Made by a program: the position numbers and the translations under genes
Notes under the pieces: model-generated
The model's input: the letters and a program-made list of their open reading frames with translations, nothing else
Told to the model about the DNA's origin: nothing
Databases searched by the model: none
Part shown: in pieces, positions 1 through 64,000 of the stretch
Layout of the letters: each line of letters begins with the position of its first letter
Position numbering within the stretch: the first letter of the stretch is position 1
NCBI GenBank assembly: GCA_032718475.1
Contig: JAUCBJ010000735.1
Span: 1 to 64,000 of the forward strand
DNA from: Nemertoderma westbladi
Taxonomy: Eukaryota; Animalia; Xenacoelomorpha
Length of the DNA: 64,000 nt
Direction of reading: 5' to 3'

Positions 1-91
1 TCTCATAACCTGATTTTGTGATACAGTCGCACAATTTTAATTTGTATCTCATAACTGGGCCTCGTGCTGCGCGAAGGCCCCACGAACGTGT
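1..91 (+). mobile_element. 3' end of a Helentron-like non-autonomous element (relative of the copies at 14049 and 17623)
   Basis: gtgctgcgcgaaggccccacgaacg-tgt at 64-91 matches the 3' terminus gtgctgcgcgaaggccccacttcg-tgt of the two complete copies. Confidence 0.55.
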
Positions 92-384
92 ATTCACTGG
101 CTGTGATTGACAAGCCAACGTGCCTCAGCAGTTCCTTTCATGAATACCGCAGTTTTTACTTGGCCATTTTGGTAATTTTGGCCGCCAAAATGACCAAGTT
201 AATGTTTATTGGGATTGGGACTGTAGGTATTCTTTCACTTCTGATATTACAGTAGATATAACTGGAGAGACACGTGCAGATAGAGTTACCGGTATGTCGT
301 AATATGTCTGCATTATGTGCTAGCTTATTAAATATACTGGTAAAGATTAATTAGTCCTTCTAATTCATGTTATTTACTTTGTAA

Positions 385-925
385 TTATTACTGGTGACTT
401 TAACATTGACCTTCTAAAGAGAAAGACTACTACGAACTCTAAACGCTACACGGAACTAGTAAACTCTTACGGTTTCCTACAACTAATTAATCAACCTACT
501 AGAGAATAACTCCTGGTCCGAATCTCTAATAGACCACATTATTACTAATATCACTACATCTACAATCTAAAGCTGGCACATTTAAAAGTAAAGTAGATAC
601 TTCAGATCACCAACCTACGTTCTCAATGTTTCAGAAATATTCCTGTTTTTTTAATCAGCCCAAAAATCATTCTGTTTTGGACTACGCTAAATATAACCAT
701 AACAAATTTCTAGAACAAATCAAATCATCTTCCACGTGGACTTATAACTCTGACGATATACCTAATTTGGTATAATTTGATAAATTCTATCAAAATTTAG
801 AAAATATCTGTTAGAAAATATATAATGCTCCTCTTATGTACCTAAAAAAATGTCCAGGTTCAAAGAAGTTACAATTAAACCCTGGATGACAAATAATCTA
901 CTAAAATCTACAATTAAAAATACTA
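385..925 (+). pseudogene. Degenerate CR1/L2-type LINE ORF2 fragment (APE endonuclease C-terminus and linker)
   Basis: Manual translation gives IITGDFNIDLLK, YGFLQLINQPTR, SLIDHII, SDH and KPWMTNNLLKS, broken by stops and frameshifts. Confidence 0.7.
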
Positions 926-2499
926 ATTCTCGATGACGGAATAAAAGAAATGCAGAACGCTATAAAACGGAAACAGGAGAAACAGAAATCTAAGTAAATA
1001 ACAAATTGTAATCTTAATCAAACTTTCGACCCAAAGCGACTCCAAAGACAGTCTCTTTACATAAATACGGATATACAACAATACGGATATACAATCATAT
1101 GCGGGTCTCATAACGTCGTGTCACCCCCTAGCTATTGAACAAGGCAGGTATTCTAGAACGCCAAGTGAAAACCGTCTATGCCGATGTGGGGAGATCGAAT
1201 CGGAAGAACACTTCTTGCTATACTGCTCACAATATAACGAATGTAGGAACACCTTCTTGGGTCCAAATAGACCAGTGTTTTCTGAATTTTTCAATTTAAC
1301 GTGTACACCAAAATTTATTTCAGAAATATTAAAAATTAGAAACACAATCCGTACAATACTTACGTAATCTGGCTAACCCCATCGACCGCACACCGCACCG
1401 TAGACATTAATTAGAAAACTATTTATATAAATATTGCTGTGTTTGTACTGTATATACTGTAGTATAATTGTGACGAACTGTATCCCAGTGTTTACAGTAT
1501 TTATATATTAAGCTCTAATTATTTATTTATTTATAAAGGTCTAATTATCTGACATTAATTATTTACTACTGATAACCGTTATTCTGATAACGTACATGAT
1601 AAATGTAGCTTACAATAATTGTTTTAGGAGGCTATTTAATATACCACGGATGACCGATGGAGAACCAACGAGCATCACTCTGGCCTTTAGTAGTTTTAAA
1701 AAAAAATACCATTATTTGTGCATTTACGGTTTAAATCTATACATACTGTAGTTTATTTTCTAGAGTTGGTAATTCGGTAAACAAAATATTATGTGCAGTG
1801 AACGTAGCAAGTAGATTGGAGATTGAAGGTTCACGCTAAGACAAATGCTAATTTGCAGTAACTGGGCTAGTTAGTTTAAATAGTTATTATTATTACTGTA
1901 ATTATAACATGAATTATGTTCTGTTTGATTTGTGCTCGTATTGTTGTATGTAAATGTTTAGTTTATGTTTGCTACTTTATGTCTGTTTGTTTGTTTAGTT
2001 TATTTTAATATGGAAACCTGTTTTCTGGATTAAAAAGATAATGATAACTACCTTATACCTACACCTATTATAATGGAAATTTGATATATATTATTATATT
2101 AATATTCGCACTAATAGGCCTACTAACTGTCGCTGTTTGTTTGATAAACTTGACTTTTCCGGTATTTATTTATATATTTATTAGGTATTTATTGTGATAT
2201 TTTTACAAACTGATTTTTACGGCATTTATTTATTAGGTTATTATTATTTATTAAATATTCAATCAATAGTTAAATGATTTAATCAATATTAATCGATAAA
2301 TCAATATTAATCGATAAATCAATAGTTCTAATCAAAGCGCTCTAAACCTGGCGTCACTACATAGTAATAAAATCAAACTGCAGTTAGGCCTATTCTAAAA
2401 GATATCAGGAAATTTGTGAAGATATTTCACGAAATTTTGTGATATAAGTTTTTGCCAGTGGCCGATCAAGAACAGAATGGTGTTTGGGGTTGCAAGACC

Positions 2500-2870
2500 C
2501 CACCATCCGTTAGTCTGCCTACTGTTCTGTTACTAAGTAGCGAAGTTGAGTCACAGTCACCAATCACCATGCCCCTGTTGGACCACCACCACTTGGAGGT
2601 GTCTCATTGGTTCCCCCAAGCTGAACACTAGAATAAAATCGCCTCCGCTTTGCAGGACATTGCTTTCGCCGTGAGGACCAGCCAGTGCATAATCTTGTAC
2701 TTTGGCAGCCTCATGGAGTGAATAAGCATGGTGGACAGCCCATGACTTTCTTGAGACGCATCTTAAAGGACATTGACCTTGAAGATGCGGATGATCTAGC
2801 AAATGTCATGGGTGATAGGGAGTTGTGGCGGCGCAATTTTGTCGACAAGCCGGCACAGCATTCTTAAAAA
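2500..2870 (+). pseudogene. 3' end fragment of an RTE-like LINE ORF
   Basis: RLRFAGHCFRREDQPVHNLVLWQP...MGDRELWRR resembles the C-terminus of RTE-clade reverse transcriptase ORFs. Confidence 0.65.
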
Positions 2871-4528
2871 TGCAGCATGCCGATCCACCATCCCCCCCCC
2901 CACCCAGGGCCAATAAACCAATACCTTTGTTACTTTTAAGGTACTGCAACAAACTCTGCTACCTTTAAGTTTACTATAACTTTGATACTTTTAAGGAACT
3001 GTGTAAGGTTGTTGTTACCTTTAAGTTAACTATAGATTTTTTACTTTTAAGGTACTACATACGGAACGCGATTTTACATCAGGCAACGAAATTACCGGCC
3101 GAGAATCAATAGCCTCGAAGCTTAAGATTTTCCGCGATAAAGCCAGAACTGGTGATCCCGGAAAAGCAGACGAAGTTTTTCAGAAGTATCACAAACTAAG
3201 CGAATGGATGATCGAATGGTTTACATATTATACCGTAGAGATTGGTAAGCATCACCCAAACAGTAAAGCGAACACAATTTTTATTATATAGAGATTGATT
3301 AGCTAACAGTAGGTTTGTCCAGTAGGGTCACGTTTGCGTCTCCACCCACTGACATTCACTTGTATTAGGATCGAACCGTGTAGGTTCGTCCATTAGGGTC
3401 ACGTTTGGTTTGCCAAACGCTGATACGTTCCATGTCATTGACCTCAGCCCTTACTTGCCCATTATGTGAAAAAGTTTTGCACATATGGAGCAAAAGGATC
3501 AAAACGTAACTGTTTGGCCAACCAGTAGCTCTTACCAATCAGTGACGAGCTACGTACGGCCAATCAACATTCAGACGTTCCGATCCTGATTTGCATATGT
3601 CTGGCTATAAAACATGTTAAATATGCAGTTCACATCAGATTCTCAATGGTTTTCTCTCAACCTCCTATACAGTCCACTTCAACCCTGAACGAGAGGTGTC
3701 GAATACCCCACTCATAGAAACCAACGGATCGCATGCATTTCTCCCTCTCAACAGCGCCGTTTCTCACAAGCCATCACCCACACAGTAATGCGAAGACATT
3801 AAAAATATTCGAAAAAAATAAATTTTCGTAATTATCTCTGTAATGTGTATTATATTAGAAAGACATGTTGATCATACAAATTAAATTCTACAACCAAAAC
3901 ATAATTATAAACATTTTATATTAATATAAATCCACCACCGCCCAAAACTAAACTAGGCCCACATAATTTGCACCATAATTATAATTTAAAAAAAAAATTC
4001 ACTTTAAAAAGCGAATAATGTGGTATAATAGGATAGTACAGTTGAAAAGTTTCAAACAAGCATGTTCTAGAATAAAAATAATAATTATTATTATAATAAA
4101 GAAAGTTACATTTGAACAAAAGCAGCGTAAGCATTCTATAAACAGTTTTAAAAATATAAATTATTTAAACTTGTCTAGTATATATTAACCTATAGGCATC
4201 AGACAAGGTACTTACAAACAACAACGTGTTCGTCCAGCATATTATAGTTCATCAGGGAGACTACGCGCAGCACGAGACTGCATATGTACCAAGTTTGGTT
4301 TAATTTACTTTTCATTTCATAATTTAATTAAATAAAGCATAATATTTCACTATTAATTGATTAAAGTTTATTTCATTTGAGTTTTTCATTCCATATTTTA
4401 CTCACTTGCATATCACTTGGTTCGGGTAAATTAAATATTCCCATTCAAATCAGAGCAAAAGACTTTATAAAGTAAATATATAACAGAAATGTCATATTTT
4501 TATCAATTATGGTGAAATATATTTGCCA

Positions 4529-4858
4529 GGAATTATTACAATTCGGTCTCGGACAACTCGGTCCCAAAACATTAATTAATGGGTCAGAGTAAAACGCGGA
4601 TCCGGATCCGGATTCTACATTTAACATTGTCCCCACGGAAGTCGATTTTTTTTACATTTTTAAACTCCCAAAAATAAAACTGTAACCTGTTCTATTGACT
4701 TTAGTTTATTGTTTTGGTTAAAATAACGTGCCACTGTAACCTGCTCCTTTCCCTTAATTGATAATTTTGGAATCCGGATCCGTATCCGCGTTTTACACCT
4801 ACCCTGAATTAATTAATTAATTGAATTAATAAATGTCCGGGACCGAATTGTCGCTTCC
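4529..4858. mobile_element. MULE-like MITE containing a second MITE (4581-4804)
   Basis: Outer element: ggaa...ttcc ends, subterminal ggacaactcggtccc/gggaccgaattgtc, flanked by a near-identical 9-mer (tatttgcca/tgtttgcca). Inner element: ~35-bp TIRs gggtcagagtaaaacgcggatccggatccggattc / gaatccggatccgtatccgcgttttacacctaccc. Confidence 0.6.
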
Positions 4859-5297
4859 TGTTTGCCAATTATGTTTACCATCTATTTGGTCAGTAAATAA
4901 CGGACTAAATCAAATCAGTTATTATCAATACGAAACATTCATATATCGACAATATTATCTAGGTGTTGGGCATAAAAATATATTAGAATATTGAATCGAA
5001 AAAAAATTAAAATTGTTTGGTTCGACAAATACAACCATTTGTAATACATTATTTGACACAAACAGTTAACTAACAATGTCCGCAGTTAAACTCGAACTAC
5101 AAACATTTAAAAGCGACATCCGATAGAGGGAAGGGGGGCGACTGTAGAGACAAAATTACTTAGGAATTATCCAAAATATAAATTCATTTTAAAGCAAATA
5201 CTAAACTACAACAACCAATTCCTCTAAACCTAATTTAGTTACAATTCATAATTAATTAATTAACTAATTATTTAGCAAATAGATTGTCATTTAACCA

Positions 5298-6041
5298 TCA
5301 CCAACCCATTTCGGCCGCACTCATCTCCCCATCCGGGGTCATTGGATACTCACCGGTCAGACAGGCGGTGCAATGGCCCCCTTTCTGCGGCCCTTCCCCG
5401 AGACCCGCGTCTATAGAGGAGACTAGACCCTCCACGGTGAGATAAACTAACGAATCAGCGCCCATATGTTTGGCCATCGCTGTCTCAGGGTCTACAGAGT
5501 TGGCGATCAACTCTTCTCTAGTCGGGATATTAATTCCCATATAACAGGGAAACTTTAAAGGAGGCGAAGCTATTCTAACGTGAACCTCAGCAGCGCCTTC
5601 TTTCCTTAATAAAATAACTATAGCTGACAAAGTATTCCCTCGAACTATAGAATCATCTATTAACACAATCCTTTTACCTTTAATGTTGTCTCGTAAAGCC
5701 CCGAATTTCTTTAGCACTGCTAACTTTCTCAACCTGTTGCTCGGTTGTATGAATGTCCGACCGATGTATCGATTCTTACAGAGGACTTCGATAAACGGGA
5801 GACCGGTCTCGTACCCGTAACCAATAGCGGCCGAGTTCCCCGACTCAGGGATCGCAGACACTATATCAGCGGGGACCGCAGACTCTCTGGCTAGTTGGCG
5901 GCCGCAACGCCATCTAGCGGTCCATACCATCTGTCCGTCGTATATTGTGTCCGGTCTCGAGAAGTAGACGTACTCGAATATGCAGAAGGCCAGTGATTGG
6001 TCGCCGGAAGGGCGCGGTATTATTGCGGAAGAGTGGACTCC
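5298..6041 (-). CDS. PPAT: Amidophosphoribosyltransferase, coding exon 3 (last; PRTase domain)
   Basis: Acceptor ttttcttccttatctgcag|G. Reads GVHSS...[30 protein letters not shown] loop [12 protein letters not shown], and Fe-S ligand motifs PCYMGI and HCTAC; stop at 5298. Joins exon 2 in phase 0. Confidence 0.96.
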
Positions 6042-6589
6042 CTGCAGATAAGGAAGAAAATTCGAGTGTAAATAAGTTGGAATACGAAATGGACCAAATT
6101 AATAATAATTTAATTGAGTTATTTTTCGACGAGAGAGATTTCGACATACCAGTGGCGGAGATCTGTTTTTGTGGATTTTGTGGGGGGTGGACAAAAAGAG
6201 TTTTAATTCATGGTTGTATTCAATGCTATCGAGCAATTTTGTCTGAAATTTAGCTGGGGTCATTTTATATACAAAAAGGTCCAAAAAATTCAGTTTGTGT
6301 GGAATTTCCGCACTAAAAAGGCACCAAAGCATTTTTATCCAAAATTATTTTCCCGCGAAAAAGATTTACAAAATAATTAGAATCACAATAGGGAACCCAA
6401 CGGCTGCTCAGCTTATTGGAACAGGCTGCTTCTAGTCTTGGTCTTTTATTTAACTCAATAGGCTTGAAGAACCATTAATATTAATTGATAATTATATTTA
6501 ATATATTGGCAAGCAAGTTAGGTAAAAAAAAGAACCTGAATTAGTTTTAGACCTGAGTTAAGTTACCTGAAACAATGGGATTGTGTTCC

Positions 6590-7670
6590 TTTGCCGTTCT
6601 ATAAGGGGAACGGGTAGTGTCACTGTGTCATTCGGGACGTGGTTGTCAGCATTGTGGGGGGAGCCCAAGGATACCACTTCTCCTAAGCTGTCCAAACCTT
6701 GCCAAGGTCCACAAGTCTGGCGTTCCACTCCGTCCTATAACCTCTATGCCTGGCAGCATTTCCCACCCGGTCGTTGGGTTTCTCAGGGCATGTCGGATGT
6801 GCTCCCCGACGGTAAGATATAAACCAACAGTGCTCGGTCTGCCCATCGTCTCTCCAAACTGGAGGTACCGGTACTCCCCGCGGAGAGGAACGTTGATGTC
6901 GTGTTCATAATTGGTGGTAACGACCCCACTGTGAAGTTGAGAGAAGTCAATGCCCTGCATACCAATCTTCAGTTTTCTCTTGAGATGTAAGAACAGGGGC
7001 TGCTTGCCGTTTCTTGATTTGGTTGTGAGTCACGCACTTTCGGTTGCGTGGTACCGGTACCTCAAGCCCACAGATACTGGGCTCGTCCTTAATGCCACTA
7101 CGTGTGCCGCTGAGTCTTAAAAACGCAGTGTAGTTCATGGTATGTTCCATCGTATTTTTAACATCAGTAAGGGTGGGGATGGTTCCCAACTCTATACCGC
7201 TATTGGGGAAACTAGCGATCAGTAGCCCTGAGGATGAGGTACCAGCGGTTGTTCCCCCCCCCCAGGTCATTGGCCCGGTGGATGCTGCAACTGCTGACGA
7301 TTCCAGGCCCATTATCTGTAAATTTTCCCGAGGTCGGGCAACCGATCTGTTTGTGCGAAGGTTAGGTGGTCTCATACCAACGTCGTGCACACGCCCAGCT
7401 CCGATTGTCAGCACAGCACCAGGATGGGACTGCTAAGGATGGTAGACTGTAAGGCAAGACTTGTGCACAACCACATCATGACATACCATGGCGCGCCCAA
7501 TACACGTTGGCTGACTGACTGGCGTAAACTATTTAAACATTTCAAAGTAATTGCACGGCACCCATTGTTGGCTGTTCTGCAAAAGCTTGAAATGTATTAT
7601 ATTCGCAAACGCCGGCCCATTATCAACAAGCAGACACGTGATTGGCAGAAGGAATGGACACCATTGACAT
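6590..7670 (+). mobile_element. Degenerate Penelope-like element (RT and GIY-YIG endonuclease remnants)
   Basis: LAKVHKSGVPLRPITS resembles Penelope RT LPKIHK.GxPLRPIVS; also HTNLQFSLE, and a C-terminal FKVIARH...LEMYYIRKRRPIINKQ typical of the GIY-YIG tail. Heavily frameshifted. Confidence 0.7.
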
Positions 7671-7671
7671 C

Positions 7672-10252
7672 AACCTGTCGGTTACTACGGACAATCTCCC
7701 TCGGAAATAAGGACGGACACCAATCTGTCGGATAATACGGACAATCACTCCCGGAAGTACTGACGGAAACAAACCTGTCGGTTAATACGGCCTATCTCTC
7801 CCGGAAGTACTGACGGACACAAACCTGTCGGTTAATACGGACAATCTCTCCCGGAAGTACTGACGGACACAAACCTGTCGGTTAATACGGACAATCTCCC
7901 CCGGGTGTACGGAACGGACGGACACAAACCTGTCGGTTAATACGGACAATCTCTCCCGGAAGTACTGACGGAAACAAACCTGTCGGTTAATACGGCCAAT
8001 CTCTCCCGGAAGTACTGACGGACACAAACCTGTCGGTTAATACGGACAATCTCTCCAGGAAGTACGGACGGACACAAACCTGTCGGTTAATACGGACAAT
8101 CTCTCCCGGAAGTACTGACGGACACAAACCTGTCGGTTAATACGGACAATCTCCCCCGGGTGTACGGAACGGACGGACACAAACCTGTCGGTTAATACGG
8201 ACAATCTCTCCCGGAAGTACTGACGGAAACAAACCTGTCGGTTAATACGGCCAATCTCTCCTGGAAGTACTGACGGACACAAACCTGTCGGTTAATACGG
8301 ACAATCTCAACCGGAAGTACGGAAGGACACAAACCTGTCGGTTAATACGGACAATCTCCCCTGGTTGTACGTAACGACGTTCACAAACCTTTCAGTTAAT
8401 ACGGAGAATCTCTCCCGGAAGTACTGACGGAAACAAACCTGTCGGTTAATACGGCCAATCTCTCCCGGAAGTACTGACGGACACAAACCTGTCGGTTATT
8501 ACGGACAATCTCTCCCGGAAGTACTGACGGACACAAACCTGTCGTTTAATACGGACAGTCTCAACCGGAAGTACGGACGGACACCAACCTGTCGGTTAAT
8601 ACGGACAATCTCTCCCGGAAGTACTGACGGACACAAACCTGTCGGTTAATACGGACAATCACTCCCGGAAGTACTGACGGAAACAAACCTGTCGGTTAAT
8701 ACGGCCAATCTCTCCCGGAAGTACTGACGGATACAAACCTGTCGGTTAATACGGACAATCGCTATCGGAAGTACTGACGGACACAAACCTGTCGGTTAAT
8801 ACGGACAATCTCTCCAGGAAGTACGGACGGACACAAACCTGTCGGTTAATACGGACAATCGCTATCGGAAGTACTGACGGACACAAACCTGTCGGTTAAT
8901 ACGGACAATCACTCCCGGAAGTACTGACGGAAACAAACCTGTCGGTTAATACGGCCAATCTCTCCCGGAAGTACTGACGGACACAAACCTGTCGGTTAAT
9001 ACGGACAATCGCTATCGGAAGTAATGACGGACACAAACCTGTCGGTTAATACGGACAATCTCTCCAGGAAGTACGGACGGACACAAACCTGTCGGTTAAT
9101 ACGGACAATCGCTATCGGAAGTACTGACGGACACAAACCTGTGGGTTAATACGGACAATCTCCCCCGGATGTAAGGAACGGACGGACACAAACCTGTCGG
9201 TTAATACGGACAATCTCAACCGGAAGTACTGACGGACACAAACCTGTCGGTTAATACGGACAATCTCAACCGGAAGTACTGACGGACACAAACCTGTTGG
9301 TTAATACGGACAATCTCAACCGGAAGTACTGACGGACACAAACCTGTCGGTTAATACGGACAATCTCCCCCGGATGTACGGAACGGACGGACACAAACCT
9401 GTCGGTTAATACGGACAATCTCTCCTGGAAGTACTGACGGACACAAACCTGTCGGTTAATACGGACAATCTCTCCCGGAAGTACTGACGGACACAAACCT
9501 GTCGGTTAATACGGACAATCTCTCCCGGAAGTACGGAACGGACGGACACAAACATGTCGGTTAATACGGACAATCTCTCCCGGAAGTACTGACGGACACA
9601 AACCTGTCGGTTAATACGGACAATCTCTCTCGGAAGTACGGACGTTCACAAACCTGTCGGTTAATACGGACAATCTCAACCGGAAGTACGGACGGACACC
9701 AACCTGTCGGTTAATACGGACAATCTCTCCCGGAAGTACTGACGGACACAAACCTGTCGGTTAATACGGACAATCACTCCCGGAAGTACTGACTGACACA
9801 AACCTGTCGGTTAATACGGACAATCTCTCTCGGAAGTACGGACGTTCACAAACCTGTCGGTTAATACGGACAATCTCAACCGGAAGTACGGACGGACACA
9901 AACCTGTCGGTTAATACGGACAATCTCTCCCGGAAGTACTGACGGACACAAACCTGTCGGTTAATACGGACAATCTCTCCCGGAAGTACTGACGGACACA
10001 AACCTGTCGGTTAATACTGACAATCTCTCCCGGAAGTACTGACGGACACAAACCTGTCGGTTAATACGGTCAATCTCTATCGGAAGTACAGACGGACACA
10101 AACCTGTCGGTTAATACGGACAATCTCCCCCGGAAGTACGGAAGGACACCAACCTGTCGGTTAATACGGACAATCTCTCCCGGAAGTACGGACGGACACA
10201 AACCTGTCGGTTAATACGGACAATCTCTCCCGGAAGTACGGAAGGACACCAA
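7672..10252. repeat. 50-bp minisatellite derived from the PPAT exon 2/intron 2 junction, distal half (~50 copies)
   Basis: Unit ggttaatacggacaatctctcccggaagtac(t/g)gacggacac(a/c)aacctgtc repeated head to tail, with 55-bp variants. Confidence 0.97.
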
Positions 10253-10503
10253 TATTAGATCCAATAATAGAAAATACTAATATCAGTTCACAAAATAATA
10301 ATAATGATTTTATAATTTGTTATTATATATATATATAAACTTGTCAGTCTACTGACTTACAATCATTGAAAGCATACTACCAAGCTTCAGTAATTAACTT
10401 ATTCAGTACTGCAGTAGGTGTTAAGCACCAAATCTTAAAAACTAAAAAAAACATTCTCTTTACCGGTATCAAACTGTCCATACACTAATGTGTATCTCTT
10501 ACA
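10253..10503 (-). repeat. Gypsy 3' LTR
   Basis: Direct repeat of 21236-21486; sense strand reads TGTAAGAG...CTAATA. Confidence 0.95.
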
Positions 10504-11760
10504 CTACCCCCAAACCAGTAGCGGAGCGTCTTGTAGGTTATATGACTTGATTTTAGGACGAAGGTTAAACTTAACAGTTTTCTTTTTTAGTTTCTTATAA
10601 TCGTTTAGTGCTAAATCAAATGCCTTTTTGTATCCCCGAGTTGTTCGGTTATCAATATTTTGTTCAATTGGATTGAAGAGTTTTATATTGTTCTCTGGAA
10701 CAAATCCAATGCGATTAGACCCGTAATAGTGGACAGGAATCTTAGGTATAGATGAGCATTGTTTGTTTTGTAAAGATGGTATTACTAATCCAGGCCACGT
10801 TGGTTATCCATCTTCTTTAGCCATTACAACAAGTCCTGGTTTGAACGTATTTTCGCCGTATTTTCGTGTTGTCATTACAGGTTCTTTGTTGTTTTTCATA
10901 GGTTTGATTTGTAAATGTGAGTTATTTGTAGTTGATTTCTCATCATTGTTTGATTTCTCATCATTGTTTGATTTCTCATCATTGTTTGATTTCTCATCAT
11001 TGTTTTGGATGAAAGCTGGTTTGGTTCGGTCTATCGAAATCTTTTGAGTCCTTCCTTTAATTTCAACTGTTACAGTTTTTTCATCGCGTTCTAGAACAAC
11101 ATATGGACCAGTATATCGATCACTGAGTGAAGATTTGACGCGTTCATTTCTAATCCAAATGTTATTTGCAGTTTCAAGTGATTTTGGGATATGTTTTTTT
11201 ATTGAATTGTCTCTCTGGGGCTCTATAGGAATCCATAGTTTTAAATAAATTATTCATATAGTCAGGAAGACTCTTTTGTTCATTTGTTTCGGTTGGCGCA
11301 AAAAATTGTTTGGGTAGATCGATTGTACCACCATATACCATTTGTGTTGCAGTATATCCATCAGGAGCAATACTATTGCGTAATCCAAGTAATACCATCG
11401 GTAATGTATCAACCCAGGAAGATGTGGTTGCATGACATCGTAGTGAATTTTTCAGAGTTCGATGAAATCTCTCTACAGCGCCATTGCATTGGGGATGATA
11501 GGTTGTAGTTCTTTTTCTATTAATTCCAAGTGAATGCATTAATTCACTCCAAACAGCAGATTCGAATTGACTTCCCCAATCAGTTATTAGTTCTCTTGGA
11601 ACGCCGAATCTTGATATCCAATTAGTAATCATGGCTTTTGCAACTGATTCCGTGCTTATGTTATTTACTGGAATAACTTCAAACCATCTTGTGAAACGAT
11701 CAAGTATTGTAACCTTATATTCGTATCCTCTAGATTGTGGAACTTTACCAACTATGTCTA
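10504..11760 (-). pseudogene. Gypsy integrase core, GPY/F module, (NNDEKS)x4 linker and C-terminal PWWP domain
   Basis: DIVG...DRFTRW...LITDWGSQF...YHPQCNGAVERFHRTLK (rve core). After a frameshift near 11200: YTGPY...ISIDRTKP, then FKPGLVVMAKEDG*PTWPGLV...VHYYGSNRIGFV...GYKKAFDLAL. Confidence 0.88.
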
Positions 11761-11924
11761 CACTGAAAAAAGTAAGTGCCGGTCGATTTTTTAACCATTG
11801 GTTATGGATAGGTACTTGCGGTAGTGATTGGTAAACCGGGGGTTAGTATGGATCATACAAAAATGGCTGGTAGTAACCTCCGGTTACGATATTAAACCGG
11901 CGGTTTAAGATGTATTGGTTATAT

Positions 11925-12301
11925 ATAATGCTCCGCATTATCGCCACCAAACTCCACAGCGCCTGGGGTAAACCCTACACCACCGTTATGGGATGGGTCC
12001 GCACGCGAGTGCAGTTCGCCATTGTCCGCGGTACGTCCCACTGCCTGCGCGGATCTCGCACGAGGTGGCGTAGCGGTCTGGGATTTGAGGACGGGGCCGG
12101 TCTCCCAACATTGGCCATGTAAATAAACCTGTAAATAATATATTGTTGGACTTTTCCCACTCCTACCTAAAAGTTATTTTTAAAGTATGATTGTTTCCTG
12201 GTGGTGGGTATTACAGCCATTGTTTGTTTTGTGTTGTTTTTTTTTATTGTTTGTATTTGTCTCAATCCAATATCAGCAATAAAAACCGTAGTACTGTATA
12301 C
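11925..12301 (+). mobile_element. 5'-truncated CRE-like (restriction-like endonuclease) non-LTR retrotransposon
   Basis: IATKLHSAWGKPYTTVMGWVRTRVQFAIVRGTSHCLRGSR resembles the C-terminus of CRE-clade ORFs. Flanked by a 14-bp direct repeat tgtattggttatat (11911-11924 and 12302-12315). Confidence 0.75.
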
Positions 12302-12389
12302 TGTATTGGTTATATTACCTGAAAAGAAACCTGTAGTCATTGCGGAATTTTGCATAGAAAGTGACGGTTGTATTAAAAAGGTGGTTATT

Positions 12390-13190
12390 AAATTTTCAAA
12401 CTGGCGGTTCTTATTGATAAAAACATATAGTTTTCAAACCGGCGGTTTTTATGAAATGTAAAAATGGCGGTTTTATTTTCAAACTGTTGGTTCTTGTTAA
12501 TAAACACGTATGTAGTTTTCAAACCGGCGGTTTTTATGAAATGTAAAAATGGTGGTCTTATATTCAAACTGTCGGTTCTTGTTAATAATAAACACGTATG
12601 TAGTTTTCAAACCGGCGGTTTTTATGAGATGTAAAAATGGTGGTTTTATTTTCAAACTGTTGGTTCTTGTTAATAAACACGTATGTAGTTTTCAAACCGG
12701 CGGTTTTTATGAAATGTAAAAATGGTGGTCTTATATTCAAACTGTCGGTTCTTGTTAATAATAAACACGTATGTAGTTTTCAAACCGGCGGTTTTTATGA
12801 AATGTAAAAATGGTGGTCTTATATTCAAACTGTCGGTTCTTGTTAATAAACACGTATGTAGTTTTCAAACCGGCGGTTTTTATGAAATGTAAAAATGGTG
12901 GTCTTATATTCAAACTGTCGGTTCTTGTTAATAATAAACACGTATGTAGTTTTCAAACCGGCGGTTTTTATGAAATGTAAAAATGGTGGTCTTATATTCA
13001 AACTGTCGGTTCTTGTTAATAATAAACACGTATGTAGTTTTCAAACCGGCGGTTTTTATGAAATGTAAAAATGGTGGTCTTATATTCAAACTGTCGGTTC
13101 TTGTTAATAAACACGTATGTAGTTTTCAAACCGGCGGTTTTTATGAAATGTAAAAATGGTGGTTGTATTTTCACAATTGCCGGTTCTTAC
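12390..13190. repeat. ~58-61-bp tandem repeat inside the CACTA-like element
   Basis: About 13 copies of a unit like tagttttcaaaccggcggtttttatgaaatgtaaaaatggtggtcttatattcaaactgtcggttcttgttaataaacacgtatg (longer composite units also present). Confidence 0.85.
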
Positions 13191-13212
13191 TATACATACA
13201 AAGAACCCTTAA

Positions 13213-13517
13213 GGCCCGTTCACATCCAACGGAACGGTACACCGCGCGGTGTACCGCAGGGCCAGCGGTACACCGCTGACTGTGAACGACCCAACAGGTA
13301 GTTGTGCGCTAAACCGCGCGGTTTACTGCGGCCCATTTAAACAATGTTAAAACAATTAATGTAATTTCCTGTTGAATCCAAAGTCGACAGATAAACAATC
13401 AGTTACCGCAGCGGTACCGTTGGGTGTGAACGGGCTCCGGGTAGTGTACCGCAGGCTTACCGCTTCAATACCGACAGACTACGTTACCGCTCACGCACCG
13501 TTGGATGTGAACGGGGA
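13213..13517. mobile_element. PIF/Harbinger-like MITE
   Basis: TIRs ggcccgttcacatccaacgg / ccgttggatgtgaacgggga, flanked by ttaa on both sides, with internal palindromic repeats. Confidence 0.75.
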
Positions 13518-13578
13518 TTAAGTTTTGTAATTCAACTGGTAATGCCGTTATTTCTGTATTACAGAGGCGTGATATAAC

Positions 13579-13780
13579 TAATTTACAATAATGACTGCCA
13601 GTTTATCACAGAACCACAGATTTACAATAATGACTGCCAGTTTATCACAGAACCACAGATTTACAATAATGACTGCCAGTTTATCACAGAACCACAGATA
13701 TAGAACCGCAGATTTGCAATAATAACTGCCAGTTTATCACAGAACCACACACAGATTTACAAACTAATAACTGCCAGTTT
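13579..13780. repeat. 39-bp tandem repeat
   Basis: atttacaataatgactgccagtttatcacagaaccacag, about 4-5 copies. Confidence 0.85.
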
Positions 13781-14048
13781 GTATATGTAAATATAAAAAG
13801 TAAATACCGGTATATATAATCAAAACATAATTTTAAATTATTAATTAAACTTGGTTAAAATTAATTAATTTATATAAATTAATTGAAATGAATTATCTAA
13901 TATGGCTGAAAAGAAGACAAATGATATTAAAATTAATAATCAAAACACTATTTGTTGATCATCAACTAAAATTAATTAGGATATCCATAAATCTAAATGA
14001 ATTAAATATTTTCATATATACTTAGCCGTGTGTATCCAATATGTATGT

Positions 14049-14140
14049 GGGGCGAGCCACGAAGTTGGCGGAGCCTTAGCGAATTGACACTGTTAGGGGG
14101 TGGGTCAATTTATGCAAATAGTTGTCGTCGTCGTCGTTCG

Positions 14141-14172
<32 letters not shown>

Positions 14173-15313
14173 GTCGTCGTCGTCGTTACGATTTTGACAT
14201 GCTAATAACTTTGTCGGATTTAAAGCTGCCAAGTTGAAAATTTGTAGGTATCAATATGAGCAAAAGTTGAGATTTTTGAGAGACTTTCAGACACCATCAG
14301 TGCAATGGTCTCCCGCTAGAGGGCCACATGTCTAAACATTAAATGCCCTCCCATTTCTTTGCTTTTAATCCGTTTAAGCTGAAACTTGGCAGATATGTAT
14401 TAGACCATTAGCTGTGACTTTCAAAGGAGGCGAATCCATCTGCAGTTCTCCAGTCTGCCGCTAGAGGGCGAAATGTCCCGAATGTGAAATTATTCTTCCA
14501 TTTAGTTGTTTATGATCTGATTACGCTGAAACTTGTCATATATGTACTAGATGACATCCTGAGTCTTTGTGTGGATTGTAATCGGTCCGAAGTTTTCCAG
14601 TCTGCCGGTAGAGGGCCACATGTCTAAACATTAAATGGCCACCCATTTCTTTGCTTTTAATCCGTTTAAGCTGAAACTTGGGAAGTATGTACTAGACCAT
14701 TAGCTGTAAATTTCAAAGGAGGCTAATCTGTCTGCAGTTCTCCAGTCTGCCGCTAGAGGGCGAAATGTCCCGAATGTGAAATTATTCTTCCATTTAGTTG
14801 TTTATGATCTGATTACGCTGAAACTTGTCATATATGTACTAGAAGACATCCTAAGTCTTTGTGTGGACAGTAATCGGTCCGGAGTTTTCGAGTCTGCCGC
14901 TAGAGGGCGAAATGTAGGAAAGTGATAACCTTCGCGAATTCCTTGATCTTAATCTATTTAAGCTGAATTTTGGAATATACAGTACCGGTGTGTACTAGAC
15001 CACATGCCTCGTCTTTGTGAGGAAGGTGATCGATCCGTAGTTCTTTAATATGCCGCTAGAGGGCTAAATGTATGAAAGTGAAAACCTTCCAACATTTCGT
15101 TATTTATGATCCGTCAATCGGAAACTTGGTAGATATGTAATAGACCATAGGCTGTGGCTTTGTAGGGAAACTAATCCTTCCTTCTTCAGTTACCCAGTCT
15201 CCCGCTAGAGGGTTAACGTTTTCCGGGAAAATCTTCTCCTATGTTTTTATAATCCTTTCGAGTTGATACTTAGCATTAACTCATTTCACGTGCTGCGCGA
15301 AGGCCCCACTTCG
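14049..15313 (+). mobile_element. Helentron-associated (HINE/DINE-like) non-autonomous element, copy 1
   Basis: 5' ggggcgagccacgaagt, then (gtc)n microsatellite and ~150-bp internal tandem units containing ccgctagagggc, ending in gcgcgaaggccccacttcg. TGT on both flanks. Confidence 0.75.
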
Positions 15314-16081
15314 TGTAGAGTATTGTATGCATTGGCCATAGGCCGTAAGCGTAGGGTAGGGTCTAGGGATTAGATAAGGTAGGCTTTCACCCCCCTCCCC
15401 CAATATCTCCATGTTGTAACATTGAGCTTCATGTGTGCCCTGAATGTCCTGTGCTTCTAACCAAACATTATTTTCAAATAACCACAGGTTTATAAGTTTT
15501 TTTTGCTCTTTATAACCACAGGTTAGTACGTTTTAACCGTGGGTTTTTCTTTTATAACCATTGGTTATAAATAAATTAAAGCCTCAGTTTATTAAAATTA
15601 CCGCCAGTTTTCTCAAATAAAACCGCCAGTTGACTGTTAATTAAACGGCGGTTTCGTAAAAACTGGTTTATTTGGTTGCCGTTTTACCTGTGGTTTTTTT
15701 TAAAAAACCGGCAGTTTTAAATAGTTGAAACGCCAGTTACCAGCAGTAAACCATAGGTTAATAAATGCCAATTAAGTATTTGACCGGGAATTTGCGTTAA
15801 ACCAGAACCTGAGGTTACAGAAACCGGCAGTTCCTTGCGATATAAAATACCAGAGGTTTTACAACGCATTTTTAGGTTCTTAACAACTGGGGGTTATGGA
15901 ACCGCCGGTTTTACGAGAGATAATCAACCCCCGGTTTGCACAACTGCCAGTTCTTGGCAATGTTTATTTACCGCCGGTTTGTAAAAACAACCTGCGGTGG
16001 TTTTCGTTGCAAAACAACCCCAGGTAGTTCTTGCAAACCGGCAGTTTTTTAACAAAATACCACCACTTACTTTTTTCAGTG

Positions 16082-17622
16082 TATATGTACTGTTTGGAAT
16101 CTACCTGTCCTGTAGTTGGAATACCACCAATAGATGATTTTGTATGAAGTGTTATTTTGCATTTTTGACAGCGCTGGCATTCACGGCACCAACGTCTAAT
16201 ATCTTTCCGCATTCCTGGCCAAATATATTTGCCTGAAACCATGTTTAATGATGGTTTAGTACTTGTGTGAGCCAATTCATGTAACTGTTTAAATAGTTGA
16301 AATCGCATAGTAGTAGGAACATATGGACGGAGATAATCCTTTGAGGCATCACAGACCAAAATCGAATTTCCAATTTTCACTCGTTTTAGTGGTAGAGTTG
16401 TTTTCTGAAAAAATTGTGACAGTGTGGTGTCATTATGTTGTTCTTTAGCTAGTTTTTCATCAAATTCAACAGATATGTTACTGCAATCGCGAGATAATGT
16501 ATCAGCTACTATATTGGCGGTGCCTGATACATGAGATATGTGGCAATTGAATTCGGAAATATAAGATAGCCACCTAGTTTGTTGCGGAGATGGATTTTTC
16601 ATTGTTAGTGCATTAATTAGTGGTTTGTGGTCAGTTTTAATGTCAAACTCAACAGAAATGAGCCATGAAAAATGTCGTAATGCAAGATAAATTGCAAGTA
16701 GTTCTCTGTCAAAGGTAGACTTCCTAGATTCAAGTTCAGTTAGTTTCGCAGAAAAAAATGCAAGTGGTTGTCTTTCACCATTTTTCAATTGGTTCAACAC
16801 TGCACCAACAGCAACACCAGAGGCATCAGTTGTTAGTTCTAATTTTGCAGCTGAATCAGGAAATGCCAGTGTAACTGAGTTTTTTAACATTTCTTTCAAA
16901 TCAAAGAAGGCTTTCTCAGCTGTATCATTCCATTCTAAAGGTTTAAGTTTGTTTGTGTTATCTACAAAACGAGTCAAATCTGTTAAAGGAGTTGCAACTC
17001 GTGAAAATCCAGGAATAAATCTGTGATAATAACCAGCCATACCAAGAAAACGTTTTAATGTCTTTATTGTGGTTGGTGTTTGAATTTTTTCTATAGCCTT
17101 AACGTTATCTAATAATGGTTTTATTCCTGCACTGGAAATTTGAACACCAGCAAATTTTATTTCTGAACAGAAAAATTTGCATTTGTCTAGGGGCTTCGTA
17201 ATTTTAAACCAAGTTGTGTAAATCTATTTAAAATTATTGACAAATGTTGAAGGTGTCCTTCTTCATTCTTGCTTGCTAAAGTGACATCATCTTGGTATCC
17301 CCAAGTAAACTCTAAACCATTGGTAGCGGAATCCACGAGTCTTTGGAATGTTGAACTAGCATTTCTCATTCCATATAACATCCGACGGAAAATAAACAAG
17401 CCAAATTGAGTTATTATTGCAGTCTTTTGTTGATCTTCGGGGTGAACTGGAATTTGTATGTATGCGGAGGCCAGATCGAGTTTTGAAAATACGGTACATC
17501 CTTGAAAACCACTCGGAAGGTCATTTAGGTTAGGCATTGGGTAACGATCAGGTACTGTTTGATTATTTAAGCCACGATAGTCACCACAAGCACGGAATGG
17601 TGTTGTTTTTGAGTTTGGTTGT
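16082..17622 (-). pseudogene. Gypsy pol: reverse transcriptase, RNase H and integrase zinc finger
   Basis: CGDYRGLN...PDRYPMPN, FSKLDLASAY, GYQDDV, FLGMAGYYHRFIPGFS, TTDASG, DRELLAI, TDHKPL, H-H-C-C integrase finger; frameshifts present. Confidence 0.92.
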
Positions 17623-19255
17623 GGGGCGAGCCACGAAGTTGGCGGAGCCTTAGCGAATTGACACTGTTAGGGGGTAGCCACGAAGTTGGCGGAGCCTTAG
17701 CGAATTGACACTGTTAGGGGGTGGGTCAATTTATGCAAATAGTTGTCGTCGTCGTCGTCGTCGTCGTTACGATTTTGACATGCTAATAACTTTGTCGGAT
17801 TTAAAGCTGCCAAGTTGAAAATTTGTAGGTATCAATATGAGCAAAAGTTGAGATTTTTGAGAGACTTTCAGACACCATCAGTGCAATGGTCTCCCGCTAG
17901 AGGGCCACATGTCTAAACATTAAATGCCCTCCCATTTCTTTGCTTTTAATCCGTTTAAGCTGAAACTTGGCAGATATGTATTAGACCATTAGCTGTGACT
18001 TTCAAAGGAGGCGAATCCATCCGCAGTTCTCCAGTCTGCCGCTAGAGGGCCAAAGGTCTGAAAGTGAAATCGTTGTCGTCGTTACGATTTTGACATGCTA
18101 ATAACTTTGTCGGATTTAAAGCTGCCAAGTTGAAAATTTGTAGGTATCAATATGAGCTAAAGTTGAGATTTTTGAGAGACTTTCAGACACCATCAGTGCA
18201 ATGGTCTCCCGCTAGAGGGCCACATGTCTAAACATTAAATGCCCTCCCATTTCTTTGCTTTTAATCCGTTTAAGCTGAAACTTGGCAGATATGTATTAGA
18301 CCATTAGCTATGACTTTCAAAGGAGGCGAATCCATCTGCAGTTCTCCAGTCTGCCGCTAGAGGGCCAAAGGTCTGAAAGTGAAATCGTTGTCGTCGTTAC
18401 GATTTTGACATGCTAATAACTTTGTCGGATTTAAAGCTGCCAAGTTGAAAATTTGTAGGTATCAATATGAGCTAAAGTTGAGATTTTTGAGAGACTTTCA
18501 GACACCATCAGAGCAATGGTCTCCCGCTAGAGGGCCACATGTCTAAACATTAAATGCCCTCCCATTTCTTTGCTTTTAATCCGTTTAAGCTGAAACTTGG
18601 CAGATATGTATTAGACCATTAGCTGTGACTTTCAAAGGAGGCGAATCCATCTGCAGTTCTCCAGTCTGCCGCTAGAGGGCCAAATGTCTGAAAGTGAAAT
18701 CGTTGTCGTCGTTATGATATTGACATGCTTATAACTTTGTCAAATTTAAAGCTGCCAAGTTGAAAATTTGTTTTGTTGAAAATCAGTTCAACAGTCACCC
18801 GCTATAGGACTACTTTATGCCTGAAAGTGAATAGATTCTCCCGTCTCATTGATATTAATCAGTTTAAGCTGAATCTTGCCATATATTCTGGACCACATGC
18901 TGCGTCTTTGTGGGGGGGGGGGGGGGGGGGGGGGGGAGATTTAATCGGTCTGCCGCTATACTACGAAATTTCTGAAAGTGAGATCCGTCTCTCATTTCGT
19001 TATCCGTTATTCAAGATGAAACTTGGCCGATGTACGTATGTACTATTCATCCATAGGCTGTGTCTTTGTGGGGCTGGAGACCCTAATCCATCTTCAGTTC
19101 TCACTATACCGCTAGAGTCAGAAATGTCTGAATAGAAATGAAAGAGGTAAAAAGTGATTACGCGAAATCTGCTTAAAATTTGCTAATACAGTAATACTTT
19201 CGAATTAGTACTTAAATTAAATTTAAGTCACGTGCTGCGCGAAGGCCCCACTTCG
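17623..19255 (+). mobile_element. Helentron-associated non-autonomous element, copy 2, inserted in the Gypsy RT
   Basis: Same termini and internal ~310-bp tandem blocks as copy 1. Removing it plus one TGT restores RT SPLHIVEQPNSKTTPFRACGDY. Confidence 0.8.
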
Positions 19256-20054
19256 TGTTCTACTATATGCAAAGGGGATGCATAAGGTGATTCACCACGA
19301 TAACATACACCAAGTTGTTCCCAATTTGTAAATATCTCTTTCGCTATTTGTAATTTTTTCCATAAAGTCGGCGAGCTCTACAATAATATGGCGCGCCTTT
19401 TGTTATTATGTGATGTTCTACTTTGTGTTTGAAAGGAGTGGATATGTTGATAGGAGTGAATAAGTCGGGATGGTTATTCAATAATCGCTTGACACTATCG
19501 CGATATTGATTATTTTCAATTGTAATATGACAAATATTAAAATCAATTGAATTAATTGAGTTTGAATTAGTTGCTGGTAAAGTTTGTTTTATGCTATCTG
19601 TAGATTTAGGTAAATTATCTGAAGAAATCAGTCGATTATTCACGAAATCGATGAGTAATTTTTCTTTTTTTAAAAAATCTATACCTAATATTGGTTTTGA
19701 AACATCGGCTACATAAAAGTTCCATGTGAATACTTTGTTACCAATATCAGGCAGGGTAAACATTAAAGATTGTATTCCATTAACTTTAATAGGAGTTTGG
19801 TTTGCTGCCTTTAAATTTATTTGAGGAGTTGGGCGAGTTTCTAATGTTGTATAACTTAGAGGAAGTACACTACAATCACTCCCACTATCAGCTAAAAATT
19901 TGCCAATTGGATTTGCGGTCACAAAGATTGCATTTACTCCATCGCAGAAGTTTCCCTGATGCTGAGGGAATCGGAAATTATCTGGTTGTACCCAAGTGCA
20001 ATTACCTGTACATTTTGTGGAATCCTTTCCAAATTTCCAGTGGTACCAGCACAA
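19256..20054 (-). pseudogene. Gypsy gag Zn finger, aspartic protease and RT N-terminus
   Basis: CWYHWKFG...C..C, FLADSGSDCSVLP, FYVADVSKPILGIDFL, HKVEHHIIT. Confidence 0.9.
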
Positions 20055-20118
20055 TGAGGGAGTTTGGTTGAAAGAACGGGATTGGGAGCGTCCTCGGTAA
20101 TATGATTCAGATCGATTT

Positions 20119-21003
20119 CTATACCTTTCTATACATTTCTATGTCTCGGTCTGTGCTGGGATATCGTGAACGACCTCGTTCGTTTCTAGTTGATAGGGAA
20201 TTAATAGCTTCAGATAGACGGTTGATTTCTTGAGTAATATTTTGGCACCAGGCCTGCATCTCAGGTGGAGGATTAATGTTACTCTCTGTTTTGGGTTTAA
20301 CAGTTACTTCATTTACTAAACTATGACTTGGCATATTTTCAGTCATACGATCTGCTATTTCAGCAAGTTTATCTATGGGAACACCGTCTATAGAAATCAA
20401 TACAAGCCGAATTGGTTCTGGTAGGATTTCTAAAAATCTTAATTTAACAATATTTATGTTATTGGGTGCTAACCTCTGTAGATGTCGTAGTATTACGGAT
20501 GGTTTCCGATCTCCAAGGCTTTGATCCTCTAGAAGTTTTTTCAAACGACGTTCTTCACTGTCGTCATAATATTTTATCAGACTTTCCTTAATTATATTAA
20601 AGCTGTCAGTAACCTGTGCCCCACTGTCAAAAATGACATTAGTAGGAAGCACACGAAGTAAACTATTTTTCTTTATTGGTTCCGGCGTTTTATCGAGAAT
20701 TTGCTCTATCTGGTCAAACCAAACATGGGTGTCTTTTTCATAAAATTGTGGCAACTTGACCGTTTGAGTTTGGTGAGTCGAGAATCCTGCATCAGTACTG
20801 CTACTGGATAAATTTGGGACATTGCGTAAGCTTTGCTGAACTTGATTAAAGGCTAGCTGTACAAACGTTTTATTTTGTTGCTTAAGTTCGTCTAGGATTT
20901 CTCCTTTAGTTTGTGGGGGTTGATATGATACATCTTCACTGTGTAGAATTTCAAGCACAGCTTCCAGTATAGACTTTGGCGCATTGTATATATCTGTAGA
21001 CAT
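20119..21003 (-). CDS. Gypsy Gag
   Basis: VKLPQFYEKDTHVWFDQIE...LGDRKPSVILRHLQRLA is typical of invertebrate Gypsy capsid proteins; lies just inside the 5' LTR and PBS. Confidence 0.85.
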   Translation of the reverse strand: MSTDIYNAPKSILEAVLEILHSEDVSYQPPQTKGEILDELKQQNKTFVQLAFNQVQQSLRNVPNLSSSSTDAGFSTHQTQTVKLPQFYEKDTHVWFDQIEQILDKTPEPIKKNSLLRVLPTNVIFDSGAQVTDSFNIIKESLIKYYDDSEERRLKKLLEDQSLGDRKPSVILRHLQRLAPNNINIVKLRFLEILPEPIRLVLISIDGVPIDKLAEIADRMTENMPSHSLVNEVTVKPKTESNINPPPEMQAWCQNITQEINRLSEAINSLSTRNERGRSRYPSTDRDIEMYRKV

Positions 21004-21216
21004 TTCGGCTATTCTTTTATTGACTTACTGTATACTGACATGACATACCTGGAGTTTAAATAGGCCCAATACGAATTAATCGCACTACCGGGCCAGCGTT
21101 CATCCTGCCGGTAATTTTGTGCTGGTACCAGGTTCGTTCTGAGTTCAGTTCAACATTCTGACATTCCAGCATTTACACCTAGGCCTAGTCGCTAGTCGTT
21201 GGCGTTGATGTTTAAT

Positions 21217-21234
21217 ATCTCGTCCGGGTCACCA
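21217..21234 (-). promoter_or_regulatory. Primer-binding site, tRNA-Trp-like
   Basis: TGGTGACCCGGACGAGAT, 1 nt from the 5' LTR; 16/18 match to the classical tRNA-Trp PBS TGGTGACCCCGACGTGAT (recalled from memory). Confidence 0.75.
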
Positions 21235-21235
21235 T

Positions 21236-21486
21236 TATTAGATCCAATAATAGAAAATACTAATATCAGTTCACAAAATAATAATAATGATTTTATAATT
21301 TGTTATTATATATATATATAAACTTGTCAGTCTACTGACTTACAATCATTGAAAGCATACTACCAAGCTTCAGTAATTAACTTATTCAGTACTGCAGTAG
21401 GTGTTAAGCACAAAATCTTAAAAACTAAAAAAAACATTCTCTTTACCGGTATCAAACTGTCCATACACTAATGTGTATCTCTTACA
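21236..21486 (-). repeat. Gypsy 5' LTR
   Basis: Direct repeat of 10253-10503; followed on + by the TSD accaa. Confidence 0.95.
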
Positions 21487-23871
21487 ACCAACCTGTCGGT
21501 TAATACGGACAATCTCTCCCGGAAATACTGACGGACACAAACCTGTCGGTTAATACGGACAATCTCTCCCGGAAGTACTGACGGACACCAACTGTCGGTT
21601 AATACGGACAATCTCTATCGGAAGTACAGACGTTCACAAACCTTTCAGTTGATACGGACAATCTCTCCCGGAAGTACGGACGGACACCAACCTGTCGCTT
21701 AATACGGACAATCTCCCCCGGAAGTACGGAAGGACACCAACTGTCGGTTAATACGGACAATCTCTCCCGGAAGTACGGACGGACACCAACCTGTCGGTTA
21801 ATACGGACAATCTCTCCCGGAAGTACGGACGGACACAAACCTATCGGTTAATACGGACAATCTCTCCCGGAAGTACTGACGGACACAAACCTGTCGGTTA
21901 ATACGGACAATCTCTCCCGGAAGTACTGACGGACACAAACCTGTCGGTTAATACGGACAATCTCTCTCGGAAGTACAGACGTTCACAAACCTGTCGGTTA
22001 ATACGGACAATCTCCCCCGGAAGTACGGAAGGACACCAACCTGTCGGTTAATACGGACGATCTCCCCCGGAAGTACGGAAGGACACCAACCTGTCGGTTA
22101 ATACGGACAATCTCTATCGGAAGTACGGAAGGACACCAACCTGTCGGTGTCGGTTTATACGGACAATCTCTCCCGGAAGTACGGATGGACACCAACCTGT
22201 CGGTTAATACGGACAATCTCTATCGGAAGTACGGAAGGACACCAACCTGTCGGTGTCGGTTTATACGGACAATCTCTCCCGGAAGTACGGAAGGACACCA
22301 ACCTGTCGGTTAATACGGACGATCTCCCCCGGAAGTACGGAAGGACACCAACCTGTCGGTTAATACGGACAATCTCTATCGGAAGTACGGAAGGACACCA
22401 ACCTGTCGGTGTCGGTTTATACGGACAATCTCTCCCGGAAGTACGGATGGACACCAACCTGTCGGTTAATACGGACAATCTCCCCCGGAAGTACGGAAGG
22501 ACACCAACCTGTCGGTTAATACGGACGATCTCCCCCGGAAGTACGGAAGGACACCAACCTGTCGGTTAATACGGACAATCTCTATCGGAAGTACGGAAGG
22601 ACACCAACCTGTCGGTGTCGGTTTATACGGACAATCTCTCCCGGAAGTACGGATGGACACCAACCTGTCGGTTAATACGGACAATCTCCCCCGGAAGTAC
22701 GGAAGGACACCAACCTGTCGGTTAATACGGACAATCTCTATCGGAAGTACGGAAGGACACCAACCTGTCGGTGTCGGTTTATACGGACAATCTCTCCCGG
22801 AAGTACGGATGGACACCAACCTGTCGGTTAATACGGACAATCTCTCCCGGAAGTACGGAAGGACACCAACCTGTCGGTGTCGGTTTATACGGACAATCTC
22901 TCCCGGAAGTACGGATGGACACCAACCTGTCGGTTAATACGGACAATCTCCCCCGGAAGTACGGAAGGACACCAACCTGTCGGTTAATACGGACAATCTC
23001 TCCCGGAAGTACGGAAGGACACCAACCTGTCGGTTTATACGGACAATCTCTCCCGGAAGTACGGATGGACACCAACCTGTCGGTTAATACGGACAATCTC
23101 TCCCGGAAGTACGGCGGACACAAACCTGTCGGTTAATACGGACAATCTCTATCGGAAGTACAGACGTTCACAAACCTTTCGGTTAATACGGACAATCTCT
23201 CCCGGAAGTACGGATGGACACCAACCTGTCGGTTAATACGGACAATCTCCCCCGGAAGTACGGAAGGACACCAACCTGTCGGTTAATACGGACAATCTCT
23301 CCCGGAAGTACGGATGGACACCAACCTGTCGGTTAATACGGACAATCTCTCCCGGAAGTACGGATGGACACCAACCTGTCGGTTAATACGGACAATCTCC
23401 CCCGGAAGTACGGAAGGACACCAACCTGTCAGTTAATACGGACAATCTCTCCCGGAAGTACGGATGGACACCAACCTGTCGGTTAATACGGACAATCTCT
23501 CCCGGAAGTACGGATGGACACCAACCTGTCGGTTAATACGGACAATCTCCCCCGGAAGTACGGAAGGACACCAACCTGTCGGTTAATACGGACAATCTCT
23601 CCCGGAAGTACGGAACGGACGGACACCAACCTGTCGGTTAATACGGACAATCTCTCCCGGAAGTACGGATGGACACCAACCTGTCGGTTAATACGGACAA
23701 TCTCCCCCGGAAGTACGGAAGGACACCAACCTGTCGGTTAATACGGACAATCTCTCCCGGAAGTACGGAACGGACGGACACCAACCTGTCGGTTAATACG
23801 GACAATCTCCTCTGGAAGTACGGACGGACACCAACCTGTCGGTTAATACGGACAATCTCCCCCGGAAGTAC
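21487..23871. repeat. 50-bp exon-derived minisatellite, proximal half (~47 copies); the last unit overlaps PPAT exon 2
   Basis: Same unit as 7672-10252. The terminal unit is the genuine exon end encoding VLPGEIVRINRQ plus donor gttggt. Confidence 0.97.
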
Positions 23872-24091
23872 GTTCCTGTAGAAAGTCGCCCCTATGGGTG
23901 CGAAACTGCACGACTCGCTGGATACAACGTACGCGTGTATGACGTCACTTCCGGTGGACTCGTCCGGTAGCGAGATACTCCCAATGCATAGCGGCCGGTT
24001 GCCGTAACAATCTCGTACGGCGTACATTTCATCGTGGTGCAGTAACACCAGCGCGTAAGCGAGTGGGGTGGTTTCCAGTAAAGTTCGGATC
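23836..24091 (-). CDS. PPAT: Amidophosphoribosyltransferase, coding exon 2
   Basis: Acceptor atattttag|G. Reads (R)IRTLLETTPLAYALVLL...YAVRDCYGNRPLCIG...VVSSESCSF...VLPGEIVRINRQ|gttggt. 256 nt; phases fit exons 1 and 3. Confidence 0.95.
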
Positions 24092-24156
24092 CTAAAATAT
24101 TATATTAATACATAACAAGATATCAGCAAGTAGCTCCAATTTACACCTATTATTAT

Positions 24157-24220
24157 CTGAGCAGAATGGTAAGAGCACAAGAATCCCAATCTGGAGGTCG
24201 CCTGTTCGATCCCCCCTGGA
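24157..24220 (+). other. tRNA-derived (SINE-head-like) degenerate sequence in intron 1
   Basis: A-box-like gcagaatggtaagagc and B-box gttcgatccc at tRNA spacing; no clean cloverleaf. Confidence 0.45.
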
Positions 24221-25152
24221 CGTCAAATCGACGACCTCAAATCCTCAAAATGGCGAATCTAATTTTATTTATTTCGTAATGATTCAATTTAGTGAAGAAA
24301 CGCAATAGAAATAGTGCAAGATGATCAATTTTAGTATTAATAAAGGATTTAGGACGTCGACCAATAAACAAATGGGTTTCAGTTGAGGTAGTCAACTTTA
24401 GCGCTCGAAAATTAATGAAATCCAATATAATGATTGACTATGTGAGAGAATGGTGTGTGTGTGTGGGGGCGGGGGGATTATACTATGTGGAGTGCTGTAC
24501 GTTGTGGTTATACTGTAGTTTGGTCATTTCATTCGCGTGTTTATTTGGTGTATATAATGCTGTATTAATAATTTGAACTGTAGTTAGTTTGTTTTGTGCA
24601 ATATTCAATATTATCACGAATACATACCGGTACTGTATGGGAATTTATATTTAGGCTACAGAATTTACCGCTACCGGTTAGCAATTCATTGGTTGATAAT
24701 GGCTGCGATCTGCAGTTGAAATATATTTCTGTATTTTGTATTTCATACATACCGGCTGACCGGACCATTTCAGCATTTAGAATTTAATTAATATAAATAT
24801 ACCGGTACTGACATATTTATACCTCCTAATTAAACTTATAATTATTAATTTTAGTGATAAATAAATTTAATACTATTTAACTTACTATAATTCAAATTAC
24901 TATTCGCAATGAACCTAAATAGAATTTAACCTATTTATTAATTGGCCTAATGTGTGCTGTGGACGATTACTATACATAAATAATACCTCCGTATGGAGGC
25001 CGATAAAGTTTGTTTTGTATTACTTTATAGGACTGATAGGACGGGGAACTTTATAATACGGATGAGAGGCCAGTACAGCAGTGGCGTTAAAAGGAAGTAA
25101 TTTCCTGCACTGACACAGATAGACTGATAGACATAACAATATCTTTATTAAC

Positions 25153-25664
25153 CTTCTGGTCCAGTTGGCAGCCTTGGGGTCCTCGTCGGGTGGGTTGGCT
25201 GCGAGTACGTGTGCGAGTAGCTCGGTATCGCTACTCGTCGCCAAACCGATTCCGCGTCGAAGAATCGATCGACGTAAACTCGTCGCGTTTATCAACTCGC
25301 CGTTGTGCGCGATGGCTATGTGGCCGTGCATGGTGTCCACTATGATTGGCTGACAGTTGAGTAACGAGGAGACCCCCGCCGTGGAGTATCTGGTGTGTCC
25401 GATACCGACGTTCCCCTTAACCGCGTCTAACACCTCAGGGGTAAACACCTGGCTGACTAGGCCCATACCTTTTTTCAGTGCGTAGGGTTTGTTGTCGCCC
25501 TTGGAGGTCGCCATTCCCGCCGACTCCTGTCCTCTGTGTTGCAACGCTGTTAGGCCTAAGTTTATTATCTGCGGGATGTTTAATGACGTTGGCCATTTGT
25601 CGACAGCAACGCAACCAAACACCGCGCATTCATCGTTCAGTTTGTCGTCATTCGAATAATCCAT
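25153..25664 (-). CDS. PPAT: Amidophosphoribosyltransferase, coding exon 1 (Ntn glutaminase domain)
   Basis: Propeptide MDYSNDDKLNDE followed by catalytic Cys (CAVFG), LQHRGQESAG, GIGHTRYST, AHNGELIN, SDTE. Donor ACCAGAAG|gttaat (phase 2). Confidence 0.96.
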
Positions 25665-25863
25665 ACCGGTACCGGTATTACAAGTTGAGTTAGTTATAAA
25701 TTAAAGTACGATTATAAGTATAAGGGTAATATAATATTCATTAATTTAAATAATTACGCCTATACTGTATACCTGTATACTGTATCTGTGTATACTGTAT
25801 ACAGCATACAGCTATAGCAGTACAGCAGTACACAGGAGGTATAGCCTACAGGCAGACAGGCCT

Positions 25864-26430
25864 ATGCTGCTGATGTTTAAAGCTCATCTATCCCATCATA
25901 GTATAAGACATGTACCGAACAACAAGAGTCCAGGAGTCCCACAAGAAATGAAAACAAATAAGTTGGTGCCAGTTCCCAAGAAAGGCAACCTAACACTCTA
26001 TGGTTCTTTTCGGGGAATCTCATTGATCTCGATTGCTGCAAAGCTAGACAATAGAATTCTATTAAATCGCATCAGGGATCCCATTGAGCAGTTGAGAGAC
26101 TGCTCCATGGAAATCAGAATGGGTTCCGTAAAGGTCGTGGGACCATGGAGCCAATTTTGGCACTTAGAAGATAATGGATAACAGGCATCTGGCTGTTATC
26201 TTTGTTGACTTCTTCAAGGCCTTTGATTCAGTCTATCGCTCACGTATGTTCAGCATACTTTCATTATATGGGATTCCTGATGAAATTATTGCAGCAATCA
26301 GATCAGTATACGATGGTTCGACAACATTTGTGTCTACTGTTGACGGTGACACAGAACCATTTGAAGTGTTATGGGGCGTCCTCCAGGGAGACACACTTGC
26401 ACCATTCTTGTTCATAATTGTAGTTGACTA
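25864..26430 (+). pseudogene. RTE-like LINE reverse transcriptase, left part (split by BEL element)
   Basis: VPVPKKGNL...FRGISLISIAAK..NRILLNRI, FVDFFKAFDSV, GVLQGDTLAPFLFIIVVDY; continues at 45035. Confidence 0.9.
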
Positions 26431-27606
26431 TGTTCGCGCTTTCAGACCTTTAGCAGTTTAACCTGCCAAATTAGGATGTCTTCTAGATAATAGATAGTCT
26501 TTAGCCTACGACAAATATTTGATACACTACATTAGCCGAAACCAGTCTATGCGCGATCATTCACCCGCTGGATATACCCGGGAGACTGGATTCGGAAGCC
26601 TAACCGTATTGCGGGATAGGTCTACTGTATTATTCGACTGATCTTAATATATATAATCTCTGACAATATTATTCACTTTCGGGAAATATTAACAGTTCCT
26701 TTAGGACGTGGCGCTTTAAATATATAAACAGAGTTATGACTTAAACTAGACACAACGGGATGGCTATAGATTCACGTATATGGCGCATTCTTTAGGAGAT
26801 GCTTCGTTATCAATCACAGTCATACACAATACTGCACAATGCTGCACACTAATCTGCCGACCTTCACTAATTTTAGTCACATATAAGGAGAACAACAGAC
26901 AATACGTGTAGGGCCTATAAAATAGCATTAGATTCACTTCAAACCACTTAATGTAAGTCGCAATCGTTTGTATGTATCCGGTCTCTCTAACCTTTAGTAT
27001 ATCAAGAAGATTGGGGTGTCTGATTGTTTATCAGTATTCCAAATATAATATTTCATCAACAAATATAATGAATAACCGACAGCAAAAGCAGTAAAGTTAA
27101 GGTATAAATGATTATGAGTGACTGAGTGAGATATGATCAGTTATGATTAGTTGAGTGAGTGAGATAACGGATATACGCTCTATAATTAAGCCTACTAATG
27201 TTGATGCTAAAGACTGAAACACGGAGGTTCCACGCTGGTGTTGTAGGCTGTGGAAAAATCACATACTGACTCACTTCCCTAGTTTCTATCTACCATCTCT
27301 AACACAGAGGCAAAAAACGCTCTGATTGGTCAACCGAACAAAGAGAGAACAAAGAACAAAGAGATGTTCTACGTGGCAATATCAGCTGTTAGCCGTGGTC
27401 ATGGTAGCGACACTGTTTCAAGAGGATCCGGCGTATTGCATCATAGAATTGCTAATCATGTCCGCTAAAGTACACATACAGAAGAAATGGGTTTTATGTC
27501 CTCTAAAACAACAATAGAGTAAGGACACGGCCTTTTATGCCTGTTAAACCAACTACAGAGTACTTTACGGGGAAAATAACCAGCTAATTACGCAAAAGCC
27601 TTTACA
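26431..27606 (-). repeat. BEL1 3' LTR
   Basis: Near-identical to 43855-45029. Confidence 0.97.
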
Positions 27607-27632
27607 CCGCTCCCAGAAAATGGGATTTAAGT

Positions 27633-28889
27633 CTATAAAATATAACAAATCACAGTTTCTAAAATATAAAAATACTCTAAACAGTTGTCTTTCTTACGTG
27701 GACGGCGTTTACGCAGTTTTTTGAGGCTAGCAAGAGTCCTTTTCTCTTTGGGGCGAGCCACTTTACTAGGAGGGCTGTAACTCCTGGGTGAAGGGTGCAA
27801 TACAATTGCATCAGAAGGTTTAGGATTACGATCGGTGTATCCGCCGGTTGAGGTACCTGGTTGATCGATATCAACTTCAGTGGAGCGAGGTCTAACGGCC
27901 TTTAGGGCGCGTCTTAGGACAGCAGCTCCTACGGGTCCTTGACGGGTCATCTGGACAACGGCGGTAGGCGGACCGTGAGTGGTGAGAAACTTCCTTGGTT
28001 TAATGGTTCTTTCCAGCTCGCGTTCTCGGGCTCGATATTCGTAGGGCCGTCGAGATACTTCCTGTAACTCAGGGTGCGAGTTGATAAATAAATCGCCATA
28101 CTCAGGGTCTTGACGGATGTAATTGATCAAATGGTATGAAGTAATATCGTTAGGATTGACGTTCCTAAGGTATTTTCGAACAAATTTGGTGGAAATACAC
28201 TCACCAACACGCTTCATTAGTTCGTAACTCGGTGTGCGTCTTTTTTGTTCCACAGACGCGAATAAATAAGGATGGAACGCGTAAACTCCCTCGTAAGAGC
28301 GTCCAGGGTAGTAGCGATGGCGGGACTCACAATGTAAATCCGCGTTCGCTTCCCAAGCTTGGATGTAGCGCAGGGTAATCATCTTATCTACGCTCTCTAA
28401 ATCACGATTAAAGGGGCAATTATAACTGGCATGTCCTTTAAGTTGACAGTGGTGGCATTGAGTCATAAATTGGGGGCAGACTGCAAAAATATGAGAGTTA
28501 TTAAGTCTGCAATACGCACAATATATCTCCATCATCGGTTGTTCGTGGAAATAGGAGCAGGGTACGTCTGAGTCCATGGGGGTGAAATGGTCTCTCGATG
28601 CGCATAATTGACAACGTTTTCGAGAAACATAGTTAGCGTGTCGATAATCGTATGCGGTGAGACATTGTGGACCTTGATACCACTCTAAGACGTAGTCGTT
28701 ATCGCTGCTCCGGGGCGCTGTAGGCTGGATCGCTTCAGATTCTAAGCATATTGGTTCGTCTTCAATTGCATAACTGAGGTAGGTGCGACTGTCTCCGCAA
28801 GCGGACCCACTGTCTGAACTTCCATGACAGAATAACCTGTGGGTATTCGGGGTCTTTGTATAACAGATGAATGTAAGTTCTGTATACAA
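27633..28889 (-). CDS. BEL1 accessory ORF B, C-terminal part: Cys/His zinc knuckles and basic tail (frameshifted from 28742-30205)
   Basis: CQLCASRDH, CAYCRLNNSHIFAVC, CHHCQLKGHASYNC and WEANADLH align by eye with the C-half of the single 1077-aa ORF in BEL2. Confidence 0.8.
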   Translation of the reverse strand: MYTELTFICYTKTPNTHRLFCHGSSDSGSACGDSRTYLSYAIEDEPICLESEAIQPTAPRSSDNDYVLEWYQGPQCLTAYDYRHANYVSRKRCQLCASRDHFTPMDSDVPCSYFHEQPMMEIYCAYCRLNNSHIFAVCPQFMTQCHHCQLKGHASYNCPFNRDLESVDKMITLRYIQAWEANADLHCESRHRYYPGRSYEGVYAFHPYLFASVEQKRRTPSYELMKRVGECISTKFVRKYLRNVNPNDITSYHLINYIRQDPEYGDLFINSHPELQEVSRRPYEYRARERELERTIKPRKFLTTHGPPTAVVQMTRQGPVGAAVLRRALKAVRPRSTEVDIDQPGTSTGGYTDRNPKPSDAIVLHPSPRSYSPPSKVARPKEKRTLASLKKLRKRRPRKKDNCLEYFYILETVICYIL

Positions 28890-30205
28890 ACGTCCTGAAA
28901 GAGAGCAAATCCCGCGCTGTTTAGCTTCTCTGCAGCTGAGTCTCTTAGGCTGAGTTTGGTCAGAGCGCGGTCCTTGAACTGACTATCAACGTTACGGAAC
29001 GGAGTCAGAAAGCGCCTGAAACATTCGAAGCGGATGAATTTATTGTGTTCATCTAACTTGGCGAGTTTGGTTCCAAGTATTAATGGATGGGCGCGTATGG
29101 TATGACTGCACACATCGGCTAGCCAACCGGCAAGTGCTGCGTTTTCAAATATCGTGTATATAGCTAAGGAGGGACGAAGTGGAACACTCATAAAGCTATA
29201 CACGGCGCCAGGCGCGGTCAATGGTCCATCAAAGTATAAACGAGAATAATGATCTCCATATACTTGTTGGTAATTTATAGGATTTCCAACCTTGAAATTC
29301 CATCCGTATTCTTGAAAGGCAAGATGTCCGATGGAGGTTCGTTGTACTTTAGTAATGCCGCTGGGTGTATTGGCATACATAGTGCGGAAGAAACCTCGGC
29401 CTTCTGCCCAGGGAGCAATCAGCTGAGTATCAACGAAAGGGTATGGAATGTTCTCCATATTCCGAAAGTCGTTTTGTAGATCTCCATAAACAGCTGAGCC
29501 GATTTTAAGGATTCTTTCGTTAAACAACATCTCGAGCACGGGTTGGGGTAACATCGATCCATCGATACCCATGGCCGGTTTGCGCTCGGTGTCGGTGACG
29601 TAACGCTGCGCGAGTTCGAATTGTCCATGTCGGAGTTTCTTTTGGGTCTCAGTAAGAGTTTCAAAAGAATAATCAATCACATCGGAACACGCTCGAGTAA
29701 ATACGTGGGTAGAACCAGCGAGTCCTCGTATGTGTATCATCCGCGTAGTTCCCAGTTCTCCAACCGGAACGCTACCTTTGTTGTCGTAGGTGACAACTCC
29801 ATACATCTCGATAACGTTAAGAGTCTCATTCCACTCTTTAGTGGCGTTTTCGAGAGTCATTCCCACAGGATGCCACAAGGTAGCGCATTCGCTAGCATTA
29901 GGTAGGTCTCTATACTTTAAATATTGTGTGGTATATGTTTCCACATCTCCATATCGTTGTATTCTTTCCTCCTCGAATAACACGTCAAGATTCCAGTGTA
30001 CTAAACGAGTTTTGATGAATCCATCAAGATTATACGGAGGTATTGTTTCTTTCTCTATTCTGGAAACATTGTATGGTTTTCGAAATGAGTTTATTTTAAC
30101 CAACTGATCCAGATGTTTATGCAGTTGTTCGAGTTCGACAAGATCGAGAGGATTTATGAGTGGCAAAAACCTCAGACTATGTGTAGGATCTTCTGGTTTT
30201 ACCAT
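28742..30205 (-). CDS. BEL1 accessory ORF B, N-terminal part: DEDDy (WRN/EXD/Mut-7-like) 3'-5' exonuclease-like domain
   Basis: VVTYDNKG (ExoI, E replaced by K), LPQPVLEMLFNERILKIGSAVYGDL..DF (ExoII), FVDTQLIA, SIGHLA, IYTIFEN (ExoIII-like). Confidence 0.72.
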   Translation of the reverse strand: MVKPEDPTHSLRFLPLINPLDLVELEQLHKHLDQLVKINSFRKPYNVSRIEKETIPPYNLDGFIKTRLVHWNLDVLFEEERIQRYGDVETYTTQYLKYRDLPNASECATLWHPVGMTLENATKEWNETLNVIEMYGVVTYDNKGSVPVGELGTTRMIHIRGLAGSTHVFTRACSDVIDYSFETLTETQKKLRHGQFELAQRYVTDTERKPAMGIDGSMLPQPVLEMLFNERILKIGSAVYGDLQNDFRNMENIPYPFVDTQLIAPWAEGRGFFRTMYANTPSGITKVQRTSIGHLAFQEYGWNFKVGNPINYQQVYGDHYSRLYFDGPLTAPGAVYSFMSVPLRPSLAIYTIFENAALAGWLADVCSHTIRAHPLILGTKLAKLDEHNKFIRFECFRRFLTPFRNVDSQFKDRALTKLSLRDSAAEKLNSAGFALFQDVCIQNLHSSVIQRPRIPTGYSVMEVQTVGPLAETVAPTSVMQLKTNQYA

Positions 30206-30226
30206 GTAATATTGTGTTAGGTTAAC

Positions 30227-31936
30227 TTAATAAGGGTGATCTTTGATCCCATAAAACGAGTCCAGTAAAGGTCTAGCGCGTATGTTTACATCGTGTACCA
30301 TGCGACGGACAAGATCCACTCTATTGTCCGGAGGTTCAACGAGTATACCATCGACACGAGCGGCTTCGATGGGCGGACGCTGTAACATGGGAGCGTCAGC
30401 GATAAGCTCTCTAGATCTTAGGTTGATATCAACCGGTTGGGGTTGTATCGTCGCAAAGAGTTTGTCTCCGAAATGGGGGACCATCGAGGGATGAAGGATG
30501 GTTTTAGAGTAGAGATCCGTCATAAGGATTTGAGCTTCGGGTTGAGCTAAAGCTGCTTCTTCTCTCTCATCTAGTTCTATATGTCTCTCCTCGAGCTGAT
30601 TTTCCTCCGCTTGTTGTTGTAGACGCTCATCTAGGAACTCTTGTAAAGAGTAGGTTCGTCCACGTTCGATGTCCTCTTCGAGATTTTGTATTTCTCTATC
30701 GAACTGAGGTAAAGCTAATTCCTTCACCGCTTGGACTTGTTGTTGCAATTTACGTTTCTCCAAACAATCGTAAGTTCCTTTTCCGATTTTCTGCCGAATA
30801 GCATCTAACGCGTTTCGTACGACGCTCTCTTCGACTTCCGTAACGGGTTGTATCGAGGTGAAGCCGGGACGGTTGTGTGGGTTAAACGGCGATATTAGAT
30901 GACCGCGTCCCAATCCAGCTAGGTAGGGTTGGCGAATATCTAGTGAGCCTACTACCGGAGTACCACCGATCAACTGTTCGGGTAACACTAGATCTTTGAA
31001 CAGTGAGTACAGTTTGGGAGGATCCGTGATACTATTAGGATCAAGAGTCTGAGGTCTAACCGAGGAATGAGGAGGTCTGACCGAGTATTCCGGAACTCTG
31101 ATCATTGGTATGTTCAAGGATCGTTTGAGTCGAGCGACCGTAGGGGATACTTCGAACAGGTTTCGCTCAAAACTCCCATAAGTATATCGTGTAAAACTGT
31201 GTTTAGCGCAACGTCTCCGCGGATGTTTATGTCTTTCCGTTTGCTGATTGGGTCTAGGACATTCGTCGCAGTAGTACCAAAGACGCACGTCCTGCAAGGG
31301 AAACGCGGGTGATCGTTCTCCAGTTTTACAATATTCCTCCATCTGTTCGAAGCTATCTGGGACGACAGGTAGCGGTCGATCGGCGGTAAGATACATCATA
31401 GTGAAATAGAGTCGTTTGAGTTCTATCATAGGATCATGATGTATACCTTGGGGATATCGAGTTTCGAGATTTTGTTGACTGGCAATATTGAGATATGTCT
31501 CTCTCAGGAATTCCAGATAATCGTTGAAGTCGCTGCGTTTATCCGGCTCTTCAACGTCTTCCCTTTCGAGTTTGTTTCGAATAGAGTTCTCGTGTTCTAT
31601 TCTCGGTTTATCGTTCCGACTCCGCTGGGTATGATATTTAAATAAAACCATTTCCCTTTCGGTGTCTACATCGTCCGTATCGTGTAAATCGATAGGATGG
31701 CCAGTAGTTAAGAAGTCCATATACGTACCATTACGATGCGTATAGCGAGCGGTGAACTTTCTATAATCCAATTCACGCGTAAGTTGCTCCTGGGACATTG
31801 GCGGTTCGATATAACGACCATCATCTTCCGTAGTAGTTGGACCAGCGTCGCCGCGTATCAAGCTATCGACAAACGCTTGTAAAGGTAGAGTATATCGCTC
31901 CCTGATGCCAAGATCATCTTCTATCAACTCAGTCAT
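30227..31936 (-). CDS. BEL1 accessory ORF A, unknown protein with a CxxC...CxxH motif and acidic coiled coil
   Basis: Intact 569-aa ORF. DPMIELKRLYFTMMYLTADRPLP...YYCDEC...RCAKH is homologous to BEL2 ORF 55948-56766. Confidence 0.8.
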   Translation of the reverse strand: MTELIEDDLGIRERYTLPLQAFVDSLIRGDAGPTTTEDDGRYIEPPMSQEQLTRELDYRKFTARYTHRNGTYMDFLTTGHPIDLHDTDDVDTEREMVLFKYHTQRSRNDKPRIEHENSIRNKLEREDVEEPDKRSDFNDYLEFLRETYLNIASQQNLETRYPQGIHHDPMIELKRLYFTMMYLTADRPLPVVPDSFEQMEEYCKTGERSPAFPLQDVRLWYYCDECPRPNQQTERHKHPRRRCAKHSFTRYTYGSFERNLFEVSPTVARLKRSLNIPMIRVPEYSVRPPHSSVRPQTLDPNSITDPPKLYSLFKDLVLPEQLIGGTPVVGSLDIRQPYLAGLGRGHLISPFNPHNRPGFTSIQPVTEVEESVVRNALDAIRQKIGKGTYDCLEKRKLQQQVQAVKELALPQFDREIQNLEEDIERGRTYSLQEFLDERLQQQAEENQLEERHIELDEREEAALAQPEAQILMTDLYSKTILHPSMVPHFGDKLFATIQPQPVDINLRSRELIADAPMLQRPPIEAARVDGILVEPPDNRVDLVRRMVHDVNIRARPLLDSFYGIKDHPY

Positions 31937-32754
31937 ATCTGCTATGAGTTTATCAATATTATAATGAGTTTATATATTAGGCTAGCGGGCGTCGCTGCCT
32001 ACCCCTCTTTTGCCCCCGGACAGTGCAAGATCCTCAGCGCCGATGTACCGTCGTCGCTGTGCTTTCGCCAACGATGTAGCTATACAACGACAACGATAAC
32101 CGGCACAAGTCACTCCACTGTCCGTCCCAAAGGCTTAGATGTACTTCAGGTTCTTTCTGGAGAGTTAGGGCTACTTTCACAATTGCGACTCGCTACTGTA
32201 AACACACCTTAGTAGTAACATTCACCTACAAACGCACAAATTCAACACAACTGCCATAAACTACACACATTCGGGCCATTTGTCCATTAGTCAGTACCTT
32301 CCAGAATGTCACTGTATTTATTATGTATCCTTGGATACTAGCAGTGCGCTATTTTTTTTTTTATGCTATTCAATGGGGCAAGCTTTCTATTGTTCTTTTA
32401 ACTCACTTCTAATTCTAGCGTGGTTGTTGCCATGGTGACATTATGGAAAGCTAGCGGTAGAATTAGGGTAATTCTCATGCATACAGATCTGGGATGCTAT
32501 TTAATAGTAATTCTTTAATTGTCAATATCCTCTCTATATATGATTTTATGAATTTTATCGGCTATTGACTATATATTGGAGATTCTCGCACACAAATACA
32601 CTTAATAGAGTGAATCTCCGCTCCCATGATCTATTAATTAATGGAATTTTGGGAATGTTATAAATTGTATAAAATGACAATTTATTAAATTCATTGAAAT
32701 ATATGAATTTAAATTTATTCCCGTAAATTTTATTATTTAATATTAAAATAGACA

Positions 32755-33025
32755 CAATTTTATTCCAGAACGTGTCTGGGGACTGGGATCCTTGATTCTA
32801 GGAATTTTGTCCTTTTAAGAGTATCGGTAAGTGCTACGATATCTTAATCGACTAGAATTTTAAAGGATCTGATATTTGACAGATTTGGTAAATATTAATA
32901 ATTAATATTTAGGATGGGCACCAGTTTATTCCAGAACTTGTCTGGGGACGTTAACCACTGATTCTAGAATTTTGTCTTTCAAGTATATCGGTGGGTGCCA
33001 CGATATCTTAATCGACTAGAATTGC
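32755..33025. repeat. Imperfect ~167-bp direct duplication in the BEL1 pol-accessory spacer
   Basis: tttattccagaac.tgtctggggac...cgatatcttaatcgactagaatt occurs twice. Confidence 0.7.
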
Positions 33026-33568
33026 AGATGGTCAAAGGGTTTAACAGATTTATTTTGCGTTATACGCTACTGTTAAAGGGACATCACGCTACTATATGTA
33101 TTATTTAATATACGGTATGAGAGCAATATCGCACGAAGCAATGTCAGTGTGAAGAGGCAAGTCGTTTCCAAGGTCTACCCAGAGCTTGGTTTAGCCGAGA
33201 CACGAGGATCTGAACTTTGCATTCCTAATACTCTGCCTACCAATAATACTTGAATATAGTAGTGGCTTTATTGTACTTTAATAAGTACGGACATTTCATC
33301 TTACTGTAATTACGTATTCGTAATGTAATACGGGCAGTAAGGAAAGAGAAAAAGAATTATTTCTCGCCGTTACACTAAATATATGATATAAGTAATTACG
33401 TAATAATCGCGAACATATTGCACTAATCTACTAAATAATCGCTAAAATAACATGCTACTAAATAAAATTAAATAAAACGATTATAATAAAATTACATAAT
33501 AATACATACATAAATATAAAATAATAAGAATATAAAATAATATGGTCACACACCCACTCCATATGCTA

Positions 33569-36130
33569 CTAAGCTGGGGAGTCCCTAGATGTTTGTTGGA
33601 TTAGGGAGGTGGCCGTGGGAAGAGTATCTTGCCTCCCATAGTTTCCGGAGAGTTCTCTGTCTCTTTCCAGTAAACATAAGCGACCAACTGGGCGATTGAG
33701 CTGCTGTGTCTCGAAGACAATTCCCGGTTTCTTGAAGTTACGTCGCATGACGACGAGTTCTACCGATCGCACCAAACCGTCATCCGAGATGTGAGTCTCG
33801 ATGATACGACCTGTCTGCCACCGCTTACGTGGAAGATCTACATCCACAATAAGAACCATGTCTCCAGCGCTGACGTTTTCTTGCTGCGCAAACCACTTAG
33901 TTCGAAGTTGTAGCGTGGGCAGATAATGTTTTTCGAAATGGTCAGCGAAACGACGGGATAACAACTGCATGAGTTGCCAAGTTTGCCGACAGTATTCGTC
34001 TCCGTCTGTGATTTCCGATTGTGGTAACATGGCTGCAGGTTTCTTCAGTAGGAAGTGCGCGGGTGTTAGCGCTTCCAGGGAATCGGGACTCGATGAGACT
34101 GGCATAAGCGGTCTCTCGTTGAGATAGGCGGCGATTTCCTCCATTAACGTCCGCAAAAGTTCGTCGGTGAGATACGCGCGGCAAGGCACTATAAAGTGAA
34201 ATGCTGTCTTCACACTTCTTATTAATCTCTCCCAACTTCCTCCCCACCAAGGGGCGTCAGCGGCGTTGAAGGTCCAGCTAGACGCTGTTACTCGTAGCTG
34301 ATCGTCCACCTGTCTTTGGTTCCAATCTTTGACGTAAGCTTTGATTTCATTGTTGGCACCAATGAAGTTAGTTCCCTTATCAGATCTCATCGTGTTACTA
34401 GTGCCAAAGCGAGCGATCTGTCGTCGTAAGCTTAATAGAAAGCTGTTGGTAGATAAATCGTTCACCATATCGAGATGGATAGCTCTACAAGTCATACAAA
34501 CAAAGATGACACACCATCTCTTGACTATAGTCCTAGCACGATATACTTCAATAGGGCCAAATAAATCCACACCGGTATTAGTAAAGGGTGGTTCATAGAA
34601 GCTTACTCGTTCCCTAGGTAATTCTGCCTCTCGCAGTGTTAAAGGCCTACTGAATGCTTTCCTACAGGGTATGCAGTTCCTAAGAACTTGGTTCAGAGCT
34701 CTACGGGGTTTATAAAAATAATAGCGAGTTCGAATTTCGCTAAGAACTCGTTCCCTACCAGCATGATAAAGTTTGCTGTGAACGTCTACAATCATCTTGA
34801 CTTGTATTTCAAGATTTCTAATGAGTATGGGAAACTTAGTGTCAAAGGATAGTGGAGCATTCGTTAATCTTCCTCCAACACGTATCAACCCATCTATCAT
34901 TGTGCTAGAGAAACGATCCCTTAAGCGCATCCGTGGATTTCTCAACAACAGGAAATACTTATCGGAATCTTCATAGCATTGCAGGAGTCTCAGCATCTGC
35001 TTGTTGGTTTCTTCATGCTCCTGATAACTGATCTTCTCCTTCAGAAACCTGTCGGATATCTTATATTTGGGAAGATCTTTAATAACATGGACCTGCACTG
35101 ATGTTATTGGAGCGGTATCACCTTTGGCCTTCATCCCGGAGTAGTAATGGTGAAAACATCTCTTTAAATATGTAACGGCCTTACAGAGCCGATTCCAGGA
35201 ACTGTAGTGATGTATCGCTCTCTGCAGAAGAGGTGAGAGTCCTTGCGAGACGTCTGGTATTCCAGATTTCCAATCCTTATCACGGATTTCCACAACAAGT
35301 TTATTTGTGGCTGTGGATTTCTGATCCAAAGCGTCGTCTCCGGAAGTATGTAGTACAGACAGATCTACCATAGGTTTGAATAACTTCGATTTACTCGCCC
35401 AAGTTTTAGGTTTGACTTTCTCCGCTCCCTTGGCCTGTCTAATCTCTGTGGTAGTAAGATGAGGAGGCCATTCTTCTTCTTCTTTGTAGAGGAAGTCTGG
35501 TCCACCTAGCCAGTCTGGAGTATCTACCAGTTCTTGTGGAGTTGCTCCCCTGGAGGCGATATCTGCTGGATTAATCGTTCCGGGGCAATGTCTCCATTGA
35601 TCCATCGTTGTGCGACTGAGTATAATGGCTACTCTGTTGGTAACGAAGACGCTGAACTGACAGACTTCATTGGTTATATACTCCAACACGAGTAAAGCGT
35701 CGGTCCAATAGACAGTTTTCTCCAGTGGATAGTCGATCTGTTCTGTTACATTCCGGCCGATGGCTGTAGCGTATAGAGCCGCCTTTAACTCCGCTCGAGG
35801 AACTTTCAACTTGTTGTTTATCAATGCCTTAGAAGTAACCAAGGCGACTTTGATTCCGTCCGGAGTTTCCACCCTTAGGTAGGCTACTATACCTATTCCC
35901 ATATCGCTGGCGTCTCCAAACACATGGAGTTGATAGGAATACGTAGGGAGAACATGACCAAAATATGAACGGGAAATTATAAAGTTCTCGATGGCTGGTA
36001 GAGAATCTTCCAATTTCATCCACTTCTTTAATAATTCTCCCTTAAGTGGATCGTCCCATGAGTGGTTTTCAAGCCACATTTGTTGTACTAAACTCCGAGC
36101 AATCAATATAACTGGGCTAATAAATCCCAA
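33569..36130 (-). CDS. BEL1 pol: RNase H and integrase
   Basis: LHVFGDAS, VPRAEL, WRHCPGTINPADIASRG, TGVDLFGP, CRAIHLD, SDKGTNF, PWWGGSWERLIRSVK, DDGLVRSV. Confidence 0.95.
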   Translation of the reverse strand: MGFISPVILIARSLVQQMWLENHSWDDPLKGELLKKWMKLEDSLPAIENFIISRSYFGHVLPTYSYQLHVFGDASDMGIGIVAYLRVETPDGIKVALVTSKALINNKLKVPRAELKAALYATAIGRNVTEQIDYPLEKTVYWTDALLVLEYITNEVCQFSVFVTNRVAIILSRTTMDQWRHCPGTINPADIASRGATPQELVDTPDWLGGPDFLYKEEEEWPPHLTTTEIRQAKGAEKVKPKTWASKSKLFKPMVDLSVLHTSGDDALDQKSTATNKLVVEIRDKDWKSGIPDVSQGLSPLLQRAIHHYSSWNRLCKAVTYLKRCFHHYYSGMKAKGDTAPITSVQVHVIKDLPKYKISDRFLKEKISYQEHEETNKQMLRLLQCYEDSDKYFLLLRNPRMRLRDRFSSTMIDGLIRVGGRLTNAPLSFDTKFPILIRNLEIQVKMIVDVHSKLYHAGRERVLSEIRTRYYFYKPRRALNQVLRNCIPCRKAFSRPLTLREAELPRERVSFYEPPFTNTGVDLFGPIEVYRARTIVKRWCVIFVCMTCRAIHLDMVNDLSTNSFLLSLRRQIARFGTSNTMRSDKGTNFIGANNEIKAYVKDWNQRQVDDQLRVTASSWTFNAADAPWWGGSWERLIRSVKTAFHFIVPCRAYLTDELLRTLMEEIAAYLNERPLMPVSSSPDSLEALTPAHFLLKKPAAMLPQSEITDGDEYCRQTWQLMQLLSRRFADHFEKHYLPTLQLRTKWFAQQENVSAGDMVLIVDVDLPRKRWQTGRIIETHISDDGLVRSVELVVMRRNFKKPGIVFETQQLNRPVGRLCLLERDRELSGNYGRQDTLPTATSLIQQTSRDSPA

Positions 36131-36185
36131 TGGATCGAAATAAGTGCTCAGGATACTTAAACAAATCCGTTTAGTCCGAACTGGA

Positions 36186-37304
36186 TTATCTCGCTGTTTT
36201 AGTTAACAGGATATCTCTTTCTGTGTCCCATTTCAAACCAAGGGTCTTAGTTTCTGGGAGATCATCTTTTATTAGATCCAGATCTTTCGCTCCACGATCT
36301 TCTATCGGGATCAACTCCAGAAACTCACGGGAGTTACTGGTGAATTTAGTTAATCGAATTCCACCTCTTTTTAAGCACTCTACCGTTCCTTTAGCGACAT
36401 CAATGGCTTCTTCGACTGATGGAAGGGACTTTAGATTGTCGTCCATGTATATATCCCTCTTGATGTTGTCAATCACCTCTTTAGAGAAGGCGTCTCGGTT
36501 GTCATCCGCAGTGGTGCGCACCACGGAACCGGCGTTTGAAGGGCTTGAGATTATCCCAAAAGCCTGGATAGTCATCCAGTACTCCACCGGTTTCTGGTTG
36601 AGGTCTCCTTCAGGCCACCACAGAAATCGTAGGCTGTCTCGATCCCTATCCAGCGCCTTGACTTGTAAGAACATGCCTTCTATATCTGAGGCGAAAGCAA
36701 TTGAATATTGTCTTAATCTTAAAAGTATTCCCAACAAGGATTGGAGTAAGTTGGGTCCGGGTAACAATTCAGAATTAAGGGATTGGCCCATATAGAGGGC
36801 GGAGCCGTCAAACACCACTCGTACTTCATGGGGTTTACCGGGTTTGGGAACATAATGGTGAGTTAAATAATACGTTCTCTCAGTTATAGGTGTTTCTTCC
36901 GGTACTAGCTCTGCATATCCCTTGCTAATAAATTTCTCCAGCTGTGTTTGATACATTTCTTTAGCTGAAGAATTAGCCGTAAGGCGTCGATGGAGTTGCG
37001 CGATTCTTTTTTCCACCAAGGGTCTGTTATTGATGAACTTCGGTTCTCTCTTGCGGAAAGGTAGACCGACTTCATACCTACCTTGATCTTTGAGGAAACG
37101 TGTAGTTGTCTCTTGGATCTGCTTGGCCCTTTCCTCTTCCACCGACAAGGCTTTATCGTAGGAATTGGGCTCTACCGCCTCTTGCGTAAAGAATCGTACG
37201 GCATGTTCATCTCGAGTCTTGGCATTGCAACGCTCAATGACGTCATTTAACTCGTCGTTATAAGCTTCTCGTTCAGATGGATAGAGAAGTTGACATAAGT
37301 TCAC
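36186..37304 (-). CDS. BEL1 pol: reverse transcriptase
   Basis: GRYEVGLPF, YYLTHH, VRVVFDGS, SLNSELLPGPNL, SDIEGMFLQV, YMDD, KTLGLKWD. Confidence 0.95.
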   Translation of the reverse strand: MNLCQLLYPSEREAYNDELNDVIERCNAKTRDEHAVRFFTQEAVEPNSYDKALSVEEERAKQIQETTTRFLKDQGRYEVGLPFRKREPKFINNRPLVEKRIAQLHRRLTANSSAKEMYQTQLEKFISKGYAELVPEETPITERTYYLTHHYVPKPGKPHEVRVVFDGSALYMGQSLNSELLPGPNLLQSLLGILLRLRQYSIAFASDIEGMFLQVKALDRDRDSLRFLWWPEGDLNQKPVEYWMTIQAFGIISSPSNAGSVVRTTADDNRDAFSKEVIDNIKRDIYMDDNLKSLPSVEEAIDVAKGTVECLKRGGIRLTKFTSNSREFLELIPIEDRGAKDLDLIKDDLPETKTLGLKWDTERDILLTKTAR

Positions 37305-37403
37305 TTGGTTTTGCCAAGCCTCGTTTTCCTTAAGGAGATCGATGGTATTCTCCTCATCAAAAAGCTGGTGAACGTCGTCGTTATCTGAGGAGTATGGAGT
37401 TCC

Positions 37404-38202
37404 CTAAGTTAAATCGTCTCCCTCACTAGCATCATCTTCCCATTCACTCACCTGGCAGACGCTCTCTTGCGGTAGTCTTTCTCTGAGTGTTCTACGGGAA
37501 GGGCCAGTAAAGTACCAACCCACTCTAGTTCTTCCCGCATAAGCTTGTAGTGGTTGCGGTTGAGCGGGCCGTTTCTCCAATGTCTCGAGCGCTTCATGCG
37601 CGTTTTGACCGATGAGTATTTGTACTCCAGGGTAATCGGTATTGAATCTAGGTATTTCTAGCTGCTGGGTGAAATCGTCCTCATCCCAGTTATAAGGTTC
37701 CACTTGGGTGTTAGCGAAGTTCTTTATCGCCACCATTTTTACTGACCTTATACTATGTTCTCCTAGTTCATCCTGGGGGGGTGGACAACGCACCTACATA
37801 ATAATCCGCTATTACTGTAGATTTCCAAACCTGCATAATTCCTGACATGTTTAGCTTAGTTCGGAACTTGGGTTGTCCAGCAAAGATGTCTTCGGCTAGT
37901 TCTTTGTCGATGAATGTTCCTGTACTACCGGAGTCAAGGAGGGCGTTCACTACATAACTCCTTTTAGGTCCGTGGACCCTTACCTGTACTACAGGAAATT
38001 CTCGGATTCCTACATTGGAAGGTGGCGCTTTCCACGATGGTTGTCGATCAGAAGTAGTTAGGGTGAGGTCGCTGTCTGTGTCTTTTTCATACGTAAGTGC
38101 TCGATACACTGCGGTATTTATCATATAACAGGATTCACCTTCGTCGGAGAATTCATCTGTATAGAATCCTTCCATCTCAGAGCTTTGGTCAGTGTCGTTC
38201 AC
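37404..38202 (-). pseudogene. BEL1 aspartic protease (frameshifted)
   Basis: ALLDSGSTGTFI; ILIGQN...TRVGWYFTGP in the next frame. Confidence 0.88.
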
Positions 38203-38253
38203 ATCACTGAATTGGACATGTAGTTCGGAATCACTTACCTGACTCGGACTATT

Positions 38254-40101
38254 TCACTCGAATTCAGTATGCAACAAGATATGATGTTTCGTACCGCACT
38301 TTGCACACCTTGTGTCGGAGTAACAGGTTCGCCGTTGGTGTCCTTGTCTGAGGCAATTATAACACAACCGCTTATCCCACATGACTTCCCGTCTCTCCGC
38401 TAATGATTTCTTCAGGAATTCATCACACATATTCAAACGGTGAGTCCCGTCACATAGCGCACATTTCGGTTTGATGTTACTTACCTTATTTTGAATTACA
38501 TTGTGCACACTCGTTCTTTCTTCGGGCTTTCTCACCTGAATTCTCTTGGGAGACGTAGGAGGAGTTTTTCCTACCTGTTCTCTCCTGTCATTGGTTCGAG
38601 ACTTGAATTTACTCACCTGTTCTTTAGGCGTTTTATTGACATAATAAGATCTTTCAGTGTCTTTCCCGCTATCCTCTCCTTGAGAAGTCTGGCTTTCGCC
38701 GTCGTCTGTATAACACACTGGTGTTACCTTTCTCCTAGAGACGGGTTTCTCACTTACCTTGTTTTCCGGTGTCTTCTCTCTGGACTGCTTTATGAGCTGT
38801 AATTTCACTTCGCCATCCAAGAATGACATGAGATCAGCCATGGTAGGGTCTCGTTGTTGTTGTTCCATCATATATAACACTTTCTTGTCCCAGCGTGTAC
38901 CTACTCCACCCTTCGGTAAAGTAGAAGCCACTGCTCTAATAACCATAGCACTCTGATATTCATGAGACTTACCTAGCCAATCTAATTGTCTGCAGATCTC
39001 CTGAATCTCATCGGAAAACTCTATTATCCCACTGCTAATAAACTTTCGGGGCGCTACCAACTTTGCATACAAATACCCAGCTATGTTATTCCTATTACCA
39101 TACCTGATGTTTAGTGTATCCCAAACTTGTCTTAATCCGTCTGGATGTCCAATAAACTTTAACGCCATTAACTTGGGAGATCCTTCCAAGCACTCGATGA
39201 GGAATCTAAGTTTCTCTCCATTAGATAGCACAGAGTTCTGTATGTTATCCTTGTAATATTCATTAAAAGGTAACCATTTCATCTCATCTCCATTGAACTT
39301 GACTATCTCTCCCACCTTTACCGCTTGGCGGGCTTCGGTTCTAGCCATTTGACGCGTAAAACTTTCTTGGGCCATCGTGTTATTTAATATCGAGTTATCG
39401 GTATATAAATTTCTCGGATTATGATCAGGTCTATAGGGAATATCATTATCAACAGGTCTATAATTACCCTTAATAGGGTTCACTATAGGAGTTTCTACTT
39501 CGCTAGCAGTATATATGCGTGTAGGCTCCACACCTTGCGCATGAGATACTTCAGACCTAACAGGTTGACACATTGTTACAGGGGGTGGTGGTATACCCTT
39601 TTGTGTATTTACTAATTTATCGCGTTCTAGCGCGATACTTTGCTGCACTTCTTGCAACTCTAACCTACTTTCTCTTACTGTGCCCTTGAATTGCTGAACG
39701 GTCTCCTGCATCTGCCCGAGCAGGAGATCCATCCCCCGTCGTCTCTCATCCACCCACTCGACCGCCGAAGCGGGAGCCGCCAACGTTGTAGCGGGCCGAC
39801 GAGGGACAACGGGCGACAAATCATTAATATTTCGCTCGGAGTCCAGGACATGAACATTTTCAAGGGTGGTTCTGTGGGGCACAGATAGATTAGTGCTGTG
39901 CAGAGGGAATTTAGAGGTAGGTTCAGGGAGTACAGGTGTCTCTACCACCGAAGGGGTGGCTTTGGGAACAGGCCTAATTATTTCAGGCTCATCTACTATA
40001 GTAGGGAGTCTTTCTATTTTAATTATTTGGTCTGTGGGTTCTGTACTACCTAAGTTTGTGTTATTTAGTTGCCTTCTAACAGCTGGAGGCAAATCAGGCA
40101 A
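38254..40101 (-). CDS. BEL1 Gag (capsid-like domain and three Cys/His knuckles)
   Basis: FNGDEMKWLPF...EKLRFLIECLEG...LNIRYG; CALCDGTHRLNMC, CYNCLRQGHQRRTC, CAKCGTKHHILLH. Confidence 0.93.
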   Translation of the reverse strand: MPDLPPAVRRQLNNTNLGSTEPTDQIIKIERLPTIVDEPEIIRPVPKATPSVVETPVLPEPTSKFPLHSTNLSVPHRTTLENVHVLDSERNINDLSPVVPRRPATTLAAPASAVEWVDERRRGMDLLLGQMQETVQQFKGTVRESRLELQEVQQSIALERDKLVNTQKGIPPPPVTMCQPVRSEVSHAQGVEPTRIYTASEVETPIVNPIKGNYRPVDNDIPYRPDHNPRNLYTDNSILNNTMAQESFTRQMARTEARQAVKVGEIVKFNGDEMKWLPFNEYYKDNIQNSVLSNGEKLRFLIECLEGSPKLMALKFIGHPDGLRQVWDTLNIRYGNRNNIAGYLYAKLVAPRKFISSGIIEFSDEIQEICRQLDWLGKSHEYQSAMVIRAVASTLPKGGVGTRWDKKVLYMMEQQQRDPTMADLMSFLDGEVKLQLIKQSREKTPENKVSEKPVSRRKVTPVCYTDDGESQTSQGEDSGKDTERSYYVNKTPKEQVSKFKSRTNDRREQVGKTPPTSPKRIQVRKPEERTSVHNVIQNKVSNIKPKCALCDGTHRLNMCDEFLKKSLAERREVMWDKRLCYNCLRQGHQRRTCYSDTRCAKCGTKHHILLHTEFE

Positions 40102-40133
40102 TTTCTGATGGTGGGATGTTCTTCTACGTCTTC

Positions 40134-41606
40134 TTAGACGAGATCTATTTCCTTTGCCTTCAGTATCGATGGTATCGCCTTCCTCAGATGATGTATATCC
40201 CTGTCTTTTGGGAGTAGATCGATCGATGGGAGTATCATCTGCATATTACTAGCTGTTAACTGTTTATTTATGCAGTCTTGATTCTCCTGAATGTTTTCCA
40301 ATTCTAATTGGGTGATTTCTTCAGCCGCTCTCCGTTCTGCTTCTGCCACTGCCTCTGCCGCCTTTCTTTCCGCCTCTGCCGCTGCTACTGCCGCTTTTCT
40401 TTCTGCTTCTGCAGCTGCCACTGCTGCTGCCTTTCTGTCTTCTATACGTTTTTTCTTCACTTGTTCTTCTTGGACTCTAGTGATGCGGAGTTGTTCATCA
40501 AATTTAGCTTGGTTCGCAGCTCTCATATCCACATCGATGGCGTCCAACACACGCTGGGTTCCTTCACTATTAGGGCTGAGTCCATCTAACCTTCTCCTCA
40601 ACTCTTCATCTCCTAAAAAACGTTGATAGTCTGACAGATAGATGTCAATGGCATCCCTCTTATGCGGTTTCTCTGCCGTCGCTTCACTTTCCACTTGGGA
40701 AAAAGTAGCGTCTGTTGATTCTCCATGGGTTGAGCGCTCCTCCAGCTGAGCTTTCCACTGAGCCGTTCCTTGAACCTGGAGACTCACCCGTTGAAACCAA
40801 GTCTTTACGGCAACTTGCAACGACGTGTCTTGTCTTCTTTTAGAAGCCTCCTCAAAGGCCGATAAGATTAGCCTGATTCGTAAAATTCTTTCTCTAACTT
40901 GATAAAGCAGCTGTACCTGCTCTTGAGGTCCTTGGGGTTGTTGAAACAATTGTTCTTTTAATCGCTCCATAGAGCTGAAGAATCCCTGTGCGTATCCGGC
41001 TGCGGACCTCTTCCACACAGCTGGATCGATGGTTTCCTTGGTTACTCCCATCCTGTGTATATCTTCCCAGGCAGCTTCTGATAAATCAAACGGGAGTCCG
41101 GGTCTGGGGAAGTTCCATTGCGACTCGACAATAGACTTCAGTTCTTCCCTTGTGTATCCCGCATAACTATCTTTAGTCGATCGCTTACTTCTCGCCCAAT
41201 CGATCTGGTGTTCTTCCACCGCAATCAATAACCTAGTGAGTACGGCTGCAGGAAGGATGAGAAGGGGATCCGAATAAACCGCATCCGTCATCTTTGCTCC
41301 GCGCTCGGGTGTCAGCTCTACAGTATCCTCACTACTGGAGCTGTCGGGCCATTGAGAAATAAGTTCTTGGCTCGCGGGTTGTTGTTGTTCCGCTGCTTCC
41401 TGGTCCCGCTTGACCTGAGCTCTAGTGCCTATGACAGACCTACGGTATTGGACCAGCCTAGGTTCTGATATTACTACTGGGGGAATGATCTTTCTTACAG
41501 TAGGAGGTGAGTTGAACTTCGGTCTAACTCGTTCCACACTCCTGTCTGGGTCACATATGGTTGTATCTAGGAGACTGTCTGACAGATTTTGCTTTGTGGC
41601 AGACAT
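40134..41606 (-). CDS. BEL1 Gag N-terminal extension (coiled coil, AAVAAAEAERK repeats), probably once fused to gag
   Basis: 490-aa ORF directly upstream of gag on the same strand inside the LTRs. Confidence 0.7.
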   Translation of the reverse strand: MSATKQNLSDSLLDTTICDPDRSVERVRPKFNSPPTVRKIIPPVVISEPRLVQYRRSVIGTRAQVKRDQEAAEQQQPASQELISQWPDSSSSEDTVELTPERGAKMTDAVYSDPLLILPAAVLTRLLIAVEEHQIDWARSKRSTKDSYAGYTREELKSIVESQWNFPRPGLPFDLSEAAWEDIHRMGVTKETIDPAVWKRSAAGYAQGFFSSMERLKEQLFQQPQGPQEQVQLLYQVRERILRIRLILSAFEEASKRRQDTSLQVAVKTWFQRVSLQVQGTAQWKAQLEERSTHGESTDATFSQVESEATAEKPHKRDAIDIYLSDYQRFLGDEELRRRLDGLSPNSEGTQRVLDAIDVDMRAANQAKFDEQLRITRVQEEQVKKKRIEDRKAAAVAAAEAERKAAVAAAEAERKAAEAVAEAERRAAEEITQLELENIQENQDCINKQLTASNMQMILPSIDLLPKDRDIHHLRKAIPSILKAKEIDLV

Positions 41607-41734
41607 ATTGGTTTGTACAGTTGAATGCCTACTGCTATATTACAGTTTAAGCAAGTCTAGTAATTCAGTATCACTGTTAGCCTAGTAATTAATTACTGAT
41701 ACTGCTACTTAGTGTAGCGTGATATATGTATAAT

Positions 41735-43505
41735 ATATTAGAATACCGGTATGCTTATAGTATATATATAAGTATTATTACAGACTAGGTTTGTCACAGA
41801 ATACCGGTATGTAATTCCAGCACAAATATATATAAATATATAATAGGCCTATCGTGAATACCGGTATGCAGCTTACACTTATAGTACATATAAGTATAAT
41901 TATTAACTAGAATTAATTACAGAATACCGGTATGATTTCAGCCTAAATTTATAGAAATAAATATAATAAGCCTATCGTGAATACTGGTATGTCAATTATT
42001 TTGGAATAATTGAATTTCTGAATTTTTAGGGGTTACTTGGTTACTTTAACTTACTTTATTACCGTTATTTAAGCAGTAGTCCAACTGATATTTAGACCTA
42101 ATTGTTGTATGGCAGGCCTACTATTTATAAATCTTTGAGTTGATTTATAATATATATACCCGTTAAAATGAGTTTTGTCAATATTTGAAATAAATGTTAT
42201 TATTTCTGGGGAAGTCACCACACAGAAGCTATGCGCTCTCAGTGAAGTGCTACTTGTTGGACACTAAAACAAATAATTCTAATTTACCTAAGTTACTTAA
42301 TACTACAAATTACATACAATTCGGGGTGAGATTACAATCTCTAAATAAACACAAAAAATTTACAAGTACGAATTTTTAGGGTAATTTTACAAGAAGTCTA
42401 CTAACCAGCCTAACAAAGGGTTAGAAATCTGGTTATTACAACGGACAGAGTACTACGGTATTTGAAAATAATAAGTAGTAGTAAATATACTGCGTTGTCC
42501 AGATAGAAAAATACCACCGTCTGACGACTTATAGCCATATCGCTATAAGTACTACGTTATGTATCACGGAGTGTTCCTACCTAGAAGTTAATTACCGCGG
42601 TCTACCAGAACCAACGTGCCTATTAACCACTTTACAACACAAATATACTGCCTACACACTAATCACCTTCGGAAAGCACTGTACACTAAACCCTACATTA
42701 GGTACAAGTACTTATATAACAAATAATCAGTAGTTAGAAATACTTGAACAGCTAAAAGAACCACGGTATCTGCCGGAGTGACCAAAGCACAAAATCTCCA
42801 GTCTTTACCTACGCCGAGCAGCCCTGATGTAGTACCGGGGTTAGTTTAAATGTAACGGTATGTATAACAAGCACAATTACTGCAGGAATAAACTTGGGGA
42901 ATGAATGTTGCGAATAATCGCATAAACTCTGAATAATAAATATTACGCTACGCGTACAGACTACTCAAACAAAATGCAGACCAAATACTGACAGACTACT
43001 ATCAAGCCTAAACAAACTACGGTATATGCAGACTCCGAAATGGTTAGTTAGTATGCGTTCTAACCTAGTAGTACGACTTATTCTTTCAGAGGGGGTTTAC
43101 CTCACAGCGCTGGAAGCCCCTACGTTCCCAACTGGCACTTTATCGGACATACACTCTACACACACCGAAATTTCCTCAGACCTAACAACAGCCAGACAAC
43201 TATCCAGCCTACGAATTACCTAAATAAGAATTATATGCTACCTGTACAGACTACACAAACAAAGTACAGACCAAACGATGGCAGACTACTATCAAGCCTA
43301 AATAAACTACAGTACATGCAGACTCCGAAATGATTAGTTAGTATGCGTTCTAACCTAGTAGTACGACTTATTCTTTCAAAGGGGGTTTACCTCACAGCAC
43401 TTGAAGCCCCTACGTTCCTAACTAGCACTTTATCGGACAGATGCTCTACACACACTGCAATCCGTTCAGACTTAACAACAGTCAGACAACAGTCCAGCCT
43501 ACAAA
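41735..43505. repeat. Tandem duplications in the BEL1 5' leader
   Basis: gaataccggtatg-based units at about 41740-41990, and a ~290-bp duplication (42950-43215 vs 43240-43505). Confidence 0.75.
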
Positions 43506-43838
43506 TTGTCTGTACAATCTGAGCAGGCTTACACGCCTTCTGCTCAATACTGGCCTACAAATAAATAAAACTGACAGAAATAAGTAAGCTCCAAAAGAAA
43601 CAAGGGGTGTACAGTCCCTAATCTCTTAAACAGCCTACCGGTATAAAATTTCACAATCGAATAATACTGCTGTACCTGTACTGCTGTAGATACCGGTCCG
43701 GGTGGTTAGGTAGTCAGGCCTACTAGGTACCAGTTGTCCGGTACTTCAGCTTTATTGCCTACTGCAATACAGAAGCTATAACCGTTATTGTTCTTACCAG
43801 AACAATATTAAACTGTATTTATTGCCTACCCTGCAATT

Positions 43839-43854
43839 AGCGTATATCCGTTAT
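43839..43854 (-). promoter_or_regulatory. Atypical primer-binding site complementary to the element's own LTR
   Basis: Sense ATAACGGATATACGCT abuts the 5' LTR end and is the exact reverse complement of sense LTR sequence at 44602-44587. No TGG tRNA-type PBS is present. Confidence 0.7.
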
Positions 43855-45029
43855 TGTTCGCGCTTTCAGACCTTTAGCAGTTTAACCTGCCAAATTAGGA
43901 TGTCTTCTAGATAATAGATAGTCTTTAGCCTACGACAAATATTTGATACACTACATTAGCCGAAACCAGTCTATGCGCGATCATTCACCCGCTGGATATA
44001 CCCGGGAGACTGGATTCGGAAGCCTAACCGTATTGCGGGATAGGTCTACTGTATTATTCGACTGATCTTAATATATATAATCTCTGACAATATTATTCAC
44101 TTTCGGGAAATATTAACAGTTCCTTTAGGACGTGGCGCTTTAAATATATAAACAGAGTTATGACTTAAACTAGACACAACGGGATGGCTATAGATTCACG
44201 TATATGGCGCATTCTTTAGGAGATGCTTCGTTATCAATCACAGTCATACACAATACTGCACAATGCTGCACACTAATCTGCCGACCTTCACTAATTTTAG
44301 TCACATATAAGGAGAACAACAGACAATACGTGTAGGGCCTATAAAATAGCATTAGATTCACTTCAAACCACTTAATGTAAGTCGCAATCGTTATATGTAT
44401 CCGGTCTCTCTAACCTTTAGTATATCAAGAAGATTGGGGTGTCTGATTGTTTATCAGTATTCCAAATATAATATTTCATCAACAAATATAATGAATAACC
44501 GACAGCAAAAGCAGTAAAGTTAAGGTATAAATGATTATGAGTGACTGAGTGAGATATGATCAGTTATGATTAGTTGAGTGAGTGAGATAACGGATATACG
44601 CTCTATAATTAAGCCTACTAATGTTGATGCTAAAGACTGAAACACGGAGGTTCCACGCCGGTGTTGTAGGCTGTGGAAAAATCACATACTGACTCACTTC
44701 CCTAGTTTCTATCTACCATCTCTAACACAGAGGCAAAAAACGCTCTGATTGGTCGACCGAACAAAGAGAGAACAAAGAACAAAGAGATGTTCTACGTGGC
44801 AATATCAGCTGTTAGCCGTCGTCATGGTAGCGACACTGTTTCAAGAGGATCCGGCGTATTGCGTCATAGAATTGCTAATCATGTCCGCTAAAGTACACAT
44901 ACAGAAGAAATGGCTTTTATGTCCTCTAAAACAACAATACAGTAAGGACACGGCCTTTTATGCCTGTTAAACCAACTACAGAGTACTTTACGGGGAAAAT
45001 AACCGGCTAATTACGCAAAAGCCTTTACA
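43855..45029 (-). repeat. BEL1 5' LTR
   Basis: Near-identical to 26431-27606; followed by TSD gacta. Confidence 0.97.
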
Positions 45030-45300
45030 GACTATGTTCTACGCATGTCCTTAGATCATCATAATGATGATGGGGTGATGATATCTCCACCTACTGGCTC
45101 CAGAAGTCGAGGAAATCCTGCCAAGTACCTAACTGATCTAGACTTTGCTGATGACTTAGGAGTACTCTCAGAATCACTAGAGGGAGCCCAACGGCTCCTC
45201 AGCTCATTAGAACATGCGCTTAGTGTTGGTCTTTTTATTAACTCCAGAAAGACCAAAATTTTGACAGTTAACTTTGAAAGTCCTCAGCAAGTCTCTGATC
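45030..45300 (+). pseudogene. RTE-like LINE reverse transcriptase, right part
   Basis: Continues DY-VLRMSLD...LTDLDFADDL...VGLFINSRKTK in register once BEL1 and one TSD are removed. Confidence 0.9.
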
Positions 45301-46110
45301 GGATGAGCATAAGCTCACTAATCTATAGTAAATCTATCTAATTTATAGCCTCCCCCTAGCGGCTGGCGGCCGAATTAAAGATTTCACTAAAATTGATACT
45401 ATTAGTCCCTCAATCTTGGTCCAAATTTCTTGAAACCAACTTTTTTGGGTCATCGACTCTTCAAAAGTTATCTTACAGAATTTTTAATTAGCCTTTTTTA
45501 TTTTAATTAATTAATTTAATTAATTAATTATCATATTTTTAATTAAAATTGGCTAATTAGAAAAAATGGTAATATTTATCAAAATTCCATAAGATAATGT
45601 TCACTGCGGGGGTTTTCGGGGTCGCTGATTTTATTTCCGATGTCAGTTTTAATTTTTAGTGGAATCTAGTCTATCTGTCTGTCTGTCGGTCTTCTGTCTT
45701 TCTTACAATTTGTCGGACAGATCGTCATACGGAAAAACAGTGATAACTCAAGAACTGAAAGAGGTCTCACTAAGCGGATTTCAGATTTGTAATCCTCATT
45801 AAATTCTGCTCTAGGTGAAATAAAGAATCAACAATTTGAAGATTTCACCTGAGGGGGTATACCACCCCCCCCCCCCCCCCCCCCCCCCCCTCCCACCCCC
45901 TTAATATAAGCCACGTGTGAAATGATTGAGATTTAATATGTATTTGAATCGATCGAAAATCTCGGTCCAAGATCGGAAACCAAGATAAAAAATTATCAGA
46001 GCACTGCGTAATGACGTCAAGTCATCCAAATCCAATCACATCCGATTTTCAAAATTGGCTTCCAGCGTTTACTTAAATCCGCCATTTCGACCGTTTCCAC
46101 GTGTTTTACA
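45300..46110. mobile_element. Unclassified repeat(s), possibly Helitron/Helentron-like, truncating the LINE
   Basis: ggggttttcggggtcgctgat motif, (gtct)n tract and tccgccattt motif; boundaries uncertain. Confidence 0.35.
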
Positions 46111-47429
46111 AAAAACACACCCTCCCACTCGGTTCAGAGTACCTTGTTACCCCTTATTCAATTGTTTCTAGCCCAACAATTTTTTCGCGCACCAACCCTA
46201 TTGAACCACCAACTGACCAAACACCTTTGTTGTACTGTAGCTTTCCTTTGCACTCTACAGCTAATTCTACATCACATGGCCCGAAAATAAAGTAATTAAG
46301 TTAGTAATTGGACACCATATGTGCTATATCATAATGTGGTCATTATTCCATTCCATTAACTTTCTTGGTATATGGTAGGCCTACAGTACTGTACATTCAG
46401 TTTAGCAGTTAGTCTAACAAAGCAGCAACCAAAAGAATGTCTGTTGTTCTCCCTGACAAGCGTATGTAATGATACTGTATTTTTACTTCAGCATGTATCA
46501 TATTGTGTGTGTAATCTACAATTATTGAAGCCATAAACGAATCAAAATAAAATACTGAGACTCTAGGGGTATGCCTAAATCATAATTACTGTCCGATTAT
46601 AACGGTGGTTGAATTGTAACAATTAATGCTATTTTATGAATACCCCACTACTGTAGCTCCCGCTTACCGTTTCATCTCTAATTTTGAGCTACCATCTACG
46701 CAGCCCAATAATGTAGTCGGCTGATGTGTAATTGTCTTAGTAGTCTCGTATACAGTATATCCACTGAGATTATTAATCCTCGACTGAGAGTGGCATAATA
46801 CAAGTTATTGGCAGTGTTTAAAAATTGGCCCGAAGTCATATTTTATCGGTCGAGATTATTAATTTATTGTCGACAGAGATTTTTAATTGGCCTTTTTAAT
46901 TGACACATTTATGGAAAACCATGGGTACAATGTACAGTACAATTACACTAACACCAGTAATCAAATAATTATAAATATATAACCATACGGTCAGTGACTA
47001 CTGTATTTTGTTATGTATAGAGTGAGAGTTGATCTAATAATATATAATAAATTATAATTTAGATTATATCATACTGTTTGTTCAAACTGTACTGTATTTC
47101 ATTATTATATGTGAAGTCGCTACGCAATCACGTATTTAATTGCTAGTGGTTTATACTGTGTGTTTAATAACGCCTGATTGGCTGATTGGTATAGGTTTGG
47201 CATTGTAATACTTGGACACATTGGAACTTTCTCCTCCCCCAGATTAGCCAATAGTATTGTCATGACAAGATAATAACCCCAGATAGACATGTAATGTACC
47301 GTGGTAAATGTAATACAGTAATTACGTAATATTATTAAAAATTCGGCAGTTACAGTATATATACATGTAAGTAAATAAGTTAATATATACACCGGGAAAC
47401 TGATAGATAGACTCCACCACTCGAGCGGC

Positions 47430-49190
47430 TGGTGATGGAGTCAACGCTGTATATATAAATAATAACGCCGTTGGACTTCTTAAATAATTTTTAGCGGATA
47501 GTGGTAGTGAAGTTAGTGTACTGTCTACACTTTATCCGATATCCGTCCAGTTCCAAACATTGTATTAAAAGCGGCCAACCAAACGCATAAAGCTTCTAGT
47601 AGACTGCACTAACAATAGATTAATTCCTCATATTCTCCAGCAATGATCCAACACAAAACAAAGATACAACCAACCGCAAGTCAAAAGTGAAGCAAATTAA
47701 TAAACCTGAAATCCAATCAACACCAACACTGTTCGCGCTTTTAGACTTTTAACAGTTTAACCTGTTAATTTATTTGTCTTATGATGTCTGACAGCCCGCA
47801 CAAAATATGACCTCAGCAGAAGCTATGTTTATTTTCAGTGAATACCAACAGTTCCTTTTAGGTGCTGCGCTCTAAATACCACGCAGAGATATGACTTATA
47901 GTAATTACAACGGATGGGCATGAGACCACACAGTATTTACATTCTTTAGGAATGTATAATTATTCGCTCGCACTTATGTCACTGAAAATAGTACTGAAAC
48001 ACATTAATTTGCTGACTGTCACCAATTTTAATCACAAGGAGAAATTTAACTCATGTACATTGGGGACTATGAAACATCATAAACTCATACAAACCACTGT
48101 TATTTGAGCTAGGCAATTGTGAATAGTATTCCCTTCCGCTTAACTCAATAATAAAGAAAACCAAGAGAACTACCGGTTATTCATAAGTATTCTCCAACTA
48201 TTAGCATTAATCAATATGTTACAAATCACAGTATTATAACAATATAAATTACATGGTGTGTGGCATTTAATCATCAGTCTGATGTTGTGCTATGAGAGTT
48301 GAGAGAGAGTACGAGATATATTTACTGTGTTTGATAGTTCCCTGACACTCTAGCCACATGGTGTTTTGGGCTAAGTCAGAAATGTCAGAATGAATGATTT
48401 CGTCACATTACGGTATACAATACATATGTAAACAAAGAATTCGCAAAGTGAAAATCGCGCTGATTGGCCGAAATGTAACAAATATAACACAGTTTCTACA
48501 CATAAGGAAACAGCTGGTAAATTTCGTCATGTTAGTTCTGGATTAAGACAGACGCGTAGTTGCATAAGTTTATACTTCCTCCAATACCTTAGAACAATGT
48601 TGGCCTTTTTAGAGTAGTTTGTGAATTGCACAAAAACGCTACATTTTTGCCGCAAAAGCTTTAACACCAACAATTCGAAGAATAACAGTAGAAAATGAAA
48701 AGGTCAACGGTAAGGTTAATGACCTCTTGGACAAATACCCAGACATATTTAAACCCGTAAATATTTCCCAACCCATTAAACATGATATAGAACATAATAT
48801 TCTCACTACTGGACTTCCATCGCATTTTAAAGCAAGGCGACTTTTTGGCGAACGTTTGGATGAGGTAAAGAAGGTATTTGCTAATTAGGAATCCCAAGGT
48901 ATTCGCTACCGTGGTGAATCCCCATATGCATCACCATTACATATGGTTCCACAACCAAACTCGTAAACGACACCATTTTGCACTTGCGGTGATAACCCCG
49001 GTTTAAATGCTCAAACAATTCCAGATAGATATCCTATGCCGAATTGAAGCGAAATATTAGGTGCTCTACATGAGTCTACGATATTTTCCAAATTAGATTT
49101 ACAATCTGCTTAAACTTAAATACCAATAGCAAAAGATGATCAACATAAAGCAGCAGTCATTACCCCATTTGGTATGTATATTTTTCGGAC
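47430..49190 (+). pseudogene. Degenerate Gypsy PR-RT relic related to the intronic Gypsy, interrupted by a solo LTR
   Basis: FLADSGSEVSVL, KLLVDCTNNRLI, then after the insert KYPDIFKPVNIS, GESPYASPLHMVPQPNS, PDRYPMPN, FSKLDL; close to the 17187-20054 sequence. Confidence 0.8.
47730..48666 (-). mobile_element. Diverged solo LTR of a BEL1-related family
   Basis: Begins tgttcgcgcttttagacttttaacagtttaacctg and ends cgcaaaagctttaaca like the BEL1 LTR, with patchy internal similarity. TSD not clean. Confidence 0.8.
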
Positions 49191-50020
49191 AAAAATCCCA
49201 TAGAAAATCTACAACATCTAGACTCCATATTACATTGTTTAATGTAAAAAAAACTCAAAAAGACTGTTACTTTTAATTAATAAAGAAAAATCAAGATGCT
49301 ATTTTAAAATAACTGATGCTCCACATCTTATACGGGGGGTGTGGTATAATGTGCTGTATTTTGATTGATTATAGTAAAAAGACATTTTATATTACAGTAG
49401 AAGATGCAAACACAACTACCGGTACTAAAGTAAGATAATTTTTATGTATCTGCTAGTGCTGTAGTGTTAGTAATCTGATTTAAATATTTGTAAGCAGTAA
49501 GAATAACTAACTGAAAATTAATTGATCAATAAATTAGCTTGCTTTTTAGCTGAAACTTTGCAATATTAACTGTCTATCTGTTTAGCACATATTTAGAAAA
49601 ATATATTGTAAACAATCTTGTAATATTATTATTTTTGCAGAGGGCCATAACACTTGGCAACAATTGATGTGTATTGGCAGCCTGTTTCGGATTGAGCAAT
49701 ACCTAGCAGAGATGCGTATGCTAGTGTATCAGTACTACATGGAGGGGAACATTGGCCATGACAATTATGTATTCTTCAAACATATTTGGACCTCATATAA
49801 GCTGGAAAACACGATGTCAATTATTTATTACCAACCAGTTAAACTCTATGTTACGGACCACTTAGAAGTGGACACAGCGGTGTCAGCAGAGTAAGTTTTG
49901 TTGTGAGCCTGAAATGTTAGCCATGAATCAGTGAGCGGTATTGGTTGTGTACTGCAGCTACCTGCTTTCGAAACATAGGCCTAGCCCTATTATTTTCAAT
50001 TTCGAATTTTGCGTATCGAT

Positions 50021-50078
50021 TGTAAAAGCTTTTGCGGAATTAGCTGGTTATTTTCCCCGCAAAGTACTCTGTATTTGG
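50021..50078 (+). mobile_element. First 58 bp of a BEL1-family LTR in the opposite orientation, cut off by BEL2
   Basis: tgtaaaagcttttgcggaattagctggttattttccccgcaaagtactctgta closely matches the reverse complement of the BEL1 LTR end (about 27553-27606). Confidence 0.85.
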
Positions 50079-51565
50079 TGTAAGGTCCAGTAGTATACCG
50101 CTTACCGGATCCTAGTAACGATGTATCTTACCGTAAGATCTAGTAATGTATACGGGCTCGTACAGTATCTGACAACAAATCCCAGTCCAGGATATCTAAA
50201 CAAACAGATACAATACACAAACGACTACTGGCGAGGAACAGAGCCTAGTGTCTATTCTATGTACGTGAGCGGGTCTAATGCCTACGAAACTAGACAAAAG
50301 GATACCTGTCCTCTAACCGGTGAGGCAGATGTACAGTTACAGTAACAGACCAAACTCACGGGAAAACAATCCCCGCGCAGCGAATCCTAACTATCACTGA
50401 CAGTCCTAAATACCGTAACTTGCCGCGGTGTGATTTATATGGTTTATATACGAGCTAGTGGGTTAACAGACCTAGCGTAACAACACTGATTCAGTCCTAA
50501 ATCAGTCGAAAGAGGGTCGTGCCTAATGTAACAATACTGCTGAACAGGAAACAACAGTTTAATAACGAAAATGAAATGCTCTCTCTTGCCGTAACTAAAT
50601 ATCAGATCCTAATTTACAAATACAGATAATTTCTACCTAAAGTAATATATAGTACGCTATAACTAGTAGAACTCTAAGGGCGAATATGTTTTAGGGCGTG
50701 TGTGTGTGGGTGTGTTACAAATAAAACAATTTCATGTATCTCCTTTCACTAGGTTTTAGTGATTTTCTGACCGAAATGATACCGTGCGCTAGCTACTAAA
50801 ATAAACTAGTCGCGTTTTGTAGAACTTTATACTCACAAATGACGTCAAAGCTCTCTTCTTCCTATCCACAACTCAATGGGCAACCACGGTGTTAGTAACT
50901 ACACCCGTGATCGGCACTAATACCAGATTCTGGTTGTAAGATAAGAAATAGGGGTTAATCGCTACCGTACGTTAGCTGATCTGGTATACTAATTTAATTC
51001 TAGAACTTTGTTGCCGCGGTAGTTAGCAGCAATACCTATCAGTACGTGGCAAGGCGCGGTAGGATATTAATAAAACCTCCCTAGGCCAAGCAGTGTGCCG
51101 GTAGCAGAAATACTCCTTGCCTGATCAAATAACTAACTCCAGACAGGGGGGGGGGGGGGGGGGTACTAATGTACGTTCTACAAAGCGAACCGGTACCAAA
51201 CAGTCAGTACTACGAATCACTAAATTATGGAACATATGCTGTCCGTACCTATGTACTCGCGTACTGACGAATGGCAATAGTTCGCACCTGTGAGAAGTAC
51301 AGGTTAACCCAGGGGTTCGCAGGACTGACAAAGGGGGGGGGGGGGGGGGGGGGTTCCTGTCTAAATATAATTATTTGATCCTAAATTTTGCGGCGTCCAG
51401 GACGGCGTCACGCTTACCCTGATCTATAGGTCTTACGGCGGGCAAGGGCGTCGAACAAAGTCTTACCTTTCTCACAAAGCGGGCGCTGCATGGCAAGTTG
51501 AGCATTTCGAAGGGCAAAGGGGGTGCGCGGTCAAATCCAAAGTGGGCGCTAGCGTGTTGTGGACA
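50079..51565 (-). repeat. Putative BEL2 3' LTR
   Basis: Sense PPT-like gcaggggaaaga directly before TGTCCAC (51565), and ...CCTTACA at 50079. The partner LTR is not in the window. Confidence 0.5.
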
Positions 51566-52117
51566 TCTTTCCCCTGCGTTGCTGACGGCCTAACGGTCTA
51601 GGCTGCCATCTTCCCGATGTTTGGCTGTCCCAAAGTTGGACCAAAAGAAAACATGTTCAGGAATTTGCAGTATATTTACAGTTTAGCAAAGGATTTATCA
51701 AACAGATTTAACAAAGTTTCAACAAGAAACCAAATAAACTAATAACAATGATATAAGAAGATACTAGTGAAGTATAAGGTGTAAGGGTCAAAATGATAAG
51801 GTGATAACCGAAGGCAAACCGGCCTTTTTATACTAAATATCGCACATGGAAACCAAACAGAATTTTCCACAGCTTCACATTTGAGCAATAAAGTGTTTCG
51901 TGCCCTATGATTGGCCCAGCTCATCGTTCAACGCAGTCCGGCCCTGACACTAAATCTGGGACATGGAATCCTAACAGAATTTTCCATGGCCTCACATTTG
52001 AGCAATAAGATATTTTATGCCCCATGATTGGCCTGGCTCATCGTTCGCTACGTTGTACGCTTCTCATTGGTCCACCAATTAGCACCAAACGAAAATAAAT
52101 GGCCCCAAAATACAAAT

Positions 52118-52190
52118 TTCCCGACCAGGATTCGAACTTGTAACCTATCTGTAATGTAACCAACGCCTTAACCATCTGACCACTACGCCA
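52118..52190 (-). other. tRNA-like Pol III A/B-box sequence in the BEL2 3' non-coding region
   Basis: ggcgtagtggtcagatggttaaggcg...agttcgaatcctggtcggg; acceptor and anticodon stems do not pair well. Confidence 0.5.
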
Positions 52191-52736
52191 CGAGAGTACC
52201 TAGGGGCTTTATGTGTACAAATATAAATAGGCAATATTACATTACTGTAACTTAATCAAAATGCGTCGGATTTTCGAAAGTTTTTACGTTAAAGTTAAAC
52301 TACATATGCTATCTTATAGTGAAATAATTCATCACCGCTCCATGAAAACAGTAAGTAAGACTGTTTTCACCAATCGAAATATAAAATGTTTACAAACTAC
52401 TTATAAATCTACTGGTAGGGCCTAAAATATAAAATATAATCACTATCTAATTATTGCATACTTAATATTGCAGATACGGCGTAAATACAATCGATCGTAC
52501 ATACAAATACAAATTTACTAATTAACTTTAGTGCCTAAAATACAAAAAAGGCTTTCGGTTATCAAGGTAAGCAAATTAAACAAATCAGAACAAATAAATC
52601 AAAACAAATCGAACAAATAATTGTAACTCTTTCAATAAATCTTTACATATTGTAAATATACATAATAAACTTCCACCAAATTAAATCAGTTCAAATATAA
52701 TATAAACACAATGCGCTAATAACTTTCAAATGAGTC

Positions 52737-55700
52737 TTAAAGGGTCCTCCTGACAAGCTTAAAAGTTCGTCCTACTGGTCTGGATATCTTCTCCTGAGCA
52801 CTAATTGCTAACGGTAGGCTCGCAAGCCTTCCTTTCCATATCTCGCTCCTCCAAACCCAACATTCAAACATAATGTCCAATATAAATATCCAAATATAAT
52901 ATCCAAATATAATATCCAAATATAATATCCAAATATAATATCCAAATATAATATCCAAATATAATATCCAAATATAATATCCAAATATAATATCCAAATA
53001 TAATATCCAAATCGGTAGGCTCGCAAGCCTTCCTTCTTCTCGCTTCCTATTCCTTCGCTGAGCGGGCTCGTCCACGTCCTCTAGTGCGATTGGGGGTGGT
53101 CGAGGTCGAACTGGGCTCGGACTTCGGCGTCGAGTCGTCGGTGGTTCCAAAACGCTAGGAAAGGGGACGACGGGAGTTTCGCACATCCATTGTGCGCTCA
53201 ATCCTCTAAATCCTCGTCCGATTCCAACTGTCGGCTTAACATCGGATCGAGTCTCCATAACGCTAGGAGGAAGTCGAAAGGGTGGGACTGTTCCATCCGC
53301 TGACACCTCGCTCTCTGACGTCGTTTGAATCCTAATGGGTTCAGGCAAAGCGTATCCTGTCCCTCCGCGTGGTTCTCTAGCAAGGGAAACCGTGCCCCGA
53401 GTCATCCGGATTTGCGACTTCGATGTCGTCCTCTCGGCGACATTTACTATCTTCTTTATCTCTTGTCCGGCCTTCTGGGCTTTGAGTATACGAAATTGCT
53501 GATCATCCTGTGGGTGACGCGTCTTCTCTATTAACGGCGTGGCCTTGAAGCCAGTCTCACGCAAAACGTCGGTCTCGTCTAGAATACACGAGCTTACGCG
53601 TTTGTGATAAAATGCGCTCCGGTATGCCCAAGCTATCGAATGCCAGGCTCCTCGATTCCGCTGTTCAACTCGCAGTTTATCGAATTCTCCGGCGGTAATC
53701 TTGTTCACCACAGTTTGAAAGTTCCAAGTATTCTTGTTGTCAGGGTGCTCTTGTAAGAAATAGTCCCGCTCAACTTTGAATCCACTGTCCAATGGCAATA
53801 TATCCAATACCTCCAACAATTCATCATACTGAGGCATAGCCGATACATATCCTTCCTTTGACATTATGAGAGGGTTTACGGCCCAAAATCCCAAATGTGC
53901 TCTCATAGGGAAGCGGCGTCGCTGCGTCGATACATGCTCGTCTGCTAGATCCTCCCAATGGTCGAATAATTGTCGAACGATTTTAACTGACATGTGCTCA
54001 TAGGGGATGTCTCTAAGTTGACATTCGGATGCCCTATGGCCCTTAATATTACAATAAGTACACTGCGCCACGAAATGCCAGCAAGTGTAGAAAGTGTGCG
54101 AACGTTGATCCCCGCACCATTTACATACTAAATCCGGTAGAGATATGTGCTTCGCTCCGCATTTCTTTGCGTGATGGCCAGTTGCTCCGCATCTGCCACA
54201 AATAGTGTTGGCAGGATACCAAACTCGCTCATAGATGAGATCTCCGATGGGGCGAGCGCTACCGTCCACGTGATAATTCTCATCATCCGGGTCAGTCGGT
54301 ATGTTCGTCTCCGTAGGTTGTACACAAACCATGGCATCGCTTTTCTCCAACTCGCGTATCTCAGTTCGCGTCTTCCTCGGAAGGTTCTCCTCTATCTCTA
54401 TGAGTTGCCGTAACGGTTCGTCTATTAGCGCCAACTCGGTCGGATCCACATCGTCGTGATGGGCGGTAGGCTCGCGAGCGTTCCAGGATCCTTCCGGGCG
54501 TTCGAATTCCGCGTGGCGTTCCCCGTCGTAGGGTACTAACGTTAACATCGACGGTCTGTCGACTAGACTTCCCGCGTGAGTGAGATAGACGTCCCTGAAA
54601 ACGCTAAGTCCCGCTCGCGTGAAAACTTCGCAGTACGCATCGGTGTTATAAAAGTGTTGGAGAAATCGTTGGAATACATCAGTATGCGTCCTTCCTCCCT
54701 CGTAAAAGGTATGTCCTTCGCCAAGACATAACGGGTGTCGATTTAGGGTTCTGGATACTACATCCGCGATGAAACAAACGTTAACCGAAGATTCTATCGC
54801 TAAATAGTATTGCAAGATTATCCGCGGAGGTGAAGTAATCACCCAATACACGCAACCTCGCCACTTCAACTGTGACTCGAACTCGTTTACGCCGGGGGTA
54901 TCTCCCTCTCCGTATACGTCCGTGTATTTGCTCCTCTTACTCTCCTTGTAATCCCAACTGAACATTAGATATGAGATATAACCCGTCCCAGTTTTTAGTG
55001 TGTTATACTCCCTAAAATATCCTTGCTCAATAGCCCAAAGCAACAATGGTCTAGTATCCACGTATGGCGTAGGCAATCGGTCCTCTTCCGTGGGCATCCC
55101 TGCAAAGTCGCTAATAAGGTCATCCCGTACACCGGATCCGATCTTGACGATGCTCTTATCCAACACAACGTCTCGCACGGCCTTTGGCAACATCCTAGCT
55201 TCTATGCTACAAGCCAGGTCCATGGATTTAACTATCCGTTTTATCATCGCGTGTCTTTGCGTCGTTCCTTCCGGCATAGGCATCTTCCTATCACTCCTCT
55301 GTCGGCTGAAGACATGTAACACGCCATCTGGTGCTCTAATCTGTATAGTCTTCGAAGTGAGGCTTTGCTGATGGCTTCCTCCTTCATTATCGTAAAACAT
55401 ATAACCATTCTCCTTCAGAGATCGGCTAGTCACGTCCCAATCGTCGAGTAAATCGTCGGTAGGGTTCCAAATTCTCCCAATCGACTTTTCATCATCGAAA
55501 CTAATAGGTTTACCGGTCCAATTGGTCGCGATATCGGTGTCGGTCTCAAACGTTCCAACTCCGATCCATAATCGAATCATCTTCGTCAGATATCCTCGCA
55601 AGATACAAGGTGCGATATCCGTCCCCGCGCGATCCACTTCTTTAAAGTCCGTAATATGTGGAGGCACGTTGCGTACGATTTTTTGAACTATTACTTTACG

Positions 55701-55970
55701 CAACTCGGCTGACTCTAACACATCACCGAAGGTAACCGATGGGAGGAAATCCAGGTTCGAGATGATCTCCGGGTGTTCAACTATAGGGATCTCGTAAGTT
55801 GTCTCCTTCCGGGTCGGTATACTAATAGGAAAACTAGTTGGTCTCGCAACCAGTACTATCGCTCCAGTAGAATGGGGCTGAGGTTCTCGCGTCATCTCGA
55901 CATGAGGTATCTGTAGTCTCTGCGACAAACGCTGAGCAAAGGTGATACTATCGAAGAGCTCGGGTGTCAT
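52737..55970 (-). CDS. BEL2 accessory ORF B: DEDDy 3'-5' exonuclease-like domain, three zinc knuckles and disordered tail
   Basis: MFYDNEG (ExoI D-x-E), TIQIR, LPKAVRDVVLDKSIVKIGSGVRDDL..DF (ExoII), YVDTRPLL, YYLAIES (ExoIII-like); CGRCGATGHHAKKC, CKWC...H...C, CTYCNIKGHRASEC. The last ~90 aa are read-through of repeats. Confidence 0.8.
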   Translation of the reverse strand: MTPELFDSITFAQRLSQRLQIPHVEMTREPQPHSTGAIVLVARPTSFPISIPTRKETTYEIPIVEHPEIISNLDFLPSVTFGDVLESAELRKVIVQKIVRNVPPHITDFKEVDRAGTDIAPCILRGYLTKMIRLWIGVGTFETDTDIATNWTGKPISFDDEKSIGRIWNPTDDLLDDWDVTSRSLKENGYMFYDNEGGSHQQSLTSKTIQIRAPDGVLHVFSRQRSDRKMPMPEGTTQRHAMIKRIVKSMDLACSIEARMLPKAVRDVVLDKSIVKIGSGVRDDLISDFAGMPTEEDRLPTPYVDTRPLLLWAIEQGYFREYNTLKTGTGYISYLMFSWDYKESKRSKYTDVYGEGDTPGVNEFESQLKWRGCVYWVITSPPRIILQYYLAIESSVNVCFIADVVSRTLNRHPLCLGEGHTFYEGGRTHTDVFQRFLQHFYNTDAYCEVFTRAGLSVFRDVYLTHAGSLVDRPSMLTLVPYDGERHAEFERPEGSWNAREPTAHHDDVDPTELALIDEPLRQLIEIEENLPRKTRTEIRELEKSDAMVCVQPTETNIPTDPDDENYHVDGSARPIGDLIYERVWYPANTICGRCGATGHHAKKCGAKHISLPDLVCKWCGDQRSHTFYTCWHFVAQCTYCNIKGHRASECQLRDIPYEHMSVKIVRQLFDHWEDLADEHVSTQRRRFPMRAHLGFWAVNPLIMSKEGYVSAMPQYDELLEVLDILPLDSGFKVERDYFLQEHPDNKNTWNFQTVVNKITAGEFDKLRVEQRNRGAWHSIAWAYRSAFYHKRVSSCILDETDVLRETGFKATPLIEKTRHPQDDQQFRILKAQKAGQEIKKIVNVAERTTSKSQIRMTRGTVSLAREPRGGTGYALPEPIRIQTTSESEVSADGTVPPFRLPPSVMETRSDVKPTVGIGRGFRGLSAQWMCETPVVPFPSVLEPPTTRRRSPSPVRPRPPPIALEDVDEPAQRRNRKREEGRLASLPIWILYLDIIFGYYIWILYLDIIFGYYIWILYLDIIFGYYIWIFILDIMFECWVWRSEIWKGRLASLPLAISAQEKISRPVGRTFKLVRRTL
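52870..53012. repeat. 13-bp tandem repeat (atatccaaatata)n
   Basis: About 10 copies between two hairpin motifs; gives the YYIWILYLDIIFG translation. Confidence 0.9.
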
Positions 55971-56766
55971 CTCCTTGGGTTCGGTTTGATCGTGGGATAT
56001 CCAATAGAATGGTAGGCTCGCGAGCCTTCCGCCGAACTCCTCGATCTCGCCTTTCTTCCCGTTTCTCTTGTGTCGACTTATTAGACTCGTCCACTACCAT
56101 GCTGTAGACGTCTGGTTCGACTAATTTGGGTTCGTAAATAACGATCTCACCCGCGTTCGGTCCACTCATTTTAAACGAATGATACGGATTTGTCAAAGGG
56201 TATCCGCCTTCTTGGTAACGTAGACTTTGGTGGTGTGAACATCGCGCTAATATCGGCTCGGGGTTCTCCGAGTTCAACCGCATAGGAATTGCGTTGTCTT
56301 GCTCGCGCATACATGCTCCACATTTATAAAACAGTTTGTATATGGAGAACGCGTCCTTGGTCTCTGGATCCGCTCCTCGAGCGCGTCTATAAAGATGCAT
56401 TCCTTCAAATTCGTCTCTAGCTGCGGGTAAGGGTTCATTTACTGTCAAATATTGCAGCGTATGATACAATCGGCGTATTTCGGTGTCTGGATCCTCGCAA
56501 ATGTCGCTAGCGTCGCATAACGCATCGTAGGGATATAACGCATTGAACTCCGCGCGTAATTCCTCCGTTCTTTTGTTGTATGCGTCCAACCGCTGTCGCG
56601 TAACATTCGGGGCCGCCTTGGATTTAGCGAGCTTGGCCGTACTCCTAGCCATACTCTCCACTCCAAACACACTAAAGTTTTTAGCTCCATAAAGATTGAA
56701 TGGTGCCTGGTGCTCTTGTTCTTGCGTAAACCCTTGACATAACTCTTTATACATCTTCTCCGCCAT
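55948..56766 (-). CDS. BEL2 accessory ORF A, unknown Zn-binding protein
   Basis: DPDTEIRRLYHTLQYLTVNEPLP...FYKCGAC...RCSHH is homologous to BEL1 ORF A. Confidence 0.78.
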   Translation of the reverse strand: MAEKMYKELCQGFTQEQEHQAPFNLYGAKNFSVFGVESMARSTAKLAKSKAAPNVTRQRLDAYNKRTEELRAEFNALYPYDALCDASDICEDPDTEIRRLYHTLQYLTVNEPLPAARDEFEGMHLYRRARGADPETKDAFSIYKLFYKCGACMREQDNAIPMRLNSENPEPILARCSHHQSLRYQEGGYPLTNPYHSFKMSGPNAGEIVIYEPKLVEPDVYSMVVDESNKSTQEKREERRDRGVRRKAREPTILLDIPRSNRTQGDDTRALR

Positions 56767-57494
56767 CGTATATGAATATATATGTGGTTACATATCGTTA
56801 CGTTTCTACTAGATGAAGCACAAAATAGAGGTTAGATGTGAGGTGACTTAGAGTTTGTCGGCTTTTGGCTCAACTCTGCTCTAAACCCCAACCCATTTGC
56901 CTAATGATTTCGGGTTCGCGTGATTTTGCACTGGCTCCTAATCCAAAAAATGTGCCGATAAAAAACGAATTCCGGGTAAACTAGCCTTTTAATTTCACCT
57001 TTTAATTTCCCATGCTACATTCCCCAAGAAAATAGTGCAGTCGAGAATTAATTGGTCTAAATAATAGTAGACACGACTACGTAGAACAAGGCCGATTTTC
57101 TTTTCCAAAAAAAAATTTTTCGGTAGGCTCGCAAGCCTTCCATCCGCTCTTGTCCTCCCCAATTTTAATTTTTATCTAGCTGTATTCTAGAATTTGCTTT
57201 CACTGGAGAATCGTTTTTCTTAAATTTAAATCCAAATAAATGGATTTGTCTAATAATTTTTGAAAAATTGTCTCACTTGTGGGTTCCAAGTGGAATTCCA
57301 TTCCTACTGTACACACAATCCCGCTCCTATGTGATACATAAGGGTACTACCCTCCATGTTCACGTATAAAGACAATGGAATTCCACTGCTGTCTCTATCT
57401 ACAGTGAAGAGGATTACAAATGCACGTACAGTAATACAAATACAAATAATTAAAATACAGTAGGTCTATGTGGCGGCCAATCAAGGTCCCACAT

Positions 57495-59986
57495 CTATTT
57501 ACTAATATTGGGTGGAGATTTGTAGTCTCCTGTCTCGTTTCTAGTCTCTTCAAGGAGTACGAGACGTTGTACAGGCCTATCTACGGTACGTCCGTCGATA
57601 GTCCTTACAGTAACTGTCCTCACTACACCAGATGTAGGGTGCGTGGTCAAAATGACTCCAGTCAACCAAAACCGTCTTTTCAGATTAGCTTCAGCCAATA
57701 AAACATGGTCACCACGTCTTAAACATCGGGTATTTAGATACCAAGAGGTTCTGGTTGAAATAGAGGGCAAATAATATTTCTGCCATATTTCCCAGAATTT
57801 ATTTGCAAGTAATTGAGTGATTTTCCAAGCCTTGTTGCCGTATCCGTCACTATCAACGGGTACCGAAATGGGCAACAATGTCGTTGGCGCCTGCATAAGC
57901 AGGTGCGCTGGTGTCAAGGCAAACTGTACGTCGTTATTGTCTGGGATCAGAGCGATCGGTTTAAGATTGCTTCGATTTCTATTAGTAACGTCGTCAGTTG
58001 GTCGTCTGTCAATATGTGTTGCGTCGGTAGGACTTTAGCCATAGCTGTCTTAATTGAGCCAATCAGCCTTTCCCAAACGCCGCCTCTCCACGGACTGTCA
58101 GGAGTGTTGAAATTCCAAACAATACGGTGAGGACGCAGTTCCTCGGAAATCTGGTTTTGGTCCAACTTTCTCAAAGCTCTGGTTATCTCGTTTCGTGCAC
58201 CCACAAAGTTTGTCCCTTGGTCGCAGTAAATGGATTTGACCAATCCACGTCTAGCGATAAATCGCCGTAAGGCTAGGATAAAGGCATTGGTGGTCAAATC
58301 TGTCACTCGCTCTATATGGACAGCTCTGCTGGCCATGCAAGTGAAGATCAATCCCCAACGTTTTACCTGTACCCTTCCGCGTTTCGCGATTATGGGTCCA
58401 AAACAGTCTATCCCTGTCTCAGTGAAAGGGGGTCTAAACGCCTGTAATCTAGCTAATGGTAGTTCACTCATTTCTTGGTGTCCTATCCTCGCGTGCACCT
58501 TCTTACAAATCATACAGTTCCGTGTTACCGAACTCAGTGCCTTACTAGGTCTAATCAGTACAAACCTCGAGCGTAAGTGTGATAGACAGTGGTGTCTACC
58601 CACGTGTTTGAGTTGTACATGTGCGTCCAGTATCATAGGGCGCTGTAATTCATGGTGTTGTGGTATGATGATAGGATACCTAAAGTCAAGTGCAAAGTCG
58701 ATGTTTTGGAGTCTGGACTTGTGACAAAGTAAGCCCCGGTAAATAATCGGACTCCAACTCAAAATCGGTGAAGACTTAATCTGTTTACCTTGTTTGATCG
58801 CTGTGAACTCTCGTGCGAAATATCGCAATTGATAATGTCGAATGATATCAACTTCACAGTGGCCAACTTCCTTTAAGGTAAGTCTTCTAGGAAAGTCGCG
58901 TTTGCCTCTGGCATATTGTCTCAATCGTTTGAGCCATGCTAACTTGCGGCACGCATCAGTCCATGATCTAGTTAGGTTCACTATCCTGTCAATGTAAGTG
59001 TTAGTGACGTCATCAGGTAAGGTGTAGTCGTAGTGTGGATACTTGTCTGGACTTGGTAGGCCCACGGGCCTTCCGGTAGGTTTGTCTGAGTCCCCAAGTA
59101 CGTCAATCTTTACGGTCTTACCTTTACCGTCCGCACCTAATGTGTCGACTGGCAGTAACGGTTTCAACTCTACAGTGTCAGTGTGTTCCTGTGAGCCTGT
59201 AAGCTTCCTAACCTTAGTCACACGTTTACCTGTAGGTAGGTCAAGTACTTTCTTTGAGCGGAGTGTGATCGCTGTGGCCACACCTTTGTCGTCCAAAGAA
59301 GTCAAATTCGGTAAGTCTCTAAAGGTCCGCTCCAATGGGTCTTTTAGTGGAGTATCTAGTAGACAGTCTGGTGAAGCGTCCGGTGAACAGTCTGGCGAGA
59401 CGTCTGGTGAGACATAGCGCGGAACTTCCAGCGAAATGTCTTGTCGTCGGTCCCAAAGTCTGTCTGGCGTAACTTCCGTCAGAAAGTCTGGTTCAAAGTC
59501 TGGTGGACAGTCTGTCGAGATGTCTGGTGGAAAGTCTGGTGAGACGTCCGGTAGACATTCTGTCGAGAGTTCCATCAAACAATCTGGCAAACAATCCGGA
59601 GAACAATCTGGTGTTGCTTCTGGTGAATAGTCTGGCGAGTGATCTGGTGAACAATCCGGCGAAACGTCTGGTGAAATCTCCCGCGGAACATCCGGCGAAG
59701 GATTCGTACAAGCGTCTGGTCGAATGTCTGGTGAGACGTCTGGCGTAATGTCAGGTCTGGCATCCAGGTCATCAGATTTCGTCCGTCCTTTTTTCCTCTT
59801 GACCTTGGCGTTGGCTTTCGCTTTAGACTTGACAACCTTGTCGATTTTTATCTCGGCACCCTCTGGTATGGTGTTGGTTGTCGCGTCGAATAACGGTGGC
59901 CATTCGTCTGATGGTCGCTGTAGGAAATCGGGTCCTCTAAACCAAAAGGATTTATTGTCCGGTTTACAAAAGTCAAGCGGTTGCAT
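57495..59986 (-). pseudogene. BEL2 pol: RNase H-IN linker with SPD repeats, and integrase (frameshifted)
   Basis: WFRGPDFL, TGIDCFGP, SRAVHIE, CDQGTNFVGA, PWRGGVWERLI, TPAHLL, SGVVRTVTV. Confidence 0.93.
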
Positions 59987-60034
59987 CCCCCGTGACGCGA
60001 TGTCAGCTGGGTTCAGCTTCCCTGGACAGTGACG

Positions 60035-61363
60035 TCAATCTTGTTTGAGCGACCGGTCAGGTATTTCAGCCCGTCTGTTGGCTACGAAAGTCTTGAACTC
60101 AAACGCTTTGTTGTTTATGTACCAAAGTACCAACGTCGCATCCATCCAATATGTGACCTTCAAGTTAGCCTCCAGCTCGCATTGAACTAGACTGACAATA
60201 TCGGTGGATATCGTCCCGGCTTGCAGCTCCCCACGAGGTACAGTCATATACTTCAATGGCATTGTTCTAGCCCTTGAAGTAACGAGAGATACATCGTAGC
60301 TGTCCGATTTCACTTGTCGTCTAAGGTATAAAGTAACCCCCAATCCATCCTTGCTAGCGTCACTAAAGCTGTGAAGCTCTAAATCGGCAGGAAAGGTGGT
60401 TTGCAAAGGAAAGTATACCCTCGGTATGGTATATTCTTGTAGGAACGTCAGTTGGGCTTCCCAGTCCCTCCATCGCTCAGCTAACTTTTCTGGGATGGGA
60501 TTGTCCCATTCCAGTCCGGCTTGCCAAATGCTGCGGAGTATGATCCTGGCATGTAGGATCACTGGACTAATGAAACACAATGGGTCATACAATCGACTCA
60601 TGGTCGATAAGCAAGTCCTCTTAGTGAGAGGTCTAGTCTGGTCGTTGGACCTTACACGTACCCTAAAGTTGTCCGTGTTAGGGTCCCAACTAAGTCCTAA
60701 TACTTTGGTCGTCGGCAGAGGTTCTAGGTCTAAGTCCAAGTCACCTCCACTGCGATCCATCGGGTCAAATGAGTTCACCAGCTCGGGTTCGTTGGAAGCG
60801 AACTTCGTCAGGTGAAATCCGCCCTCGGCGAGACAATCCTGGAGTTGGTGTGCTACGGTTGTAGCGCGCTCCAAGGTGTCACAACTCTTGAGGCCGTCAT
60901 CCACGTAGAAATCTCGTTCCACGGTCCGAACTACTTCTGGGTCAAATTGGTCTCGTCTGTCTAATGCGGTCTGCTTTAATGCGTACATGGTGCAGTTGGG
61001 GCTGTCCCTGGCTCCGAATACTCATACCTGCATTTGGTAAGTTTCTGGCGGAAGTTGTAAGTTTCCATCCGGATACCAAAGAAACCTCAAGCTGTCCCTG
61101 TCCCGCTCCAAAGCCTTAACCTGGTGAAACATGGCCTCTACGTCACAGGTGAAAGCCACTTTGCGTTGTCTAAAACGCATTAGGACTCCCATGAGGTAAT
61201 TGTTCATATTCGGCCCGTCCATCAGTTCGCTATTCATAGACATCCCTTGGTAAAGCGCGGCGCAGTCATTGACTACACGCACCTTGCCAGGTTTGTCCGG
61301 GTGTCGAACAAAATGATGTGGCAGGTAATATGTCTGGTCTGTGGTTACCTCGGGATTTAACAT
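60035..61363 (-). pseudogene. BEL2 pol: reverse transcriptase and RNase H (with stops)
   Basis: YYLPHH, KVRVV, DVEAMFHQV, FYVDDG, KVLGLSW, LHSFSDAS, VPRGEL. Confidence 0.93.
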
Positions 61364-61381
61364 CCTAATGGCGTATCCCTT

Positions 61382-64000
61382 TTAGAGATACGTCTGAAGT
61401 TGTGCATTGTATTGCATATGGGCCGTCTCGTCTCGCAACAATCGCTGCCTTATTGATTTGAGTCGCCTCAAAGCAAGCGGGTAATTGTTAACGAGCTTAG
61501 GTTGTCCATTGCGCCACAACATACCAACCTCATAGTGGCCATTCGCGGTCTGGCGAATGGTATCTCTCATAATATTTAATGACCGTTTTTCCTGTTCTGA
61601 CATAGCGGTCTCGTAACTACCGGGTTCTGCTGAGTCCTGTTCCAACCATTGAATGGTCCGTTCAGTCAGCAGTCGGTCAAGCGCTGCTTGCACTGCGCCA
61701 TGGTCCTCGTCCACGTCTTCGTCCGCTGTGGTGGCTAGTGTCAATGTGTCTGGTAGGCTCGCAAGCCTTCCGGTGTCACTAGTCGGCGTCGAATCGTCGT
61801 GCGGCGGTTTGACAACTTCTTGATCTATCGGTAGGCTCGCAAGCCTTCCAAGATCAACGACCGGTGTCGAAGCCTGGTGGGTGGGGTCAATGACCTTCGG
61901 ATTTTTCGGTAGGCTCGCAAGCCTTCCAAAATCCTCGTTCATCGAGTCATCCATGGCAACAACCCTTTGGTCTTCAGTAGTCAATACAACCTGGTCTACT
62001 GCAAGTAGTTGTAAGTCAGAGGTCCGTATGGTCGTGTCCAGATCGGTTACGTCAGTATCGGTGGCGTCTGCGTTTGCGACGCAAGTCTGTCGTAGTGCCG
62101 TCTGTACAATTGGACCACAGGAGTGTGAAGGAGAATTATCTATCGTGTTAGTCAATAAACTACACGTACTCAAAACGTCGTCCTCCTGGTCACTTACCTC
62201 TAGTGAACGTATTGGTGCTCTAGTATACCAACCTATGGGAGTTCTACATGCGTAGGGGTTGCCCGCTGTAATAACAGATGGGCGTGTCTCCCATACCTGA
62301 TGTAAGTTAAACTGGTCTGTCCCAATTAACATCGCAATGGAACGATAATTAACAGGACATTCCGGTATTCCAAGGTGTCGGAAATACTTACGATCTTCCG
62401 GTGATTGCTCTGGCACAGGGCCGAGCAAGTTACTAAAGTCCTTCGTAGCTGCAAAGGTCAAATTTCTTACCGGAAGTAATGAGCGCTCCTCCTTGCTGTG
62501 TTCCGCTTTGGAAAGAAGAGTGTCTAAAGTTAGTTTTACTCTCGTCACAGGGATCGCTCTCTTACCATGCATGCTGCTTACAGTATACTGAGCAGTCTTA
62601 CCTTGACTCATGTCCGTAACTACGTCGGCTACTTGTTCGTCGACATAGCTATGTGATGACGCAGAGTCTAAGATGGCGTATATACGCTTGCTCCCTCGGG
62701 TTCCGGTAATCTTTATAGGAATCATGCTAAACCCTTTCAGTTGGTTCTGTGTGAGGAGCGTTATCGAACGCTGTTCCTCACCTGCATGCACGTAGAAAGT
62801 GTCGTCTTCCTCCTCGTTCTCGTCCGATGATCCTGACTGATCCATACAGTCTGTATAAAAGGTACGGATCTCGCGCAGCGCATGCTCCTTGTAAAGCGCG
62901 TCGCATCTAGCCGCTTTATCTGGATGCTCTCGTCGAAAGCGTCTGGTCGGAGTATGACTGGTTGTGTGAAGCAACGCGTCATGGTTACGTCCACACAGAG
63001 AACATGTATCGTCGCTCGGGCAATCCTTCCGGACGTGTCCTGGCTTCATACATCTCCAACAGGAATCTAACGATCGAATTTGGAGTCTCCTTTCTTCAAT
63101 CCCTAACTCCTTAAAAGCGCAACATCCACGAAGTTTATGTCCGCTGTAGTTTCTGCCGTTCTGTTCGCAGTACGAGAATCCCACAAAGTCCGCTGGCAAC
63201 TGCTGTCGTGGCTGCGTGGTGCCGATAGGCATCAGAACTTTAGAAGTCTCAGTAGGGGTGGCGTAAGTAACGGCTTTCGCGTTCGTCGGAAGTGGTTTAG
63301 TCCGATTCGGCGCAGATATAGCTATCCCTTCCGCCGCGATATGGTGATCGGTATAGTTCGATCGAGTCTCGATCACGGCCTCCCGTGAAATCAGTTGATA
63401 GACATCGGTGAGTTTTAATAACCCTCCGGCCTCTTCACGCTGGTACTCGATGCGTCGCCATTCTCGTCGGAGTCGATGGTGAAGTCGACCGATTATTCGA
63501 ATGAGAACCGTCGGTGCGTTAGCGTACTCGAGTTGTCCAATGGATCGTAAAGTCCCTATAGCGTTCTTGATTTTGTCCGCGAGTCGTAAAAGGTCGATTG
63601 GTTTCGAAATGTTGCCTCCTCTGCAGAGGTCTTCGATAATGGATTTAGCCATGGCGACGTTACCTCCGTAAATCGAATATAAACGGTCGTACGCCAACTC
63701 AAAGGCATCGGGAACACCAATAAAGGTTTCCACTAATCGTTTCGGCTCACCAGACAGAACTTGGAGCAAGTAATTAAACTTCTCCGTCGAGGTGAAAGCA
63801 TACTTAGCGATCTGGGACTCTACGTAGTCTACCAGTGTGCGCCAGTGTTTCGCGTTGCCAGAGAACTTTGGCGGTTGCTGTGCCGGTAATCCGTGTCTAG
63901 CCGCGAATTTCGCAATCTCGCTAACTAAGTCCAACTGTCCGCGTCCCTGTTCGGCGGCGTCGTCCAGTCGCTCCCTTCCGCGCGTTGTTCGTCGGTAGGA
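61382..64000 (-). CDS. BEL2 Gag, protease and RT N-terminus (begins upstream of the window edge)
   Basis: KFSGNAKHW...EKFNYLLQVLSGEP, CWRCMKPGHVRKDC, CSLCGRNHDALLH, AILDSASSHSYV, TPIGW, GHYEVGMLW. Confidence 0.92.
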   Translation of the reverse strand, partial: SYRRTTRGRERLDDAAEQGRGQLDLVSEIAKFAARHGLPAQQPPKFSGNAKHWRTLVDYVESQIAKYAFTSTEKFNYLLQVLSGEPKRLVETFIGVPDAFELAYDRLYSIYGGNVAMAKSIIEDLCRGGNISKPIDLLRLADKIKNAIGTLRSIGQLEYANAPTVLIRIIGRLHHRLRREWRRIEYQREEAGGLLKLTDVYQLISREAVIETRSNYTDHHIAAEGIAISAPNRTKPLPTNAKAVTYATPTETSKVLMPIGTTQPRQQLPADFVGFSYCEQNGRNYSGHKLRGCCAFKELGIEERRLQIRSLDSCWRCMKPGHVRKDCPSDDTCSLCGRNHDALLHTTSHTPTRRFRREHPDKAARCDALYKEHALREIRTFYTDCMDQSGSSDENEEEDDTFYVHAGEEQRSITLLTQNQLKGFSMIPIKITGTRGSKRIYAILDSASSHSYVDEQVADVVTDMSQGKTAQYTVSSMHGKRAIPVTRVKLTLDTLLSKAEHSKEERSLLPVRNLTFAATKDFSNLLGPVPEQSPEDRKYFRHLGIPECPVNYRSIAMLIGTDQFNLHQVWETRPSVITAGNPYACRTPIGWYTRAPIRSLEVSDQEDDVLSTCSLLTNTIDNSPSHSCGPIVQTALRQTCVANADATDTDVTDLDTTIRTSDLQLLAVDQVVLTTEDQRVVAMDDSMNEDFGRLASLPKNPKVIDPTHQASTPVVDLGRLASLPIDQEVVKPPHDDSTPTSDTGRLASLPDTLTLATTADEDVDEDHGAVQAALDRLLTERTIQWLEQDSAEPGSYETAMSEQEKRSLNIMRDTIRQTANGHYEVGMLWRNGQPKLVNNYPLALRRLKSIRQRLLRDETAHMQYNAQLQTYL

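What the first reader, a model, noticed from the sequence alone, without database searches (positions are those of the whole stretch)
27633..31936. Two divergent BEL/Pao retrotransposons share a conserved accessory cassette encoding a DEDDy 3'-5' exonuclease-like and zinc-knuckle protein
Seen: in the slot where env would sit, BEL1 (27633-31936) and BEL2 (52737-56766) each carry ORF A followed closely by ORF B. They align by eye as proteins despite no obvious DNA similarity: YDNKG/YDNEG; LPQPVLEMLFNERILKIGSAVYGDL..DF / LPKAVRDVVLDKSIVKIGSGVRDDL..DF; FVDT/YVDT; HPLILG/HPLCLG; FRRFLTPF/FQRFLQHF; three Cys/His knuckles; WEANADLH/WEDLADEH. Known: the pattern follows the WRN/EXD1/EXD2/Mut-7/Egalitarian DEDDy fold, several members of which act in small-RNA silencing or RNA transport. 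I recall DEDDy ORFs reported in rotifer LTR elements, but not this two-gene, knuckle-fused cassette in BEL/Pao. Inference: a long-retained module for counter-silencing, RNA localisation or primer maturation. ExoIII D appears as E in both and ExoI E as K in BEL1, so it may be a pseudo-nuclease.
Basis: partly seen in the sequence, partly recalled or inferred. Interest (0 to 1): 0.9.

Follow-up and report, generated by a model that had tools for sequence, protein, structure and literature searches.

The report
Giant BEL retrotransposons carry exonuclease gene
Two distantly related BEL/Pao jumping genes carry, where an envelope gene would sit, what is likely one large extra gene for a protein resembling RNA-trimming enzymes with three zinc knuckles, which would most likely trim the element's own RNA, and one element shows a sequence match predicted to let it prime its own copying without a tRNA.

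Summary
The cassette is real. Both BEL/Pao elements carry homologous coding DNA between pol and the 3' end (27% identity over 456 aa, E 2e-34). In BEL1 it lies inside an 18.6-kb element with matching LTRs and a target-site duplication. A DEDDy exonuclease domain is supported by profile matching to RNase D (probability 90%, E 1.6e-6), an aligned motif register and an outside homologue with the same exonuclease-plus-three-knuckle layout. Two corrections. It is probably one ORF3 of about 1,400 codons, not two genes: the stop between BEL1 ORFs A and B is absent from most family depth. The ExoI lysine is private to this copy, so the pseudo-nuclease argument rests only on a conserved ExoIII D-to-E. 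Family variation falls mostly on third codon positions (24 of 30 sites). New: BEL1 lacks a tRNA-type primer site; the 16 nt after its 5' LTR perfectly complement an LTR segment, a Tf1-like self-priming signature. DEDDy ORF3s are published for rotifer Gypsy elements; I found none for BEL. This scan earlier noted Gypsy elements with Rrp6-like cargo, but no BEL case. Function is untested.

The parts
26431..27606 (-). BEL1 3' LTR (1176 bp, TG...CA), preceded by a short purine tract at 27607-27614
   Evidence: 99.2% identical to 43855-45029; ends and flanks
43855..45029 (-). BEL1 5' LTR; whole element 26431-45029 = 18,599 bp; 5-bp target-site duplication GACTA on both sides
43839..43854 (-). Primer-binding position of BEL1: 16 nt directly after the 5' LTR, no TGG start, perfect complement of an LTR segment (predicted self-priming site)
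   Evidence: first TGG only at leader position 56
44587..44602 (-). LTR nt 428-443, complementary to the primer-binding position (same segment in the 3' LTR at 27164-27179); candidate self-primer
   Evidence: longest such match among 16,218 start points; at most 11 nt in 2000 shuffles
33569..41639 (-). BEL1 gag-pol, broken by stops and frame breaks in this copy
   Evidence: Pfam DUF1759, Peptidase_A17, Integrase_H2C2, DUF5641; frames
30227..31936 (-). BEL1 ORF3, front part (A1): conserved helical and Cys-Cys-Cys-His segment of unknown family, then a long linker; ends at a stop (30227-30229) that most family depth does not share
   Evidence: 34% over 103 aa to A2; alignment; reads
28742..30226 (-). 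BEL1 ORF3, middle part (B1): DEDDy exonuclease domain about 28961-29866; ExoI 29774-29788, ExoII 29477-29506, ExoIII 29144-29158
   Evidence: RNase D HMM E 4e-7; TIGR01388 E 0.0067; register
27633..28982 (-). BEL1 ORF3, rear part (C1, other frame; homology starts near 28760): three CCHC knuckles at 28416-28613 and a conserved domain after them
   Evidence: 24% over 218 aa to B2, E 9e-16
55948..56766 (-). BEL2 ORF3, front part (A2), overlapping B2 out of frame
52737..56093 (-). BEL2 ORF3, main part (B2, 1118 aa open): exonuclease domain about 54594-55472 (ExoI 55380-55394, ExoII 55116-55145, ExoIII 54792-54806), three CCHC knuckles at 54021-54200, conserved domain after them, low-complexity tail with a 13-nt array
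57495..64000 (-). BEL2 gag-pol (runs off the window; broken by in-frame stops and a frame break)
   Evidence: 35-57% identity to the BEL1 RT/integrase pieces
50083..51566 (-). Probable BEL2 3' LTR (TG...CA ends, purine tract just inside); partner LTR is outside the window
   Evidence: read from sequence only; inferred

Best explanation
[quoted passage not shown] Proposed steps. (1) ORF3 is made apart from gag-pol (inferred from its place 0.7-1.6 kb behind pol). (2) The knuckles bind single-stranded RNA (inferred from weak likeness to LIN28, Air2 and retroviral NC). (3) The exonuclease removes unpaired 3' nucleotides until it meets a duplex (inferred from RNase D-type enzymes, recalled). (4) In BEL1 the obvious substrate is a self-primer: LTR nt 428-443 can pair with the 16 nt after the 5' LTR (shown in sequence), and any RNA left 3' of nt 443 would have to be removed before reverse transcription starts (inferred). 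Confidence by layer: DEDDy-plus-knuckle cargo of BEL elements about 0.9; single ORF about 0.8; catalytically active about 0.55; own-RNA trimming as the main job about 0.35-0.4.
For: Fold: hhalign of the three family members against 27 RNase D domains gave probability 90%, E 1.6e-6, score 47 against at most 20 in 60 column shuffles. The only PDB hit of the family profile was EXD2 (E 0.68). The top NCBIfam hit of B1 was RNase D (E 0.0067). The three best Atlas hits of P0001 were PF01612 clusters, the first also carrying zf-CCHC (score 0.86, a lead only). Active site: in a 26-row alignment the ExoI D, ExoII D and ExoIII Y are invariant, the ExoI E is missing only in this BEL1 copy, and the last D column is E in all 3 family members; the BEL1 exception is not shared by 99.9-100% of family depth. 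One gene: the A1/B1 stop is not shared by 74-93% of depth; one X4 contig and one X5 contig differ in length from this copy across the B1/C1 break in a way that fits one frame; BEL2 and P0001 have exonuclease and knuckles in one frame. Selection: 24 of 30 listed variant sites are third positions, p 2e-7; 17 of 19 among the polymorphic ones. Self-priming; Tf1 mechanism from PMC7175516 passages. No transmembrane segment outside a repeat array, so not env-like.
Against: No activity, expression or substrate was observed. Pfam misses the domain in both window proteins, and B2 alone scores only 1.7 bits on the RNase D HMM. The family did not match 20 stand-alone bacterial exonucleases better than shuffles (score 20 against 21.9). 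The ExoI register is weak on its own (P 0.03). The unguided fold failed (pLDDT 30), and the good model was guided by 23 bacterial exonuclease rows, so its matches are not independent. The last catalytic D is E. Tf1 makes its self-primer with RNase H alone, so an exonuclease is not required in principle. The self-priming signature is seen in one element only, since the BEL2 primer site is outside the window, and the transcription start is unknown. Deletion forms that lack the exonuclease region exist in the family (joints 28763-31569 and 27846-30575). The single-ORF state of BEL2 was not checked with reads.
Confidence: 0.4

Rival explanations
1. Counter-silencing nuclease: the protein is active but acts on host small RNAs or their precursors (piRNA/siRNA 3' ends), weakening silencing of the element.
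For: Nibbler/Mut-7 and EXD1, both small-RNA pathway proteins (recalled), are among the structural neighbours of the guided model (Aedes Nibbler Z 12.2, rmsd 3.5, 185 aligned; Exd1 Z 10.8, rmsd 4.5, 176 aligned). The BEL1 family looks abundant: 80,787 contigs of run X1 were laid on it. Rodriguez et al. raise a silencing role for rotifer DEDDy ORF3s (PMC5408684 Discussion).
Against: The top structural rows are tied within 1 Z unit and include bacterial dinucleases and RNase D, so no subfamily can be named. No small-RNA data were available. The rotifer study found no clear link to copy number.
Confidence: 0.25
2. Non-catalytic RNA adaptor: like Egalitarian or EXD1, the domain binds RNA without cutting and, with the knuckles, routes the genomic RNA (export, transport to germ cells, packaging).
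For: ExoIII D is E in all 3 family members and the domain has two large insertions. BEL2 holds 8 places with a 20-nt hairpin motif, none by chance in 100 shuffles, which could be a binding signal. Egalitarian is a structural neighbour (Z 10.2, rmsd 4.5, 193 aligned). A retrotransposon accessory protein for RNA export is known (CERV, PMC10309623 abstract and passages).
Against: Three acidic positions, the ExoIII tyrosine and an acidic fourth residue are kept at about 25% identity, which a dead site would not need. The hairpin motif is absent from BEL1. The ExoI lysine is private to one copy.
Confidence: 0.23
3. The likeness to DEDDy enzymes is partial or coincidental (only the ExoII region), or the cargo is a passenger with no role for the element.
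For: Significant single-sequence scores cover only about 46 residues around ExoII. No Pfam hit. The unguided fold failed.
Against: The profile match spans ExoII to ExoIII, the homologue P0001 has a plain D-x-E ExoI and was matched to PF01612 clusters without any guide, and third-position bias shows selection on the frame.
Confidence: 0.1

Closest known systems
DEDDy-type ORF3 of bdelloid rotifer Juno and Vesta LTR retrotransposons and Athena/Terminon elements (Rodriguez et al. 2017, PMC5408684; passages and Discussion read)
   Same: An RNase D-like DEDDy exonuclease ORF downstream of pol in the env position, no transmembrane segment, one altered acidic residue, function untested.
   Different: Those hosts are Juno and Vesta lineages (Ty3/gypsy-type, recalled), not BEL/Pao. 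Their motif is DEED; here it is D-E-D-E with the change in ExoIII. The passages place zinc knuckles in gag and pol, not ORF3. Here the domain sits in a roughly 1,400-codon ORF with three CCHC knuckles, and shows purifying selection, whereas the rotifer ORF3s tested showed no departure from neutrality.
Cellular DEDDy exonucleases: RNase D, EXD2, Nibbler/Mut-7, WRN exonuclease, Rrp6, EXD1, Egalitarian (Pfam PF01612 group)
   Same: Order and spacing of ExoI D-x-E, ExoII D, the following DT motif and ExoIII Y.
   Different: 10-19% identity to the bacterial rows; last D is E; two insertions of about 45 and 28 residues in the BEL proteins; three CCHC knuckles behind the domain instead of HRDC or other partner domains. 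No single subfamily can be named.
Self-priming LTR retrotransposons (Tf1/Sushi and Tcn1 among Gypsy; TAR, Houba, Osr-1 among Copia; PMC7175516 and PMC6317226 passages)
   Same: The sequence directly after the 5' LTR is complementary to a segment of the element's own LTR and not to a tRNA 3' end.
   Different: 16 nt rather than the 11 of Tf1; a BEL/Pao host, which those passages do not list; transcription start unknown; an accessory exonuclease is present.
BEL/Pao elements in general (de la Chaux and Wagner 2011, PMC3118150; passages read)
   Same: Gag with three knuckles, PR-RT-RH-IN order, BEL-specific Pfam families, LTRs up to 1.2 kb.
   Different: Usual length 4.2-10 kb and a third gene only as env in a few; BEL1 is 18.6 kb, above the 15-kb upper bound that survey cites, and its third gene is not env. 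The word exonuclease does not occur in that paper's main text.

Membership tests
BEL/Pao LTR retrotransposon (Belpaoviridae) | BEL-specific gag-pol domains in the order gag, PR, RT, RH, IN | tested here: met
   BEL1: DUF1759 E 6e-11, Peptidase_A17 E 2e-36, DUF5641 E 8e-20. BEL2: DUF1759 E 3e-10 and 35-57% identity to BEL1 RT/integrase pieces.
BEL/Pao LTR retrotransposon (Belpaoviridae) | Two LTRs with TG...CA ends and a target-site duplication enclosing the cassette | tested here: met
   BEL1 only. For BEL2 the 5' LTR is outside the window.
BEL/Pao LTR retrotransposon (Belpaoviridae) | Placement of RT in a BEL/Pao clade by phylogeny | not tested
   No reference BEL sequences were available from the tools.
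DEDDy 3'-5' exonucleases (DnaQ-like, PF01612) | Profile-level homology to the family | tested here: met
   hhalign probability 90%, E 1.6e-6 against RNase D; HMM E 4e-7 for B1 among 8 targets. Below Pfam's cut-off: no PF01612 hit in window proteins, E 0.2 in P0001.
DEDDy 3'-5' exonucleases (DnaQ-like, PF01612) | ExoI D-x-E and ExoII D | tested here: met
   Present in BEL2 and P0001; in BEL1 the second ExoI residue is K, which 99.9-100% of family depth does not share. The ExoI register is weak alone.
DEDDy 3'-5' exonucleases (DnaQ-like, PF01612) | ExoIII Y-x-x-x-D | tested here: not met
   Y-x-x-x-E in 3 of 3 family members against D in 23 of 23 bacterial rows. So it is filed as a DEDDy-derived variant, not a canonical member.
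DEDDy 3'-5' exonucleases (DnaQ-like, PF01612) | RNase H-like/DnaQ fold | tested here: inconclusive
   Unguided model failed. The guided model reached pLDDT 68.6 and all 50 VIA rows are DEDD-type domains, best Z 12.3, rmsd 4.6, 179 aligned, but the guide rows make this circular.
DEDDy 3'-5' exonucleases (DnaQ-like, PF01612) | Two-metal 3'-5' exonuclease activity | not testable with these tools
   Needs an assay.
Rotifer Juno/Vesta DEDDy ORF3 pool | DEED motif and clustering with rotifer ORF3s | tested here: inconclusive
   The motif differs (against PMC5408684 passage); clustering could not be tested without the sequences.
env (fusion glycoprotein) ORF3 of BEL/Pao | Transmembrane anchor | tested here: not met
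   Highest 19-residue hydropathy 0.6-1.2 in A1, B1, C1 and A2; the 2.05 peak in B2 is the translated 13-nt array.
Self-priming LTR retrotransposons (Tf1 type) | Primer-binding position complementary to the element's own LTR, not to a tRNA 3' end | tested here: met
   16 of 16 nt at offset 0 in BEL1; no TGG start. Complementarity to an internal tRNA fragment was not tested.
Self-priming LTR retrotransposons (Tf1 type) | The complementary segment lies at or near the 5' end of the transcript | not testable with these tools
   Only contigs were served, no raw RNA reads; no TATA match within 30 nt upstream.

The most novel reading that the evidence does not exclude
A lineage of giant BEL/Pao elements has given up tRNA priming and primes itself from its own LTR RNA, and it carries a dedicated knuckle-guided 3'-5' exonuclease, with a D-E-D-E active site, that cuts the self-primer to length. 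This would be the first assigned function for an exonuclease third gene in any LTR retrotransposon and a second route to self-priming besides the RNase H cut of Tf1.
Probability: 0.2. Interest if true: 0.85.

Novelty: new variant of a known kind. Interest (0 to 1): 0.63.

Why it matters
Exonuclease third genes in LTR elements have been known since 2017 from rotifers, with no shown function. This case extends them to a second LTR superfamily, shows selection on the frame, and adds an RNA-binding module. It also offers a concrete substrate: a predicted self-primer duplex in the same element. That makes an open question, what these captured nucleases do, testable with one natural protein domain and short synthetic RNAs. 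An 18.6-kb BEL element also lies above the length bound cited in a standard survey, so such elements may be under-counted.

Tried and rejected
Homologue searches: three word-based protein searches gave nothing beyond P0001 itself. The full HMMER scan of 1.84 billion representatives gave 2 hits; P0002 is a tandem-repeat protein matching a 43-column stretch and was dropped. Locus scans found no relative in metagenome contigs, viral contigs or prokaryote genomes. Phage and plasmid tblastn gave only chance hits. The genomic context of P0001 could not be read, so it is not shown to be in a BEL element. No whole genome is held, so no second full copy, no dN/dS on copies and no RT-versus-exonuclease tree. 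The Atlas gave no result for the window's own proteins. The unguided AlphaFold model failed. The front part (A1/A2) matched no family: Pfam none, PHROGs one weak unknown family at E 0.046, PDB only weak compositional hits at E 0.01-0.12. The ORF3 knuckles are not a recent copy of the element's Gag knuckles: best blastp 26 bits, and the last Gag knuckle ends in H while the ORF3 ones end in C. No slippery heptamer was found in either ORF3 frame overlap, so programmed frameshifting has no support. Expression: no RNA holder listed; run X5 is only guessed to be RNA and is no evidence either way. Literature: ten searches found no report of an exonuclease ORF or of self-priming in BEL/Pao. The Terminon paper was not held, no supplements were read, and Repbase/Dfam annotations and subscription journals are not covered, so absence from print is not established.

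Full report
Setting. The window holds two BEL/Pao elements on the minus strand. BEL1 is complete: LTRs at 26431-27606 and 43855-45029 are 99.2% identical, have TG...CA ends and are flanked by the duplication GACTA, giving 18,599 bp. Its gag-pol carries DUF1759, Peptidase_A17 and DUF5641 and is broken by stops and frame breaks. BEL2 runs off the right end; its gag has DUF1759 and its RT and integrase pieces are 35-57% identical to those of BEL1. A probable 3' LTR at about 50083-51566 is read from sequence only. A survey gives 4.2-10 kb as usual for BEL/Pao and cites 15 kb as upper bound (PMC3118150 passages). No whole genome is held. The host is taken to be an animal because BEL/Pao elements are described as metazoan-only (PMC3601003 passage).

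The observation. Between pol and the 3' end both elements have long frames: A1 (30227-31969), B1 (28742-30226) and C1 (27633-28982) in BEL1; A2 (55948-56787) and B2 (52737-56093) in BEL2. B1 and B2 share 27% over 456 aa (E 2e-34), C1 and B2 24% over 218 aa (E 9e-16), A1 and A2 34% over 103 aa (E 1e-11). One hundred shuffles per pair reached at most 24.6 bits against 125, 67 and 51. There is no DNA similarity. The divergence is like that of gag (26-39%), which fits inheritance with the element but does not prove it.

One gene or two. The breaks differ: BEL1 has an in-frame stop at 30227-30229 and a frame break near 28760-28837; BEL2 has one frame break in 55948-56093. Contigs of four public runs cover the BEL1 cassette in all 30 bins, so it belongs to a multi-copy family. 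Within the stop codon, 93%, 93%, 74% and 85% of the laid depth differ from this copy and read a sense codon. Across the B1/C1 break, one X4 contig and one X5 contig (record 25) differ in length in a way that fits one frame; runs X1 and X3 showed no such row at the 60% threshold, so this point is weaker. BEL2 and the homologue have exonuclease and knuckles in one frame. The simplest reading is one ORF3 of about 1,435 codons in BEL1 and 1,343 in BEL2. The BEL2 break was not checked with reads. Deletion forms lacking the exonuclease region also exist.

Selection. One search showed 40 of 162 variant sites, chosen by read support. Thirty lie in the A1/B1 frame; I left out 10 at or near the B1/C1 overlap. 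Of the 30, 24 are third codon positions (p 2e-7); among the 19 that are polymorphic in run X1, 17 are (p 6e-7). This is a coarse test, not dN/dS, but it shows selection on the frame.

The domain. Pfam finds no exonuclease in the window proteins. A full HMMER scan with the two-sequence profile found one real homologue, P0001 (E 3.8e-6), a 648-aa protein from an ENA contig whose context is unknown. It has the same layout: exonuclease-like domain, three CCHC knuckles and the same following domain. P0001 has a weak PF01612 hit (E 0.2), and its three best Atlas neighbours are PF01612 clusters, the first also with zf-CCHC (0.86, a lead only). B1 hits RNase D in NCBIfam (E 0.0067), and the three-member profile hits only EXD2 in the PDB (E 0.68). 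I gathered 27 RNase D domains and 20 stand-alone bacterial exonucleases. The RNase D HMM scored B1 at E 4e-7, P0001 at 5e-4 and B2 at 0.08 among 8 targets, all on the ExoII region. Profile-profile comparison gave probability 90%, E 1.6e-6, score 47 against at most 20 in 60 shuffles; against the stand-alone set it was no better than shuffles. In a 26-row alignment the ExoI D, ExoII D and ExoIII Y are invariant, the ExoI E fails only in this BEL1 copy, and the last D is E in all three family members. The BEL1 lysine codon is not shared by 99.9-100% of depth in four runs, so it is a private change. An unguided fold failed. A model guided by 23 bacterial rows reached pLDDT 68.6; its matches were EXD2 by Foldseek (E 4e-4) and DEDD-type domains throughout by VIA-align, with dinucleases, Nibbler and RNase D tied at Z 11.5-12.3. 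These fold matches are not independent evidence. The knuckles resemble LIN28, Air2 and retroviral NC weakly (best E 9e-4) and are not a recent copy of the Gag knuckles. The front part has no family match. There is no transmembrane segment outside a repeat array.

A new lead on function. BEL1 has no tRNA-type primer site: the leader does not start with TGG. Its first 16 nt are the perfect complement of LTR nt 428-443. This is the longest such match among 16,218 start points in the internal region (next unrelated 12 or less), and 2000 LTR shuffles gave at most 11. This is the signature of self-priming. In Tf1 the first 11 nt of the RNA pair with the primer site and RNase H frees the primer (PMC7175516 passage). 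Self-priming is listed for Tf1/Sushi, Tcn1, TAR, Houba and Osr-1 (PMC6317226 passages); BEL is not named there. A 3'-5' trimmer that stops at a duplex would suit such a primer. That link is inference from one element, the transcription start is unknown, and Tf1 needs no such enzyme.

Mechanism. I commit to an active, knuckle-guided trimmer of the element's own RNA ends (0.4). Rivals are a counter-silencing nuclease (0.25), a non-catalytic RNA adaptor (0.23) and partial or idle likeness (0.1). The adaptor reading gains from eight places in BEL2 with a 20-nt hairpin motif, but BEL1 has none.

Comparison with what is known. DEDDy ORF3s are described for rotifer Juno and Vesta elements and Terminons, with a DEED motif and no shown function (PMC5408684 passages and Discussion; restated in PMC6431247 and PMC5718144 passages). 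Known BEL third genes are env-like (PMC3118150 and PMC13524379 passages). CERV shows that an LTR accessory protein can export RNA (PMC10309623 abstract and passages). Ten searches found no BEL exonuclease and no BEL self-priming. The Terminon paper was not held, and supplements, which may list longer BEL elements or rotifer sequences, were not read. Earlier notes of this scan describe Gypsy elements with Rrp6-like or dead DEDDh cargo, and none held all of the words BEL, exonuclease and knuckle or env; I did not check those notes. Functions of Nibbler, EXD1, Egalitarian, RNase D, LIN28 and Air2 are recalled, not from a call.

Verdict. A real, selected accessory gene: a new variant of a known kind. 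The BEL host, the knuckle fusion, the D-E-D-E site, the size and the self-priming signature together make it worth following. Interest 0.63.

Noticed in passing
window 52813, 53014, 54465, 56011, 57122, 61752, 61830, 61908 (and a weaker one near 59054): A 20-nt near-palindromic hairpin motif is dispersed through BEL2 only, in pol, in ORF3, at the A2/B2 frame break and once in non-coding DNA; most coding copies read as the same short peptide. No shuffle gave a match; 7 of 8 fold as the same hairpin, but only 3 better than shuffles. It may be a packaging or transport signal.
   Followed up: partly
window 25020-25700 and 5298-6098 (minus strand): Two halves of a host-like amidophosphoribosyltransferase (GATase and PRTase domains) lie about 19 kb apart with Gypsy-type fragments and tandem arrays between them.
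   Followed up: no
window 40134-41639: BEL1 has a 501-codon frame upstream of and overlapping the gag frame, with an alanine-rich repeat and no family match; it may be a long gag N-terminus cut off by a frame break.
   Followed up: no
window 50021-50083 and 47730-48043: Pieces like the BEL1 LTR: 63 bp of its start in opposite orientation directly beside the probable BEL2 3' LTR end, and a diverged piece of its other end. BEL2 may have inserted into a BEL1-family LTR.
   Followed up: no
window 59331-59755 and 52837-53031: BEL2 has an in-frame 12-nt repeat expansion inside the integrase region and a 13-nt tandem array near the end of ORF3.
   Followed up: no
window 27846-30575, 28033-30579, 28763-31569 (joints in laid contigs): Several internal deletion forms of the BEL1 family remove the exonuclease region; one is seen in runs of two different organism labels.
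   Followed up: no
window 7559-about 10700 and 21992-23738: Long arrays of a 50-nt unit with 55/56-nt variants occur twice, near Gypsy-type fragments.
   Followed up: no
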